Positions 1 through 64,000 of a stretch of DNA of 64,000 bases are shown here, in pieces; position 1 is the stretch's first letter; every line of letters starts with the position of its first letter. A program made the translations under genes and the position numbers. The DNA comes from Bacillota bacterium (GTDB taxonomy: Bacteria; Bacillota; DULZ01): NCBI GenBank assembly GCA_050951405.1, contig JBMNIZ010000008.1:5986-69985 (forward strand), given 5' to 3'. A model generated the notes under the pieces. It was not told the origin of the DNA. It did no database searches and saw only the letters and a program-made list of their open reading frames with translations.

Positions 1-173
1 TTGCTTTTCCTATGATATAATTTCGATAAAAGGGCCGAAAATGCCTGCAATTACTGGCTTTTTAACACTTTTGCCAAAGAATTTTTGCCCACTGCTAACT
101 ATGGACTGTTAGTGAAAATGCAAACCAAGGATCGTCCAAGGTTTGCATTTTCTAAGACTTTGTCTACAGTCTG
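1..173 (-). mobile_element. Truncated second copy (terminal ~170 bp, cut by window edge) of the IS1182-family element that is complete at 46780..48489, in opposite orientation
   Basis: nt 1-110 are ~90% identical to the reverse complement of 46861-46960; nt 113-173 mirror the IS left end (CAGACTGTAGACAAAGTCTTA...GCAAACCTTGG) found at 46780-46840. Confidence 0.6.
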
Positions 174-199
174 AAAGGTTGCCTTGCAGCAACCTTTTT
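174..199. terminator. Bidirectional stem-loop AAAGGTTGC-cttgca-GCAACCTTTTT downstream of the aldehyde oxidoreductase gene, directly abutted by the IS end
   Basis: 9-bp stem with A-run/T-run flanks, immediately 3' of the minus-strand CDS ending at 225. Confidence 0.55.
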
Positions 200-224
200 C
201 CGGTGATGATGCTCATTTATATTC

Positions 225-2999
225 TTAATTTTTTTCCAGGGCCTCTTTGATCCTGGCCGGTGTGGCCGGCAGGGTATAGATGCGCACGCCCACCGCATCG
301 TAGATGGCGTTTAGAATCGCCGGCGTGATAGGCACAGTGGCCACCTCAGATATCCCCTTGGCTCCGTAAGGCCCGGTTGGTTCAGGGTCCTCCACGATCA
401 AGACCTGGTACTCGGGGGTCTCGTCTATTTTAGGCACCCCCAGCTGGCGAAAACTGCGGGCCTTGTGGATTCCCTTTTCCACCGGGTATTCCTCGGAAAG
501 AGCATAGCCCTGGCCCATGGAGCAGCTTCCCTGAATCTGTCCTTCGATTTTTTGGGGGTTGATAGACCTGCCCACATCATGGGCGGCGATTACCTTCAAG
601 AGTTTCACCTGGCCGCTGTCCGGGTCAACCTCAACGATGGCCACTTGGGTTGTATAAGCATAAGCCGGATAGTTCCGGTATTCCTCCTTGGGCACCTTGG
701 CTCTGGCCTCTTTATCCGCCAGGGCATAAGTCTTGGGAGCCACGTAGAAATAATCAGCCCGAATGCTGTCCCCTCGGGAAGATACCTGAGAGGCTAAATC
801 AGCCAAAGAACAAACCAGCTTCCCGTCTTTCCCCCTCACTGCCCCTTCCTGCAGTTCCAGCTGGGCTGGATCAAGCCTGTAAATTTCTCCCGCATAATTC
901 AACAGTTTTTCTTTGAAAATGCGGGCTGCATGATACATGGCATTGCCGCTGATGAGGGTCTGCCTTTCTCCTACGGCACCGCCGTGCCTGGGGGTCAAAG
1001 AAGTATCTCCGGTGATAATCTCTAAAGACTGGGCCGGCAGATTGAGGGTCTCGGCGGCAATTTGAGCCATTGTGGTCCTGATCCCCTGCCCCATATCCAC
1101 TGCCGACACTCTCACCTGTATGCCGCCATCAGGTTTCAGCTCCACTATGGCCCCGGCATCATCCACCTTGCCCTTGCCCGCTCCCACATTTTTAAAGCCG
1201 CTGGCTACCCCTATGCCCAACTTTTTCCTGCTCCCCCGGTACATTTCCTGAAAGCGGGGCAAATCCTTCTCCAGGGCTGCCTTAGCCTGCTTGATGGTTT
1301 CCTTAATGGCCACACTGGCCTTGAGGATCTCACCGGAAGCGGTTTCCGAACCCACATCCAGAGCATTCTTCAGGCGGATGTGGAAACGGTCCATCCCCAA
1401 TTTCAGGGCAATTTCATCCAAAAGGCTCTCGATGGCTACCGCCGCCTGATTAATGCCAAAACCCCGGAATGCACCCGAATTGGCGTTGTTGGTAAAAACC
1501 GCCCAGCCCTCTACCCTGATATTGGGTACCACATAAGGTCCGCAGGCAAAGATACAGGCCTGATCGATGACCCTGGGGCTCAGTCCCGAATAGGGTCCCG
1601 CATCGGACAACAATTTGGCGTCCACAAAAAGCAGCTTGCCTTCTTGATCCGCTCCCACCTGGTAGTCCATGATATAAGGATGGCGCTTGGCACTCATGCG
1701 CATGGACTCTTCCCTGCTCAGGGTGAGCTTCACCGGTTTGCCGGTACAGTATGCTGCCAAAGCCGTCATGTATTCTACCGGGCCGTCGATCTTCCCGCCA
1801 AAAGCGCCCCCCAAAGGCGTAACGATGATTCTGATCCGATCTTCCGGCAAATTCAAAACCGCTTGCAGCCTTTTCTTAATCTCGAAAGGGAACTGGGTGG
1901 GCCCGTATACTGTCAGCACGCCCTTTTCATCCAGAAAACTAACGCTGGATTCAGGCTCCAGGTAAGCATGCTCCACAAAGGGTGTTTCAAAATGACCTTC
2001 CACCACAATGTGTGCCCGGGCCTTGGCCTGCTCAACATCGCCCACCTGATGGACCAAATGCTTGCAAATGTTGCCTTCCGGGTACAATTTGGCGCTGGTC
2101 TCCTGCAAGGCTTCTTGGGGAGTAAAAACTCCAGGGAGAACCTGGTAGCGAACCTTGATCAAATCCACTGCCGCCTGGGCAATCTCCTCTGTTTCTGCCA
2201 CCACCAAAGCTACAGCGTCCCCCAAAAACCTGACTTTCTCCCCGCAGAGAACGGGCTGGTCCGGTTTAATAGTACCAATGCCGTTTTCCCCCGGGATATC
2301 CTTGGCGGTCAACACCGCCGTAACGCCCGGCAGGGCCTGGGCCTCGGTGATGTCTATATCCAATATTTGCGCATGAGGATGTTCCGCCCAGAGCACTTTG
2401 ACGTGTTGGAGGCCTTCCATGTCCAGATCGTCAGCATATTGCAGTTTTCCCGTTACCTTGGCTTCCCCGTCAATATCCGGCAGGGAAGCCCCCAAGCCGC
2501 CTCCTTTTTCCTCCGGATACTGCTTGCCCTCTGCCAGCCGGCCCGCCAGCTGAACCGCTTCGATTATTTTGGTGTAACCGGTGCAGCGGCAGATGTTGTT
2601 CTTTAAGCCCTGCATGATTTGCTCCTGGCTGGGCCTGGGATGTCTGTCCAGTAAAGCCTTTGCCGCCATAATCATCCCCGGGGTGCAAAAACCGCACTGT
2701 ACAGCGCCGGCAGCTAAAAAGGCCTCTTGAATAGGATGGAACTTGCCGTCTGCCGCCAGGCTCTCGATGGTGAGCACGCTTTTACCCTCCATCTGCTTCA
2801 ACGGCAGGAGACAGGACCGTTTGGCCTCCCCGTCCACAATCACCGTACAGGCCCCGCAATGACCGGTACTACAACCGTTTTTGGTCCCCGTAAGCTTCAA
2901 TTCTTCCCGCAGGAAGGAAAGCAGGCTTTGTTTGTCTTTCGCCTTCGCTTCCACAGGCTGCCCATTGACCGTAAACCTGATCACCCTCATGAACCTCAC
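225..2999 (-). CDS. Molybdopterin-dependent aldehyde oxidoreductase, Mop-type (two N-terminal 2Fe-2S domains fused to MoCo-binding domains, no FAD subunit)
   Basis: 924 aa; 2Fe-2S motifs GCSTGHCGACTV and QCGFCTPGMIMAAKAL, CRCTGY; C-terminus GVRIYTLPATP resembles D. gigas MOP GVRIYRLPAYP. Confidence 0.8.
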   Translation of the reverse strand: MRFMRVIRFTVNGQPVEAKAKDKQSLLSFLREELKLTGTKNGCSTGHCGACTVIVDGEAKRSCLLPLKQMEGKSVLTIESLAADGKFHPIQEAFLAAGAVQCGFCTPGMIMAAKALLDRHPRPSQEQIMQGLKNNICRCTGYTKIIEAVQLAGRLAEGKQYPEEKGGGLGASLPDIDGEAKVTGKLQYADDLDMEGLQHVKVLWAEHPHAQILDIDITEAQALPGVTAVLTAKDIPGENGIGTIKPDQPVLCGEKVRFLGDAVALVVAETEEIAQAAVDLIKVRYQVLPGVFTPQEALQETSAKLYPEGNICKHLVHQVGDVEQAKARAHIVVEGHFETPFVEHAYLEPESSVSFLDEKGVLTVYGPTQFPFEIKKRLQAVLNLPEDRIRIIVTPLGGAFGGKIDGPVEYMTALAAYCTGKPVKLTLSREESMRMSAKRHPYIMDYQVGADQEGKLLFVDAKLLSDAGPYSGLSPRVIDQACIFACGPYVVPNIRVEGWAVFTNNANSGAFRGFGINQAAVAIESLLDEIALKLGMDRFHIRLKNALDVGSETASGEILKASVAIKETIKQAKAALEKDLPRFQEMYRGSRKKLGIGVASGFKNVGAGKGKVDDAGAIVELKPDGGIQVRVSAVDMGQGIRTTMAQIAAETLNLPAQSLEIITGDTSLTPRHGGAVGERQTLISGNAMYHAARIFKEKLLNYAGEIYRLDPAQLELQEGAVRGKDGKLVCSLADLASQVSSRGDSIRADYFYVAPKTYALADKEARAKVPKEEYRNYPAYAYTTQVAIVEVDPDSGQVKLLKVIAAHDVGRSINPQKIEGQIQGSCSMGQGYALSEEYPVEKGIHKARSFRQLGVPKIDETPEYQVLIVEDPEPTGPYGAKGISEVATVPITPAILNAIYDAVGVRIYTLPATPARIKEALEKN

Positions 3000-3019
3000 C
3001 AGCCTTTGGTTTTATTACC

Positions 3020-3253
3020 TTAAAAAGGCAACCGGTTTCCCTGATCCTCAACTAACCGATGATATAATTTTTCAATACCCAGCCGGGAAATCCTCCTCAA
3101 GCAGCTTGCCATTTTTGCTGTTATCCCCATGGTTTCCTCCTGTTTTTCCCCGGAAATAACAATACTCTCCTCCGGCGGCAACTTTTTAATTGTCCGCCCA
3201 AAGGAGAGTATTTTCTTCAGTGCAAATGAAATTTTTTTCTGGGCTTTTTCCAT
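3020..3253 (-). CDS. Hypothetical small protein (77 aa), directly abutting upstream flavoprotein gene
   Basis: ORF only; start adjacent to stop of 3254..4093 suggests coupling; no recognisable motif. Confidence 0.25.
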   Translation of the reverse strand: MEKAQKKISFALKKILSFGRTIKKLPPEESIVISGEKQEETMGITAKMASCLRRISRLGIEKLYHRLVEDQGNRLPF

Positions 3254-4093
3254 TTAGTATTCATTGGGAAGCTCTTTCAGCTGGGCCAGGGTAAAAACCG
3301 GCCCATCAAGGCAGACATAGCGGCTCCCCAAGTTACAGCGGCCGCACTTGCCGATACCGCATTTCATCCGCATTTCCAGGGTAGTGACGATTTGTTCCGG
3401 TTGAAAACCCATCTTATCCAGGGATTGGAGCACAAATTTGATCATAATGGGAGGACCGCAGGTTAAAGCGATGGTATTGACCGGGCTGGGATTAAGTTTT
3501 TCCAAAAAAGCCGGCACAAAACCCACATGTCCCTGCCAGTTTTCGTCTCCTGCATCCACGGTCACACTCACCTGGGTATCCTTCACCTTAGGCCAGTTCT
3601 CAAAAAGGTCTTCTTTGAAGCAGAGATCCGCAGGAGAACGGGCCCCGTAAACAATATGCAGCTTGCCGAAATCCTCCCGGTGCTCCACACAATAGTTGAT
3701 CAGAGAACGTACCGGGGCCAATCCGATACCGCCGCCGATAAAGAGAACGTCTTTTCCTTGAAAAAGATCCAGGGGAAAACAATTACCGTAAGGCCCCCGG
3801 ATGCCCACTTCCTGGCCGACTACCGCTTCATGGAGGGCTTCCGTTAAAGTGCCGACCTTTTTGATGGCAAATTCCAGGTGATTTTCGCCCTGGGAAGTAA
3901 CGGAAAACATGGCTTCCCCTACCGGCAGCAAAGAGAGCATGCCCAGCTGTCCCGGCATGGGATGAAAGGGCTTACCCTCATCGGTAGTAATATGAAAGGT
4001 CTTTACATCGGGAGTTTCCTCCACAATTTTGACAATCTTTCCGATCTTCGGCAGTAAGGGATTAGCAGAAGCTTGACCATTTGCCTTAGTCAT
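3254..4093 (-). CDS. FAD/NAD(P)-binding ferredoxin-reductase-type oxidoreductase with C-terminal 2Fe-2S (AsrB / sulfhydrogenase gamma / FloxA-like)
   Basis: 279 aa; GGGIGLAP nucleotide-binding motif; C-terminal CGIGKCGRC cluster motif; overlaps next gene by 8 nt. Confidence 0.7.
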   Translation of the reverse strand: MTKANGQASANPLLPKIGKIVKIVEETPDVKTFHITTDEGKPFHPMPGQLGMLSLLPVGEAMFSVTSQGENHLEFAIKKVGTLTEALHEAVVGQEVGIRGPYGNCFPLDLFQGKDVLFIGGGIGLAPVRSLINYCVEHREDFGKLHIVYGARSPADLCFKEDLFENWPKVKDTQVSVTVDAGDENWQGHVGFVPAFLEKLNPSPVNTIALTCGPPIMIKFVLQSLDKMGFQPEQIVTTLEMRMKCGIGKCGRCNLGSRYVCLDGPVFTLAQLKELPNEY

Positions 4094-5096
4094 GGATGGG
4101 CACCTCCCTTAACTGATTGATCACCCTGGTGATATCAAGGGTAACCGGGCACTTCACCAGGCAACGCCCGCATCCTACACAACCCCACTTCTCATACCTT
4201 TCCGGCATATACTGAAGTTTATGCAGGAAACGCTGGCGGACCCTTTCTTTCTTAGTGGGTCTGGGATTGTGCCCCCCGGCCATTAAAGTATATTCCTTGT
4301 ACATACAGGAGTCATAGCAGCGATACTTTACTCCCTTTTCGCCCCTGTTCCTGTTTAGAATATCAAAACAGTGACAGGTGGGGCAAAGATAAGTGCAAGT
4401 GCCGCAGTTGATGCATTTACGGCAAATCTCCTCCCAAACGGGGTGCTCAAACATTTTCTGCAGCTTTTCCGTTAAACCTTCAACTTCCACCTGCAAGGAG
4501 CATTCTTTCCCTTCAGGGAATTCCTGGGAAGTATCTGCCAGAAGCGATTGAGTAGCCTGGAGCAGCTTTTCCCCTTTTTCGCTCTGGGCTGAGAGAAGAA
4601 AAGCGTCGCCAGTATCAGCCATCATGATATCGGCCTGGGGCGCCCGGCCGGGATCGATTCCCCAAGAACTGCAGAAACAGCTGGGCTCCGGCTGCAGGCA
4701 GCCTAGAGATACCAAAACCGTTTCTTCCCGCTTTTTCTTGTAATAGATATCTTCAAAACCTTTGGCGAGAAAAACGTCATCCAACAATTCTATGGCTTTT
4801 ACGTCACAGGGTCTGATGCCCACAACCACCGTTGGGCCGCCGACACCATCCAGCTCCTGGACAGCAGCCTGAAGCTTCTTGGTTTCATATGCATAAAGCT
4901 CCTCTGTTTGAGGGAAAAATATTTTTTTAGGAGAAATAATAGTATTTTTATCCAGCGCCGGTTCCGTTCCTTCTTCCCAGACGGCAAACTGGGTCAGCCC
5001 ATCATTGTCAACAGGAACATAAACTGTTGCCTGCTTCTTCAGCTCCGCCAAAAATCTCGGCAAATCCTTCTTTTGCAGTTTTTTCATTGATTTCAC
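4086..5096 (-). CDS. Iron-sulfur protein with two 4Fe-4S ferredoxin motifs (AsrA / sulfhydrogenase beta / FloxB-like)
   Basis: 336 aa; CINCGTCTYLCPTCHC and CVGCGRCLVKCP motifs. Confidence 0.65.
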   Translation of the reverse strand: MKSMKKLQKKDLPRFLAELKKQATVYVPVDNDGLTQFAVWEEGTEPALDKNTIISPKKIFFPQTEELYAYETKKLQAAVQELDGVGGPTVVVGIRPCDVKAIELLDDVFLAKGFEDIYYKKKREETVLVSLGCLQPEPSCFCSSWGIDPGRAPQADIMMADTGDAFLLSAQSEKGEKLLQATQSLLADTSQEFPEGKECSLQVEVEGLTEKLQKMFEHPVWEEICRKCINCGTCTYLCPTCHCFDILNRNRGEKGVKYRCYDSCMYKEYTLMAGGHNPRPTKKERVRQRFLHKLQYMPERYEKWGCVGCGRCLVKCPVTLDITRVINQLREVPIHD

Positions 5097-5109
5097 CGCC
5101 TCCTCGACC

Positions 5110-5997
5110 TTACATGAATTCTTCCGGATCTTCGGTTTTATACAGGCCCAGAGGAGGAGTTACCTCCAAATCGAGACCGGCTTCGTACTCGCCAAACAAC
5201 TCGTTGATATCCTTGGCAATCTTGCGGTTTAACAACATGATGGGAATACCGGCTGGACAGACCCTTTCGCACTCGCCGCACTCAGTACATCTTCCCGCCA
5301 CATGAAAGGCCCGGACCAGTCCATAAAACTCATTGCCCCCTCGGTCAACGCTTCTTTCCAGCCAATCCTGACCCTGATCGAAGATACACTCCCGGCAGTT
5401 ACAGGCGGGGCACACATTGCGGCAGGCATAACAGCGAAGACAGCGATCATAATGAGAGGACCAAAACTCATAGCGGCTGTCAGGATCCATTTTTTCGATT
5501 TCCTCTACCCCGGCAAATCGATCCTTTTGTGGGGATGGCTGCACTTCCTCTCCCAACAGCACGTCGTAAATCACCGGATTGGGATGGGTGCAGTAAAGGC
5601 ACTTTTCCTCCAGAGGCAGGTCCTGAATTTTCTCCGGTCCGGCTTCTTTCGCCGCCTGAATACTCTTCATGCCCGGACAGGGAATACCGATCAAATAGAT
5701 TTTATCTCTATCCAGTTGTAAATCCTGCAGCAAACGGTTAACGCCCCGGGCATCACAACCCTTGACAAAAATAGCCGTTTTGCCTTCCTTCTGCCTATAC
5801 TCCATGAGATATTTGGCCAGATTAACCGCACAAAACTCATCCCAGATCAGACAGTCCGTATCTTCCGGTCGGGTAATGAAAACCGGCGTGGAATCATAGA
5901 AAAAAGTGCCCTTTTCCCAACCGATAATCAGATCCACTTCTTTCTTTTTAAGCAACTCTTTGGCCAGCTGCCGCATTTTTTCCGTCACTGACTTCAT
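5110..5997 (-). CDS. FrhB/FdhB-family (coenzyme F420 hydrogenase beta-like) iron-sulfur flavoprotein, FloxC-like
   Basis: 295 aa; CLRCYACRNVCPACNC and CTECGECERVCP motifs; ATGA overlap with mvhD stop. Confidence 0.6.
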   Translation of the reverse strand: MKSVTEKMRQLAKELLKKKEVDLIIGWEKGTFFYDSTPVFITRPEDTDCLIWDEFCAVNLAKYLMEYRQKEGKTAIFVKGCDARGVNRLLQDLQLDRDKIYLIGIPCPGMKSIQAAKEAGPEKIQDLPLEEKCLYCTHPNPVIYDVLLGEEVQPSPQKDRFAGVEEIEKMDPDSRYEFWSSHYDRCLRCYACRNVCPACNCRECIFDQGQDWLERSVDRGGNEFYGLVRAFHVAGRCTECGECERVCPAGIPIMLLNRKIAKDINELFGEYEAGLDLEVTPPLGLYKTEDPEEFM

Positions 5998-6431
5998 TTG
6001 GCATCCCTCAACTTCCTATTGGGTCCCAGAGGCCGGATGCGCTCCGACAAATCCGCGATTACCTGAGCGAATTTCGGTCCCTCTGATCCTGAAACCCAAC
6101 GCACTTCAAATCTTTCAGGATCCAGACCCGTGTACTCCAGCATCCGTTGCATAATCAGATAACGGCGCCGGGTGAAATAATTGCCACTACCATAGTGGCA
6201 GTCACCGGGGTGTCAGCCGGCCACTAAAACTGCATCGGCCCCCCGTTTAAAGGCCCGGAGAACAAATTGGGGATTAACCCGGCCCGAACAGGGGACGCGG
6301 ATGACGCGAACATGAGGAGGATATTGGAGACGATTCAGCCCAGCCAGGTCAGCACCCGCATAAGCGCACCAGTGACAGCAAAAGGCTATTATTTTCGGCT
6401 CCCAATTGGCTCCGTGATTTTCTAGAGACAT
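5994..6431 (-). CDS. mvhD: MvhD-like hydrogenase/heterodisulfide-reductase iron-sulfur subunit, predicted selenoprotein (in-frame TGA at 6213..6215)
   Basis: ORF track stops at TGA after ...AVLVAG. Reading through gives [20 protein letters not shown]..., matching the MvhD GCHPGDCHY motif with Sec in place of the first Cys. The frame then stays open to a TGA at 5994 (ATGA overlap with next gene). Likely start is [22 protein letters not shown] at 6431. Confidence 0.7.
6183..6215 (-). other. UGA-Sec recoding site with candidate SECIS hairpin 13 nt downstream (mRNA GCCACUA-UGG-UAGUGGC)
   Basis: Perfect 7-bp stem and 3-nt loop at the spacing typical of bacterial SECIS elements; palindrome gccactaccatagtggc on + strand 6183..6199. 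Confidence 0.55.
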
Positions 6432-8416
6432 AAAGCTTCCACCTCCGCTAAGATTTGCTGATCGGTAAAGCCTTTGACAGTGATCGCCCCGGACCGGCAG
6501 GCCACATTGCAGGCACCACAACCCTGGCAAAGACCCTTATTGACCGCAGCCACCATTCTTTCCTGCATCTTGCCTGCTACCCTTTCCTGCAAGGGAACCA
6601 GCTCAATGGCTTTGTAAGGGCAGACTCCCACGCAAATGCCGCAGCCGGCACAGATGGCGTTATCAACAGTGGCCACCATGGGGTCGGTGGGCATTTCCGT
6701 TTTGGAAAAGAGGCTGGTCACTTTTACAGCAGCAGCGCTGGCCTGGCTGACCGTATCGGGAATATCCTTCGGCCCCTGACAGGCCCCGGCCAAGAAGACC
6801 CCCGCCGTAAAGGTTTCCACCGGCCTGAGCTTGGGATGGGCTTCCTGGAACCAGCCGTCTTTATCCGTGGAGATGCTGGCCAGCTTGGCCACCTTCTCGA
6901 AACCGGCGGCCGGCACCATGGCAGTAGCCAAAACCACCAGGTCCGCCTCCACTTCCACCGGGCGGCCCAGCAGTGTATCTTCACCTTTGACCACCAGTTT
7001 GCCCTCCCGGGGATAGATTTTGGAAACCCTGACCCCGTAAATACACAGCCCCTTCCTCCACCGTCCTTTCATAGAACTCGTCATAGGCCTTGCCCGGAGT
7101 CCGGACATCCATGTAGAAGACGAAGGCCTGACCGTCGGGAATCTTCTCCAGGACCTGATGGGCGTGTTTCGCCGTATACATGCAGCAGGCCCGGGAACAG
7201 TAGCTCTTCCCTTTGGTCAGATCTCTGGAACCGGCACACTTAATGAAAGACCACTGTTTTCGGTTCCTGCCCGTCGGAAGGACGAATAATCTTCCCTCCC
7301 GTCGGGCCGGACGCACTGGCCATTCTTTCAAACTGCATCCCGCTGATCACATCGGGATACCTGCCGTAACCATATTCACCGTACGCCTCTTCCCAGGCGA
7401 AGAGATCATAACCGGTGGCGACGATGATGGCGCCGAACTTCTCATCAATGATCTCGTCCTGCTGCTCGTAATCAACGGCCCCGGCCGGGCAGAATCTTCT
7501 GGCAGATACCACAACGCCCTCTGGTAAAGAGGCGGCAGTGTTCCTTGTCAATTACCGGCACATTGGGCACGGCCTGGGGAAATGGGAGTGTAAATGGCTT
7601 TCCGCTGGCCCAAACCGCATAGTCAAATTCGCTGGGTACTTTCGCTTGGGCATTTCTCCTGGCAAAGACCGCATCCGGTGCACCTGCTTTCGTCTACCAG
7701 ACGGGCTTTCTTCCTGAATCTTGACTTGGTAAGATTGCCCACATAGCCCCCGATTTCTTCCACTTCGGAGTAGGTTAAAGTTCTAATGTTAGGGTGCTGC
7801 GCCGCAGCAACCATTTTCGGCGTGCTAATTCAGGCGGAGCAGTCCAGGGTCGGGAAGGTCTTATCCAGCCTGACCATATTCCCGCCGATGGTGGGCTCCC
7901 TTTCCACCAGAACCACCTGGTAACCGGCATCAGCCACATCGATGGCCGCCTGCATCCCGGCAATACCGGCGCCGATCACCAAGCGCCCGCCTTTCCACCG
8001 GAATGGTGGTCAGCTCCAGGGGCTCATTTTTCGCCACCTTGGCCACAGCACTGCGCACCAGGTCGATGGCCTTGGCCGTGGCTTTTTCCTTATCTTTGTG
8101 TACCCAGGCACATTGCTCCCGGATATTGGCCATTTCCATGAGGAACTGGTTAATGCCGCCACTTTCACAAGCCTTCCGAAAAGTAGTCTCATGCAAGTCT
8201 CGGGGTGCAGGATGCCACCACCACCCGGTCCAGGTCATGCTCGGCGATGGCCTGTCTTGATCAAGTCCTGGCCCGGTTCCGAACACATATATTGATAATC
8301 GGTGGCAAAGGCCACATCAGGACATTTCCGCCGCTGTCAGCCGCTACTTTTTTCACATCCACCGTGGAGGCAATGTTGGTTCCACAATGACAAACAAAAA
8401 CTCCTACCCGTTTCAC
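6422..8416 (-). pseudogene. hdrA: hdrA (heterodisulfide reductase subunit A). It carries an in-frame TGA at the conserved Cys of the FPTxDCSxC motif (probable Sec) and at least six apparent frameshifts
   Basis: GTG start with AGGAGGG RBS. N-terminus VKRVGVFVCHCGTNIA. Fragments in three frames: [84 protein letters not shown]. Also [28 protein letters not shown]...YCSRACCMY and a C-terminal double ferredoxin. Overall span ~665 codons as expected for HdrA. Confidence 0.75.
7792..7832 (-). other. UGA-Sec codon of hdrA (7830..7832) plus a downstream hairpin with a bulged U (mRNA GGUUGCUGC-GGC-GCAGCACC)
   Basis: TGA aligns with the second Cys of the DCSMCI motif of HdrA. The hairpin lies 17 nt downstream, with an 8-bp stem, a bulged U and a G-rich apical loop, as in bacterial SECIS. 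Confidence 0.5.
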
Positions 8417-8443
8417 GCTTCTTCCCTCCTCGTTGCCGGATGT

Positions 8444-9315
8444 CTAAGCAAGTCCTTTTTCTCTAAAAGAGGCAGCCCGTTCACAAAATGTTTGGGCAGA
8501 CCCTAATTCTTTCGGGCCGTAGCCAAAAGCCAGCCCCATCAATTCCGTAAAGTAGAAGATGGGCAGATCGTACTTCTCCCTGGTAAGCTGCCCTCAGTCC
8601 CTTTCTGCCTCATGTCCAGGTTCATGAAGCACAAGGGGCAGGCCACCGCAATACAATCGGCTCCATTAGCCTTGGCATCAGCAAAAATGTTGCGCAGAAG
8701 AGGTCCCGCCTCCCTGGACAGAGTAGTGGTATGCCCGGCGCCACAACACTCTACCTTGAAGGACCAGTCCACGGGCGCGGCACCCAGCATCTCCATTAGT
8801 CGATCCATGCTCTGCGGGTTTTCCGCATCATCGAAACCCGTAGTTTCCACGGGACGGACCAGCAAACAACCATAATAGCAGGCAACTTTCAAACCTGTTA
8901 AAGGCCTGACCACTTTTTCCTGGATCTGTTCCTGATCCACCCGATTAGCCAGCAAATCCAGCAAGGATAAAGTCTGGTTGGATGCCTCATAATCCATTTC
9001 AATAATGCCCGCCACTTCTTCCTGGCACTCCTTGGAATTTCGTACCGCCAATTCCACTACCCGCATCCTGTTGTAACAGGCTGCACAGGGCACGGCCACA
9101 TCCAGACCTTCTTTTTCCGCCAGGGCCAGGTTTCGAGCCGGCAAAGCAAACCCCAATAACCGGTTGGTGGCATGGGCGGCAGAGGCCCCACAGCAATTCC
9201 AATCGGGTATTTCCCACAACTCCAATCCCAGGTGTTTCGCTACCAGTTTGGTGGAAAGATTGTACTCAACACCTGTAGCCTCAAGAGAACAACCGGGGTA
9301 ATAAGCATATTTCAA
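8444..9315 (-). CDS. hdrB: hdrB (heterodisulfide reductase subunit B, two CCG domains), one apparent frameshift near 8600
   Basis: NCCGASAAH and ECCGAGHTT CCG-domain motifs. The C-terminus continues in another frame as EKYDLPIFYFTELMGLAFGYGPKELG...REKGLA, ending at TAG 8444. Confidence 0.8.
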
Positions 9316-9884
9316 CGCTTTTCACCTCCCGCAGCGCGAACCCTTTCAAAAATACGTTTAACCGCCTTCTGTCCCCCGCTTCTCTTCGGCAGAGGATGAA
9401 CTTTGCCGTTCAGCAAAAGAGGCGGCCCCAAGAGCACATCTTTAAATAATTGCCCTGACTTTAAATTAAAAAAAGCAATCAGCAAAGCTTCCTGTACCCG
9501 CCCGAAATTTTCCACCAGACTTAAAAAGGTGTCGCTGAAGATATCTACGGTTTTTACAGGTACTTTGCCTCGCCTTTTCGCTTCCATCCGCAGGGTCTCC
9601 ATCAGCTTAGGAATATCAATTCCTTTTGGGCAGCGAGCATAACAAGTGGCACAGTGGGCACAAACCCAAATGGATTTCGCTCCCAGTGCCTTTTCTCCCA
9701 GCCCCAACTGCAGCATCCGAATCACCTGATGTGGCGTGTAGTCCATGGCTGCAGACAGAGGGCATCCGGCAGAACACTTGCCGCACTGATAGCAATCCTG
9801 GACATTGACCCCACTGTCTAAACGGACCAGCTCCTTGAAACTCCGGCCCGCAGTTAAAGTGGAAGCAAGTTCCAAGTTTTCCAT
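9312..9884 (-). CDS. hdrC: hdrC (heterodisulfide reductase subunit C, two 4Fe-4S motifs)
   Basis: 190 aa; CYQCGKCSAGCP and CAHCATCYARCP. Confidence 0.85.
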   Translation of the reverse strand: MENLELASTLTAGRSFKELVRLDSGVNVQDCYQCGKCSAGCPLSAAMDYTPHQVIRMLQLGLGEKALGAKSIWVCAHCATCYARCPKGIDIPKLMETLRMEAKRRGKVPVKTVDIFSDTFLSLVENFGRVQEALLIAFFNLKSGQLFKDVLLGPPLLLNGKVHPLPKRSGGQKAVKRIFERVRAAGGEKR

Positions 9885-10111
9885 ACAATCCCCCTCTTTA
9901 CAGCAAAATAAAAGCCATTTGTAAGAAAAAGCGCAAGCTCCTTAAAAAAAATGAAAAAGCCGCCCGGCAATTTTATATATTCGTTAACCTAAGCGAAATT
10001 CCTGCCCCGTCGCATCAAATTTCGCAAAAATACCGCATCTGGATACATCTTCCTTGCTTTCCTTACTTTCAGACAGATCGGGTATATCCGACTAACTCGA
10101 ATGAAGTATAT

Positions 10112-11182
10112 ATGAAAAGACAGATGCCTTTGTCTACAGGAACAAATTGCGGAAGGGGAACCATCGATGCTCTTTCCTTTCTTATCCGGTACCGGCGGAC
10201 TGATCCTTTTCTTTTGCCGGCATGCGCTGGATCAAAAAAGGACTGGACCAGGGCCGGCCGGAGGGGACTGGAAACCGCCATCAGCCTCTACTCACCGCCA
10301 CTCCCCTAGTGGCCACCCTGACCGGTACCGTCATCACCATGCTCTTCCAGAGCAGCAGCGCCGTCACCGTCCTCACCGTGGGTCTGGTCAACTCCGGCCT
10401 CATGACTTTTGTCCAGGGGCTGGGCATCGTCCTGGGCACCAACATCGGCACGACCTTTACCGTCCAGCTGCTGGCTTTTGAGTTCGACTCTCCTGGCACC
10501 CTGGCTGCTGGTGGGCGGGCTTCTGTTACGCAGCATGGTTTACACCGGAATGACCTCTGGCAGGGCAGTAGGGAGAAACCCTCTCCGGCCTGGGACTGGT
10601 CTTTTGCGGCCTCCACCTGTTTCGTCTCTCTTTTGCACCCTCTGCAAAGCCAGCCCTCTTTTCCTGGGCTGGCTCTCTTCTCTGGGAGACAACTACTCTA
10701 TGGCCCTGGTGACCGGCCTAATGGCCACTGCCCTGCTCCAGTCCAGCACCGCCGTCACCGCCGTCACCATCGTCCTGGGCAGCCAGGGGCACCTGACCAC
10801 TGGAGACCGCTATCGCCCTCATGCTGGGATCAAATATCGGCACCTGCTCCACGGCCCTTCTTGCTTCTTTTAACGCAGCTGCCTGGAGGCCCGCCGCATC
10901 GCCATGGCCCACGTAGTCCTCAACGTCCTGGGAGCCATCATCTTCTTTCCCCTGATCGATTTCTTTGCGGACTGCCTGCGATACCTTTCCCCTCTCCTGC
11001 CCCGCCAAATCGCCCACGGCCATACCCTGTTCAACCTGTCATTTCCTCTCTCCTGGTCCTACCCTTTCTTACCCTGCTTTCGCCCGCCTCATCATCTTTT
11101 TGGTACCGGACAAAAAATAATGGCTGCCGGAATGGCCAGCCCCGTCGTGAGTTATTTTCATAGTAGACCCCCATGCCGCTAG
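10112..11182 (+). pseudogene. Na+/phosphate cotransporter (NptA / Na_Pi_cotrans family), split across three frames
   Basis: Fragments MLFQSSSAVTVLTVGLVNSGLMTFVQGLGIVLGTNIGTTFTVQLLAFE, LLQSSTAVTAVTIVLGSQG and HVVLNVLGAIIFFPLIDFFADCL lie in different frames. The 313-aa ORF has a Pro/Arg-rich out-of-frame tail. Confidence 0.55.
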
Positions 11183-11446
11183 CGCGGCACCAGCAGAGCA
11201 TGAAAAACATCCAGGGAGGGGTGGTTATTCCGGCGCAGAGCGACCTTGAGCCGAGCGGCTAACCAAGGTTAGCGAGGCCGAGGGCGGAGGCGGGCCCGAG
11301 GACAGGACGTCCGAGGCCGACCATTGAGGCAAGGATGCCGAATTGGTCGGGAAGCCCGCCGGAGCCAGAGGAAGAGCGCTACCTTGGTCCGCGAGGATCA
11401 CCGGGAGCGGCTGCCGGAATGACCAGCCCCGTCACGAGTTATTTTC
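11117..11446. repeat. Two ~40-bp direct repeats (11117-11158 and 11407-11446, 37/40 identical: GGCTGCCGGAATGRCCAGCCCCGTCRTGAGTTATTTTCA) bracketing a ~250-bp GC-rich segment
   Basis: Direct repeat read from the sequence; the intervening DNA is >65% GC with repeated CCGAGG/GAGGC motifs and small hairpins (GCTAACC-aagg-TTAGC). Confidence 0.6.
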
Positions 11447-11502
11447 AAAGCAGTAACATTTCCTGCAGTCCCATTACGCACAATTTAACCAAAACAGCCA
11501 CT

Positions 11503-12216
11503 TTAAAAAACCACCCGCTGATTGTGCGTATATACATTTAACCGGCCTCCCCGAACGGAACCAACCAGGGTCACTCCCAATTCTTCACCAAGCTGGACAG
11601 ACAAATCGCTGGGGGCGGAGCGGGAAGCCAGGACCGGCACTCCCAACTTGGCCGCCTTGACCATGATTTCCGAAGTACAGCCTGCCGGTGGTTAAGAGCA
11701 GCTTATCCGCCAGAGATATGCCGTCCAGAAAACACCGGCCCAGGATCTTATCGGCAGCATTGTGCCTGCCCACATCTTCCCGGAGAAACAAGATTCTTCT
11801 CGCTGGTGCCAAGAGCGGCGCTGTGGGAGCCCCGGGTCCGCCGGTAAAGTTCACCCATTCTCTGCATTTCTTTCATCAAAGCCAAGATTTCTTTCCCTTT
11901 AACCAGAAGAGAAGAAGTTACGGGCCGGCAGTGGGAAGAATCCGCATAATGTAAAAAGAAGTCCCTTTGCCGCAGCCGGTGGTAATATATCTTTTCAGAA
12001 AGGTCCGCCGAGCCAACAGGGAAGTATGATCCGACTGCACCCAGGCCAATCCCTTCTCCCTGTCCAGCTGCACTCGCCGCAAATGGCCCGATCAGCCAAA
12101 AAACCCTCCGCCACCAAAAAACCTACTGCCAGCTCTTCCTGATCCTGGGGAGTGCATAGAAGAGTGACAATTTCTTCTTCGTTAAAATAAATGGTCAGAG
12201 GTCTTTCGGCGATCAC
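11503..12216 (-). pseudogene. fdhD: fdhD (formate dehydrogenase accessory sulfurtransferase), frameshifted into at least three frames
   Basis: Fragments LTIYFNEEEIVTLLCTPQDQEELAVGFLVAEG, EDVGRHNAADKILG and SEIMVKAAKLGVPVLASRSAP...LGVTLVGSVRGGRLNVYTHN. No formate dehydrogenase catalytic gene nearby. Confidence 0.65.
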
Positions 12217-12394
12217 CTCTCCTGCCAGGGTTTCTTTTTTCTGTGGTTTTTTATTCCCATGGTATCGTAGATAACCTTTTCTGTAAGGCTGGACATCTGT
12301 TCCACCTCAAATAAAAATCCTTTATGGCTTTTCTTTCTATTCTAACTTAAAACAAAACAAAAAGACAAATTCATTCCAGTTTATTTAACGAAAA

Positions 12395-12604
12395 ATGCGC
12401 ACAATAAAAAAGCGGCAGCTTGCTAAGGAGGTTCAATCTTTGGCCAAATTAATGTCCGAAGAACTGCGCTGGGAGTTAGCCAAGGAATTAGGCGTGGACC
12501 ACATCGTGGCCACAGAGGGCTGGGGAGGAGTTCCTTCCCGGGAATGTGGAAATCTGGTGCGCAAAGCTATTGAACTAGCGGAGCGAAGCCTGGTGCAACG
12601 ATAG
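12395..12604 (+). CDS. Small acid-soluble spore protein, alpha/beta-type-like (divergent); start may be the TTG at 12431 behind an AAGGAGG RBS
   Basis: 69 aa; EELRWELAKELGV...PSRECGNLVRKAIELAE resembles the SASP core (EIAxEFGV...TSRANGSVGGEITKRLV); followed by a strong terminator. Confidence 0.45.
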   Translation: MRTIKKRQLAKEVQSLAKLMSEELRWELAKELGVDHIVATEGWGGVPSRECGNLVRKAIELAERSLVQR

Positions 12605-12606
12605 CT

Positions 12607-12640
12607 GCCGAAAAAAGGCCGCTTTCCGGCGGCCTTTTCC
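12607..12640. terminator. Bidirectional rho-independent terminator (AAAAAAGGCCGC-tttccg-GCGGCCTTTTCC) shared by the SASP gene (+) and the MCP / fla-che operon end (-)
   Basis: GC-rich 8-bp stem flanked by A-run and T-run. Confidence 0.7.
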
Positions 12641-12679
12641 CATTATTTTCCTTCTGGCGATAGTCTAAAAAAATCTTCT

Positions 12680-14005
12680 TTAATTTTCTGTCTGCATATG
12701 TTTGACCATATCCATTAAATCCTTGGAAAGATTGGACAGCCTGTTGACATATTCCGGTGCTCCAGATAGTTGGCGGCTATTTCCTCCACGGAAGCTGCCA
12801 GCTCCTGGGTGCTTCCTCCGGTTTGGGCGGCAATGTTTTCGATCTGCGCCATATGCTGAGCCACCTGGCGCCGCCGGCCGCCATTTGCTGGGTAGCATAA
12901 GAGACTTGTTGAATTTCCCGGCCACATCCTCAACGGATTTGATTATAGTTTCAAAAGCTCGCCCCGCCTCGGTCACCACTTGGATACCGCCGGCCGCTTC
13001 CTGGGTCCCCTGTTCCATGGATTCCACCGCTTTTTTCGTATCCTGTTGGATCTGCTGGATCATTTCCGCAATCTGCCCAGCCGCCGCTCCGGCCTGCTCA
13101 GCCAATTTTCTCACCTCTTCCGCCACCACGGCAAATCCCCGTCCTTGCTCTCCCGCCCTGGCGGCTTCAATGGCTGCATTCAAAGCCAGCAGATTGGTCT
13201 GCTCAGCAATGCTGGTGATGGTCTCCACGATTTGTCCAATTTCTATGGATCTTTCACCCAAAAGCCCCACCGTTTGAGAAGAACTGTGGACTGCCTTGCT
13301 GATCACCTTCATCTGCTCAATGGACTTGCTGATGGTCACCCCTCCCTGGGAAGCGATCTCCGCCGTCTCCCGCGAAAGATCGGATACGGCACGGGCGTTG
13401 GCCGCTATCTGCTGGATATCTTCAGACATGCGGCTGATAGTGGCAGAAATATCCTCGATACTGCCGGTCTGGTTTTCCATGCCCAGGGCTACCTGCTGAA
13501 TGGTCTGAGCGATTTGCTCAGTAGACTGGGATGATTGCTCCACATCAGCCTGCAAATTTCCGGCCATTTCCGCCACTTCCGCAGCCACCTCTCTGATTTT
13601 CAAAACAAAAGTCCTGAAGTTCTCCACCATCAAGTTAAAACCCCTGGCCAGGTCCAGCAGCTCATCATTGCTTTTACAGGCAGTTTGTACGGTCAAATCC
13701 CCTTTTTCCGCCCTTTTCATGGCCTTAACCACCTGTCCCACCGGGCCGAGAATGACTACGGACATAATGTAACCTACAAAAATAGAAAAAAGAGTGCCTC
13801 CCGTGCCGGCCACCAGAATATTTCTTTGAAAAATCCTGAAAGCCTGGTCAGCATTGCCGTGCCGGGCTGCCTCTTGCAAAAGAACGGCCACCGTGGGAAA
13901 AGTATAGCCGACGGTAGCTATCCAGATGACAACGGTCACTACTGAAAAGATGAGCACCATTTTCACTTTCAGGCTCAAGCGCATCTTTCCACCTCTTTTG
14001 TTCAT
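12680..14005 (-). CDS. Methyl-accepting chemotaxis protein; C-terminal signalling domain disrupted by apparent frameshifts
   Basis: N-terminal TM helices; highly conserved MCP core [35 protein letters not shown]. The C-terminal continuation ([29 protein letters not shown]) lies in another frame (12715..12933). Confidence 0.8.
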
Positions 14006-15075
14006 TTCTTCAGGTTGGTGATCCTTTCCACCGGACTTTCAATACTGGTAATCTTCACCCCAAAATTTTCACTGATCACCACCACTTCTCCTCTAGCGAT
14101 GGGAGTGCCGTTGACTAGAATATCCACCGGCTCCTCCGCCAGTTTCTCCAGCTCCACAATACTGCCGGGGGTAAAGTTCAGCACTTCTTTAATGGGCTTC
14201 TTTGTTTTGCCCAGGACAACCGACACTTTTAGTGGCACATCCAGGATCAAATCCAGATTCCGGGGTTTAATTCCTTCCGGCAATTCGGGCAATTCTTCTG
14301 CTGCCGGGGACAGCCCGGAATCAGGCCTGGTCTCAACCCCGGGGGAAAGCTCCTCGTTGGAAGCCGGTGCCGCCGACTGCTGGGGGACAGGCTCCTCTTC
14401 AATATTGTTCGTACCCAAAAGAAGGCCTGCTTCCTTTTTGGCCACCTCGATGGGAAGTACCTGCATAATTGAGCTGTCAAGCATAGTGCCTATTTCCATT
14501 TTAAAAGATACCACCACCAAGGCATTATCCACAGTCCAAGGGAAATCCATCTCTCCCTGAACATTGACTGCTTGAATTTTCGGGGTGGAAATCATCACTT
14601 TCGTATTAAACAGGCTGGACATGGAAGTAGCGGCAGAACCCATCATCTGGTTCATGGCTTCCGCCACGGCGCTGGAGTGCAGCTCGGTAATCTCCGCCGG
14701 TAAATTGGTGCCATCACCCCCCATCATCAAATCGGCAATGATCATGGCATCAGACACTTTCAGCACCAACAAGTTACTTCCCTGTAACCCCTCAATAAAG
14801 CCCACTTCAATGATCATCAGGGGCACTTTAAAACTGTCAATCAGCTCCTGGGGGGTCATAATCCGAACCCAGGGCGTGGTAATGCTCACCCTTTGATTTA
14901 AAAGCTGAGAAAGAGCAGTGGCAGCACTGCCCATAGAGATATTGCCTATTTCCCCGAGGGCGTCCTTTTCCATTTCATTCAGGTTAGCTGATGCCCCTCC
15001 GTCCGGTGCCAAATCGCCTCCATCCTGCCCTACCAAAAGAGCATCGATTTCTTCTTGTGACAAAAACCCGCTCAA
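14002..15075 (-). CDS. fliY: Flagellar motor switch phosphatase FliY (CheC-like N-terminal domains + FliN/SpoA C-terminal domain)
   Basis: 357 aa; C-terminus [46 protein letters not shown]. Confidence 0.9.
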
Positions 15076-16085
15076 CTCTCCCCACCTCTTTCCAGCATAC
15101 CGGTTACCTGTACAGCCAGTTTTTCCTGATAAATTCCCGGCTGCACCCGAAATTTAGGTTTATCTTCCACTGCCAGGATCATATCCTGTCCGATTTTGCT
15201 ATCCAGGGCGACTATATCTCCCACCTGGAGCCCCAAAAATTCCCTGATGGTTAACTCAGTCTCTCCTCCCAAGGCTGTCAGGGTTACCGGAGTTCTACCC
15301 AAAGCCTCCTCCACCAATTTATGGTAGTTTTCATAAGTGTCCTGAGTGGAGGAGAACCAATGACGAGCAGAGAGTTTGGAAATCACCGGTCCCAAAGTCA
15401 AAAAAGGCAAGCAGATGTTCATCATCCCTTGATGCCCGTTAATGTCGGTAGAAAAAGTAACTACGGCTACTATTTCATTGGGTGAAATAAGCCGATTCAG
15501 CTGGGGATTGGTTTCTATCCCCTGGATAGTTGTGGAAATCTGGTAAACATCACTCCAAACGTAATTCAGATTCTCCAACAGTCTCCCATATAAATGTTTC
15601 AGCACATTGGCCTCAATATCCGTTAATTCCCGCACCTTCTCCGGCATGGTGCCGGGCCCCCCGAAAAGTAGGTCGATCAAGGGAAAAACAAAATTGGCGT
15701 TGGTTTCCAGGACCGCCGAACCGGAGAGGGGCTCCATACTAAAAATGGCCATCAAGGTAGGGGTAGGAATGGATACGATAAAATCCTCAAAGGTCAATTG
15801 ATCCACGGAAAGAATCTTGATCTGAACATTGGTCCGCAAATAAACCGAAAGAGAATTGGCCACCAGCCGGGCGAAGTTTTCATGCATCAGGTAAATAGTC
15901 CGCATCTGATCCTTGGAAAACTTATTCGGCCGGCGAAAATCGTAAACCTTGGTTTTAACCTGTTCTGCCTCTCGGCGCATCTCCTCCGTATTCAGCTGCC
16001 CGGAAGTCAAAGCCTTTAAAAGCATATCAATTTCTGATTGAGACAATACTTCTTCCGCCACGAAGTCACCATCCTTCCCCGCCAT
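15072..16085 (-). CDS. fliM: Flagellar motor switch protein FliM
   Basis: 337 aa; N-terminal EVLSQSEIDMLLKAL CheY-binding motif. Confidence 0.9.
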   Translation of the reverse strand: MAGKDGDFVAEEVLSQSEIDMLLKALTSGQLNTEEMRREAEQVKTKVYDFRRPNKFSKDQMRTIYLMHENFARLVANSLSVYLRTNVQIKILSVDQLTFEDFIVSIPTPTLMAIFSMEPLSGSAVLETNANFVFPLIDLLFGGPGTMPEKVRELTDIEANVLKHLYGRLLENLNYVWSDVYQISTTIQGIETNPQLNRLISPNEIVAVVTFSTDINGHQGMMNICLPFLTLGPVISKLSARHWFSSTQDTYENYHKLVEEALGRTPVTLTALGGETELTIREFLGLQVGDIVALDSKIGQDMILAVEDKPKFRVQPGIYQEKLAVQVTGMLERGGES

Positions 16086-16104
16086 CCCAAAGCCTTTAGA
16101 CTAA

Positions 16105-16467
16105 TCAAGACAGGGCCTTTTCCACCGCTTGAATAACCCTTTCCTGCTGAAAAGGCTTGACAATAAAATCCCTGGCTCCCGCCTGAATGGCCTCCATCAC
16201 CATCATCTGCTGTCCCATGGCACTGCACATGATAATTTTGGCTTCCGGATCAATCTGGCGGATAGCCTTTACTGCCGAAATTCCGTCCATTTCCGGCATG
16301 GTAATATCCATGGTGACCAAATCAGGCTTTAACTCTTTATACAAGTTCACAGCCACCGTGCCGTTTTCCGCCTCTCCAGCCACCTCAAAGCCATGTTTGG
16401 TGAGAATATCACGGATCATCATGCGCATGAACGCAGCATCATCCACAATCAAAATCCTTTTTCCCAT
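16105..16467 (-). CDS. cheY: Chemotaxis response regulator CheY
   Basis: 120 aa single receiver domain; ILIVDDAAFMR...DITMPEMDG...KP. Confidence 0.9.
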   Translation of the reverse strand: MGKRILIVDDAAFMRMMIRDILTKHGFEVAGEAENGTVAVNLYKELKPDLVTMDITMPEMDGISAVKAIRQIDPEAKIIMCSAMGQQMMVMEAIQAGARDFIVKPFQQERVIQAVEKALS

Positions 16468-16481
16468 CCCTGCTACCTCCT

Positions 16482-17099
16482 CTATACATTTAATCCCAGT
16501 GCCTGAAAAATTTTATCCAGGGAACCTACCTCGGGCACCAGAAAAAAATGCCCATTGATGCTTACATCCTCCTCATAAAACTCCGTTTCAATGATCAAGG
16601 CCCGATCTTCGAAATATCCCCTTTCGAAAAAGGCTGTGCTCAAAACGGCCCCCAACATATCAAAGGCAAAAGCAGGCACTGAAGGTATAAAATTGATTTG
16701 AGTAAACTCAGAAAAAGCGGTCAAAAAGGAGCCGGTTAAGATATTGCCCACTTCTTTCAGGGTGGATTCTCCGATAGGATCCAGGGTCCCTTGGGACTCG
16801 CCCTCCCCACCCAAAAGCATCTGCAAGAGGCGAAAAGCGCTTTCTTCATCAACGATGAAGAGAATCACGCTGGGAGCCTCTCCGCTGACATGAAAATTAA
16901 CGCAGGCCACCCTGTCTTCTTCCTGTCCCACCAGCTGAAAAATCTCCTGAAAGTGAAGGATGCCCGCTTTGGGAATGGACATCCCCACTTTTTTGTTAAT
17001 CAATGAGGCTAAAGAGGTGGCCGCATTGCCTGCTCCAATATTACCGATTTCCTTTAACACATCCAATTGAAAACCTGTCAAATTATCCCAGCTGCTCAT
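16482..17099 (-). CDS. cheC: CheY-P phosphatase CheC
   Basis: 205 aa; DVLKEIGNIGAGNAATSLASL and TLKEVGNILTGSFLTAF duplicated CheC motifs. Confidence 0.85.
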   Translation of the reverse strand: MSSWDNLTGFQLDVLKEIGNIGAGNAATSLASLINKKVGMSIPKAGILHFQEIFQLVGQEEDRVACVNFHVSGEAPSVILFIVDEESAFRLLQMLLGGEGESQGTLDPIGESTLKEVGNILTGSFLTAFSEFTQINFIPSVPAFAFDMLGAVLSTAFFERGYFEDRALIIETEFYEEDVSINGHFFLVPEVGSLDKIFQALGLNV

Positions 17100-17150
17100 G
17101 GCACCGCTCCTTCAGGGAAGTTTTTTATCTGTCAGCTCTTTGCCTCCCGC

Positions 17151-17930
17151 TCACTTTTTCGTATCGGCGCGCCGATAAAACCAGGGGGAGATTTTTTCGT
17201 AGCCCAAGTCACGGTAACGCAACATATTCTCGGTGGCCCCGATAAACAGCACTCCTCCCGGGTTCAAAGCTTCGAAAAACTTCCGATACAAAAGATTCTG
17301 CGCCTCCATGGTGAAATAAATGGTCACATTGCGACAGACAATCAGATCATAATTTCTCCCGTACGGATCCTGCAGCAGATCATGGTATCGAAATACAACC
17401 CGGTCTCTAATCTGAGGATTGATGACATAGCCCTTACCCTCCGGCTGAAAAAATCTCTTCAGCCTGTCCCGGGATACATTTTTGAGAAACCTGGCTTCAT
17501 AATATCCCCTCCGAGCCTCTTGGAGTATCTTCCGGTCGATGTCAGTGGCTTCGATAACATGTTTCATCCCCGGGCCCAGTTCTTCTAAAATAATGGCCAG
17601 GGAATAAGGCTCCGCTCCGTTGGCACAGGCAGCGCTCCACACTTTAAGGCGCGGCTTGTCCCGGAGCAAAACCGGTAGAATCTCCGTTTCCAGAATTTCG
17701 AAAATCTCCGGATTACGAAAAAACTCGGAAACGTTGATGGTAACTTTATCCAGAAAGCGCGCCAGTTCCTCTTCATTCTCCACCAGCAGGCGCAGATACC
17801 GGCCGTAATCCTGGCACTGCCGGCCTTGCATCAAGCTATCTATTCGACGTTTCAGCTGTTTCTCCTTGTAACCTTCCAGATTTAAGCCAAATTGCCTGTA
17901 AACCCCTTTCTTAAACTCCAAAAAATCCAT
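17151..17930 (-). CDS. cheR: Chemotaxis protein methyltransferase CheR
   Basis: 259 aa; SAM-MTase motif VWSAACANGAEPYSLAI. Confidence 0.9.
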   Translation of the reverse strand: MDFLEFKKGVYRQFGLNLEGYKEKQLKRRIDSLMQGRQCQDYGRYLRLLVENEEELARFLDKVTINVSEFFRNPEIFEILETEILPVLLRDKPRLKVWSAACANGAEPYSLAIILEELGPGMKHVIEATDIDRKILQEARRGYYEARFLKNVSRDRLKRFFQPEGKGYVINPQIRDRVVFRYHDLLQDPYGRNYDLIVCRNVTIYFTMEAQNLLYRKFFEALNPGGVLFIGATENMLRYRDLGYEKISPWFYRRADTKK

Positions 17931-17943
17931 AAGCCCTCCGGTT

Positions 17944-18447
17944 CTAGATGGTAATCAACGGTCTCGCTATGCTTCTTATGTATACATCACCGCTTGACAG
18001 ATCAAAAATCATGGTGCGCCCGTAGTTTCTACCGGTATGCCGGCCTTTGAGAGGAATATTTAAAGACCGCAGTACCTGGATGGTCATTTCCACATTTCGC
18101 TGGCCGATATTGAGAGTGCTGATGCTCTTGTCGGGAAAACTGAACATCTGGGCTCCTCCGGCGATCTTGGCGGTGATGGCGTTTCTTCGGGCGCCCCGCC
18201 GCAGCATTTCTGCCAACATATCCGGTATAGCCAAATCCGCATATTTAGCCGGCTTGGATTTGTCGGAAAACTGCCTGCTGTCGGGGAGCATGATATGAGC
18301 CAGGCCCCCTATTTTTTCATAGGGATCCCACAAAGCTATTCCCACACAGGAACCCAATCCCAGGGTAATCATGCGCATCGGTTCCCTGGCCACCTTCCAA
18401 TCGGCAATACCCACCTTGATCTCCTCGATAGTCTTATCAGCTGACAT
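17944..18447 (-). CDS. cheD: Chemoreceptor glutamine deamidase CheD (start taken at internal ATG, MSADKTIEEIKVG)
   Basis: ITLGLGSCVGIALWDPYEKIGGLAHIMLP CheD signature. Confidence 0.85.
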   Translation of the reverse strand: MSADKTIEEIKVGIADWKVAREPMRMITLGLGSCVGIALWDPYEKIGGLAHIMLPDSRQFSDKSKPAKYADLAIPDMLAEMLRRGARRNAITAKIAGGAQMFSFPDKSISTLNIGQRNVEMTIQVLRSLNIPLKGRHTGRNYGRTMIFDLSSGDVYIRSIARPLITI

Positions 18448-18543
18448 TGATGCGTATCCTCCGCACAAGCTATTCTTCCTTTCCCACTCCTGCCTGCCCG
18501 GGCTGTTGGAGGGCCCGGGCATCTGTGCTAAGATAAAATGTTA

Positions 18544-19329
18544 TCACCGGCGCAGGTTATTGGCCAAGGACCACATCTCATCGGCAACTTGCAGGGTCCG
18601 GGAATTGATTTGAAAGGCCCTTTGGGCCCCAATCAGCTCCAGCAACTCTTCTGCCAGGTCCACATTGGCCAGCTCAAGAAAACCCTGCTTAATTTGGCCA
18701 TAACCATCTCTACCCGGCTCCCCTTCCCGGGGAAAGCCGCTGGCCTCAGTGGGCAGAAATAGACTCTCCCCCCTTGCTTCCAAACCGGCTGGATTGTCAA
18801 AAAGGTAGAGAGGAATAAAACCCAGCTCTTCCACCATCCCTTCCTCGTTCTTTCCCGTCACGCCGCCGGTAGGTCCCACCACAATTTCCGTAAATCCCGG
18901 TGGAATGATGACAGGCGCCGTGAGGCGATAACCCTGGGAGGTGACCAGGTTCTGATCTCCATCCAGATAAAAAGAGGCGTTTCTGGTATAAGCCCGCGAG
19001 CCATCCGGGAGCTCCACTTCAAAGAACCCGGGCCCCTGAATGGCAAAATCAAGACTCCGGCCTGTCTCTGCCAAGGAACCTTGTCCAAAGTCCCGGAGAG
19101 TTCCCCCTATCTTGACTCCGGCTCCCTGGATCACTTCTTTTCCATCGGCAGGATTCCGGTTCACAGGCAGCCCCGGTCTGGCCAGAGATTGGTAGAACAT
19201 CTCCGTAAAAGTGACCCGCTGCTTTTTGTAAGCTGCGGTATTAATGTTGGCCAGGTTATGAGCAATCACATCAATCTTATGCCCAAAGGAGGTCAGACCC
19301 GAAGCACTATTATTCAAAGAACGCAGCAA
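18544..19329 (-). CDS. flgG: Flagellar basal-body rod protein FlgG
   Basis: 261 aa; N-terminal rod motif NNLANINTAAYKK and C-terminal ELANVDLAEEL...INSRTLQ. Confidence 0.85.
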   Translation of the reverse strand: MLRSLNNSASGLTSFGHKIDVIAHNLANINTAAYKKQRVTFTEMFYQSLARPGLPVNRNPADGKEVIQGAGVKIGGTLRDFGQGSLAETGRSLDFAIQGPGFFEVELPDGSRAYTRNASFYLDGDQNLVTSQGYRLTAPVIIPPGFTEIVVGPTGGVTGKNEEGMVEELGFIPLYLFDNPAGLEARGESLFLPTEASGFPREGEPGRDGYGQIKQGFLELANVDLAEELLELIGAQRAFQINSRTLQVADEMWSLANNLRR

Positions 19330-19343
19330 TTTTCCTCACCTCC

Positions 19344-20105
19344 CTAACGAATGCTGCCCACTTCGTTGACGCTCTTACCCAGGATCTCATCCTGGGTTTG
19401 GATGGCTTTCTGATTCATTTCGTAGATTCTCATGGTGGCGATTAAATCCGTCATTTCCCGGATCACATCCACATTGGACTGCTCCAGATACCCCTGTTTC
19501 ACCACCACTTCTTCCGCCGGCCGGGGGGCTAAATCCTCCGGGGCCCGGAACAAACCCTGGCCCGTTTTCTCCAGCCGCTCCCAAGCGGGGAAATCTGCCA
19601 GTAACAGCCTTTCCACCGGCTCCCCCGCCAGTAGAATGGTTCCGTCGGCAGCAATGGTACAACCGGATTGGGCCAACTGAATCCTTCCCTCATAGCCCAG
19701 CACATAGTAGCCTTCCTCGTTTACTAAAAAACCTCCATCGTCCAGGTGAAAGGCACCGTTGCGGGAATAGCGCAGCCCGTCAGGTGTTTCTATGGTGAAA
19801 AAACCCCTGCCCTGCAGGGCCAGATCCAGCTGGCCTCCCGTATGCTGGAGTGCTCCGGCAGAAAAATCCGTCACAGAAGCATCGATCAACGGCCCATCAT
19901 GCAATGAACCAACTTGCCCCCGGTTGATTTTCCCGCCGGGCAGACGGTCGATCCTGTCCAGATAAATCTCCCGGAAACTCCTGAAAACATGGGTATCTTT
20001 CTTGTAGCCCACAGTGGCCAGATTGGCCAGGTTATTGGAGATTCTTTCCTGGTTCAACTCCTGGGCGGTCATGCCTGCGGCGGAAATATAAAGACCTCTG
20101 AGCAT
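19344..20105 (-). CDS. flgF: Flagellar basal-body rod protein FlgF/FlgG paralogue
   Basis: 253 aa; MLRGLYISAAGMTAQ...NLANLATVGYKKD. Confidence 0.8.
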   Translation of the reverse strand: MLRGLYISAAGMTAQELNQERISNNLANLATVGYKKDTHVFRSFREIYLDRIDRLPGGKINRGQVGSLHDGPLIDASVTDFSAGALQHTGGQLDLALQGRGFFTIETPDGLRYSRNGAFHLDDGGFLVNEEGYYVLGYEGRIQLAQSGCTIAADGTILLAGEPVERLLLADFPAWERLEKTGQGLFRAPEDLAPRPAEEVVVKQGYLEQSNVDVIREMTDLIATMRIYEMNQKAIQTQDEILGKSVNEVGSIR

Positions 20106-20110
20106 CAGTT

Positions 20111-20509
20111 TTACCTCCTTCCCTTAATCAGCAGAACATCGATAATCTGATCTATGCTCCAGGACGGGGATAACTCAAACTGGCCCGCCTCCAGCTGAGT
20201 GCTGACCCCCCTTTCCCGGACCCGTCTCTCAAAAGCAGATCGGTCTTGGATCAAGCCTTTTTCCACCAGCAGGGAAGCAATTTGCTGGGAACTGCTTCCC
20301 GGCGGAATAGCAACCTGAATATATTCCTTTTCCGGCTCAGGCTTTTCCCCTTTTTCGGGGGCGCCTGGGGGCGATTCCGGAATAGGGAGCACTTCTTCCC
20401 GGTAAACCATTCCTAAATTTCTGGCCATCCTTTCGATCTGGGCCTGATCCGGGAGGATTTTTCCCGGGCTGCTCCCCAGGGCAATGAGGGAGGTCAGCAC
20501 CATGCCCAT
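20111..20509 (-). CDS. Small protein with only the N-terminal (YceG/MltG LysM-like) domain, no transglycosylase catalytic domain
   Basis: 132 aa; IQVAIPPGSSSQQIASLLVEKGLIQDRSAFERRVRERGVSTQLEAGQFELSPSWSIDQIID matches the MltG N-terminal domain pattern. Confidence 0.5.
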   Translation of the reverse strand: MGMVLTSLIALGSSPGKILPDQAQIERMARNLGMVYREEVLPIPESPPGAPEKGEKPEPEKEYIQVAIPPGSSSQQIASLLVEKGLIQDRSAFERRVRERGVSTQLEAGQFELSPSWSIDQIIDVLLIKGRR

Positions 20510-20553
20510 CCCCAGGCCCGCCAGAAACTGGGCCCGCCTGGCCAGGAATTTTT

Positions 20554-20955
20554 TTAGCGCCTCAGGTTTAAGATTAATTCTATCTCACCCTTTCCTTTGC
20601 CAAACTCCCTGGCAATCTCCGTGATGGTGCGGCCCTTTTCAAAAGAGCTGATCACCGCCTGTTTAAAATCATCTTCCGCCGGCGGCAGCTTCTTTTCTTC
20701 CAGCAGCCGGGCAAAGTTTAAAGCAGGGGCCCTTTCCGCCGGTAGAAAATGCTGAGACTTGATCTCCAGAAAACTCTCGTGCAAAAGTTCCACCTGTTGC
20801 TGCAGCTCCTGCATCTTCTTCAGGACCGGTTCCAGATTCCCAGCTGCCCCCTTGTCTTCCAAATTCTCCTGGCGCTGCTGACGTACAGCTTCAGGCAGAA
20901 ACACCACCAGCAAAATCATCCCTAAAACCAAGAGCAGATAAAGCACGCTTTTCAC
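20554..20955 (-). CDS. Hypothetical membrane-anchored protein with a C-terminal helix-turn-helix-like segment (at the position of swrB in Bacillus)
   Basis: Start uncertain: GTG 20955, ATG 20919, or the ORF start 21000 taken in the track. N-terminal TM helix VLYLLLVLGMILLVVFLP. C-terminal RTITEIAREFGKGKGEIELILNL. Confidence 0.4.
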   Translation of the reverse strand: MKSVLYLLLVLGMILLVVFLPEAVRQQRQENLEDKGAAGNLEPVLKKMQELQQQVELLHESFLEIKSQHFLPAERAPALNFARLLEEKKLPPAEDDFKQAVISSFEKGRTITEIAREFGKGKGEIELILNLRR

Positions 20956-21664
20956 CTCAACTTCTCCAACTCTCCCCGTAACCGGAGAAGGGCCCGGCAT
21001 GCAGTTGGCAAACCCTGGATTCCGATACTTCCAATACTTTCCCTATTTCTTTTAAAGTCAGCTCCTCAAAATAGTAGAGGGATAGGATCAGGTAGTCCCT
21101 TTCTCCCAGCTTTTTTAAAGCCCTGGTCAGATCTCTCAGCAGCTCTTCTTCCGCATAGACCATGGCGGGATCCGGGCTGGAGACGTCCTGAATGGTGTCC
21201 AGCAGCCGCAAATTGCTTTCTGCCCCATCGACGAGAAACTTTTCCAGGGATTCCACCGCCAAACGGCTGCCCTCCGCCAAAGTTTCCTGCAGCTCTTCCA
21301 CTGACATGCCCGCCGCTGAGGCCGCTTCTTCATCGCTGACCTCCCGTCCCCATTGGCTTTCCAGCTGCTGATAAGCCCGCTCCACCTGGCGGAGCCTGTC
21401 CAGGACGGATCTGGGCGCCCAGTTATCCCGGCGTAGGGCGTCCAGAATTGCACCTTTGATGCGCCTGGAGGCATAAGTCTCGAATTTAATGCCCCTTCCC
21501 GGGTCATATTTGTCCAAGGCATCCATCAGCCCCAAAACCCCATAGCCAACTAAATCCTCCCGGTCCAGGTGGGGAGGCAGTTTCACCTTCAGTCTCCCGG
21601 CCATCTGCTTTACCAGGGGCAGATACCGGAGTATCATCTGTTCCCGGTCAAGAGCTCCGCTCAT
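20952..21664 (-). CDS. fliA: Flagellar sigma factor FliA / SigD (sigma-28); C-terminus out of frame by a 1-nt indel
   Basis: Sigma-70 regions 2-4. The track ORF ends QLHAGPFSGYGESWRS; the adjacent frame reads RALLRLRGELEKLR, the expected sigma-28 tail. Confidence 0.85.
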
Positions 21665-21673
21665 GCTGTCACC

Positions 21674-22336
21674 TCATCGTTCCATCCGGTGCTGTTCCAG
21701 CATTTTTCGGAAAATATATCTGATCAGACCATCTCTTTCCTTTTCTGTGATATCCAAGAAAACAGCGCCGGCAATAAATTTGGGCTTTTCCGACAGACTT
21801 CTTTCACAACGCCGTATCTCCGCCTTTAGCTTGAATTGACAATCCTCGTCGTCTTTTTCGATCCCGGGCAGGTTGAATTTTAACAGGATTTTACTGCCTA
21901 CTGCCAAGGGTTCCCTCAGGGCAATGGAAACCCCTCCTCCGCTAATATCAAGGATGAGCACCTTTTGTTCCAATCCGGCCCGATCCTCATCCAAAAGCAC
22001 CGCCAGCTGCGCTTTAATCACCTTCTTGAGTCTGACGTACTCCCGTAACTGTACCCTCTTGATCTCCTCAGGCTCCTTCAGCACATAATGGGGGAAGGGA
22101 GAGGTCCGGCGGGCCAGAACTTCCGATGTAAAAAGGAATTGCTCGTTCTTGCCAATAACGCGGACCTTAACCTTGGTCCCCGGAGACAGCAGCAGAACAT
22201 CCTTTTTCTCATACGGAAGAGTTACGGTGAAAAAACCCGGGCCCAGGGAAAGAATAATGCTCTTGAAGGGCTTTCCCTTTTCCTCGTCGATGATCTCCAC
22301 TTTGTTATTGATTGCCAATGCGCGTTTTTTCAGCAA
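21674..22336 (-). CDS. PilZ-domain protein (YcgR/MotI-type flagellar brake, c-di-GMP receptor) inside the flagellar operon
   Basis: 220 aa; N-terminal YcgR-like domain; C-terminal PilZ motifs RRCERS...DISGGGVS. Confidence 0.7.
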   Translation of the reverse strand: MLKKRALAINNKVEIIDEEKGKPFKSIILSLGPGFFTVTLPYEKKDVLLLSPGTKVKVRVIGKNEQFLFTSEVLARRTSPFPHYVLKEPEEIKRVQLREYVRLKKVIKAQLAVLLDEDRAGLEQKVLILDISGGGVSIALREPLAVGSKILLKFNLPGIEKDDEDCQFKLKAEIRRCERSLSEKPKFIAGAVFLDITEKERDGLIRYIFRKMLEQHRMER

Positions 22337-22350
22337 GAATAAACATCCCC

Positions 22351-23226
22351 CTAACTAAACAAACGCAACAACCGGTTCAGAAAATGGTTCATGCCGCGGG
22401 GAGATTCCACATGAATATTCAAGATAATTCCCGCCAGCCGGAAAATATCCTGGGATGCATCGGCGTGAGGATATTTGATAACAAGAGGCTCCTGTTCCTT
22501 CACAGCCTGAGCCACAGCCTTATCTTCTCTCACATAACCTAAAGATTGGACCTTGATCTGCAGGAAACGCTCCGCTGCCATTTCCAGTTTGGTCATGGTA
22601 TTCTTTGCTTCAGACCTGCTGGAAGCACGATTAACCACAATTTTGATCTGAGAATGGACGGAAAACTTGGAAAGTATTTTCATAATGCCATAAGCATCGG
22701 TAATGGCCGTGGGCTCCGGGGTAACCACCAGGAGCACCTCCTGGGCCGCGCCCAAAAAACCCAGCACATTGCGGGAAATCCCCGCTCCCGTATCGATAAG
22801 AAGATAGTCCGCCCGGTGGTGAAAGCTGCTCAGGCTCTCAATTAAACGCTTTCTCTGATAGTAGTCCATATTGGCCAGCTCCTGGACCCCGGAGCCACCT
22901 GGAATAATCAGCACATTATGGGGGCCCTCCAGGAGAATATCATCAATGTCTTTATGGCCCAAAAACACATCATACAAGGTAAAACGAGGAATCAAACCCA
23001 ATAAAATATCGATATTGGCCATTCCCAAGTCAGCATCAAATACAACCACTCTCTTTCCCTGCTGGGCGATGGCTATGGCCAAATTGAGCACCAGGCTGGT
23101 CTTGCCTACCCCTCCTTTACCGCTGGCCACCGCCAGGATCCGGGGGCCGGCGGTGGTTTGCTCCTTCTTTTGCTGAAGAGGGAAGCGGCGGGCCAATTCC
23201 CTAAGCCCCAATGCCTGATCAGACAC
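22351..23226 (-). CDS. flhG: Flagellar number regulator FlhG (MinD-like ATPase, YlxH)
   Basis: Deviant Walker A GKGGVGKTSLVLNLA. Confidence 0.9.
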   Translation of the reverse strand: MSDQALGLRELARRFPLQQKKEQTTAGPRILAVASGKGGVGKTSLVLNLAIAIAQQGKRVVVFDADLGMANIDILLGLIPRFTLYDVFLGHKDIDDILLEGPHNVLIIPGGSGVQELANMDYYQRKRLIESLSSFHHRADYLLIDTGAGISRNVLGFLGAAQEVLLVVTPEPTAITDAYGIMKILSKFSVHSQIKIVVNRASSRSEAKNTMTKLEMAAERFLQIKVQSLGYVREDKAVAQAVKEQEPLVIKYPHADASQDIFRLAGIILNIHVESPRGMNHFLNRLLRLFS

Positions 23227-24278
23227 TAGTCCATCGCCCCCAAAATCATTTTTGCCAACTTCTGCGGATTGGCCGCCATAATATCTTCCGGAACATTTTG
23301 GCCTGTGGTCAAATAAGCCACAGCCCGGCCTGTTTCCTCCACCACATTTAAGATAGTGCCTAAAGAGCGTGTTTCATCCGCTTTGGTGAAAATCAACTGA
23401 TTATATTCGGTCACTTGAAAATCCCTCACCGCCTGCAGCAGGTCGCTGCTCTTGGTGGAGCAACTTAAAACCAAAAAAGTCAACCGGCGGGGAATAACCC
23501 GCAAAAACTCCTGTAATTCTCCCAACTGCTTGGTATTGCTCCAAGGTCTGCCGGCCGTGTCCACGAAAATCGCGTCTTTGTCCTGGTGACGGGGCAGCAC
23601 CTCCGCCAGTTCTTCGGGGGTCATCACCACTTCCAAAGGCACATTGAGAATCTCTGCATAAATGCGCAGTTGATCAATGGCGCCAATGCGGTAGGTATCG
23701 GTGGTAATGATGGCAATGTTTTTATGCTGAAAAAGAGCCGCCTCGGCAGCTAGTTTGGCCAAGGTTGTGGTTTTACCCACCCCGGTAGGGCCCACAAAAC
23801 AATAGACCTTCACATCCGGGTCCAGTTCCGGCTCTTTAAACAAACTGGCAATGCGCTGTCCAAGAATCTCTTTGATGGAAGGATCATTATGGTCCGGTGA
23901 CAATTCTTCCATGTTTTCCAGGAGTTTTCCCACCAGTCCATGGTTGATGTCCAATTTCAAAAGCAGTTCCTGCCAGCGGTTCAGGCTCTCCAGCAGATTT
24001 GCCTGTTCCTCCCCTTGACCGGGCCGAACCTGCAAGCCCTTGATCAGCCGTTTTAATTCTCCCACTTCCTGCCGCAGATCAACGGCCAACTGTTGGGTCC
24101 CTGCAGATGGGTACTCCACCGCCGCTGTTACTTCCAGCTTTTTCGGCTGGAAAAGTCCCCTCCAACCGCCGGTGCGCACCTTCCGGCTGGATACGATAAC
24201 CGCGTCCGGACCCAGGTCTCTCCTGATCATTTCAACGGCTTCCGGCATATCTTTAGCTAAATAGCGTTTTATTTTCAC
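23226..24278 (-). CDS. flhF: Flagellar biosynthesis GTPase FlhF (SRP-type)
   Basis: GPTGVGKTTTLAKLAA, DTAGR SRP-GTPase motifs. Confidence 0.9.
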   Translation of the reverse strand: MKIKRYLAKDMPEAVEMIRRDLGPDAVIVSSRKVRTGGWRGLFQPKKLEVTAAVEYPSAGTQQLAVDLRQEVGELKRLIKGLQVRPGQGEEQANLLESLNRWQELLLKLDINHGLVGKLLENMEELSPDHNDPSIKEILGQRIASLFKEPELDPDVKVYCFVGPTGVGKTTTLAKLAAEAALFQHKNIAIITTDTYRIGAIDQLRIYAEILNVPLEVVMTPEELAEVLPRHQDKDAIFVDTAGRPWSNTKQLGELQEFLRVIPRRLTFLVLSCSTKSSDLLQAVRDFQVTEYNQLIFTKADETRSLGTILNVVEETGRAVAYLTTGQNVPEDIMAANPQKLAKMILGAMD

Positions 24279-26359
24279 GTCACCACCACCGTCCCCACAG
24301 ATTCAACCTCCAGTTCAGGAAGCAGCTCCCCATAGGCCAAAACCGTCAACTGGGGCAGGAATCTTTCCGTCAATCGCCGGAAGAGAAGACGCGCCCTGGA
24401 AGAGCAAAGAACCACCGGCTGCTGCCCTTCCATGGCCAGTTTCTCCACCAAAGGCGTCAGCCTGTCGAAAACCTTCTGGGACATTTCCGGGCTGAGAGCC
24501 GGGTAGTTCCCGTTCTGGGTTTTCTGGGCTCCATCCACCAACATCTGCTCCAATTGGGGATGGAGGGTGATCACCTTCAATTTCCCCTGGGGACCGGCAT
24601 AAAGCCTGCTGATAGTCCTCTTCAAGGATTGGCGCACATTCTCCGTCAAGTAATCCGGGTCTTTGGTCACCCGGGCCGTATCGGCCAGCACCTCCAGAAT
24701 AGTCACCAGGTTCCGAATAGGTATGCGCTCCGCCAGCAAATTCTGAAGTATTCTCTGCACTTCTCCATAGGTTAACAACTCCGGCACCAGTTCCTCCACC
24801 ACCGCCGGATTGGTCTCTTTCAACTTATCCAGCATATCCTTGACTCCCTGTCTTCCCAGGAGTTCCGCCGCATGAGACTTGATAAATTCCGTTAAATGGG
24901 TGATCAAAACTGTAGCAGCATCCACGACAGTAAAGCCCTGAATTTCCGCCTTCTCCTTTTCAGACGCCGTCACCCACCAAGCGGGCAAACCAAAAGTGGG
25001 TTCCCGGGTCTCTATTCCCTCCAGTCCTTCCCCTGTGCCGGCCGGATTCATAGCCAACCAGTAACCGGGTATAATTTCCCCCTTGGCGGCTTCCGTCCCA
25101 TGGATCTTAAAACAGTATTGGTTGGGGCCCAGCTGGAGATTATCCCGGATTCTAATGGGACGAACAAAAATACCCAGGTCAGAAGCGCACTGCCGGCGGA
25201 CTGCCGCCAGCCGATCCAACAGATTCCCTCCTTGTTCCTCATCGGTAAGGGGAATCAGGTTGTAGCCAATCTCAATTTCCAAAGGATCCACTTGGAGAAG
25301 ATTTAATACATTTTCCGGCTGCCTCTGCTGCCGGCGGCTTTCCTCCAGCATCCGGGCCTGTTCCCTGGTCTCTTCGCTCAACTTTTCTCCCCGCAAGACA
25401 TAGGCCACATAGCCGGTGGCCGCTGCCAGGATTAAAAAAGGCAAAGTAGGCAGCCCGGGTACAAGTCCCAAAACCAAGAGCAACACCGCCGCCAAGGCAA
25501 TCACCCGGGGAAAAGCGGTAAGTTGGGACGACAGATCCTCCCCCAAACTGGACCCTGATTCAGCTCTGGTCACCAGAATGCCGGTGCCGGTGGAAACCAT
25601 CAGAGCGGGGATCTGGTTTACCAAACCATCACCTACGGTTAAAACCGTATAAAGCCTTAGGGCTTCCATGACAGTTCTGTCCTGCTGCCAAACACCGATA
25701 ATAAAACCACCGCAAATATTGATAATAATGATCACAATGCCCGCGATGGCATCGCCCCGGACAAACTTGCTGGCCCCGTCCATGGCGCCGAAAAAGTCGG
25801 CCTCTCTCTGGAGGCGCTTCCTCCTTTCCCGGGCCTCATCCTCGGTGATCAGGCCCCCGTTCAAGTCGGCGTCGATGCTCATCTGTTTCCCCGGCATGGC
25901 ATCCAGGGTGAAACGGGCCGCCACCTCCGCCACCCGTCCGGCCCCGTTGGTGATCACCACGAACTGGATGACCGTAATAATGAAGAAAATAATCAGACCC
26001 ACCACATAATTACCGCCCACCACGAAATCTCCAAAGGACTGGATCACTTTTCCCGCATGGGCTTTCGTCAGGATCAACCTGGTGGAAGAAATATTCAGAG
26101 CCAGCCGGTAAAAGGTCACCACCAGCAGAAGGGCTGGAAATACAGAAAACTGCAGGGGCTCCGTGGTGAACATGGTCGTCAAAAGGATGATCAGACCAAA
26201 AGTCAGGCTGAAGGTGAGAAGGATATCCAACAGCTGAGCTGGCAACGGAATGATAATGATAAAAACAATGCCGATAATGACAGCTGCAATCAGCAAATCA
26301 CTGTAGCCCGTCAAACGTCGAAAAGAAGAGAAAATACTCTGAGAGCCCGGCGCCGCCAT
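24275..26359 (-). CDS. flhA: Flagellar export apparatus protein FlhA
   Basis: 694 aa; N-terminal TM domain and FHIPEP motifs. Confidence 0.95.
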   Translation of the reverse strand: MAAPGSQSIFSSFRRLTGYSDLLIAAVIIGIVFIIIIPLPAQLLDILLTFSLTFGLIILLTTMFTTEPLQFSVFPALLLVVTFYRLALNISSTRLILTKAHAGKVIQSFGDFVVGGNYVVGLIIFFIITVIQFVVITNGAGRVAEVAARFTLDAMPGKQMSIDADLNGGLITEDEARERRKRLQREADFFGAMDGASKFVRGDAIAGIVIIIINICGGFIIGVWQQDRTVMEALRLYTVLTVGDGLVNQIPALMVSTGTGILVTRAESGSSLGEDLSSQLTAFPRVIALAAVLLLVLGLVPGLPTLPFLILAAATGYVAYVLRGEKLSEETREQARMLEESRRQQRQPENVLNLLQVDPLEIEIGYNLIPLTDEEQGGNLLDRLAAVRRQCASDLGIFVRPIRIRDNLQLGPNQYCFKIHGTEAAKGEIIPGYWLAMNPAGTGEGLEGIETREPTFGLPAWWVTASEKEKAEIQGFTVVDAATVLITHLTEFIKSHAAELLGRQGVKDMLDKLKETNPAVVEELVPELLTYGEVQRILQNLLAERIPIRNLVTILEVLADTARVTKDPDYLTENVRQSLKRTISRLYAGPQGKLKVITLHPQLEQMLVDGAQKTQNGNYPALSPEMSQKVFDRLTPLVEKLAMEGQQPVVLCSSRARLLFRRLTERFLPQLTVLAYGELLPELEVESVGTVVVT

Positions 26360-26383
26360 CCTCCTTCACCTCCTGTTCACAAA

Positions 26384-27487
26384 TCAGATCTTTTGCCTGT
26401 CCTTTCTTCCCATCCTATAGAGCATAGCCAGGATCTCCGCCACTGCCTGGTATAGTTCCGGGGGGATTTCTTGTCCGATGTCCACCTTGTCAAAGATGAA
26501 ACGGGCCACCGGCTTATCTTCCACAATGGGGACCGCATTCTCCTTGGCCACCGCCACAATGCGGTTGGCCACAGCACCCGCTCCTTTCGCCAAAACCAAG
26601 GGAGCCGCATCTTCACCTTCTCGATAACGTAAAGCCACGGCTAAATGGGTGGGGTTGGTGATGACTACGGTAGCTTCCGGCACCCTTTGCATCATCCGGT
26701 GCATGGCCAGCTTCCTCTGTTTTTCCCTGAGCTTAGCCTTGAGAAAGGGGTCTCCTTCCGTCTGTTTGAGTTCCTCCTTCACTTCCTGTTTGCTCATGCG
26801 GATGCTTTTTTCAAATTCCCGCCTTTGATAAATATAATCCAGAACCGCAATCAGCAAAAAAGCGGAAGTTGCCCCCAGTCCCACCTGGAAAATAAGTGCC
26901 GATACCACCTCAAAGCTATCAAAAAGACTCAGGTCCACCAGGAAAAGCAGTTTTTCCAAATCACCTTTCACCATCTGATAGCCCACAATCCCCACAATGA
27001 CGATTTTTAAAAGAGACTTCAGGAACTCCACCGCCGCCCGGCGAGAAAAAATCCTTTTCATCCCTTGCAAAGGATTGATATTTCCCAGCCGCGGCTCCAC
27101 TGCTTCCGAACTAATCCGGAATCCCACCTGCCCATAATTGGCCAGCAAACCGATCGCTACTGCTCCCACAAAAACCGGCCCCATTAAACGGAAGAAAAAT
27201 ACGGTCAAATCCAAGAAAATTCTCCGCAAACCGTTGATGCTTAAAGGCCTGGGCAGCCATTCCTGCAGCAAATAAGTCATCAAATGACGAATCTGCTCAC
27301 TAAAATAATGGCGCAGGAAAAAAACAAGGACGACCAAGGTCAGCAAAACCAGAGCTCCGTTTAAATCGGTGCTTTTTGCCACCTGCCCCTTTTTCCGGGC
27401 CTCCCGCCGGCGGTAAGGGGTGGCTTCCTCGGTTTTCTCTTCCGCGGCAAAAAGCTGTAAATCAATGTAAAAAAGTTCCTCTCCCAT
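26384..27487 (-). CDS. flhB: Flagellar export apparatus protein FlhB
   Basis: 367 aa; AAEEKTEEATPYRRREARKKGQVAKS; NPTH autocleavage motif (VVITNPTHLAVAL). Confidence 0.9.
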   Translation of the reverse strand: MGEELFYIDLQLFAAEEKTEEATPYRRREARKKGQVAKSTDLNGALVLLTLVVLVFFLRHYFSEQIRHLMTYLLQEWLPRPLSINGLRRIFLDLTVFFFRLMGPVFVGAVAIGLLANYGQVGFRISSEAVEPRLGNINPLQGMKRIFSRRAAVEFLKSLLKIVIVGIVGYQMVKGDLEKLLFLVDLSLFDSFEVVSALIFQVGLGATSAFLLIAVLDYIYQRREFEKSIRMSKQEVKEELKQTEGDPFLKAKLREKQRKLAMHRMMQRVPEATVVITNPTHLAVALRYREGEDAAPLVLAKGAGAVANRIVAVAKENAVPIVEDKPVARFIFDKVDIGQEIPPELYQAVAEILAMLYRMGRKDRQKI

Positions 27488-28254
27488 CAGCGGAAACTCC
27501 CCATGATCAGGTGCAAATCCCTTTCCATTAAGCTGACAATATTGCTGAAAGCCAAAGCTACGATGGGCATGATCACTGCTAAAACCAGAAGTCCCACACC
27601 GATCTTCAAAGGGAAACCCAAAATAAACACATTCAACTGGGGAACGGTCCTGGCCACCAGCCCCAGGGACAAGTCGCTGATGAGCAGCACCGCCATCACC
27701 GGCGCCACAATCTTCAAAGCCAGGAGAAACATCCCACTAAAAACTGTCACTATTTGCTGCACGATCACTCCCTGAAAACGGACGCCTCCCGGCGGGACCA
27801 GTTCATAGCTCTGGGCCAGGGCCAAAAGAAGACTGTGATGGCCGTCAATGGTGAGCAAAAGAAGCACTCCCACCAGATTGAAAAAATTGCCCAGGAGAGT
27901 GGAGTGCATCTGGCTGGTGGGGTCCACCAAGCCGGACATGCCAAAGCCGATCTGCAAATCTAAAAGCTGCCCGGCGATTCTGATCCCCGTAAACACCATA
28001 TTGGCCGTTATTCCCAAGGCCAAGCCCAGCAAAGTCTCCGCCGCCAGCATTAAGCCGAAGAAAATAATGTCCACTTCCGGCGTGAGCCAGTCCGGACTGC
28101 TGACAAAAGGCGAAATCAAGACGGCCAGACCAAACCCTGTACCGATCTTCGCCAAAGGCGGGATGCTCCGGTTGGAAAACAAAGGGGCTGCCGCGATAAA
28201 AGCGGTAATCCTGGTGAAAACCAGAAGAAAAACCAGCCAGCGCGCATAATCCAC
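27487..28254 (-). CDS. fliR: Flagellar export apparatus protein FliR (GTG start at 28254)
   Basis: Polytopic membrane protein; the ORF as listed overlaps fliQ, and an internal GTG with a GGGGGAGA RBS sits just after the fliQ stop. Confidence 0.85.
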   Translation of the reverse strand: MDYARWLVFLLVFTRITAFIAAAPLFSNRSIPPLAKIGTGFGLAVLISPFVSSPDWLTPEVDIIFFGLMLAAETLLGLALGITANMVFTGIRIAGQLLDLQIGFGMSGLVDPTSQMHSTLLGNFFNLVGVLLLLTIDGHHSLLLALAQSYELVPPGGVRFQGVIVQQIVTVFSGMFLLALKIVAPVMAVLLISDLSLGLVARTVPQLNVFILGFPLKIGVGLLVLAVIMPIVALAFSNIVSLMERDLHLIMGSFR

Positions 28255-28271
28255 TCCAGGTCTCCCCCCCT

Positions 28272-28541
28272 CTAGCCAATGAGGCTGCTCAAACTGCCGA
28301 AAAGATTGTTGGTAAAATCCATCAAGGTGGTAAGCATCCAAGAGCCAAACAAAATTAAAGACAGCAAAACCGCTACGATTTTCGGCACAAAAGTCAGAGT
28401 CTGTTCCTGGATCTGAGTTGTGGCCTGAAAAATACTGATCACCAATCCAACCAGGAGACCCAATCCTAAAGCAGGCGCCGCCAACAACAAGGCCAGCACC
28501 AGAGCTTCCCTGGCCAGGTTAACCACAAATTCTTGCGACAT
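28272..28541 (-). CDS. fliQ: Flagellar export apparatus protein FliQ
   Basis: 89 aa, two TM helices, MSQEFVVNLAREAL. Confidence 0.85.
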   Translation of the reverse strand: MSQEFVVNLAREALVLALLLAAPALGLGLLVGLVISIFQATTQIQEQTLTFVPKIVAVLLSLILFGSWMLTTLMDFTNNLFGSLSSLIG

Positions 28542-28650
28542 GGGGTTCCCTCCCATCCGGATCAGCCTCTACCACAATTCTCCAGCTTCCTACAAAAAAC
28601 CTGCTTAGTTCGCAGTTTCACTCATTTCAGCTCCCCTGCTTGATTAACTT

Positions 28651-29427
28651 TCACTGGGCAAAACTCTCCAAGAGGGATTTGACCACCAGGTACCAGCCGT
28701 CCACCATCACAAAAAGCATCAGCTTAAAAGGCAAAGAGATGATAATGGGCGGCACCATAAACATCCCCATGGACATCAGGGTACTGGCCACCACCACATC
28801 GATCACCAAAAAAGGGATGAAAATGATAAATCCCATCTGAAAAGCAGTCTTTAACTCGCTGATCACAAAAGCGGGCACCAGCACCGTCAAAGGTATATCC
28901 TCTTTCGTCTCCGGGCGCTCCATCTGCGACATGTGCACAAACAGAGCCAGGTCTTTTTCCCGGGTGTGCCGGAACATGAACTCCTTGAGGGGCGCAGCGG
29001 CATTTGCCAGCGCCACCTCCTGGGAGATGGTGCCGGCCAAATAGGGATCGAGGGCTTCCGCCTTCAGCTCCTGGTAAACGGGAGCCATGATAAAAAAGGT
29101 GAGAAAAAGAGCCAGGCCGATGAGCACCTGATTGGGAGGGGTCTGCTGGGTGGCCAGGGCATTTCTGACAAAGCTCAAAACAATGACAATCCGGGTAAAA
29201 GAGGTCATCAGGATCAAAATGGCCGGTGCCAAAGCCAGAATCGTGAGGATGACCAACAGCCTTAAAGTGCTTACCACTTCTTCCGGACTGTCCGACTGGG
29301 AAATCTGCAGGTCCACATTGGGTAATGGTACCGGCTGGGCCCCGGCCTGCTGCGGAAAGGAAAACAGCAGCAAAATCACCAGCCCAAGGGAGATCAAAAG
29401 AGCAGTTCTCCTAATCATCTCTTTCAT
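28651..29427 (-). CDS. fliP: Flagellar export apparatus protein FliP
   Basis: 258 aa with signal peptide; FliP family conserved TM segments. Confidence 0.9.
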   Translation of the reverse strand: MKEMIRRTALLISLGLVILLLFSFPQQAGAQPVPLPNVDLQISQSDSPEEVVSTLRLLVILTILALAPAILILMTSFTRIVIVLSFVRNALATQQTPPNQVLIGLALFLTFFIMAPVYQELKAEALDPYLAGTISQEVALANAAAPLKEFMFRHTREKDLALFVHMSQMERPETKEDIPLTVLVPAFVISELKTAFQMGFIIFIPFLVIDVVVASTLMSMGMFMVPPIIISLPFKLMLFVMVDGWYLVVKSLLESFAQ

Positions 29428-29779
29428 TCCCTACTCCCTTGGCGTCGCCGACTCGCTTCCGCCCCTGCCATAGACGGAAAAGGGCTGCCCTTTCGCCCTC
29501 GAGGACGGATGCCGTTTCCCTGTAGTCAGTCAATTCCCGCAGCAAAGTAATCTCCCGTTCAGTAACTCCCAGCAAATAATAGCGCCCGGACACCTGGACA
29601 ATGCACAGGCAGGCTTTGGGACCCAGGGAGAGCCTTTCCAGCAAGCGCATATTCTTGGAGGCCGCCGTCAGATAGCCTCCTTTTTTCGCTCCAAACCGGA
29701 TACTCCAATAGGCTAAGCCGATTACTAGAGGTAAAAAGATTGCCAACCGCAGCAGAGCCTTCCAGAATTCCCATTCCAA
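29411..29779 (-). CDS. fliO: Flagellar biosynthesis protein FliO/FliZ
   Basis: 122 aa, single TM, position between fliN and fliP. Confidence 0.7.
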   Translation of the reverse strand: MEWEFWKALLRLAIFLPLVIGLAYWSIRFGAKKGGYLTAASKNMRLLERLSLGPKACLCIVQVSGRYYLLGVTEREITLLRELTDYRETASVLEGERAALFRLWQGRKRVGDAKGVGNERDD

Positions 29780-29793
29780 AATTTCTTTTCCCC

Positions 29794-30182
29794 CTATTCG
29801 CTCTTCTTCCCGGTTTCCTTCTCATTCAGCAAACCGGTGATGCGCACGCCGAATACCTCGTTAATAACCACCACTTCACCCCGGGCAAAGGGGACATCGT
29901 TCAGGTGCACTTCCACCGGTTCTCCCGCCAGCTTATCCAGCTGGATCACCGAACCCTCTTCCAGCTCCAAAATCTCCTTCACCGTAAGCCTGGTGGAACC
30001 CAACTCCACCCCCAAGGTCAACTGGACATCGGCCAGATTGCCCAATCCGCCGCCAACCGGCCGTCCCGGCGGCACCGGCTCCAAGGGTTGAAATTTCACG
30101 CTGGATACCACAGGTCTTTTTTCATCATGGAGGGCTGCAAACATTTTGGCGATTTCTTTTTCGGACAGAGAAGCTGATACCA
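29794..30182 (-). CDS. fliN: Flagellar motor switch protein FliN (SpoA domain only)
   Basis: C-terminal [51 protein letters not shown]; start taken as MVSASL after fliL stop. Confidence 0.85.
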
Positions 30183-30199
30183 TTTTCTTCCCCCTAAAC

Positions 30200-30646
30200 T
30201 CATTGAATGATAAATTCCTCAAAATAGATGGCGGCAATTTCCCCTTCATCAAGCAGATCATTAATGGCATTCACCAATTCTCTTCGAAGGACATCTTTCT
30301 CCGCCAGCTCTGCCACCTCTTTACCGGAAAGAAGATTGATAATGGTATCCCTTAATCGGTATTCCTTGGACTTCAGTTCGGAAACAAGCCCTTTCTTGTT
30401 CACTTCGATGGTGATCTGCACCCGCAAATAACGGCGGAAATTGCTGTCGGCCAGGTTTACGGTAAAAGGTCTCAGGGAAAGTTGGTAGACGGGCAACTGC
30501 TTTGTTTCTTCCGCCCCTGCCGCCTGCTGCCGGGCAAAGAAGTAGACTCCCACGCCGGTGCCCACCGCTACCAAGATCAGAATCAAAGCCAAAGCCAACC
30601 AGAAGCCCAGCCAGTTTTTCGGTTTCGCCGCCGCCTGTTCACTCAA
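30200..30646 (-). CDS. fliL: Flagellar basal-body-associated protein FliL
   Basis: 148 aa, single N-terminal TM helix, FliL family. Confidence 0.8.
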   Translation of the reverse strand: MSEQAAAKPKNWLGFWLALALILILVAVGTGVGVYFFARQQAAGAEETKQLPVYQLSLRPFTVNLADSNFRRYLRVQITIEVNKKGLVSELKSKEYRLRDTIINLLSGKEVAELAEKDVLRRELVNAINDLLDEGEIAAIYFEEFIIQ

Positions 30647-31397
30647 CTAGAATCACCTCTTCCTTCTGCATTTCCCTGGCCTGGATCACCATGACCACCC
30701 GCCGGTTCAACTGCATGTTCTCTTCCGTATCATTAGGAGCAACCGGCTTATACTCTCCATAACCCACAGTATAAAACTGATAAGGATCCAGATTATGCCG
30801 ATCAATAAAATACCTGACTACTCTGCTGGCTCTGGCCCCAGATAGCTCCCAGTTACTGGGAAACTGAATTGTATTGATGGCTCTGTTATCCGTATGTCCC
30901 TCCACGGCAATTTTAAAGGGCAGGCGGGCAAACAGTTCCGCCAGGGGATCGAGGATTTGGCGCGCTTCGGGTTTTAAATCCGCCTTAGCCGTATCAAAAA
31001 GCACCAGATCCTGAATATCCAGGGCCACTCCCGCCTCCTCGTAGCGCAGTTCCACCTGATCTTCCAATCCCGTTTCCACCAGATATTCCTGGACCATTTC
31101 AAATACTTCCATCACCGTATAATCGGGCGCCACGGGCAAAGGCTGCTCCCCGGTCTGGGAATCTTCGATGGGGGTAGGGGTGTCTTCCGGCTTATTCCGA
31201 TCCAGAGGCGTATCTCCCCAATCCAAAATACCCACCCCTTTGAAGGAAGCCAGGAAAGCCTGAAACTTTATGGTATCAATGACGGAAAGAGAATAGAGAA
31301 GGACAAAAAAGACCAGGATCAAGGTCATTAAATCGGAAAAAGTGACCATCCAGTGAGGAGCTCCCTCCTGGCCCTTCTTTTCCCTCGGCTTACGCAT
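30639..31397 (-). CDS. motB: Flagellar stator protein MotB (OmpA-like peptidoglycan-binding C-terminus)
   Basis: N-terminal TM with conserved Asp (TFSDLMTLIL); OmpA-like C-terminus NRRVVMV. Confidence 0.85.
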   Translation of the reverse strand: MRKPREKKGQEGAPHWMVTFSDLMTLILVFFVLLYSLSVIDTIKFQAFLASFKGVGILDWGDTPLDRNKPEDTPTPIEDSQTGEQPLPVAPDYTVMEVFEMVQEYLVETGLEDQVELRYEEAGVALDIQDLVLFDTAKADLKPEARQILDPLAELFARLPFKIAVEGHTDNRAINTIQFPSNWELSGARASRVVRYFIDRHNLDPYQFYTVGYGEYKPVAPNDTEENMQLNRRVVMVIQAREMQKEEVILVE

Positions 31398-32193
31398 CTA
31401 TTCTCACCCCTTCCGCCTCCACTGCGGCTAATTCTTTCCTCGGCTCGGGAGGCAGGAAGGATTTCAGCTTTTCTTCTAAAATACGGGGGTTCATCCCCGA
31501 TTGGATGGAAATGATCCCTTCCAGGATAATGGATTTCAGCAAAACTTCTTCCTGGCTCCTCAACTCCAGTTTGCCGGCCAGGGGAATAAAAACCAGGTTG
31601 GCCATGATTGCCCCGTAAAAAGTGGTGATCAAGGCTACGGACATGCCCGGACCTAAGGAGCTGGGATCTTCCAGGTGAGCCAACATCTGGATCAGCCCGA
31701 TCAAAGTTCCGATCATGCCGAAGGCCGGGGACAGAGCTCCCCAGGTTCGAAACACACCGGCCCCCGTCTCATGCCTCTGCCTCATGTACTCAATATCCGT
31801 TTCCAAAATGTCACGGATCAATTCCGGGTCCAGGGCATCCACCATCATTTGCACTCCTTTCTGGAAAAAGGGATCATCCAAACGATCCATGTCATCTTCC
31901 AGAGCCAAGAGCCCCTCCCGGCGGGCCTTTCTTGCCAATTCCGAAAACATGGCGATCAATTCCCTGGGATCCATCAGCTGAGTAGTGAAAGCCTGTTTGG
32001 TTGTCTTCAGGACATTCTTTACCTGCTGGATATCGTAATGGATCAGAAGAGCTGCCGTGGAACCGCCCACAGTGATCATCACCGAGGGCAAGTTCCAAAA
32101 CATCCCCGCATGACCACCTTGAGCGATGGAAAACACTATTAAAAAAGTCCCGGCAATAATGCCAAAGATGGTCATCAAGTCCGCCTTGCGCAA
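31390..32193 (-). CDS. motA: Flagellar stator protein MotA
   Basis: 267 aa, four TM helices, MotA/TolQ/ExbB family. Confidence 0.9.
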   Translation of the reverse strand: MRKADLMTIFGIIAGTFLIVFSIAQGGHAGMFWNLPSVMITVGGSTAALLIHYDIQQVKNVLKTTKQAFTTQLMDPRELIAMFSELARKARREGLLALEDDMDRLDDPFFQKGVQMMVDALDPELIRDILETDIEYMRQRHETGAGVFRTWGALSPAFGMIGTLIGLIQMLAHLEDPSSLGPGMSVALITTFYGAIMANLVFIPLAGKLELRSQEEVLLKSIILEGIISIQSGMNPRILEEKLKSFLPPEPRKELAAVEAEGVRIDA

Positions 32194-32206
32194 ATACGCT
32201 CACCTC

Positions 32207-32407
32207 TCACTGCTTCTGCTGCCACCGTCCGGAGCATTTAATTCGGTAGGCAATCACTGCTTCAATGATTTCTTCCATAGTCTCCCGGACCATCAGTTTC
32301 TTACCGTTAGTCAAGGTAATTATGGTTTCAGGAACATTTTCCACCCTCTCAATGTGGTCCGCATTGATGGCGATCTTCCGATTGTCCAAGGTAGATACTT
32401 TAATCAT
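32207..32407 (-). CDS. flbD: Flagellar protein FlbD
   Basis: MIKVSTLDNRKIAINADHIERVENVPETIITLTNGKKLMVRETMEEII matches the FlbD family. Confidence 0.8.
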   Translation of the reverse strand: MIKVSTLDNRKIAINADHIERVENVPETIITLTNGKKLMVRETMEEIIEAVIAYRIKCSGRWQQKQ

Positions 32408-32528
32408 GACAAGCCACCCGTTAGTTATTTTTCATCAGCCGCCCGTGACGAAAAAGAACCCTTTCTCACGAGCGGCTGAAAAAGCTTGAACTGTAGAAAA
32501 CCGGGTTTAGGGAAAAAGCCCCTTCCCG

Positions 32529-33368
32529 CTACCTTTTCAGATTGACCAGCTCCTGCAGCATCTCATCGGAAACGGTGATCGTGCGAGCGTTGGCCTGAAA
32601 ACCCCTCTGGGTGATAATCATTTCCGTAAATTCCTGGGCCAGCTCCACATTGGACATTTCCAAGGCGCTGGGGATAATGGTGCCTCGGCCCTCTGTCCCC
32701 GGTTCACCGCCAGCGTCATTTGCTCCTCCCGGCTCCTGGCCGGCCGCAAAATCATAGCGGTAGAGATTTTCCCCCACTTTCAAAAGACCCGACGGGTTGG
32801 GGAATTTGGCGATGGCGATGGGATCATCAAGGACCACACTCTCCCCGGTATCACCGTCGATGTAAGAAACAAAGCCCATGGTATCGATGTGAAAGCTCCT
32901 GGCAGTGCTGGGGATGGAAATCCGCTCCCCGGCAGTATTCATCACATATAAGCCATTGGCCGGGTTCACCAGGTAGTCATTTCCGTCATCGGAGGGAACA
33001 AAGCGGAAAGCCCCCGCCCGGGTGAAATAGGCTCCCTCGTCCGCAGGATCCTCCTTCAAAACAAAAAAACCGTCTCCCTGAATCATCAGGTCATCCGCCT
33101 TGCCTGTGGGCTGGGGCGCCCCTTGGGTATGGATCACATCAATGGTAGCCAGGGAAATGCCGAGACCGATCTGCTGAGGGTTAGTACCGCCCCTTATCTC
33201 GGAACCCATGGTACCTCCCCTGAGAGTTTGGTAGAAAATATCCTGAAATGTGGCCCGGCTCCTTTTAAAACCGGGAGTGTTCACATTGGCGATATTATCT
33301 CCGATCACATCCATCCGCATCTGGTGGGTACGGAGTCCCGCCACTGCGGCATACATGGAACGCATCAT
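32529..33368 (-). CDS. flgE: Flagellar hook protein FlgE (short form, 279 aa)
   Basis: N-terminal GLRTHQMRMDVIGDNIANVNTPGFKRSR and C-terminal ELAQEFTEMIITQRGFQANARTITVSDEMLQELVNLKR rod/hook motifs. Confidence 0.8.
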   Translation of the reverse strand: MMRSMYAAVAGLRTHQMRMDVIGDNIANVNTPGFKRSRATFQDIFYQTLRGGTMGSEIRGGTNPQQIGLGISLATIDVIHTQGAPQPTGKADDLMIQGDGFFVLKEDPADEGAYFTRAGAFRFVPSDDGNDYLVNPANGLYVMNTAGERISIPSTARSFHIDTMGFVSYIDGDTGESVVLDDPIAIAKFPNPSGLLKVGENLYRYDFAAGQEPGGANDAGGEPGTEGRGTIIPSALEMSNVELAQEFTEMIITQRGFQANARTITVSDEMLQELVNLKR

Positions 33369-33463
33369 CAGAAACGACCTCCTTCATCAGGAATCTGCCG
33401 CACCATTTTTGCTGGCTGCCTCCGTCCTTCAGCAGCCGGAAGGCCCCCTCAATGAGGTCCGGC

Positions 33464-33868
33464 CTAAACAATAATGGCGCTGTCGATATTGGTGAAAAGA
33501 TTATTCTTGATGGATTGCCCATCCAGGGCTGTCACCACCGTACGATTTTTTACACTGACAATAAAGGCCAGCTCATCCAGCAGCACCAGGGATTCCCGGC
33601 AGCCTTTTGAGGCTGCTTTTTCAATACCGCCCTCAATCCGGGCCAGGCCTTCCGCTGACAAAACAATACCCCTGGACTTGATCCTTTCCACCGCATGACG
33701 GGAAAAATGCAGGGATTGGCTTTCCTGGAGCTTTTCCTGCAGGAGTTCCTGAAAAGCTTTTCCGGGCGTCCGGCCCGTTCCAGGGGCTTTCTGCTGTCCG
33801 GGCAGCCCTTGTGGCGACACCGGGTACCTTAAATCAACCTTCTGCACCAAGCCGGCTCTCCTCCTCAC
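33464..33868 (-). CDS. Flagellar operon protein of unknown function (TIGR02530-like), between flgD and flgE
   Basis: 134 aa; FSRHAVERIKSRGIVLSAEGLARIEGGIEKAASKGCRESLVLLDELAFIVSVKNRTVVT. Confidence 0.5.
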   Translation of the reverse strand: MRRRAGLVQKVDLRYPVSPQGLPGQQKAPGTGRTPGKAFQELLQEKLQESQSLHFSRHAVERIKSRGIVLSAEGLARIEGGIEKAASKGCRESLVLLDELAFIVSVKNRTVVTALDGQSIKNNLFTNIDSAIIV

Positions 33869-34277
33869 TTGCCCACCGAACTTTGACGGCAGTGATCAAC
33901 TGTAAGTCTCTTTCCTCCCCGTCAATCAGCAGGACAAGCTGTCCCTCCAAAAACTTCACTCCTGTCACAATTCCTTCAACCAGATTTCCGTCTCCGTCAA
34001 TTCCTTCGATTTCTCGCCCCAGGAAAGATAAAGCCTGGCTCCAGAGAAGATTATCCTGCATGACCTCCAAATGCCTGCTGATATTATGCAGCTGCTCCAA
34101 AGAACTGAACTGGGCCATCTGGGCAATGAACTCCGTATCCTTCACCGGTTCCAGGGGGTTTTGGTTTTTGAACTGGGAAACCAAAATTTGCAGGAACTCA
34201 TCCTTGCCCAGTTCCCTGGGGGCCGTCCCTTGGGTATAACCCAAGCTTCCTCCCCCGCCAACGGCTGAAACGCTCAC
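33834..34277 (-). CDS. flgD: Flagellar hook capping protein FlgD
   Basis: KDEFLQILVSQFKNQNPLEPVKDTEFIAQMAQFSSLEQL. Confidence 0.85.
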   Translation of the reverse strand: MSVSAVGGGGSLGYTQGTAPRELGKDEFLQILVSQFKNQNPLEPVKDTEFIAQMAQFSSLEQLHNISRHLEVMQDNLLWSQALSFLGREIEGIDGDGNLVEGIVTGVKFLEGQLVLLIDGEERDLQLITAVKVRWASEEESRLGAEG

Positions 34278-34290
34278 GGGCGCTCACCTC

Positions 34291-35394
34291 CTAAGCATGG
34301 TAGTCGATGCTCCCGGCGGAAAACTTCCCCCCAGCAAAAGAAGCGGGATCTTCCTGCTCCCCGGCCGGCTTGGCCTGCCAGAAGAGCGGCGGTCTGCCTG
34401 ACCACTGCTTATCCTCCTGCCGGCTGAAGGCCCCGGAATGACCTACTTCCACTTGCAGCTGATCCAACTTCAAGCCTTGTTCTTCCAAGGTTTGCCTCAA
34501 GTTGAACAGATTGCCGTCTAAAAGCCTGCCCAACTGCTGGTTTTCCACCAGGAAGCGAGCCGTTAAAACCCCTTCCGTCAAAGTCAAACGTATTTCCAGC
34601 CGCCCCAGATACTCCGGTTTCAATTTGATTTCCACTTGGCTCTTCTGCCCCAGGGATTTCAATTTACCCGACCGGACCAGCTGATCCGCCACTTGCCGGA
34701 AAGATAGGGCTTCGGGAAACGGGCTTTCCCCCTTGCCGCTGACCATGGCTCCTGGGCTTTCCGCCCACATTCTACTTTCTGCCGGAAAAGAGAAAGAATT
34801 ATCCCCTTGTTTCCCTTCTCCCCCTGTACTGATCGGCAGCTTTTCCCCGGCCTTCTCCAGGGGCGGAGGACAGTGGGCATTGTTCGCCGGAAGCACCCCG
34901 GAGGAACCGGATACCAGCCGGACCGGGCCTAAAACAACCTCCTCAGCCGGCTTCTCCCCCTTCCCGACAGGCGGAGCAAGCATCCCTTCCGGGAGATTCA
35001 CCTTGGAAGCTTTTCCGCCGGCAGTCAGGGCTACTCTTCCCTCAGCCGGGCTTTTATCTTGGGACGGGGGAAGGAACTCACTCTCCCCACCAGGAGAAGC
35101 TTCCAGGCTTCCTGCCGGAGGGATTTCTCCTACCGGCGGCAAAAATCCCTGAGCCAGGACAGGAAAAAGCAGCAGGGCCTCTTCTTCCCCTTCTTCTCCC
35201 GCAAATCCAGGGAAAACCGCCCCTTCCGCCGACTGAAAAGGCATCTCCCTTATCCCGGGACTTCCCTGGAGGAGGGCTGCCAGGAAAAAACTGAAATTCT
35301 TCCCTTCTCCCGCCGAAAAAATTTGTTTCTGAGCGGCGGCTCCCGTCAGGAAAGAAGCAATCAGACCCAGCTGCCCGTTCATTTCCACAGACAC
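34291..35394 (-). CDS. fliK: Flagellar hook-length control protein FliK
   Basis: Pro/Gly-rich middle; C-terminal Flg_hook domain KPEYLGRLEIRLTLTEGVLTARFLVENQQ. Confidence 0.75.
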   Translation of the reverse strand: MSVEMNGQLGLIASFLTGAAAQKQIFSAGEGKNFSFFLAALLQGSPGIREMPFQSAEGAVFPGFAGEEGEEEALLLFPVLAQGFLPPVGEIPPAGSLEASPGGESEFLPPSQDKSPAEGRVALTAGGKASKVNLPEGMLAPPVGKGEKPAEEVVLGPVRLVSGSSGVLPANNAHCPPPLEKAGEKLPISTGGEGKQGDNSFSFPAESRMWAESPGAMVSGKGESPFPEALSFRQVADQLVRSGKLKSLGQKSQVEIKLKPEYLGRLEIRLTLTEGVLTARFLVENQQLGRLLDGNLFNLRQTLEEQGLKLDQLQVEVGHSGAFSRQEDKQWSGRPPLFWQAKPAGEQEDPASFAGGKFSAGSIDYHA

Positions 35395-35487
35395 TTCCTC
35401 ACCTCCTTTCCCTGCATCTGATCTCTTGTCATCTTCTTATCAACCCCTTTCACCACAAAAATCCTGAAATAGACTGGCCAAACTATT

Positions 35488-35931
35488 TCAGAGAAGATCC
35501 TCTTTGCTTCGATAGCGCGACAGGGCCAGATCGTCCAGCATCAGCTGTTCCCGGCGGTTTTCCTCGTAAAGATACTGGCCGTATTTTTTTTCTTTAAGCT
35601 TTTCTAACATGTGCAGCTCCTGCCTGGCCTTTTCCAGTTGGGAACGACAGACCGCCACCTTTTTCTCCGCCTGGAGAACCCGGCTGGTCTGCACCTGAAT
35701 TCGCTCCTCCAGGGACCGGCAGTATTGTTCTCCCATCACCATCCGGTCCAGATCCAATTTGCCGCAAGGAACAGGAACCAGATTTTCTGCCAACTGATTT
35801 TGGTAATTCTCCAGGATTTCTTCCTCTCGCCGGCAGAGCTGCAGCGCGCCGGCCAGTCTTTCTTTCGCCTGGTTTTCCTTCGCCTGGCGAAAGTTGAGGA
35901 CCGCCTGCAGTGAAAAACTGAACCGGGCCAA
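35488..35931 (-). CDS. fliJ: Flagellar export protein FliJ
   Basis: 147 aa coiled-coil, position after fliI. Confidence 0.8.
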   Translation of the reverse strand: MARFSFSLQAVLNFRQAKENQAKERLAGALQLCRREEEILENYQNQLAENLVPVPCGKLDLDRMVMGEQYCRSLEERIQVQTSRVLQAEKKVAVCRSQLEKARQELHMLEKLKEKKYGQYLYEENRREQLMLDDLALSRYRSKEDLL

Positions 35932-35951
35932 TTGCTTCCTCCTCCCTGCGT

Positions 35952-37256
35952 TTAGGCGAAAATTTCTTTCAGCTTCAGGATCGTATCATGATAGTCCCAG
36001 CGTTCATGAATCCCTTGCTTGAGAAAATCCATGATCAGAGGATAAACCTCTATCGCCCGATCCACCTCCGGGCTGCTGCCCTTTTGGTAAGCTCCGATAT
36101 TAATCAGATCTTCCACCCGCCGGTATTCGGCCAGGTTCTCCCGCAAAAGAGCCGCCAATCGTTGCTGCTCTTCCTCGGTAATCTCCACCATTAAACGGCT
36201 CACGCTCTGTAAAACGTCAATGGCCGGATAATGATTTCTTGCCGCCAAATCCCGGGAAAGAACGATATGCCCGTCCAGGATTCCCCGCACCGCATCGGCA
36301 ATGGGCTCGTTCAGATCGTCACCATCCACCAGCACGGTATAAAGGCCGGTAATGGAGCCTCTTTCCCCGTTGCCGGCTCTTTCCAAAAGTTTGGGCAAGA
36401 GAGCGAAGACGGAAGGGGTGTAACCCTTCGTAGCCGGCGGCTCTCCCACGGCCAAACCCACTTCTCGCTGGGCCATGGCAAAGCGGGTGATAGAATCCAT
36501 CATCAGCATGACTTTTTTCCCCTGATCTCGGAAGTATTCGGCAATGGCGGTGGCCACAAAAGCCCCTTTGATGCGCACCAAGGCCGGCTGATCGGAAGTG
36601 GCCGCCACCACCACTGACCGGGCCAAGCCCTCCGGGCCCAGGTCCTTTTCCAAAAACTCCAGCACTTCCCGGCCTCTTTCCCCGATGAGAGCGATCACGT
36701 TCACATCGGCACTGCTGTTCCTGGCAATCATCCCCAAAAGAGTGCTCTTACCCACCCCGCTGCCTGAGAAAATGCCCAGCCGCTGACCGCTGCCGCAAGT
36801 AAAGAGGGCGTCAATGGCTTTTACTCCGGTGGCCAGGACCTGGGTAATCCTCTTTCTTTTCAGGGGATTAAGGGGTGAATTCATCACCGGCACCCACTTC
36901 CCGGGAACGTCTTCCTGGTCCCCTTGGAGAGGCCTCCCCAAGCCGTCCAATACTTTGCCCAAAAGTCCGGGGCCTACTTTCACCCGGTGGCTTTCCCCTG
37001 CCGCCTGTACTTCACAGCCGGGAGACACCCCGTCTAAAGAACCCAGAGGCATGAGCAGGGTGCGTTTCTTCCGGAAACCCACCACTTCCGCTTCTGTGGC
37101 TAGCCTTCCCGGCACCAGGATGTGGCAGATTTCCCCGATGGAGGCGCTCAATCCCGTTACCTCCACGATCAGCCCGATGACTTGCGCCACCTTGCCCGAA
37201 ATGCGCACCGGATTAAAATCCTCCAGCATTCGCCTGTATTTACTGATTTCCAACAT
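35952..37256 (-). CDS. fliI: Flagellum-specific ATPase FliI
   Basis: Walker A GSGVGKSTLLGMIARN; F1/T3SS ATPase family. Confidence 0.95.
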   Translation of the reverse strand: MLEISKYRRMLEDFNPVRISGKVAQVIGLIVEVTGLSASIGEICHILVPGRLATEAEVVGFRKKRTLLMPLGSLDGVSPGCEVQAAGESHRVKVGPGLLGKVLDGLGRPLQGDQEDVPGKWVPVMNSPLNPLKRKRITQVLATGVKAIDALFTCGSGQRLGIFSGSGVGKSTLLGMIARNSSADVNVIALIGERGREVLEFLEKDLGPEGLARSVVVAATSDQPALVRIKGAFVATAIAEYFRDQGKKVMLMMDSITRFAMAQREVGLAVGEPPATKGYTPSVFALLPKLLERAGNGERGSITGLYTVLVDGDDLNEPIADAVRGILDGHIVLSRDLAARNHYPAIDVLQSVSRLMVEITEEEQQRLAALLRENLAEYRRVEDLINIGAYQKGSSPEVDRAIEVYPLIMDFLKQGIHERWDYHDTILKLKEIFA

Positions 37257-37980
37257 TCTCTTCCCCGCCCAAAAGCAGCTTTTTTAATTGGGCCAACTGC
37301 CCTTCCAGGGTGGCATCATAATAGCCCGTATCCGTTTCCACCCGGCAGCCGCCGGGGCTGATCTTCTTATCGGCCACCATCTGCAAACCCGCCCCTTCCG
37401 GAAGACAGTCTCGCAGCTCCTTCCAGGCATTTTTCAGGAATTCCACATCCTGCGGGTGAGCATAAATCAAATAGGTCTCCCCTGCCCTGGCCTCCTCCAG
37501 CACCTGCCTGGCCAGATTAAAAACAGTTTCCGGGGCCAGGGATACCTGCTTTTGCAAGATCTTTTCCGCCAGCAGCAGGGAGAGTTCGATTAAACGGGGC
37601 TCTGCTTCCTCCAGCAATTCCCGGTAAACCCGGCGGGCCTCTTCCAGGGTGGACCGGGCTTCATCCTCCAGAATCCGGGCTTTTCTCCGGGCTTCTTCCA
37701 TCCCCTGCCGGTAACCGATTTCCATCCCTTCCCGGCGGGCTTCTTCCACATAGGAAGCCCTCTTCCGCCGGGCTTCCTCCAAGATGGCTTCCCCCTGCTG
37801 CCTGGCTTCCTGTAAAATGGCCTCTTTTTCCTGCTGGATCAACTTTTTCTCCGCCTCAGACAGCAAGGCCGCCCCGGCTGCGGAGGGAGAAAAATCCCGG
37901 CGGATTTCCACTTCCACCGGTTCCCTCTCCAAACGGGCCTCCCGGATAATTTTTTTCCTCTGCTTAGATAATAATGGCAT
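37240..37980 (-). CDS. fliH: Flagellar assembly protein FliH
   Basis: Glu/Ala/Arg-rich coiled N-terminus, FliH C-terminal domain; ATG at 37980. Confidence 0.8.
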   Translation of the reverse strand: MPLLSKQRKKIIREARLEREPVEVEIRRDFSPSAAGAALLSEAEKKLIQQEKEAILQEARQQGEAILEEARRKRASYVEEARREGMEIGYRQGMEEARRKARILEDEARSTLEEARRVYRELLEEAEPRLIELSLLLAEKILQKQVSLAPETVFNLARQVLEEARAGETYLIYAHPQDVEFLKNAWKELRDCLPEGAGLQMVADKKISPGGCRVETDTGYYDATLEGQLAQLKKLLLGGEENVGNQ

Positions 37981-38983
37981 CTTCGCCACCTCTGGAAATT
38001 ACAATCTCTCCCGCTTCGTCCAAGCGGCGGATAATCTGGACTATGCGCTGCTGGGCTTCTTCCACCTCCCTCAGCCGGATGGGCCCCAGGAATTCGATGT
38101 CTTCCCTGAGCATTTCCGCCGCCCTTTGCGACATATTCTTATAGATGCGGGCAGCCACCTCTTGACTGGAACCTTTAATGGCCAAAGCCAAATCCTTGCT
38201 GTCCACTTCCCGGAGAATTCTTCTAATAGAAGTGTCATCAAGGGTGATAATATCTTCAAAGACAAAGAGCCTTTTGCGCACTTCTTCCGCCAGCTCCTGG
38301 TCATCCTTTTCCATGGTCTCCAAAATCACTTTTTCCGTGCTGCGGTCCACCCGGTTGAGAATATCCACCAAGGTCTTCACTCCGCCTACGGAAGTAAAGT
38401 CCTGGTCCATTAAGGAGGAGAGTTTGCTTTCCAAAACGTTCTCCACTTCCCGGACCACTTCCGGGGAGGCCCTCTCCATCAGGGCAATCCGGCGGGCAAT
38501 ATCCGCCTGCATCTCATGGGGCAGGCCGCTTAAGACGATGGAAGCTTGCTCCGGCTCCAGGTAGGCCAGAATCAAAGCAATGGTCTGGGGATGCTCGTTG
38601 TATATAAAATTGACCAGCTGTTTGGGATCCGCTTTGCGCACCATGGAAAAGGGGCGAATTTTGGAGCTCTCCGTCAACCTCCGGATAATCTCCGCCGCCT
38701 TGGCCGGACCCACGCTTTTCTCCAGAATCTCCCGAGCGTAATTGATTCCCCCGTGCATCAGGTATTGCTGGGCTTCATAGAGCTGCAGGAACTCCTCGAT
38801 TACGGCAGTCTTGGCTTCACTGCTGACGGTGGACATATTGGCAATCTGGTAAGTTACTCTTTCAATCTCCGTTTCCGGCAAGTACCGAAGAAGCTTGGCC
38901 GATAATTCAGGTCCCACCATGATCAAAAAAGTTGCTGCTTTTTCCAGACCGGACATTTCCCTAGCGCGCACCAACAGCTCCAC
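37964..38983 (-). CDS. fliG: Flagellar motor switch protein FliG
   Basis: 339 aa, FliG family throughout. Confidence 0.95.
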   Translation of the reverse strand: MELLVRAREMSGLEKAATFLIMVGPELSAKLLRYLPETEIERVTYQIANMSTVSSEAKTAVIEEFLQLYEAQQYLMHGGINYAREILEKSVGPAKAAEIIRRLTESSKIRPFSMVRKADPKQLVNFIYNEHPQTIALILAYLEPEQASIVLSGLPHEMQADIARRIALMERASPEVVREVENVLESKLSSLMDQDFTSVGGVKTLVDILNRVDRSTEKVILETMEKDDQELAEEVRKRLFVFEDIITLDDTSIRRILREVDSKDLALAIKGSSQEVAARIYKNMSQRAAEMLREDIEFLGPIRLREVEEAQQRIVQIIRRLDEAGEIVISRGGEDAIII

Positions 38984-38986
38984 TCC

Positions 38987-40504
38987 TTATTCCTCTGATA
39001 ACCAGGTTCTTAAAAGCTGCACCGCTTCTTCCGGCTTTTCCCGGGCGATATCGGTAATTTTCTTCTGCCTTTCCTTATGAATTTTTTCTTCCTCGGTCAA
39101 TTCAGGCACAATTTGTCTGACGGGAACAGGCGTCTCCACAGCAGGGATCTCCTCCTGCTGGGGAGCCTTTCCTCTCCGGAACAGCAAGAGCAAAACAATC
39201 AGCAGAAGAGCCAGCCCTATGAGAGAAGCGGCCAACCAGGACCAGGGGAAACGGCCTTCCTCCGGCTCCCGATCCATTTCCTCGGGAATCGCTTCCGGCC
39301 GGGCGTCAAAAGGCATGCTCACCACGGAAATCTGGTCCCCGCGCAGGGCGTCAAAACCGATGGCCGTTTGGACGATCTGGGTAATCCGCTCTGTTTCTTC
39401 ATTGGATAAAAGCCCGTCCACCACCACCGCCGTGGAGAGCCTGGTCAAACGACCGGGAGCTTGGATCACCCTCCGTTCGATCTGATCCACCAGATAGTTG
39501 GTGATGATGTCGGTTCTTGAATATGTCTCACCTGCCTGGCCCGTTTCCGGGTAATAGGGGAGACCGATATTGCCTTCAATTCCGGCGGGCCCTTGCGCCC
39601 CGCCGCCACCGGTGCTCTCCTCCTGGGATTCCTGCTGGCTTAAAATGGAGCCTTCACCATATTCCACGACGGATTCCTCTACCGCATCAAAATCCAGCTC
39701 GGCGGTAACCATGGCCACCGCCCGGTTTGGCCCCAAGATCCTTTCCAGCATATCCTGGATCCGCCGCTCCAAGTCCCTCTCAAAAGACCGGCGGATCTCC
39801 TCCTGGGTCATCTTTTGCCAGGCCGGAGACCGGTCCCCGCCGGTGACCACCCCGTCGCTTAACACCACCCCGCTGCTGTCGATGACTTTCACATTTTCCG
39901 GAGGGAGATTTTCCACACTGGAGGAGACTAAATAAATAATGCCTTCGATTTGGGCCGGTTTCAGGCTGGCCAAGGGCTTGAGTTTGATGGTTACCGCTGC
40001 TGAAGCGGGCCTATCCTCGGAAACAAAGACGCTTCTTTCCGGCAGCACCAGGTGCACCCGGGCCCTCTCAATCTCTTCCAGCTGGACGATGGTCCGCCTC
40101 AGCTCTTCCTGCAGGGCCCTCTGGTAATCCAAACGCCTCTCAAAATCGGTAACCCCCAGTTTGCTTTTGTCAAAAAGCTCGAAACCCAGTCCCGTGTCGG
40201 TCAGCACGCCCTCCCCGGCCAGTTGGATGCGAATATCATAAACCTGGCTTTTCGGTACTAAAATGCTAGTCCCTTCAGCAGCCAGGCGGTACGGAATGCC
40301 GTTTTCCTTGAGCTTCTCCACCACAGCGCTGGCATTTTTCGGGTCCAGTTCAGTGAATAAAGGAGTATATTCCTCCCTGGTCAACCAAGGAACAAAAAAA
40401 GCCAGCGCCAGCAAAGAAGCTGCAGCCATTACTACGATTATTAATTTGCGAGAAGCCGGAAGCTCTTGCCATTTCCCCCAAACTTGCTTAACCATTCCTT
40501 CCAA
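38987..40504 (-). CDS. fliF: Flagellar MS-ring protein FliF
   Basis: 505 aa, two TM segments flanking the periplasmic ring domain. Confidence 0.95.
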   Translation of the reverse strand: MEGMVKQVWGKWQELPASRKLIIVVMAAASLLALAFFVPWLTREEYTPLFTELDPKNASAVVEKLKENGIPYRLAAEGTSILVPKSQVYDIRIQLAGEGVLTDTGLGFELFDKSKLGVTDFERRLDYQRALQEELRRTIVQLEEIERARVHLVLPERSVFVSEDRPASAAVTIKLKPLASLKPAQIEGIIYLVSSSVENLPPENVKVIDSSGVVLSDGVVTGGDRSPAWQKMTQEEIRRSFERDLERRIQDMLERILGPNRAVAMVTAELDFDAVEESVVEYGEGSILSQQESQEESTGGGGAQGPAGIEGNIGLPYYPETGQAGETYSRTDIITNYLVDQIERRVIQAPGRLTRLSTAVVVDGLLSNEETERITQIVQTAIGFDALRGDQISVVSMPFDARPEAIPEEMDREPEEGRFPWSWLAASLIGLALLLIVLLLLFRRGKAPQQEEIPAVETPVPVRQIVPELTEEEKIHKERQKKITDIAREKPEEAVQLLRTWLSEE

Positions 40505-40548
40505 TTTCCCACCTTAAGGTTCCTTTGGGCTGAAGTCCGTCTCTTGGT

Positions 40549-40839
40549 TCAAATCTGCATCCTGGAGATTTCCTGGTAGGCTTCTACCAATTTATTGCGT
40601 ATCTGTACAGTCATCTGCAGGGCCAGGTTGGCTTTCTCCGCCGCGATCATCACTTGATGCAAATCTTCCACTTCGCCCACCAAGAACTGATTAGTTAAAA
40701 GATCCGCTTCTTTTTGCAGCTGATTCACTTCCTGGAGCTTCTCATTGAGCACTTGGGCAAAAGAAGCAGCTCCCTCTTTTTTTTCTCCCCTAACTTGGAA
40801 CAATCCCAAAGGCTGGGGGACCAGCATGGATACTTTCAT
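40549..40839 (-). CDS. fliE: Flagellar hook-basal body protein FliE
   Basis: 96 aa; FliE family C-terminus MTVQIRNKLVEAYQEI. Confidence 0.85.
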   Translation of the reverse strand: MKVSMLVPQPLGLFQVRGEKKEGAASFAQVLNEKLQEVNQLQKEADLLTNQFLVGEVEDLHQVMIAAEKANLALQMTVQIRNKLVEAYQEISRMQI

Positions 40840-40852
40840 CGCTGCCCACCTC

Positions 40853-41278
40853 CTAAGCTCGCCCGATCTCCAGAGCTTTTAGGGCCATGGTCTTTGCCGC
40901 ATTCAGGGCGGTAACGTTGGCTTCATAGGCCCTGCTGGCCGTGATCAGATCCACCATTTCATTCACCACATTGATATTGGGATAGGCCACATAACCCTCT
41001 TCATTGGCATCAGGATGGGAAGGGTCATATACCAGGCGGGGAGGAGAATCATCTCGGACGATTTCCGCCACCGCCACTCCCCGGCCCCGAAAGCTGCCGG
41101 GACGCCCCAGCACCCTTTCCAGCCTTTCGGCGAAAACCGCCGTATGACGCCGGTAAGGGCCTCCTTCAGCTGTTCTGGTGGTGCTGACGTTGGCCAGATT
41201 GCTGGAGATCAAATCCAAACGCAGGCGCTCCGCCGTCATGCCGGAAGCGCTGATGGTCATTGACTTGAACAAGCCCAT
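40853..41278 (-). CDS. flgC: Flagellar basal-body rod protein FlgC
   Basis: ISASGMTAERLRLDLISSNLANVSTT. Confidence 0.9.
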   Translation of the reverse strand: MGLFKSMTISASGMTAERLRLDLISSNLANVSTTRTAEGGPYRRHTAVFAERLERVLGRPGSFRGRGVAVAEIVRDDSPPRLVYDPSHPDANEEGYVAYPNINVVNEMVDLITASRAYEANVTALNAAKTMALKALEIGRA

Positions 41279-41280
41279 CT

Positions 41281-41694
41281 CTATCTTCTCCCTTCATTGA
41301 TCACATACCTGAGCAAGCTCAATTTGCTGTTCAGCCGCGTGGCTGCCGCACTGTACATGAGAGTATTTATCGCCAATTCCGCCATTTCCGCATCTATGTC
41401 CACATTGTTGCCGTCCGCCCGCATGCCGGGGGAATCATCTTTTTCCACCCGGGGTCTAATCGTGGCCAGGCTGCGGTCCCTGCCCAGATGACCCGGGTGA
41501 GTTTTTCTCAGGCCCAGGCTCTTTTCCATCCCCAGGGCCGCCTTCAGTTCATCTTCAAAAGCCACATAGGACCTTTTATAGCCGGGAGTGTTGATGTTGG
41601 CAATGTTGTGAGCGGCTACCCTCTGTCGCAGCCCGGCTGCATCCAGGGCTTTCTCCAGGGCCCCTGTCGTCATATCCCTAAAAAAACCAGACAC
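41281..41694 (-). CDS. flgB: Flagellar basal-body rod protein FlgB (GTG start with AAAGGAGG RBS)
   Basis: AAHNIANINTPGYKR rod motif. Confidence 0.9.
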   Translation of the reverse strand: MSGFFRDMTTGALEKALDAAGLRQRVAAHNIANINTPGYKRSYVAFEDELKAALGMEKSLGLRKTHPGHLGRDRSLATIRPRVEKDDSPGMRADGNNVDIDAEMAELAINTLMYSAAATRLNSKLSLLRYVINEGRR

Positions 41695-41699
41695 CGAAC

Positions 41700-41900
41700 C
41701 GACCTCCTTTTTCCAGGTGAGGGGATCTGTTTATTTAACAAATACTAACAATAACATTATTTAGCTATGTCTATTTCAACAATTAACCCTAAATTCCTCT
41801 AACTTTCGCCAAATTTATGGTAAATTATAGTCCTATTTCCATTTTAGGACGTCCCAGTTTTCACCATTTTTCCCCATCTCCCCTTTAGGCGCATCTTTCC
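41700..41900 (-). promoter_or_regulatory. AT-rich promoter region of the main fla/che operon; candidate elements TTGAAA (41779..41774) and TATAAT (41829..41824)
   Basis: 200-nt AT-rich gap between the fliS terminator and flgB; element assignment tentative. Confidence 0.3.
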
Positions 41901-41902
41901 CC

Positions 41903-41935
41903 AAAAAAAAGCGCCGGTTTTCCAGCGCTTTTTTG
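41903..41935. terminator. Rho-independent terminator after fliS (CAAAAAAGCGCTGGAAAACCGGCGCTTTTTTTT on the minus strand)
   Basis: GC stem followed by T-run on the transcribed strand. Confidence 0.7.
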
Positions 41936-41948
41936 ACAGATTCCTTCT

Positions 41949-42401
41949 TTATTTGGCTGACCGGGCTTCGGCACTGCCATTTTCCCTGTCCACTGCCTCC
42001 ACCCAGGTATCCCTTAGCTCCTTGATCAATTCTTTTACTTCCACGATGATTTCCGGATCTTTTTTCAGATTGGCTTCCACCGAACGCCGGTAGAGATAAT
42101 CGTAGAGCAAAAAAAGGCTCTCTCCGATGTCTCCCGTCTCCCGGTTCACATTGGACATGAGCTCTGCCAAAATAGACTGGGCTTTCAGCAGCAGCCGGTG
42201 CGTTTCTTCCACTTTCTTTTGGCGGCAGGCTGTTTCTCCCTGGGTCAAAAAACGAATGGCCCCGTCATAAAGCATGGTCACCAGTTTTTCCGGCCCTGCC
42301 GTCTGCACCTGGTTTTGCTGATAAGTCTGATAGGCACGCCCGTAGGCTCCTTGGTACACTCCGTCCCTCTCCCTTCCCCGCATTTCCTCTTCTTTCCTCA
42401 A
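41949..42401 (-). CDS. fliS: Flagellin-specific chaperone FliS
   Basis: LVTMLYDGAIRFL...LYDYLYRR FliS motifs. Confidence 0.85.
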   Translation of the reverse strand: MRKEEEMRGRERDGVYQGAYGRAYQTYQQNQVQTAGPEKLVTMLYDGAIRFLTQGETACRQKKVEETHRLLLKAQSILAELMSNVNRETGDIGESLFLLYDYLYRRSVEANLKKDPEIIVEVKELIKELRDTWVEAVDRENGSAEARSAK

Positions 42402-42778
42402 ATCTTTTCATCCAGCACCAATCCCCGGCTTTCCACCGCCTGGCGGAAAATCCTTCTGGCTGCCGCCAAAGTCAACTGGCGCAGCACTTTTCCCTCTTTG
42501 ATGCTGCGGACCTCCACCAGCCATTTTCCCTGGGATTTCACCAGGAAAAAGCGCAAGGGGTGCCCTTCTTTCTCCAGACCCTGGTTGACCTCCTGCAGGA
42601 ATTCCTCCAGCTCCTCTTCAGTGGCCTCCCGGAACCATTCTCGCTTTTTGAGGCCCTCCTCCCGGTCGGCCACCCGGATTTCCCGAGAACCCCGCACCAC
42701 TCTTTTGGCGGTTTGGTCCTTAAGATTCTGTAAAAGTATGGGGTCAATGCCGGGGATTTTAATCAACATTATTTCCAC
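42398..42778 (-). CDS. FlaG-like paralogue (second copy), function unknown
   Basis: 126 aa; C-terminus FFLVKSQGKWLVEVRSIKEGKVLRQL...GLVLDEKI parallels FlaG (44930..45289) C-terminus VKVFDRESGELIREIP...GIMVDERI. Confidence 0.45.
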   Translation of the reverse strand: MEIMLIKIPGIDPILLQNLKDQTAKRVVRGSREIRVADREEGLKKREWFREATEEELEEFLQEVNQGLEKEGHPLRFFLVKSQGKWLVEVRSIKEGKVLRQLTLAAARRIFRQAVESRGLVLDEKI

Positions 42779-42787
42779 CCCGCCGGC

Positions 42788-43198
42788 TTATTTTTTTTGA
42801 TCCAGAAAAACTCCTTCCGGCACAATGGCTGCCGCCTGGTATGCACCCAAGCTTCTTCTGCTCTGCTGCAGGGCGGCAAGCTTTTCAGCTATCTCCGATC
42901 TCTGCCGCAGCAGCTCCAAAATGAGTTCCCGATGCAGCTCCTGGATGGCCGCTAAAAGTTCCTGCTGCTCTTCGTGCCAGGCCTGGCCTTTTTCCTCTCC
43001 CCCATGGGGAAAAGCCCTTCTTCTTTCTTCCAGGCGGTCCACTTGCTCCATCAAACGATCCGTCTCCGCCAGTAATTGGCTGAACAAGTCCATCTTCCCC
43101 TGCCGGAAAGCCTCCTTCTGCTTTTCCAGGCTTAAGAGCATTTCCTGCAAGAGGGCGTTTTTTTCTTCCTGCAGCCTTTTTCCCTCATTTTTCGTCAT
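42788..43198 (-). CDS. Coiled-coil protein, possible FliT/FlgN-like export chaperone
   Basis: 136 aa, heptad-rich, located between fliD and fliS. Confidence 0.35.
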   Translation of the reverse strand: MTKNEGKRLQEEKNALLQEMLLSLEKQKEAFRQGKMDLFSQLLAETDRLMEQVDRLEERRRAFPHGGEEKGQAWHEEQQELLAAIQELHRELILELLRQRSEIAEKLAALQQSRRSLGAYQAAAIVPEGVFLDQKK

Positions 43199-43213
43199 AA
43201 AGGCTTCTCCCCA

Positions 43214-44881
43214 TTACCGACCCGGCCAGCCGCCCAGCTGCATGGACAGCCACATGGCCTGGGCATTCATCTGGTTGATGGCTTTTTCCAAGGCCGCAAA
43301 TTGGGCCCAGTAGCGGTTTTCCGCCCGGATCAGCCTTTCGTTCATCCGGTCAATTCTTTCATCCAGCCGGTTCAGATCCCGGTCCAGCAGGCTGATGCTG
43401 CCCTGCTCCGCCACAAAGTCGATGAGCATGCGGGAATCCACGTTCCGCAGCAGGGGGGCGTCGTTCCCGGGCCCCGCCTTGCTGATGACCTGTTTCATCC
43501 CCTGGATGATATCCTCGTAGATCCGGCTCACTAAACCAGTCTGCCGGCGCCTTTCCGCCGATTCAGTCAGGGACCGGTCCGGCTGGCTGAAAAGGAGCTC
43601 CAACAGGGCGCCGGGATTCTCCCGGATCGCTTCTTTCAGCTTATCTTCTTTAATGATAAGTTTGCCGCCCCGGGAACCGCTCACATAACCCTCCGTTTCG
43701 ATCCCGAACTCCGTTAAGCGATAAAGCCCGGAAGAGCCCTGCACTTCTTCATAAAGCCCTGATCTCACCCTCTGCAGGATCTGGCTCAGGATGGGGTCAT
43801 TCCACAAGAGGCCGCTTTTTGCCTTTTCTTCCCATAATTCGATTTCCCTTTCCGACATGGCCTCTTTCTGCTCCCGGGTCAAAGAGGGATAGTCGGGATG
43901 CCTTTTTTCTTGCAGCTGCTGGTTGATCTTGTCCACCAGCTCGTTATAGCGGTTGACGAATTCTGTTATTTTTCCGTAAACGGCTTCCACATCTGTGTCC
44001 ACGATGATCTGGGTGCTGCCTAAAGACTTGATTTGCACATTGATATTATTGATCTGAAACTGGTTGTGGCTGAATCGCAATCCTACCGCCGCGCCAAAGT
44101 CCACCAGGGCATCCCTGCCTCCGTATTGGACCCGGTCCGCCAGCCACTTCTGCTCCCCTTCCTCCAGGTATTGGAGCTTGAGCAGGTTGCCGGCGCCGGT
44201 GATAAAGCCCACTCCTGCAACAAGGCTGCTGTTTTCCTCAATCCGGATGGTATTTTCCGCTCCGGTTTCCTCCGTCTGGAGAAAAAATCGGTCCAAAGCC
44301 GCATCATAGATGGCCCTGACTCCGATTTTGCTTTGATTGATCTCCCGCACCAGCTCTTCCAGCTGCACCGCGCTCAAACCGCTTTTATTGATGGTCACGG
44401 AACCCTTATTGGTGGTAATGGTGAAGTTGATGACATCATCATCATTCAGGCCAAACTGTTCAGCCAGACTTTTCCCTTCGCCCAAGGAAATTTTATCGCT
44501 GCTGGCCGCGGACCAGTTGGCGGCCAGCTCCCGCACCACCAGCCGGTAACTGCCGGCGGCCGCATCGGCCCTGGCGCTGACTTCCACCACTGAGCTGTCC
44601 GCCGCCGTGGCTTTCTTCACCCAGGGCAGGCTGCTCACCGACTGCTGCAGCAGGGCGCCGCCGGAGGAAACCCGAGTCAAGCCCAGTTCCTTTCTGGTCT
44701 CCAGGATAAAAGCAGCCAAAGCTCTATTGATCTCCTGATAGGCTTCCTGTCGCCAGCTGTGCAGGGTTTTTTCCTGTTCCAGCTTGTCCACTCTCATTCT
44801 TTCAATCCGCATCAGGTCCTTGACGATGGCCTCCAGGTCCATACCCGTGGCCAATCCGCCCACCCTTAAATTGCCCGCCAA
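43214..44881 (-). CDS. fliD: Flagellar filament cap protein FliD
   Basis: 555 aa; N-terminal GLATGMDLEAIVKDLM and FliD C-terminal domain. Confidence 0.9.
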   Translation of the reverse strand: MAGNLRVGGLATGMDLEAIVKDLMRIERMRVDKLEQEKTLHSWRQEAYQEINRALAAFILETRKELGLTRVSSGGALLQQSVSSLPWVKKATAADSSVVEVSARADAAAGSYRLVVRELAANWSAASSDKISLGEGKSLAEQFGLNDDDVINFTITTNKGSVTINKSGLSAVQLEELVREINQSKIGVRAIYDAALDRFFLQTEETGAENTIRIEENSSLVAGVGFITGAGNLLKLQYLEEGEQKWLADRVQYGGRDALVDFGAAVGLRFSHNQFQINNINVQIKSLGSTQIIVDTDVEAVYGKITEFVNRYNELVDKINQQLQEKRHPDYPSLTREQKEAMSEREIELWEEKAKSGLLWNDPILSQILQRVRSGLYEEVQGSSGLYRLTEFGIETEGYVSGSRGGKLIIKEDKLKEAIRENPGALLELLFSQPDRSLTESAERRRQTGLVSRIYEDIIQGMKQVISKAGPGNDAPLLRNVDSRMLIDFVAEQGSISLLDRDLNRLDERIDRMNERLIRAENRYWAQFAALEKAINQMNAQAMWLSMQLGGWPGR

Positions 44882-44929
44882 AGCTAAACACCCTCTTTTT
44901 GTTCCGTGATTGCTCTTTATGCTAATTCT

Positions 44930-45289
44930 CTAGATCCTTTCATCCACCATGATCCCGGCCAGCTCCCAGAGCTTGGCCACCATGTCCAGCAGTTTTTCCG
45001 GTGGGATTTCCCGGATCAGTTCCCCGCTTTCCCGGTCAAAAACCTTCACCATGATCTCGTGGGTGGCCTCATGGATGGAAAATTCAAAACGGGTGAAAGT
45101 CCCTTCCAAAGATTTGTTGGCATGTTCAATGGCCCGGATGATCTCTCTTTCGCTGGGGGGCTTCTCTCCGGCTGTGCTTTCCCTCTTTTGGGCCCTTTCC
45201 GCTACTTTCAGATTTTTCTCGCCGGCAGCAGCCTTCAGCCGGGACTGGTCCATGCCCATGCTTCCGGTAGTGACAGGATTGATCTGCAT
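44930..45289 (-). CDS. flaG: Flagellar protein FlaG
   Basis: 119 aa; FlaG family C-terminus. Confidence 0.8.
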   Translation of the reverse strand: MQINPVTTGSMGMDQSRLKAAAGEKNLKVAERAQKRESTAGEKPPSEREIIRAIEHANKSLEGTFTRFEFSIHEATHEIMVKVFDRESGELIREIPPEKLLDMVAKLWELAGIMVDERI

Positions 45290-45326
45290 TTACCTCCCCC
45301 CTTACCTCAGGGTCTTTCTATCAACT

Positions 45327-45355
45327 ATATCGGCAGTTTTCCTGCGAAACTTTAG
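45327..45355 (-). promoter_or_regulatory. Sigma-28 (SigD/FliA) promoter for flaG-fliD-...-fliS: TAAA-N16-GCCGATAT
   Basis: Minus-strand CTAAAGTTTCGCAGGAAAACTGCCGATATAG ~35 nt upstream of the flaG RBS. Confidence 0.6.
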
Positions 45356-45463
45356 CATGTAAGCGTTGGAAAAAACCTTTTCCTCATCAAGCCGTGGTTT
45401 GACAAAAAAATCAGGTGGAAACCGGATGCCATTTCCCTTCCACAAAATAAAAACGACCAGGCC

Positions 45464-45490
45464 TAAAGTTTCCAGCCCGTCAGCCGATAA
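45464..45490 (+). promoter_or_regulatory. Sigma-28 promoter for flagellin: TAAA-N15-GCCGATAA
   Basis: CTAAAGTTTCCAGCCCGTCAGCCGATAAT ~95 nt upstream of fliC start; leader contains several GGA motifs. Confidence 0.7.
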
Positions 45491-45585
45491 TATTAAATGA
45501 GAAGTGAAATCCTTCCCGCGGCCGCAAAGAAGGATGAACTTAAAGGCAAGGAAGCCAAAATTAATTTCAAGGAGGAATGGGAAAA

Positions 45586-46743
45586 TTGATTATCAATCAC
45601 AACATTTCTGCTCTAAACACCTATCGCCAACTATCGTCAAACAACGTACTGCAAAACAAGAGCTTGGAAAAGCTCTCCTCGGGTTTTCGCATCAACCGGG
45701 CCGGGGATGATGCGGCTGGTCTGGCCATCTCGGAAAAAATGCGGGGGCAGATCAGAGGCTTAAACCAAGCCTCCAGAAACGCCCAGGATGGGATTTCCCT
45801 CATCCAAACTGCAGAAGGCGCATTAAATGAAACTCATGCCATCCTGCAGAGAATGAGGGAGCTGGCAGTACAAGCATCTACCGATACCAATACCAACGAG
45901 GACAGAGCGGAGATTCAAAAAGAAATTGACCAATTGGCCACGGAAATTACCAGAATCGCGGATACTACTCAATTTAACACCATGAATCTGTTAAATGGGG
46001 ACTTCAAGGGCAAAGTATTTCATATCGGCGCCAACGCACAGCAGAATGCTTCCATTGAAATAGCCGGCATGAGGGCTTACGAATTAGGGGTTGGAACCGA
46101 AGGCTCTGATGGATCGGGAGCAGCTGCGTCAGGCACCATTCAAGAAATCACCATTACCGCCAATAGTGTAGGCTCACAATATAACAAAACAATAAAAATT
46201 GAACAAGGCACAGGTAATAATGCTGAAACAGCGATAACAGAAACTGATGACGAAATAATCATTACATTAGGAACGGATTCGGAGGGCGCCCCATTAACAG
46301 TAACGCAAGATGAGATAGTTAATTTAATCAACGGGCTTGGCACCTACACGGCTACAACTACCAATCCAACCGGTTCAATTACGACAGGTGAGGCCCAAAT
46401 AAGCGGTGGCATAGATGCCGGTGAGCCGGTACCTGCCAAAGGTATTGATGTGTCTACCCAAGCTGCGGCCGATGCGGCAATTTCCATCATCGATACGGCG
46501 ATAAGCACTGTTTCCTCCGAGCGCGCCAAGCTGGGTGCTATGCAAAACCGCTTGGAGCATACCATTGCCAACCTGACCACTGCCGCCGAAAACCTGCAGG
46601 CTTCCGAATCCAGAATCAGGGATGTGGACATGGCCAAAGAAATGATGGAGTTCACCAAGATGAACATCCTCAGCCAAGCGGCCACGGCCATGCTGGCCCA
46701 GGCCAACCAGCAGCCCCAGATGGTCCTGCAGCTGCTCCGGTAA
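45586..46743 (+). CDS. fliC: Flagellin (TTG start giving MIINHNISALNT; the ORF track starts 9 nt earlier at ATG 45577)
   Basis: Conserved N- and C-terminal D0/D1 domains; AGGAGG 10 nt upstream of the TTG; central region 46140-46340 is AT-rich and Thr-rich. Confidence 0.9.
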   Translation: MIINHNISALNTYRQLSSNNVLQNKSLEKLSSGFRINRAGDDAAGLAISEKMRGQIRGLNQASRNAQDGISLIQTAEGALNETHAILQRMRELAVQASTDTNTNEDRAEIQKEIDQLATEITRIADTTQFNTMNLLNGDFKGKVFHIGANAQQNASIEIAGMRAYELGVGTEGSDGSGAAASGTIQEITITANSVGSQYNKTIKIEQGTGNNAETAITETDDEIIITLGTDSEGAPLTVTQDEIVNLINGLGTYTATTTNPTGSITTGEAQISGGIDAGEPVPAKGIDVSTQAAADAAISIIDTAISTVSSERAKLGAMQNRLEHTIANLTTAAENLQASESRIRDVDMAKEMMEFTKMNILSQAATAMLAQANQQPQMVLQLLR

Positions 46744-46756
46744 CTCTGCCGCAAAA

Positions 46757-46779
46757 AGAGCCGGGAATTCCCCGGCTCT
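46757..46779. repeat. 23-bp palindrome AGAGCCGGGAATTCCCCGGCTCT (fliC terminator stem); left copy of the IS target-site duplication
   Basis: Identical 23-mer recurs at 48490..48512 on the other side of the IS, there followed by the terminator T-run. Confidence 0.7.
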
Positions 46780-48489
46780 CAGACTGTAGACAAAGTCTTA
46801 TGAAATGCAAACCTTGGCCGATCCTTGGTTTGCATTTTCATTTATACATTCCATAATTGCCGTGCGCAAAAAATCTTTGGCAAAAGTGTAAAAAAGCCAG
46901 TAATTGCAGGCATTTTCAGCCCTTTTAACGAAATTATATTATGGGAAAAACCAATACCGCCGGGGTGATGAAAATGCTTGCGAAAAAAGACCGTGAAGCT
47001 GTTAACCAAATGGAAATTGTTTGCATAGACAGCCTGGTTCCGGAAAACCATCTGCTTAGAGCCGTCCAGGAGAGTATTGACTTTCAGCTTCATCTATGAT
47101 GAAGTGAAAGACCTGTATTCAGAAAACCATGGCCGTCCCAGTGTAGATCCGGTTGTTCTAATTAAGCTGTTGATCCTGCAGGCACTCTATGGCATCCGTT
47201 CCATGCGGCAGACCATAGAAGAGGTAAAGGTAAACGTCGCTTACCGCTGGTTTCTGGGATATGGCTTGCAGGAGCAGATCCCTCACTTCTCTACCTTTGG
47301 CAAGAATTACGTGAGACGGTTTCAGGAAAGCGACATTTTTGAAAAAATCTTTGCGCGTGTTCTCGAAGGAAGCCATCAACTGCGGGTTTCTCAACACCAG
47401 CGCCATTTTCATTGATGCCACTCATGTCAAAGCCAGCGCCAATAAGAAGAAGTACATCAAAAAGATGGTCAGGCATCGTGTACATAAATACAAGCGTGAT
47501 TTGCTTTATGAAATTAACGAGGATCGGAAAGCCCATGGCAAGGAACCGTTTGCTGATGATGAGGACGGAGGCAATGATTCCGGAGATGAAGGAGGCACCC
47601 CGGCTGACAGCGGCAAGGAACGAGAAGTCATAGAAAGTACAACAGATCCGGAAAGCGGCATGTTCTACAAGAGTGAAAAAGAGAAATGCTTTGCCTATAC
47701 TGTAACCGTTGCCTGTGATCAGAACAACTTTGTCCTGGGATTAAAAGCAGCTCCCGGCAATGTTCACGACAGCCAGGTTTTCTCCGATGTCTTCCAGCCA
47801 GTCATTGAGACAGCACCCCGAAATCGAGTCTGTAGTTCCAGGATTCCGGATACAAAACCCCGGCCATCTGCCGGGAGATAGTCGAAGCCGGCAAAGACCC
47901 CATCATGCCCTACAAGCGCCCCATGACAAAGAAAGGCTATTTCAGAAAACATGAATTTGTTTATGACGAATACTACGACTGCTACATTTGCCCCAATAAC
48001 CAGATCTTAAAGTACAGCACCACCAACCGCAACGGTTACCGCGAATACAAAAGTGATCCCAAGGTCTGCATCGGCTGTGAGCATAGAAAGAAGTGTACAC
48101 AGAGCAAAAACTTTACCAAAGTGGTTACCCGTCATGTATGGCAGTCCTATACAGAAATAGCCGAAGACCTCAGGCATACCGAACGGGGAAAAGAACTTTA
48201 TCGTAAGCGCGGCGAGACAATTGAGCGTGTCTTTGCCGATGCGAAAGAAAAACACGGGATGCGTTTCACGCAGCTCCGGGGCTTGAGAAAAGTACAACAC
48301 TATCTCACGCTTCTTTTTGCATGCATGAATCTGAAAAAGCTGGCCATGTGGAAGCGGAAACAACGGACATTACCGCCCACAACCTCCCCGCAGCAGGGAG
48401 GTACTCTCTAACATTTCAGCTATTTTATGTTTAAAAGTAAAATGGCCTCTAGGTTTTGCTTCCTAAAGGCCATTTTTGTCTACAGTCTG
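46780..48489 (+). mobile_element. IS1182-family insertion sequence (1710 bp) inserted in the fliC / SLH-gene bidirectional terminator
   Basis: 15-bp terminal inverted repeats CAGACTGTAGACAAA; flanked by 23-bp direct duplication; internal DDE transposase with IS1182-type N-terminus (LVPENHLLRAVQESIDFSFIYDEV) and C-terminus (ERVFADAKEKHGMRFTQLRGLRKV). Confidence 0.75.
46941..48411 (+). pseudogene. IS1182-family transposase, interrupted by at least four frameshifts
   Basis: Continuous homology in alternating frames (46941-, 47077-, 47339-, 47905-); breaks near 47085, 47400, 47830 and 47890. Confidence 0.7.
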
Positions 48490-48512
48490 AGAGCCGGGAA
48501 TTCCCCGGCTCT
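48490..48512. repeat. Right copy of 23-bp palindromic target-site duplication, followed by the T-run of the original terminator
   Basis: AGAGCCGGGAATTCCCCGGCTCT + TTTTTCTTTTC. Confidence 0.7.
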
Positions 48513-48709
48513 TTTTCTTTTCTCTTTTTTCTCCTTTCTCCCGTCATTGTATTTTTATTGTCATAATGCTCCTGGAAGCCTAAACTATGGCGATGGATGG
48601 AAGCTTCCAATCACCGGTTTTTTCACAAAAATCACAACACCGCTCACATCCCGCCTCATTTCCCTTCATGGAAATGATCCTGGATGGACGGAGAAAGATT
48701 CCTTTTTGC

Positions 48710-50230
48710 TTACCGGAAATGGAGGAGGCGGTCCCGGTACTCACTTTTCATCTCCCGCTGCATGTAGTTGATAAAGCGCTGGAGAAAAACGGCGGCCTCG
48801 GCCCGGGACATGGTTTCTCCCGGAAGAACCCGGCCGAAAGCGTCACCGCTGACCAGCCCCATTTCCGCAGCCACATAAATGGCGTCCCTGGCCCAGTAAG
48901 GGATCTCCTGATCATCCCGGAAAGGGGTGGGGCTGGGGTTAAAGGGAGCCAAGCCTTCAAAACCCAGGGCCCGGATCAGGGCGGTGATGGCCTGGGCCCT
49001 GGTCAAGACTCCACCGGGATCAAAACTGCCCGGCCTGGTCCCTTTGATCACACCCGCCTGGCTGACCGCCTTTATTTCCTGATAATAGGGATGATCCACC
49101 CTCACATCCACAAAAAGCGAAATCTCCTTCTCTTCCTCCCGGTTGAATCGGTCAAAGGGATTGAGCGCAGTTTGCCGGCTCTCTTTGGCTGTCTCCATGC
49201 CCGTCAGGCGGGCCAAAGCCCGGGCAAATTCGCCTCGAGTCATGGGCAAGCGGGGTCCAAAGTACTCCCCCCGGGCCGGAAAGGCTTCCAAACTGGCCAG
49301 CTCCAAGATGGGCCCTTCCGCCCAGTGCCCGGAAATATCCCTGAAGAGAGGTACCGGCAGCCTCCTCTGGCTGGGCAGGGTGGTCAAGCGGGTGCTCCCG
49401 CTGACCTGTTTCCTGCTCCGGCCCTTCTCTAGGAAACCTTCTGCATCAAAGCGGGGCAAATTGGCCTCATAGCGCAGAATGCCCTCTTCCTGGATGCTTT
49501 CCAAGTAGCCCCCGGCAAAACTGATGGGAGTGGGTTCATTGGGCTGGTACGATAGCTCCCGGGAACGGTTAACGGAAATGTGGAGCTGGAAAGTACCCGA
49601 CCACTCCTGGGGATATCTTTCCTTATCTTTGATCAGATCCCCGGTAAAGCGGATAATCCCATCCACCCTCTGGGTTTCGGTGCTCCCCCAGGCATGGTCA
49701 TAGCCCACCGTATCCCCCCAGGTCTCCACCACAACAGTGGCCTGATCCTTGCCCAAAACATAAGTCTTCCGCCCGGACCAGTTCCCGCTGAAATAGGCCA
49801 CCGCCGGCTGGTGATCAACCAGAGTGGATTTGGAAAACTGGTAATCCTTCAGGGTGTAGCGATCCTTCCCTACGGTCACGGTTTCGCTGATCCGGTCCAC
49901 CGAAGTCACATAGACAGTCTGCTTGTCCTCCATTTTCTTCTCTTCACTGCTGCTGAAGGAAACAGTACGATTTAATTTAATGGAACCGGTACTGTCGCTG
50001 AGCTTGTAACTCAAGTTGGTCTGATAGCCCCCTCCCCGGCCGGCCCGCTGGCTTTTCTGCACGGTACCGGTCAGGATCACCGGCTCTCCGGTGAGAAAAG
50101 TCAGCTCTCGGTATTCCCTTTCGTTGGAGATGCCTTCTTCCAGATGGAGCAGGTATTCTGTTCCCAAGGCAGGCCCGGCCCCAAGCCAGAACAGGAGCAA
50201 ACTGCAGAAAAAAATTACCGCTTTTCTCAT
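48710..50230 (-). CDS. Secreted cell-wall protein with three C-terminal S-layer-homology (SLH) domains
   Basis: 506 aa; signal peptide MRKAVIFFCSLLLFWLGAGPALG; SLH repeats FRDISGHWAEGPI..., FVDVRVDHPYYQEIKAVSQAGVIKG..., FRDDQEIPYWARDAIYVAAEMGLVSG... Confidence 0.75.
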   Translation of the reverse strand: MRKAVIFFCSLLLFWLGAGPALGTEYLLHLEEGISNEREYRELTFLTGEPVILTGTVQKSQRAGRGGGYQTNLSYKLSDSTGSIKLNRTVSFSSSEEKKMEDKQTVYVTSVDRISETVTVGKDRYTLKDYQFSKSTLVDHQPAVAYFSGNWSGRKTYVLGKDQATVVVETWGDTVGYDHAWGSTETQRVDGIIRFTGDLIKDKERYPQEWSGTFQLHISVNRSRELSYQPNEPTPISFAGGYLESIQEEGILRYEANLPRFDAEGFLEKGRSRKQVSGSTRLTTLPSQRRLPVPLFRDISGHWAEGPILELASLEAFPARGEYFGPRLPMTRGEFARALARLTGMETAKESRQTALNPFDRFNREEEKEISLFVDVRVDHPYYQEIKAVSQAGVIKGTRPGSFDPGGVLTRAQAITALIRALGFEGLAPFNPSPTPFRDDQEIPYWARDAIYVAAEMGLVSGDAFGRVLPGETMSRAEAAVFLQRFINYMQREMKSEYRDRLLHFR

Positions 50231-50281
50231 GGCGAAACCTCCAGAGAATTCATTCCCACCCCGAAATCCCGATCAAAACCA

Positions 50282-52795
50282 TTAATAAGCTATCTTGAAC
50301 ACCAAATAAGCTGTCGTCAGGTCGTGAACAAAGTAAACTGTATCCCCCGGCTGCAGCTCTTCCGCCCGGATGAAAGAATGATCGTCAAAGACCAGGGCTT
50401 TCTCCAAATCCAAGACCAAATCGTCCGGGTTGGGAGTCCAGCGTTGATAGCCCTCGCTCCAGTCTTGAATTCGCTCCAGCCTGACCGTAGCGGTAACAGG
50501 GTCCGCTTCTTTCACCCGGCCGATGCTGGTCTTCATTACCGCCGCAAGGTTCCGGTGGAGGGACAAGGCCAGGATGTTCCCTTCCTCATCGGTGATCGCC
50601 AGCACATACCGCCTTTTATATTCCTCGCTCCAGCGGCTTTCAGCCAGATCCTCAGGGGAGATGAAACGGGCTGTTCGCACCGCATCCAGAATAAGGCCGG
50701 CCCTGGTCAGGACAAGCTGCTGGGTCCGGCGGCTTCGCGCCACCCGTTCCCATTGATTGTTTTGCAGATAATCGGCAGAGCTGATTTCCAGGGATGATTT
50801 TTCCACCCGATCCAGGCGGCCCCGGTAGACTTGCCAAGCCTTGGGAAGAAAATTCCGGGAAAGCATGATGAGAACGGATTCCCCGCCGGAAATCCTCTCC
50901 CCTTCCAGAAAAAGGTGTTCTCCTTGGTTGAAGTCAGCCGGATCCACCAGCTTACCGTCTTTGACAGCGATAGTCCCGGCTCTGAAGGAAAATATTTCTT
51001 CCCGATCGGACAGGGTTAACTGCTGCAAGGGCCAGGAAATCCGGTCAATAAAACCGTTGTAGCTTTCAGCCGGCCCCTCCCCCACTTTGAGCTTCAGCCC
51101 CTGGGGACTGCCGTAAACGGAAGAGAGGGCCAGATAGACTTCCGCACCTAACCGGCTTTTCCGCAATTCCTCCAGGGTCAGCTCTTTTTCTCCCAGGTAT
51201 AATTCCGCTCCCGGCGCCAATTCGATCAATTCCAAGTCCCGGCGGGGATACCAAAGACCGTAAAAATATTCCTCGGGGCCGCTCAGGCTGAGCCTTGATC
51301 CTTCCGGATAAACCCCTTCCAGGCGGCCCCTGACCAGTAAGTCCACCGCCCCTAGGGAAGGAGATACTATAATTCTCGCCAGCTCTCCCCTATCCAGGTC
51401 CGCTATCTCCAATTTCACCCGGTCCCCGACGTTCAGATCATCCAATCCCCGGATCCGACCCTCTCTTACCACTTGGGTGCCGGCCGTCAGCCGGTAGACT
51501 TTTTCCTGGCCGTTTTCCAAAAGATATAAGCGGTCCCCGTCCAGGGACTTGACCCGGCCGGTCTTCACCCCGGAACGGGCTGCGGCATAACCGGGCAAGA
51601 GGGAACCCAGGGTCCCTTCCACCGCCACTACCGCATTATCCTGGACCTTGACCCGGATTTCCTGCCCCACAAGCAGATCTTCCAGCCCTGCCGGGCGCCC
51701 GTCGATGGTCACGGAAAGGCGGGCATTAAGGGGAAGGATTCTCTCCCGCCCGGAGGAGATTTCCTTAAAAAAGAGAGTTTTTTGATCGGCACTGATGCCG
51801 GACAGCAGTCCCTCCAGCCAACCGCTTGCGGCCGGGAAAACAGCGGCAAAAGCAACCGAACCGGTTGGATCGAGGAAAAGCTCCAGCCGGTCGCCGGTTT
51901 TCAAAGCAGAAGCCCGGCTCAAACCTCCGTTTTTCAGGACCGGAAAACCGGCTCCCTCCGGAAAGAGAACCCGGATATATTCCAGTCCGTCTAATTCCAC
52001 TTCCAACTCCGTCCAACTGCCGGCCTGCCAAAAACTGCGCTGTCCCAGCACTCGGCCGGAAAGAAAATCCCAGCCCCGCCTGGGCCCGGCCAGAGGAGAA
52101 ATTCGATCTAAAATAGCCGACATTTCTCCCCGGGTCAGATGGCCCCGCGGGTGAAAAGTACCGTCCCGGTAACCGCTCATGATCTTTTGCTGGAGGAGGG
52201 GCTCAATGGCCGTTATATAGCTGGGCTTAAAATCCTGCCAGTCGGAAAAAGAATAGACGGACCGGATCCGGTCTCCATAAACCGGCGGGATCTCCAGGGC
52301 CCGAGCAAGCCAGAAGGCCGCCTCCTGGCGCTGGGCGGGCTTGGTCCTGTTCTGATCAAAAGCCCCCTGTTCTTCCGGTAAAATGATCCCCCGATTTTTG
52401 GCCACTTGAATGTAGCCCAAGGACCAAAGTCCGGCGGCGCTAGCGGGCGGCTGCGGCAACCCTGCTCCTATCAACTCGCCGGCTCTCTGGGCTTCCGCCT
52501 CCAGGCCGGCAATCCGCAGGACCAGGGCCAGGGCCTCTTCTTTGGTCAAAAGGCCGTTGGGCTGGAATTTACCGCCCCCCACACCCTGAATCACTCCCTG
52601 GGCGGCCATCCGATAAATGGGAGCAGCGGCCCAGTGGCCTTTGATGTCCTGGAAATCCATCTGGCGGTAAAGCTGGGCGGCATAGGGAGCCTCCCGGTAA
52701 ACGGGAATCTCCGCCCCCCAGGCGCCGGAAAAGACCGGCAAAAGCAGCAGGAAGATGTTGATGATGAAGACAGTGAAGATGGCTTTTCTTTTCAT
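50282..52795 (-). CDS. Cell-wall protein with three N-terminal SLH domains and a large C-terminal beta-rich domain
   Basis: Signal peptide MKRKAIFTVFIINIFLLLLPVFSGAWGAE; SLH repeats FQDIKGHWAAAPIYRMAAQGVIQG..., ...WSLGYIQVAKNRGII..., FSDWQDFKPSYITAIEPLLQQKIMSGYRDGTFHP... Confidence 0.75.
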   Translation of the reverse strand: MKRKAIFTVFIINIFLLLLPVFSGAWGAEIPVYREAPYAAQLYRQMDFQDIKGHWAAAPIYRMAAQGVIQGVGGGKFQPNGLLTKEEALALVLRIAGLEAEAQRAGELIGAGLPQPPASAAGLWSLGYIQVAKNRGIILPEEQGAFDQNRTKPAQRQEAAFWLARALEIPPVYGDRIRSVYSFSDWQDFKPSYITAIEPLLQQKIMSGYRDGTFHPRGHLTRGEMSAILDRISPLAGPRRGWDFLSGRVLGQRSFWQAGSWTELEVELDGLEYIRVLFPEGAGFPVLKNGGLSRASALKTGDRLELFLDPTGSVAFAAVFPAASGWLEGLLSGISADQKTLFFKEISSGRERILPLNARLSVTIDGRPAGLEDLLVGQEIRVKVQDNAVVAVEGTLGSLLPGYAAARSGVKTGRVKSLDGDRLYLLENGQEKVYRLTAGTQVVREGRIRGLDDLNVGDRVKLEIADLDRGELARIIVSPSLGAVDLLVRGRLEGVYPEGSRLSLSGPEEYFYGLWYPRRDLELIELAPGAELYLGEKELTLEELRKSRLGAEVYLALSSVYGSPQGLKLKVGEGPAESYNGFIDRISWPLQQLTLSDREEIFSFRAGTIAVKDGKLVDPADFNQGEHLFLEGERISGGESVLIMLSRNFLPKAWQVYRGRLDRVEKSSLEISSADYLQNNQWERVARSRRTQQLVLTRAGLILDAVRTARFISPEDLAESRWSEEYKRRYVLAITDEEGNILALSLHRNLAAVMKTSIGRVKEADPVTATVRLERIQDWSEGYQRWTPNPDDLVLDLEKALVFDDHSFIRAEELQPGDTVYFVHDLTTAYLVFKIAY

Positions 52796-53007
52796 GGGCC
52801 TTTTCGCCTCCAATTTGCGGTTACCAAAACCCTATCGGGGAGCGATGCGGTCATCGCCCCTTGCGGGCAAGGACGGAACCCTGCCCCTACAAATTTTTAC
52901 GTAATTTGCGGGATCCATGTAGGGGCCGGCGCCCACGCCGGCTCGCTTTAGGACCCGAAAGGATGCCCCCAAATTCCCACGACTGTATTCCCACATCCGA
53001 CGAACGT

Positions 53008-55296
53008 TCATTGGGCTACCAACATCACCCAAATGGGGCGCATGGTTTTCAGGGTTAAACGGGGCAGGTACCGGTCCTTGACCGCAGCCGCCGCTTCCCA
53101 CCGGCCTGCGTCATCATTGTATAGATAAAGAACTGCCTTTTCTCCCGGGCCCATCAAAGACGGCGCATAATCCATGGACAGGGTGATTTCCTGGTAGAAC
53201 AGCCCCTGGGGCAGGATTTCCTTGTCTTCGAACAGCTGCCAGCCCACGCTGTAAACCGGGCTGATGATCCGGCTGCCCCGGGGCAGCTTTTTCAAAGCCC
53301 TTTCCGCCTCCGCCTGTCCCAGGTCCCGGATCAGGATTTCCCCATAGGCGGAGGAACTGCCGGTCAAGACCGGCAAGAGGCTGTAAGGAGGCACTTCCAA
53401 CACCAGCTTGCCGGTATCGATGGTGAAAGACCAGACCGCCTGCTGCAAAGCATCCCGGCTGATCCGCACCGTCTTCAACGGTATTTTTTGGTAAGCAGGA
53501 GGAGTGAAGTCCACCTGATAAGCGGCCAAGGCCAAGGCCCGGGCAGAGGAAATCACCGCCGTCAACCGTCCCGTCTCGGACTGGACCAGCATCTCTTCCG
53601 GCTCCAGCTGGGGAACTGCCTTTTCGCCCCTGTCCGTCCTGGCATTGTCTTCATAGCTGAAATCTGAAACTCCCAGCTCATTGACCGCCCTCACCTTGAA
53701 ATAATAACGAGTGTTGGGCTGAAGACCCGTGGCATAATAAACTGTCCGGATGGTCTGGTCCAGGAAACGATAAGGGCCGCTGCGGGAATCGCTGATATAA
53801 ATTTCATAGTAATTGGCGAACTCCACCGGGGGCCACTGAATCTTAATAGTCTCGTGGTCCGCCCGGTCCGTCTCCAGCCAGTCCGGTGCCTCCGGCGCCA
53901 TACGGGGGCGCAGATAGAGAAAACCCTGGGGCAGGGCGGCCCAACCCCCGTCGGGGTTTCTCACCCTTACTTCCTGCCAACCCGGTTCACCGGGAGGAGT
54001 AAGAAAAGTCAGGGTCTGGGCATCCTGGACCTGCACCTCCTGGGCCGGCCTGCCTCCCACGAAAACAAGAGCGCCTTCTTGCAATCTTTCGCCCCGCAGG
54101 GTGACTCTCGTCCTTCCCGTACTTTCACCCCGATCGGGATCCAGGCCGTAGATGACGGGAAGTTCTATAGCATAGTAAGTAAATCCTTTCGCCAAAGTGG
54201 CCGCTCCCTGATCCGGGTTGATGACGGTGACATCTTTGGGGCCTTCCTCTCCTGGAGGCGTCAGGGCTCTAATGGTTTGATAATTCTCCACCACCACTTC
54301 CCTGGCGGGCACTCCGCCAATGTAGACCAGGGCCCCCGGCCGGAAATCGTTCCCGCTGATGGTAATAGCCGTTTCCCCCACTGCAGGACCTTTGTTTGGT
54401 TCCACCCGAAAAATCTGCGGCTCGCTGTCAGGCTCTTCATAGGTAAAAGCGGCGGTCAATGTATGGGTTCCCCCGTCGTAATTGGTCACTGTGACATCTT
54501 TCGGTCCGGGGGAGTGGGGCGGGATTTTCGCCCGGATGGTGTTCCCATCGATGACTTCCACGGACAAGGCCGTAATCCCGCCAAAATAGACCTCCGCCTG
54601 GTCACGAAAATCTTCACCGATGATCGTGACGATGATATGACCGATCACAGGCCCCCGGGAAGGCGATAGTTCCTTGACTACCGGCCGGCTGTCAGGAAGC
54701 CGGTAACGAAAGCCCTGTTTCAGCAAGGCTTCGGCTCCATCCGGGTTGACCAGTCTCACATCAAAGTAGCCGGTCCTCTCCTGGGCCGGTACTTTGACCC
54801 AAACCCGCTCCTGGCTTTCCACCCGCAGGTCTTGAGCCGGTACTTCCACCTCACCGAAGAAAACCCTGGCCCCTTCCCGGAAATCTTCTCCCAAGAGATA
54901 AGCCTCCGTACCGGCCACCCCTTGGCTGGGGTTGATGGAGACGATTTTTGGATTGGAAGTAACGTAGGTAAAAGCGTTTTTCAGAGTAAAGCTGCCCAAA
55001 TGTTCTCCGGTATTCATCACGGTCACATCGGCGGGGCCTTCCCTCCCCGGCGGGGTGATCACCCTGAGCTCCTTGTAACTGAGGAGCTCCACCGCTGGAG
55101 CCGGGATCCCGTTGAAAAACACCTTGATTCCTTCCCGGAAATCCTTACCGTGGATCACTACCGGAGTCCCCCCGTCCACCGGCCCCCGATCCGGTTCCAG
55201 GGAGAAAACCACCGGTTCGCTTTGGGGGGCCAAATATTCCACTCCCTGGGGCAGATGGGCGTTTCCCCCCGTCATCGTTGACCACGATAAGGTCAA
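53008..55296 (-). CDS. C-terminal part of a giant IPT/TIG-repeat surface protein (IPT repeats, then a fibronectin type III domain and a C-terminal domain); out of frame with 55145..58858 at a poly-C tract
   Basis: Repeats of ~85 aa with PxxGPxxGGTxVTIxGxxF signature. FN3-like YYEIYISDSRSGPYRF...TRYYFKVRAVNELG. Its N-terminus (NAHLPQGVEYLAPQSEP) continues the repeat that the upstream ORF ends in. Confidence 0.7.
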   Translation of the reverse strand: MTLSWSTMTGGNAHLPQGVEYLAPQSEPVVFSLEPDRGPVDGGTPVVIHGKDFREGIKVFFNGIPAPAVELLSYKELRVITPPGREGPADVTVMNTGEHLGSFTLKNAFTYVTSNPKIVSINPSQGVAGTEAYLLGEDFREGARVFFGEVEVPAQDLRVESQERVWVKVPAQERTGYFDVRLVNPDGAEALLKQGFRYRLPDSRPVVKELSPSRGPVIGHIIVTIIGEDFRDQAEVYFGGITALSVEVIDGNTIRAKIPPHSPGPKDVTVTNYDGGTHTLTAAFTYEEPDSEPQIFRVEPNKGPAVGETAITISGNDFRPGALVYIGGVPAREVVVENYQTIRALTPPGEEGPKDVTVINPDQGAATLAKGFTYYAIELPVIYGLDPDRGESTGRTRVTLRGERLQEGALVFVGGRPAQEVQVQDAQTLTFLTPPGEPGWQEVRVRNPDGGWAALPQGFLYLRPRMAPEAPDWLETDRADHETIKIQWPPVEFANYYEIYISDSRSGPYRFLDQTIRTVYYATGLQPNTRYYFKVRAVNELGVSDFSYEDNARTDRGEKAVPQLEPEEMLVQSETGRLTAVISSARALALAAYQVDFTPPAYQKIPLKTVRISRDALQQAVWSFTIDTGKLVLEVPPYSLLPVLTGSSSAYGEILIRDLGQAEAERALKKLPRGSRIISPVYSVGWQLFEDKEILPQGLFYQEITLSMDYAPSLMGPGEKAVLYLYNDDAGRWEAAAAVKDRYLPRLTLKTMRPIWVMLVAQ

Positions 55297-58200
55297 CTTT
55301 GCCCGGTGGGTGGGGAGGAGTGACGGCGATGATTTTTCCTTCGCTCAGCAAATCCACTTGCGGGGAAGCCAGACCGTCAAAGTAAACTTTTACTCCTTCC
55401 CGGAAATCCGCACCCAAGATGGTCACCGGCTGTCCTCCCGCAGCGGGAACCTGAGTGGGATCCACTTGAAAAATCTGGGGCTTGCTGGCAGGATGTTTAT
55501 AATTAAAAGCTTTGGGTAAGATGGCCGTCCCCCCGTCGGGATTGATCACCCGCACATCGGCGGGACCCACCTCCCCAGGGGGAGTAGTGGCATAAATCTT
55601 GTCATGGTATACCTGCAAGTCAAAGGCCTCTTCATCGCCGATAAAGACCCGGGCTCCAGGCCAAAAGTCGCTGCCGGTAATCACCACCCGGGTTCCTCCC
55701 GCCTTGGGCCCTAATTCCGGGAAAATACCCGTAATCCTGGGCTTGGTCAAAGGATCTTTATACTCAAAAGCTTCCGGCGCCACCGCTGTTCCCGTATCCT
55801 CCAGGTTGCTGACCGTCACATCCACCCGTCCCGGAGGATGGGGAGGAGCAGTGACCCGGATCTCCTCCGGGCTGATGACTTTGACACTTTCCGCCCTTTC
55901 CCAGCCAAAGTGAACCACGGCATCGGGAGCAAAGCCCTCCCCCCGGATAAAGACCTCTGTACCTCCCTTGGTCTCCCCGCTGTCAGGAAAAACTCGATGA
56001 ATGACTACCTCCTGCCGGGGTTCTTGATATAAGAAGCCCTCCCAGGAGGCGCTGCCCCCGTCCACATTCTCCACCCGAACTGTTACTTCCCCGGCCGCTC
56101 CTGCCGGCAGCCGGGCCTTGATCAGGTTCTCATGGAAAACCTGGCAGTCGGCCGCACTGCTACCAAAGACGACGGAAGCTCCCGGGTAAAACTGGCTCCC
56201 GGTAATGGTGATGATGTTGCCCCCACCAGTGGAGCCTTTGGCGGGAGACAGCTTCTCGATGGTGGGATTGGAATAATAGAAAAAAGCGTTCTCCAAAGTG
56301 GCGCTCTTGCCGATGGGGCTGACCACCGTCACCGGCTGGTAACCCGGTAATCCCGGAGGGGATACAACCTTAATCCTGGTCTCATCTTCCACCACCACTT
56401 CAGCGGCGGGCACTTCCCCAATGAAAACCGCGGAACCGGCCACAAAATTCATTCCTAAAATAAGGAAGGCGGTGCCGCCGATCACCGGCCCCCGGGCCGG
56501 GTCTCCATTCTCCAGGATAACCCGGTCAATGATTGGGTCCACGCTGGGTATGAGATATTGAAAACCATTTCGGTAAATATATTCCCCATACCGGTTTGCC
56601 ACCACCACATTTTTCCAGCCTGGGGTGAATCTGGGGGTAACGGCGGTCAAGGCCGTGCCGAAGGAATCCGCTTCCAATTCCACTTCCGTGGCCTCATAGC
56701 GAATGATGTTTTCCGGATTGGAGGCATCTTCCAGGTAAATCCAGATCAGGGTATCCTCATCGAAGTTGGCACCGGTAATCCTAATCCTGGTTCCCCCGGC
56801 CACCGGACCGAATTCCGGAGTTACACTGGTAATGATCATGCTCGTTCCCCGGTAAACGAAACCGTTTTTCAAAATGGCCTGCCCCAAGTCCTGGTTGATG
56901 ACGATCACATCCACCGGACCGGCTACGGAAGCAGGAGGCGTGACCGCCCTGATGGAGCCGGTTTCCACGCTCTGGACCTGGGCCTGGTTGGCCGGATCAA
57001 TTTTACCCAAGTAGACCTTCAAGCCGCTGCGAAAATCGACCCCTTCGATTCTGATGATGCTGCCGCCGGCCAGGGGACCGGTATTGTCTCCCGTCTCTTC
57101 ATTGAAAACTCTATCCACCCGGGGCTGACTTTCGGGAATCCTGTAAATAAAGCCTCCCGGCAGGGTATATCTTTCCAGGGAAATCACTTCTCCCTGGCCA
57201 TCCAAGCGCCTGATTTCGATCATCACATCCTGGGCCGTTTCCAGCTCTCCCTCTTCCACATAACCTCCCGGGGTAACGGCGGTAATGGTGTTCGTGTCCA
57301 AAACTTCCACTTCCCCGGCCTCGTTGCCGCCGATGAAGAGCCCCACTTGTGCCTGCTGGGGAACTTCCTCCGGCAGGGGGAAATTAACTCCGAACACAGT
57401 GATGGGAGTCCCTCCCTCCACCGTCCCCCGATCGGGAGTGACGCTGGTAATGCGGACCATTTTTTCCGGGATTTTATAGGTGAAGCCGTCAGGCACGGTC
57501 ACTGTACCCCCGTCAGGGTTGGTGATGGTGACATCCTTGGGGCCGGCAGTATGTTCGGGGCTGATGACCACCATCTGAGTGGGGGCCACGAAAGGTTCTC
57601 CGTCCACGTCCTTTTTAATTTCGGCTGTCTTATTGCCGATTTTTACCACCGGCAGAGAACCGTCAACGGCTATCCGAAAATCTTCCCCCCGGATGGTCAC
57701 TTCCGTTCCCCCTTTCGTGCTGCCCACATTGGGAGTGATTTCATGAACCTGGGGCTGGCTCTTCCCGGTAGTAAAAGTAAAACCGCCCACTACCGTCACT
57801 CCTTGTTCAGGGTCAGCGGGATTTCGCACCGTGACATCGGCTGGACCTAAATTGCCTTCGATAATTTTTACCAGCAGAGTACCTTCGGCTATTTTGGTAG
57901 CATCAACAATTTCCACCGGAAACCCGCCGATGAGCACCTGGGGCTGATGGTATTGTTCAGGATCAAAAATCTTGTCAAAATTAGTGCCCTTGATGGTGAT
58001 CAGATCGCCCACCCAGCCATAGTTGGGAGTGATGCTGGAAATGCTGGGCATGATAATATAGCGAAAAGCACCGGGCAGGGTATCCTGGGCTCCATCGGGA
58101 TTGATGACGGTTACGTCTTTGATCTCCTCCACAGTGCCCGGAGGCACCACGGCCTTGATTTCCCTTTCATGGATGTAGGTGACGCCGCCGGCAAAATTGG

Positions 58201-58858
58201 CTCCCACCCTCACTTGGGCAGCCCGGTCAAACTGGTTCCCCTCTTTGCCGGTAATGGTAATCACCGTTCCACCGGCGCCTTTTTGCGGGACCACGCTTTC
58301 CAAAAGAACGGTGCTTTTTTCGTAGGCAAAAGCACCTTCCAAGGAAAAACTACCCCCGTCCGGATTCACCACCTGGACGGTTTTTGCCCCCAGGCTCCCT
58401 CCCGGGGTCACCGCCCTGACCTGACCGGCATTCAGCCATAAAACAGACCGGGCCGCTTTGCCGTCGATATAAACTTGAATTCCCGGCTGGAACTGTTCTC
58501 CCAGCAATTCTATCTCTGTGCCTCCCACCGAACTGCCCCGGGGAGGATTAACGCTGTCAATCCGGGGAGAGCTAAAAAAAGCATAGCTCTCCGCCAAGAC
58601 TGCCCACTGACCGTCCGGATTTTCCACCCGCACATCAACAGGGCTCCCCTGGGAAGGATGGGGAGGCGTTTTGACCAAGATTTTATCTTTTTGCACCTCT
58701 ATCACTTCGCCGGCCAAACCGCCAAAAGTTACCTTGGTTTCGCCGACGGATCCCACAACAAAATTACTTCCGTAAATGGTGACGAGAGTGCCTCCGCTGC
58801 TGGGGCCCCGCTGAGGACTCAAGCCGTTCAAAACCGGTACCGGCCCTTCCTGGGCCAA
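55145..58858 (-). CDS. N-terminal part of the giant IPT/TIG-repeat surface protein (at least 13 IPT repeats). The likely true start is TTG 58936, which gives a lipoprotein-type signal peptide interrupted by an in-frame TGA at 58874..58876
   Basis: Upstream in frame: GGAGAGAGGG-TTG MRKKFTAIVLIFSFLLGCFP-TGA-IIGSSLAQEGPVPV. The joined 53008..58936 reading frame is ~1,975 codons. Confidence 0.7.
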   Translation of the reverse strand: MAQEGPVPVLNGLSPQRGPSSGGTLVTIYGSNFVVGSVGETKVTFGGLAGEVIEVQKDKILVKTPPHPSQGSPVDVRVENPDGQWAVLAESYAFFSSPRIDSVNPPRGSSVGGTEIELLGEQFQPGIQVYIDGKAARSVLWLNAGQVRAVTPGGSLGAKTVQVVNPDGGSFSLEGAFAYEKSTVLLESVVPQKGAGGTVITITGKEGNQFDRAAQVRVGANFAGGVTYIHEREIKAVVPPGTVEEIKDVTVINPDGAQDTLPGAFRYIIMPSISSITPNYGWVGDLITIKGTNFDKIFDPEQYHQPQVLIGGFPVEIVDATKIAEGTLLVKIIEGNLGPADVTVRNPADPEQGVTVVGGFTFTTGKSQPQVHEITPNVGSTKGGTEVTIRGEDFRIAVDGSLPVVKIGNKTAEIKKDVDGEPFVAPTQMVVISPEHTAGPKDVTITNPDGGTVTVPDGFTYKIPEKMVRITSVTPDRGTVEGGTPITVFGVNFPLPEEVPQQAQVGLFIGGNEAGEVEVLDTNTITAVTPGGYVEEGELETAQDVMIEIRRLDGQGEVISLERYTLPGGFIYRIPESQPRVDRVFNEETGDNTGPLAGGSIIRIEGVDFRSGLKVYLGKIDPANQAQVQSVETGSIRAVTPPASVAGPVDVIVINQDLGQAILKNGFVYRGTSMIITSVTPEFGPVAGGTRIRITGANFDEDTLIWIYLEDASNPENIIRYEATEVELEADSFGTALTAVTPRFTPGWKNVVVANRYGEYIYRNGFQYLIPSVDPIIDRVILENGDPARGPVIGGTAFLILGMNFVAGSAVFIGEVPAAEVVVEDETRIKVVSPPGLPGYQPVTVVSPIGKSATLENAFFYYSNPTIEKLSPAKGSTGGGNIITITGSQFYPGASVVFGSSAADCQVFHENLIKARLPAGAAGEVTVRVENVDGGSASWEGFLYQEPRQEVVIHRVFPDSGETKGGTEVFIRGEGFAPDAVVHFGWERAESVKVISPEEIRVTAPPHPPGRVDVTVSNLEDTGTAVAPEAFEYKDPLTKPRITGIFPELGPKAGGTRVVITGSDFWPGARVFIGDEEAFDLQVYHDKIYATTPPGEVGPADVRVINPDGGTAILPKAFNYKHPASKPQIFQVDPTQVPAAGGQPVTILGADFREGVKVYFDGLASPQVDLLSEGKIIAVTPPHPPGKVDLIVVNDDGGKRPSAPGSGIFGPPKRTGGFLPGTGSGAGGRGDSGSDPR

Positions 58859-58962
58859 AGAACTACCGATTATTCAAGGGAAACATCCCAACAGAAAAGA
58901 AAAAATCAAGACTATTGCTGTAAACTTTTTTCTCAAAACCCTCTCTCCTTCCCAAACCCAGA

Positions 58963-59003
58963 AAACTGCTACCCCCAAACCCTTGCTGGCGGGTAGCAGT
59001 TTA
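58963..59003. terminator. Rho-independent terminator after csrA (AAACTGCTACCC...GGGTAGCAGTTTT), overlapping the csrA stop
   Basis: 10-bp stem, T-run on the transcribed (minus) strand. Confidence 0.65.
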
Positions 59004-59252
59004 CCGGCCCTGATTCCCTTCCCCGGCCGGCGGGCGCAAACTTTCCAATCCCGCCAGCAATTGGGGGCTGATTCCCGCCGACTCCTGGTTTTGCCTTTTG
59101 ATGGCCTCATAAACCTCCAGGCGGTGTACGGAAACATGGGCAGGGGCTTCGATGCCTATTTTCACCTTGTCTCCCTCAACAGAGATCACGGTCAAAAAAA
59201 TGTCTTCTCCAATGATCAAAGTTTCCTTGGGTTTTCGCGTTAAAACCAGCAT
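59001..59252 (-). CDS. csrA: Carbon storage regulator CsrA (flagellin translation repressor)
   Basis: MLVLTRKPKETLIIGEDIFLTVISVEGDKVKIGIEAPAHVSVHR. Confidence 0.9.
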   Translation of the reverse strand: MLVLTRKPKETLIIGEDIFLTVISVEGDKVKIGIEAPAHVSVHRLEVYEAIKRQNQESAGISPQLLAGLESLRPPAGEGNQGR

Positions 59253-59255
59253 TTT

Positions 59256-59720
59256 CTATCCCCCTGCCCCGCCGGCCTGGGAGCCCTGATTGGTAAAAAG
59301 CAAGTGTTTCGTGTGGTAATCGGTTCCGTAGAGGATATACTGCTCACCCCGACGGCTGGCCAGGTTAATCACCAAAGGTCCGATTAAATTGGCGGTCATA
59401 TCTCGCACATCAGCGGAAGGAACGGTGACAATCACATAGACTGCCACCTGCTCCCTTTTTTCAACGGCCAACTTCTTCCTGATCTCTTCATCCAATTCCA
59501 CGGTATAAGAGGGAAAGAAAAGAAATGGATCGGTGAGAAGAAAAGCCACTTCCCCGTCCTCAACAGACTGCAGCCAGTAAAAAGCCGGGTTGTTTTCCAG
59601 GGGAAGCACCAGGTAATCCTTCAGGTGCTCAAAGCCAAAAAGACCTCCGGCAAAATGAATGAGGTCTTCTTTCTCATATGCCAACAGGCCGAAACGGCTT
59701 GTTTCGATCTGCAATTGCAA
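59256..59720 (-). CDS. fliW: Flagellar assembly factor FliW (CsrA antagonist)
   Basis: 154 aa, FliW family; immediately upstream of csrA. Confidence 0.9.
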   Translation of the reverse strand: MQLQIETSRFGLLAYEKEDLIHFAGGLFGFEHLKDYLVLPLENNPAFYWLQSVEDGEVAFLLTDPFLFFPSYTVELDEEIRKKLAVEKREQVAVYVIVTVPSADVRDMTANLIGPLVINLASRRGEQYILYGTDYHTKHLLFTNQGSQAGGAGG

Positions 59721-59735
59721 CCCCTCCCCTCTGCC

Positions 59736-60629
59736 CTATCTGAGAAAGTCCAGCAGGGACGGCTGCATCACCTTGGCCCCGGTCAACAGGGCCGCCTGGT
59801 AAACATATGCCTGCATGGAATAATGCATGGTTATTTCCGCCAGGTCAATATCTTCCAGTTTGGATAAAAGTTCCGTCACATTCACCTGGTTTTCCTCTGC
59901 CCGGGCAATGGCCAGTTCCATGCGGCGGCTTTTAGCCCCCAGGACCGCTCTCTGGGAAAGATTGTGATCAATTTGCTTTTCAATATCCTCAATGGTGGAC
60001 TGGATAGCATGGGTATCATCGTTTTCCAGGGAATTTTTGAGAGCGATCAGGGCTTCAAAGGTAAGGCTGACCCCGCCAACCACATCAAAGGCTTTTTCCC
60101 CGTCAAGATTGATGTCGATGGTGACGCCGGGCGAAACCTCCCACTGCAAGCTTTCATTGTTGCCCGTATAGACCACACTGTCACCCATGCGCTGAAAGGG
60201 AAGATCGGTAGTTTTCGTGCCGGCAAAAATATAACGGCCGGCGTAACTGGAATTGGCCACCTGGATCAGGTGGTCAATGAGCTGATCCACTTCCTGGGCG
60301 ATGGCCTCCCGGGACTGTTGGGGCAGGGTGTCATTGGCCCCGTAAACAGCCAATTCCCGGGCTCTCTGGAGGATTTCATTGGCATTGTCCAGAGCCGTAT
60401 CACAGAAATCCAGCCAGCTTTTTGCATCTTTCATGTTCTTAATATGCTGCTCTTGTTCCGTGAAAGTGCTCCTGATGGTGAGAGCCTGGGTCACCCGGAT
60501 GGGGTCGTCGGAGGGACGGGAGACAACTTTTCCCGATGACATCTGATCCTGGGATCGTTGGAGTATGGATAAATTACGATTGAGATTTTGCAGTACCGTG
60601 TTGACAAGCATTTTATTGGTGACTCGCAT
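59736..60629 (-). CDS. flgL: Flagellar hook-associated protein 3 FlgL
   Basis: Flagellin-like N- and C-termini (MRVTNKML..., ...MHYSMQAYVYQAALLTGAKVMQPSLLDFLR). Confidence 0.85.
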   Translation of the reverse strand: MRVTNKMLVNTVLQNLNRNLSILQRSQDQMSSGKVVSRPSDDPIRVTQALTIRSTFTEQEQHIKNMKDAKSWLDFCDTALDNANEILQRARELAVYGANDTLPQQSREAIAQEVDQLIDHLIQVANSSYAGRYIFAGTKTTDLPFQRMGDSVVYTGNNESLQWEVSPGVTIDINLDGEKAFDVVGGVSLTFEALIALKNSLENDDTHAIQSTIEDIEKQIDHNLSQRAVLGAKSRRMELAIARAEENQVNVTELLSKLEDIDLAEITMHYSMQAYVYQAALLTGAKVMQPSLLDFLR

Positions 60630-60640
60630 GCTCTTCCCTC

Positions 60641-62131
60641 CTATCTCTTGATGCTGAGAATGGTCTGAATGATTTCGTCCAGGGTCATGATCACCCTGGC
60701 TGCAGCCTGATAGGCTCTCTGATACTGGAGCAGGTAGGCCATTTCTTCATCCAAGGAAACGCCGGAAACAGTTTCTTTCCGGTTTTCCAACTGGTTGACC
60801 AGGGCTTCCTGGTTGGTAGTCATCCGGCCGGCCTCATGGGCGGCTACTCCGATCCGGGAAATCAAGTCATTGTAATAACGATCGATGGTGGTGTTTTTCA
60901 ATTTTTCTCCGTCGCTGATGACGGCGTTTTTCAGCTGAGCGATCCGCAAGGCCACTTCACCGTTACCTTTGTTATCCGGATCAGCCGAAGCACGGATCCT
61001 GCTCACATCCTCCTTGATCAGATCATGAACGTCTAAATCGGCGGCGCCGCTGCCGACGAAAAACTGATCCACTTCCTGCTGGCCGTTTAAATCCCAACCC
61101 TCCTGGTGCAATTTATTCAGTTCCCTCATCAAGTCCCGGGCCAATCCGTCAATATCCTCCAAATAAGACATGGCCAGGTCCCTGGCCGCCATCAGACCGA
61201 ACATCTCTCCGTCAGTAATGGCCACTGAATTCCCCAGGAGAGGAGGGCTGCTGCTTCCGTCTTCCACCCACTTGAAGTCATTATCCGCGCTGGAATAAGC
61301 GATTTCCCGGACATTAACGGGCTGGTTCACATCCAGCAACAAATGCTCCGCCTCTTTGCTTTTCCCCAGGTAAATCCTGATCTGCCCGTCGGGAACCCGG
61401 ATAATGGCACCTCCGGTGGTGGGGCGGTCCACCAGGTTTTCTTCAATGGTAAAATCCACCAACTTGGCCAGTTCATCCAAAAGCAGGTCCCTTTGGTCCA
61501 TCAGATCATTGGGAGAATCACCGGCTAGAACAATATTGGCGATCTGTTTATTTAAACCGTCGATTTGCCGGGCCAGGGTATTCACCTGCCCGGCCTTAAT
61601 GCCCGCCACCGTTTCCAGATCGGTGCGGATATCATCCATTTGGCGGTAGGTATGGCGAAAAGCTTCTGCCAAAGCAATGGAGGTCTCCCGCGCCGTAGTC
61701 CGGATGGGGGAGTTTTCCGCATTTTTGCTCAGTTCCTGCCAGGCAGTCCAGAACTGGTTAAAAAGAGCGCTGAGCCCGGTCTCGGAGGGCTCCATGAATA
61801 CCGTTTCCACTCTTTTTAAAACTTCTTCCCTCTGTTCCCACTGGCCCATAGAGCCCAGCTCCATCCGGATCTGATAATCTAAAAACTTATCCCGGATCCG
61901 GCGGATTTCATTCACATCCACTCCCGTACCCAGCTGCCCTGCACCCCCGGGCCTGTTTAAAGAAGGCACGGGAAAAGGCGCAGAGGCTTCCATGATCACC
62001 TGCTGGCGAGTATAACCGGGAGTATTGGCATTCGCTATATTATGCGCGGAAGTATTCATCGCCTTTTGCTGGGCGAAAAGGCCCCTTAAAGCCGTGTTAA
62101 AACCGAAGAAAGTACCTGACACTCGTTCCAC
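60641..62131 (-). CDS. flgK: Flagellar hook-associated protein 1 FlgK
   Basis: 496 aa; NIANANTPGYTRQ rod-type N-terminus, C-terminal LLQYQRAYQAAARVIMTLDEII. Confidence 0.9.
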   Translation of the reverse strand: MERVSGTFFGFNTALRGLFAQQKAMNTSAHNIANANTPGYTRQQVIMEASAPFPVPSLNRPGGAGQLGTGVDVNEIRRIRDKFLDYQIRMELGSMGQWEQREEVLKRVETVFMEPSETGLSALFNQFWTAWQELSKNAENSPIRTTARETSIALAEAFRHTYRQMDDIRTDLETVAGIKAGQVNTLARQIDGLNKQIANIVLAGDSPNDLMDQRDLLLDELAKLVDFTIEENLVDRPTTGGAIIRVPDGQIRIYLGKSKEAEHLLLDVNQPVNVREIAYSSADNDFKWVEDGSSSPPLLGNSVAITDGEMFGLMAARDLAMSYLEDIDGLARDLMRELNKLHQEGWDLNGQQEVDQFFVGSGAADLDVHDLIKEDVSRIRASADPDNKGNGEVALRIAQLKNAVISDGEKLKNTTIDRYYNDLISRIGVAAHEAGRMTTNQEALVNQLENRKETVSGVSLDEEMAYLLQYQRAYQAAARVIMTLDEIIQTILSIKR

Positions 62132-62142
62132 CTCGCCTGCTC

Positions 62143-62592
62143 TTAAACACTCTTATCGATGACAGCCTTGATGGTGGTCTTGGCTTCCAGGCTGCCATCG
62201 GGTTGGTAAACAGCTTGCCCTCCCCCCAGGGCATTCATCACTTTCTGCACATAAGCAAGGGACTGCTTGATCAAAAGGCTGTTCAATTCGTTCAATTCCT
62301 GCAATTCCCGGAAATTTTTCCGCAAGATCTCAGCCAGTTTCGTAAAGCTTTCCGGTAAATCCGGCTGCTGCTTGATCAATTCCTCCAGGCTGGCCTTCGG
62401 CTCCAAGCCCAAGATATTCTGGAGTTTTTCCAGGCTGGCCAGCCGTTTTTGCTCCAGAGCCTTTAGCTTTTCACCGCAAAACTGCTGTTTTTGGGTAATC
62501 TCCAGCAAGCGCCCGAAATCATCGTTGGTGAGGGCTTCCAGCTCCTCTTGACCCCAGCGCAGTAGCTCTTCCACCAAGCGGTTTTGCTCCAT
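62143..62592 (-). CDS. flgN: FlgN-like flagellar export chaperone (start assigned at internal ATG after flgM)
   Basis: Coiled-coil 149 aa between flgM and flgK. Confidence 0.55.
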   Translation of the reverse strand: MEQNRLVEELLRWGQEELEALTNDDFGRLLEITQKQQFCGEKLKALEQKRLASLEKLQNILGLEPKASLEELIKQQPDLPESFTKLAEILRKNFRELQELNELNSLLIKQSLAYVQKVMNALGGGQAVYQPDGSLEAKTTIKAVIDKSV

Positions 62593-62638
62593 CAAAATTT
62601 CTTCTAAAAGGGATAACTCCGCACGCACTTTTTTCACC

Positions 62639-62935
62639 TTATTCCTTTTCAGCTCGCAGGGCATCCAGTATTTTTTGCGCCAAATGCTCCGGTGCCACCC
62701 GGTAAGTCTGGTCCGCCAGCTGCTTTTTGATTTCTGCAATTAAAGCCTCGCGCACTTCCGGCAATTCTTCCACGGCCCGGGCCAATTCCCGGACCTTTTG
62801 CGCCTGTGCGGAAAGTTCCACTTTATCCCCGGCGTAGGATCTGATCTCCTTTTTTTCCTGACTTGCTTGGGAGGCCTGGTAAATCTTGAAAGGATTAACC
62901 GGCGGTTGTCCGGTTATTTTCATTATTTCCACCAC
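62639..62935 (-). CDS. flgM: Anti-sigma-28 factor FlgM
   Basis: 98 aa; C-terminal VREALIAEIKKQLADQTYRVAPEHLAQKIL. Confidence 0.8.
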   Translation of the reverse strand: MVEIMKITGQPPVNPFKIYQASQASQEKKEIRSYAGDKVELSAQAQKVRELARAVEELPEVREALIAEIKKQLADQTYRVAPEHLAQKILDALRAEKE

Positions 62936-62957
62936 CCTACCTGACCTTCTAAGAATA

Positions 62958-62986
62958 ATATCGGCAAAAGAGGCAACATACTTTAG
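62958..62986 (-). promoter_or_regulatory. Sigma-28 promoter for flgM-flgN-flgK-flgL-fliW-csrA: TAAA-N16-GCCGATAT
   Basis: Minus-strand CTAAAGTATGTTGCCTCTTTTGCCGATATTAT, ~25 nt upstream of flgM. Confidence 0.6.
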
Positions 62987-62999
62987 AGGCCCCTCCCTT

Positions 63000-64000
63000 T
63001 TATCCGATTAAAGAAGAAATTTCCTCCCCCATTTTCGCCAGAGGAACAACCTTGTCCACCACTCCCGCTTCCGCCGCCGCCCTGGGCATGCCATAAACAA
63101 TACAGGAATCCTCATCCTGAGCCAGAACATAGCCGGCAGCATTTTTTACTGCCCGCAAACCGCGCACTCCATCATTGCCCATGCCGGTAAGAATGACTGC
63201 CAGAACCTTTGGCCCGTAAATCCTGGCCGCCGAAAGGCACAACACATCCATAGAAGGTTTGAAAGGGGTGGGGAGAGGAGATTGGCTGGACAAACGCACC
63301 CTGACTTCCCTGTTCTGCCTTGCCAATTCCATCTGCCAGCCGGCAGGGGCCAGCAAAGCCCGTCCCGGGAGGACCGGATCCCCTTCCTCCGCTTCTTTAC
63401 AGGGAAGCTTGCCGATGTCGTTCAATCTTTGAGCCAGGCTACGGGTAAAACCCGGCGGCATATGCTGGACGATGAGGACCGCCGCCTTTAGATCCTTGGG
63501 CAAGCTCTTGAAAATCTCCGCCAGAGCGGCGGGACCTCCGGTAGAAGTGCCGATCACAATCGCCTCAAAATCTTTGGGTAAAGTCCCGGCAGCCGGCAGG
63601 GGATAAAGCACTGCCGGAGAGAGGCTCCTCGGAATGCGGATTTTTGCCGCCGGCACCCCGGCCGCCATCCTCACCTTGGCCGGTAATTCCTCGGCCAGCA
63701 GGATTAGGTCCTGTCTTTTCTCAGGTTTGGCTACAAAATCTACGGCGCCCAGTTCCAGTGCTTTCAAAGTGGTCTGGGCGCCTTTCGCAGTTAAGCCGCT
63801 GACCATGACGACAGGCAGCGGATTGGACCCCATGATTTCCTGTAATGTTTCCAGCCCATCCATACCGGGCATCTCCACATCCAGGGTGATGACATCAGGT
63901 TTGAAGCGCTGGATTTTTTCCAAAGCATCCTTGCCGTCCCGAGCAAAGCCCACCACCTGGATGGCGGGATCCTTTTCCAGCATGGCGGTAATAACCCGCC
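63000..64000 (-). CDS. cheB: Chemotaxis methylesterase CheB, N-terminally truncated by the window edge
   Basis: Receiver-domain remnant (DVEMPGMDG) + methylesterase catalytic domain (HMPPGFTRSLAQRLN, GMGNDG). Confidence 0.9.
   Translation of the reverse strand, partial: RVITAMLEKDPAIQVVGFARDGKDALEKIQRFKPDVITLDVEMPGMDGLETLQEIMGSNPLPVVMVSGLTAKGAQTTLKALELGAVDFVAKPEKRQDLILLAEELPAKVRMAAGVPAAKIRIPRSLSPAVLYPLPAAGTLPKDFEAIVIGTSTGGPAALAEIFKSLPKDLKAAVLIVQHMPPGFTRSLAQRLNDIGKLPCKEAEEGDPVLPGRALLAPAGWQMELARQNREVRVRLSSQSPLPTPFKPSMDVLCLSAARIYGPKVLAVILTGMGNDGVRGLRAVKNAAGYVLAQDEDSCIVYGMPRAAAEAGVVDKVVPLAKMGEEISSLIG

Follow-up and report, generated by a model that had tools for sequence, protein, structure and literature searches.

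The window analyzed here is a 64,000-nt stretch of a metagenome-assembled genome (MAG) from NCBI that bears the label 'Bacillota bacterium'. On its minus strand, between fliW-csrA and the flagellin/flaG/fliD genes, lie two overlapping open reading frames in adjacent frames, one of 1237 aa (55145..58858) and one of 762 aa (53008..55296), which a sequence-only reading had taken to be a single giant IPT/TIG gene. Their overlap is real but counts 152 nt rather than the 150 nt given there. The upstream frame reads ...KVDLIVVNDDGG-KRPSAPG... until a stop at 55145 and the downstream one ...GG-NAHLPQGVEYLAPQSEP...; the switch falls, as had been proposed, within a G6 run (CCCCCC on the plus strand, 55265-55270): deletion of one G yields a single frame of 1,975 codons (53008..58936, minus strand) whose sole internal stop is a TGA. 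The annotated proteins MGI6552544.1 (1,228 aa, ending ...GGKRPSAPG...SDPR) and MGI6552543.1 (741 aa) correspond exactly to the two ORFs. Because Pfam IPT/TIG matches were found in both halves (upstream, 13 stretches, E=1e-144; downstream, 5 stretches, E=3e-61) and the orthologues are full-length single ORFs of 1,984-2,047 aa, aligned to 97-100% of the repaired protein, the unity of the two ORFs is not due to chance, and they are one ancestral gene of ~1,975 codons.

The encoded protein comprises a signal peptide, 18 IPT/TIG domains, a fibronectin type III (FN3) domain (53656..53889, minus strand) and a C-terminal domain of ~200 aa (53011..53616, minus strand). Pfam TIG matched 18 stretches of the uninterrupted 1,949-aa allele P0130 (E=4e-203), and the NCBIfam model NF058597, 'choice-of-anchor Z repeat', matched 12 stretches (E=3e-94). 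The C-terminal domain had no match in a Pfam search; it is predicted to form a β-sandwich with a GAIN_B/ZU5-like fold and lacks the autoproteolysis motif, HX(S/T) in the last β-turn, where the family has xPG. The end of the protein coincides with the last strand of this domain. Downstream of the TIG gene, on the same strand, are genes for two proteins with an SLH domain, a cell-wall-binding domain. The first (50282..52813; 843 aa as a mechanical ORF; Pfam SLH, E=1.5e-21) has a counterpart after the TIG orthologues in L025 and L026, and the second (48710..50230; 506 aa; Pfam SLH, E=1.3e-26) belongs to the cassette here and in L025. The TIG gene and the two SLH-protein genes thus form a conserved cassette within the late flagellar cluster, adjoining flgK-flgL/fliW-csrA in the window, L025 and L026. 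We propose that the product is rod-like, is exported via Sec and resides on the surface or outside the cell, and that it may be anchored to the surface via the neighboring SLH proteins.

Inspection of the region upstream of the long ORF revealed a Shine-Dalgarno motif, AGGAG (58945..58949, minus strand), separated by an 8-nt spacer from a TTG start codon at 58936-58934, in agreement with the earlier assignment of a good ribosome-binding site. No comparable motif accompanies the later in-frame TTG codons that gene callers picked (58858 and the one that yields MNGLSP). Translation from TTG 58936-58934 gives a signal-peptide coding region of 28 codons (58853..58936), MRKKFTAIVLIFSFLLGCFP-TGA-IIGSSLA↓QEGP, in which the TGA (58874..58876, minus strand) is codon 21. 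This peptide can be aligned to those of the orthologues, for example ...RKLVAIAVIWGLIFSLIPGITIPSLA↓ADP in P0003. It had been described as lipoprotein-type with an AxA-type cleavage site. The latter stands, since an AxA-type end is conserved among the orthologues (SLA↓Q, ALA↓A, AWA↓A); LLGC does match a loose lipobox, yet most orthologues lack that Cys. For these two reasons, judged from the aligned sequences, the peptide is more likely of the SPase-I type than of the lipoprotein type. A terminator-like hairpin, CTGCTACCC-N15-GGGTAGCAG followed by TTTT, is also legible after csrA (58966..58999, minus strand), just upstream of the ribosome-binding site of the TIG gene; a consensus scan overlooked it, as its loop exceeds 8 nt. 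No σD-type promoter was found directly upstream of the TIG gene.

The same TGA was seen in each of the eight assemblies spanning the site (the window, L001, L003, L004, L005, L006, L024 and L028), which come from several projects. The option that it was a sequence error, with TGG as the true codon at 58874, is therefore no longer tenable: the TGA is a real nonsense codon, fixed in the sampled population, and decay, the other option considered for it, is the better reading, or else a tolerated leaky stop. All nine members of the 90%-identity cluster lack an intact signal peptide. The closest orthologue, P0003, has a signal peptide of the SPase-I type with a Gly codon (GGT) at this position. Beyond the TGA, at least four assemblies keep the 1,949-codon ORF perfectly open, and four JGI metagenomes encode the uninterrupted 1,949-aa product. 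This openness fits either a very recent inactivation or continued selection on a gene whose TGA is tolerated or read through, two histories that look alike because the sampled population is close to clonal, with 0-2 SNPs per 10 kb.

That the stop is fixed while the following 1,949 codons remain open could also mean that UGA is recoded, being read as Sec or, with good efficiency, as Trp, Gly or Cys, which would complete the signal peptide and allow export of the protein, perhaps under regulation. Among the stops, UGA is the leakiest one in Bacillota, and at least one gene of the organism contains a Sec-UGA, an hdrA-like gene with TLDCSA-U-ISTPKM. Moreover, a 15-bp hairpin with a 5-nt bulge and the loop AGGAA begins 3 nt past the TGA (58832..58871, minus strand), its inner stem holding TTG 58858, and could assist recoding from the 3′ side. 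However, the orthologues have Gly or different residues opposite the TGA, not Cys or Sec, and a Sec residue inside a cleaved signal peptide would have no chemical role. TGA is, in addition, the commonest ordinary stop in the window, ending 37 of 89 long minus-strand ORFs. The hairpin itself (-19 kcal/mol, z=-2.5) is unexceptional, as 10.5% of 51-nt windows in the TIG gene fold as well or better; it is missing from the orthologues, an Rfam search of the region gave no match, and it is probably incidental. We consider recoding very improbable, in line with the earlier view that a stop inside the signal peptide is unlikely to encode Sec.

The frameshift behaves differently from the nonsense codon. 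At 55265..55270 the window has one G more than every other assembly: in each of the other five DNA assemblies from this population (L001, L003, L004, L005 and L006) the run is G5 and the frame is kept, and the junction is also in frame in protein P0132 from a sixth assembly, GCA_012512425.1. Among these six assemblies the length of the tract did not vary, and the extra G is thus private to the MAG. A comparison of the window with a Logan contig over 15.5 kb showed 0 mismatches and only 2 indels. Of the options that had been raised for the frameshift, sequence error survives in part: the extra G behaves either as a consensus or assembly error, which is most likely, or, less likely, as a private variant of the sample behind the MAG, in which G6 could be the genuine majority allele.

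Another option was slipped-strand phase variation, with the G tract as a contingency tract that switches an adhesin on and off. A homopolymer does sit exactly at the frame switch of a surface-protein gene, and two assemblies deviate from the others at G runs within the TIG gene. Nevertheless, the tract is only 5-6 nt long, and runs of such length are common in the window (25 G/C runs of length 6 and 100 of length 5). Like many comparable runs in the gene, it specifies the conserved D-G-G of the TIG motif NDDGG, and its heterogeneity is limited to one assembly. A switch at this place would also have no phenotype, because codon 21 already turns the gene off in every one of the other six assemblies. 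Phase variation is accordingly extremely unlikely. Programmed +1 ribosomal frameshifting was considered as another way to join the ORFs, since a +1 shift leads from the upstream into the downstream frame, at a GGG GGG that looks slippery. A real programmed shift would be conserved, whereas the junction is in a single frame in every other assembly of the organism and in all orthologues; the in-frame G5 alleles refute this candidate, and we assign it a negligible probability.

Indels private to the window cluster at 7032-8587, 10091-12913 and 46847-48396 and are mostly extra bases; outside these three patches, the G6 run is the only one in 64 kb. The hdrA-like selenoprotein gene is shredded across three frames in the window and intact elsewhere. 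The error pattern, together with contigs spanning an IS element, suggests that the MAG is a long-read or hybrid assembly. Other assemblies have private indels of their own in cheR, fliA, pilZ and motB, and an ENA contig is error-ridden (coverage 1.3x, 101 gaps). A G4 run that is intact in the window (54128..54131, minus strand) has shrunk to G3, with a shift of frame, in one of five assemblies, the Logan assembly of SRR31065934; this is an assembly-private indel in a different data set.

These data bear on the possibility that both lesions are real: the TGA would have killed the gene first, and pseudogene decay would then have gone one step further when the MAG lineage gained a genuine +1 G. 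Once the TGA was fixed, selection on the remaining ORF may have been relaxed; the sole window-private indel outside the messy patches falls in the TIG gene, and the Logan assembly carries its own private 1-nt deletion there. On the other hand, all six other assemblies have G5, the MAG contains dozens of private indels that shred even conserved genes such as hdrA, and private indels elsewhere hit presumably needed flagellar genes (motB, fliA, cheR), a pattern suggestive of noisy assembly and not of decay; the ENA contig illustrates such noise for some of the data. We regard two real lesions as unlikely.

Taken together, the best explanation, to which we assign a probability of about 0.72, is one TIG gene with one real lesion, the TGA, and an extra G that does not belong to the organism. 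The TGA, in the hydrophobic or cleavage region of the signal peptide, would most simply have derived from a Gly codon. Ribosomes starting at TTG 58936 would terminate after 20 codons, and the full exported protein would be made only through occasional UGA readthrough; for B. subtilis catA86-TGA, 6% readthrough is cited in PMC7918605. Re-initiation at TTG 58858, which lacks a Shine-Dalgarno motif, would yield a protein without an export signal. The codon-21 TGA and the poor context of this TTG together suggest that the gene has been recently inactivated or strongly down-tuned across the whole sampled population, and as such it is an ordinary case.

The split itself resembles those that arise in metagenome assemblies from consensus errors at homopolymers or indels, where a 1-base, assembly-private difference in homopolymer length divides an ORF into two annotated CDSs; the contig shares with such cases the presence of further indel-dense patches, although the error is here deduced from the comparison of assemblies. 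In its architecture, the protein resembles MAIN (microbial GAIN) proteins, large surface proteins enriched in Bacillota, in which adhesion-type domains (Ig-like, FN3) stand between a signal peptide and a GAIN_B-like β-sandwich near the C-terminus (Brogan & Rudner 2026, bioRxiv 10.64898/2026.05.12.724683). The order of these elements is the same, but MAIN proteins are defined by the HX(S/T) motif that xPG replaces here. Since the window protein ends with its GAIN/ZU5-like domain, no sortase, cell-wall or SLH anchor follows it, and SLH domains are found on separate neighboring proteins.

CmoA of Paenibacillus sp. NAIST15-1 is a large Sec-secreted protein with tandem IPT/TIG domains that acts outside the cell, and its gene lies at the edge of a flagellar cluster, beside flaG/fliD/fliS (PMC5072692). 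Tandem IPT/TIG domains and flagellar-cluster location are common to CmoA and the window gene, a likeness that need not reflect orthology: CmoA has 1,064 aa, a vWFA domain and 8 TIG domains (PMC5072692), whereas the window protein has 18 TIG domains, FN3 and the GAIN/ZU5-like C-terminal domain but no vWFA, and its gene is interrupted, has two SLH-protein neighbors and lacks a σD-type promoter directly upstream. Further counterparts are the uncharacterized ~2,000-aa 'IPT/TIG domain-containing / large repetitive' proteins of Moorellales, Thermosediminibacterales, Syntrophomonadaceae and related Bacillota, such as P0002 (Clostridiales bacterium PH28_bin88) and P0011 (Neomoorella humiferrea), which share length, domain order and C-terminal domain with the window protein and are 39-52% identical to it over 95-100% of the protein; P0002 and P0003 also have the same SLH neighbor. 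These proteins are encoded by intact single ORFs with complete signal peptides, in contrast to the window allele with its TGA and its MAG-only extra G.

Two minus-strand ORFs, 55145..58858 (1,237 aa) and 53008..55296 (762 aa), share 152 nt, read in adjacent frames. In the upstream frame, ...PPGKVDLIVVNDDGG is followed by the non-repeat stretch KRPSAPGSGIF... and a stop at 55145, and the next TIG repeat, ...GGNAHLPQGVEYLAPQSEPVVFSLEPDRGP..., is taken up by the downstream frame; the G6 run at 55265-55270 (C6 on the plus strand) is the sole spot where both readings make sense. Removing one G from this run gives a frame of 1,975 codons, hereafter the TIG gene, in which TGA at codon 21 is the sole internal stop. 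The start region comprises AGGAG at 58949-58945, an 8-nt spacer and a TTG at 58936, leading into MRKKFTAIVLIFSFLLGCFP-TGA-IIGSSLAQEGP. Re-reading the sequence showed that an earlier sequence-only reading had described the ORFs, the frame switch, the ribosome-binding site with its TTG and the TGA accurately, and its claim that the two ORFs are one gene was borne out by TIG domains in both halves and by full-length single-ORF orthologues. We found 13 IPT/TIG domains in the upstream half (E=1e-144) and 5 in the downstream half (E=3e-61), the latter also carrying an FN3 domain. The 18 stretches matching Pfam PF01833 scored 658 bits against a cutoff of 20.9, and the NCBIfam choice-of-anchor Z repeat NF058597 scored 309 bits against a cutoff of 30, so that the repaired protein consists of a signal peptide, 18 TIG domains, FN3 and a C-terminal domain of about 200 aa without a Pfam match. 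Searching with this protein retrieved single-ORF orthologues of 1,984-2,047 aa, aligned over 97-100%, the closest being P0002 (Clostridiales bacterium PH28_bin88; 52% identity) and P0003 (51%), followed at about 40% by several Moorella-type and other Bacillota proteins; all of the single-ORF orthologues found possess an ordinary N-terminal signal peptide. A search of genome contigs revealed no close relative, the sole match being unrelated (28% identity), and a search of metagenome contigs added one further assembly (LSQX01) and two unrelated loci.

In the public MAG the gene is annotated as two IPT/TIG proteins, MGI6552544.1 (1,228 aa, ending in the same aberrant tail) and MGI6552543.1 (741 aa), encoded together on a 129,697-bp contig of a 'Bacillota bacterium'. 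These are one gene, split by a single base that is absent from every other assembly. Many independent assemblies of the same population exist. Over window 48463-64000, a Logan contig (SRR31065934) had 0 mismatches and just two 1-nt indels, each located in a G run of the TIG gene: the run at 55265-55270 is G6 in the window but G5 (in frame) in the Logan contig, and the one at about 54128 is G4 (in frame) in the window but G3 in the Logan contig. The JGI metagenomes 3300053716, 3300061563, 3300064082 and 3300062814 also have G5 (4/4) and yield an uninterrupted 1,949-aa product, and P0132, a partial protein from GCA_012512425.1, keeps the frame across the site. The G6 of the window is contradicted by all six other assemblies (G5 in 5/5 DNA assemblies, P0132 in frame); as a disabling mutation, the frameshift occurs in one of seven assemblies and was not reproduced in independent data. 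An apparent third independent frameshift, in the ENA protein P0137, was dropped as noise, its contig having 1.3x coverage and 101 gaps in 4.8 kb.

To ask whether the extra G is an error, we set the full window against 22 loci drawn from 10 other assemblies. Window-private indels clustered in three patches (7032-8587, 10091-12913 and 46847-48396), mostly as extra bases with dense SNPs alongside; outside them, the window was 99.97-100% identical to the other assemblies, and the indel at 55265 was the sole one contradicted by every assembly covering its site. The first patch holds an hdrA-like selenoprotein gene, shredded here over all three frames but whole in other assemblies (659 aa with one Sec-TGA). 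This heterodisulfide-reductase gene, at window 6425-8416 (minus strand), carries about 18 private single-base insertions and about 120 SNPs, with its Sec codon at 7832-7830; in GCA_012512425.1 one ORF of 659 codons covers it, with a single in-frame TGA in the motif TLDCSA-U-ISTPKM. The second patch contains many indels and SNPs relative to all other assemblies. Within it, a Na/Pi-cotransporter ORF at 10222..11163 (plus strand) stays open (313 aa vs 309 aa elsewhere), and at the site of fdhD (264 aa elsewhere) no ORF of at least 100 aa is left; both genuine divergence and consensus error may contribute to this patch. The third patch is a DDE_Tnp_1 IS element broken into three ORF fragments (47077..47415, 47339..47881 and 47905..48411), where JGI 3300053716 has an intact 505-aa transposase that differs from the window by 89 mismatches and 10 extra bases; two short-read contigs (L001 and L004) stop at this element. 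Other assemblies have private 1-nt indels of their own: in JGI 3300053716, opposite window 17453, 21309 and 21854, they truncate cheR, fliA and a PilZ-domain gene, and in Logan SRR31065934, opposite 30918, one truncates motB. Assembly-private indels are therefore frequent across these data sets and no peculiarity of the TIG gene. A 1-nt deletion at window 20995, near the 3′ end of fliA, is common to the window and JGI 3300053716 (235 aa, vs 237 aa in two other JGI assemblies), which hints that the MAG and the 129-kb JGI contig share a sample of origin or stem from closely related ones.

On this comparison of assemblies, the extra G at 55265-55270 is most likely a consensus error, to which we assign a probability of roughly 70%; the main alternative is that it represents a genuine private variant. 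A single base splits the TIG gene and whole indel patches occur on the same contig; frameshift-based inferences from this MAG, such as pseudogenes or phase variation, call for caution and need read-level support.

Phase variation by slippage in the tract, one of the options raised in the sequence-only reading, would make the TIG gene a contingency gene with an unusually long tract of variable length. Among near-identical assemblies the tract is uniformly G5, this MAG alone having G6, and it is only 5-6 nt long in a window holding 25 G/C runs of 6 and 100 of 5. It encodes a conserved D-G-G motif, like many other runs in the gene, and a stop at codon 21 already interrupts the gene in each of the assemblies. 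For these reasons phase variation is unsupported. Programmed ribosomal frameshifting, in which the ribosome would change frame at the junction, is excluded because in-frame alleles exist: one frame runs through the junction in the other assemblies and in every orthologue.

By contrast with the frameshift, the TGA was reproducible. The 150 nt around the start, TGA included, were identical in eight assemblies (the window, L001, L003, L004, L005, L006, GCA_012512425.1 and LSQX01) from at least three sequencing projects, and the signal peptide was absent from all nine members of the protein's 90%-identity cluster, in which gene callers begin at MAQEGP or MNGLSP. The TGA at codon 21 is thus genuine, and the sampled population is fixed for it. 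The suggestion in the sequence-only reading that both lesions might be sequence errors probably holds for the frameshift (6/6 other assemblies in frame) but not for the stop (8/8 identical). The signal peptide aligned residue for residue with that of P0003 (RKLVAIAVIWGLIFSLIPGITIPSLA|ADP vs KKFTAIVLIFSFLLGCFP*IIGSSLA|QEGP in the window), its n-, h- and c-regions recognisable; the stop falls opposite a Gly (GGT) of P0003, and a single GGA-to-TGA change would account for it. With TGA at codon 21, the signal peptide as encoded is not a functional one, and relative to the intact orthologues the gene carries a disabling mutation in 8/8 assemblies. No Shine-Dalgarno sequence precedes the next in-frame TTGs, and a product initiated there would lack an export signal. 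Among assemblies only 2-3 SNPs were found in the TIG gene, including G->V at 53276 (L006) and D->A (P0134), and identity to the nearest orthologue is just 52%. The signal peptide had earlier been taken for a lipoprotein type. The window does contain LLGC; however, its Cys is absent from P0002, P0003, P0004, P0005, P0010 and P0011 and the AxA-type cleavage site is conserved, so that by its conservation pattern the signal peptide is assigned to the SPase-I type rather than the lipoprotein (SPase II) type.

Several ways in which the stop might be decoded were considered. Genome-wide reassignment of TGA was ruled out, since TGA is the commonest stop in the window, where it ends 37 of 89 long ORFs on the minus strand. 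Short +1 or -1 slips around CCU-UGA-A would, on inspection, meet TAA or TAG within 2-5 codons in the other two frames. As for selenocysteine, an in-frame TGA occupies the canonical ...CSA-U-IST... site of the hdrA-like gene, both in locus L020 and at window 7832-7830, which indirectly suggests that the organism has Sec decoding, and a hairpin (-19 kcal/mol, z=-2.5) starts 3 nt 3′ of the UGA. This hairpin is unexceptional, as 10.5% of 51-nt windows within the gene fold as well; it is absent from the orthologues, and an Rfam search matched neither SECIS nor another RNA family there. No Cys aligns with the UGA position in P0002-P0011, and P0003 has Gly. Recoding is considered very unlikely on these grounds, and the earlier view that the TGA is unlikely to encode Sec stands.

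Low-level readthrough of the UGA by a near-cognate tRNA is the only plausible route to an exported product; such readthrough has been documented in Bacillota, with 6% for catA86-TGA in B. subtilis, as cited in PMC7918605. One could go further and regard the UGA as a tolerated or selected translational throttle, whose low or regulated readthrough, by near-cognate tRNA or, in a Sec-decoding organism, aided by the 3′ hairpin, would let the costly 210-kDa protein be exported sparsely or conditionally. This has its basis in the fixation of the UGA across bioreactor populations and the intactness of the 1,949 downstream codons, but we consider it very improbable. We conclude instead that the nonsense codon is an ordinary recent gene inactivation or a leaky stop, population-wide, and that the frameshift is a probable assembly artefact, at most a private variant, splitting one gene into two CDSs. 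Neither lesion needs a new mechanism. The fixed stop in the export signal indicates that a very large surface protein, retained by the relatives of this bacterium, is lost or almost silent here.

The TIG gene lies among late flagellar genes, the order in the window being flgM-flgN-flgK-flgL-fliW-csrA, the TIG gene, two SLH genes, an IS element, and flagellin (hag)/flaG/fliD. Three exact matches to the sigma-D/sigma-28-type motif TAAA-N15-16-GCCGATA were found in the window (0.36 expected by chance), at 45328-45354 (minus strand), 45464-45489 (plus strand) and 62959-62985 (minus strand), upstream of flaG/fliD, flagellin and the flgM-flgN-flgK-flgL-fliW-csrA operon, respectively; none was found directly upstream of the TIG gene, and a sigma-70 scan of the region gave matches at the level expected from shuffled sequence. 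A terminator-like hairpin at 58966-58999 (minus strand; 9-bp stem, 15-nt loop, then TTTT), between the csrA stop and the ribosome-binding site of the TIG gene, leaves almost no space for a separate promoter. The conserved cassette, the TIG gene with one or two SLH genes behind it, spans 48710-58936 (minus strand) in the window, 285-10388 in L025 and 10001-18556 in L026, the loci of the orthologues with 51-52% identity. In both loci the orthologue is followed by an SLH protein of about 840 aa, and a second SLH gene (about 505 aa) occurs in the window and in L025. In L026, too, the TIG gene sits among late flagellar genes, with flgK-flgL preceding it and fliW-csrA following; the L025 contig starts a short way upstream of its TIG gene, the conserved neighbours being the two SLH genes, and NeuB/DegT-type sugar genes come after the cassette.

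The C-terminal domain is predicted to adopt a GAIN_B-like beta-sandwich fold. The turn before its last strand reads MRP in the window and xPG in 22 orthologues, the HX(S/T) motif is missing, and the protein ends 1 residue past this strand, SLH domains being located on the separate downstream proteins. Assignment to the autoproteolytic MAIN/GAIN proteins was rejected, because both the HX(S/T) motif and a C-terminal anchor (sortase, cell-wall or SLH) are missing. If these side observations hold, a non-cleaving GAIN/ZU5-like C-terminal domain merits the attention of those working on microbial GAIN/MAIN proteins, and the cassette in flagellar loci that of those studying Gram-positive surface display; both are modestly interesting and lie outside the main finding. 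The closest characterised analogue that we found is CmoA from Paenibacillus sp. NAIST15-1, a secreted protein with vWFA and 8 TIG domains whose gene lies beside a flagellar cluster and which is required for movement on hard agar (PMC5072692). CmoA has a vWFA domain, whereas neither half of the TIG protein has a vWFA match in Pfam. The likeness is one of architecture and location: like the gene for CmoA, the TIG gene adjoins late flagellar genes, both in the window and in L026.
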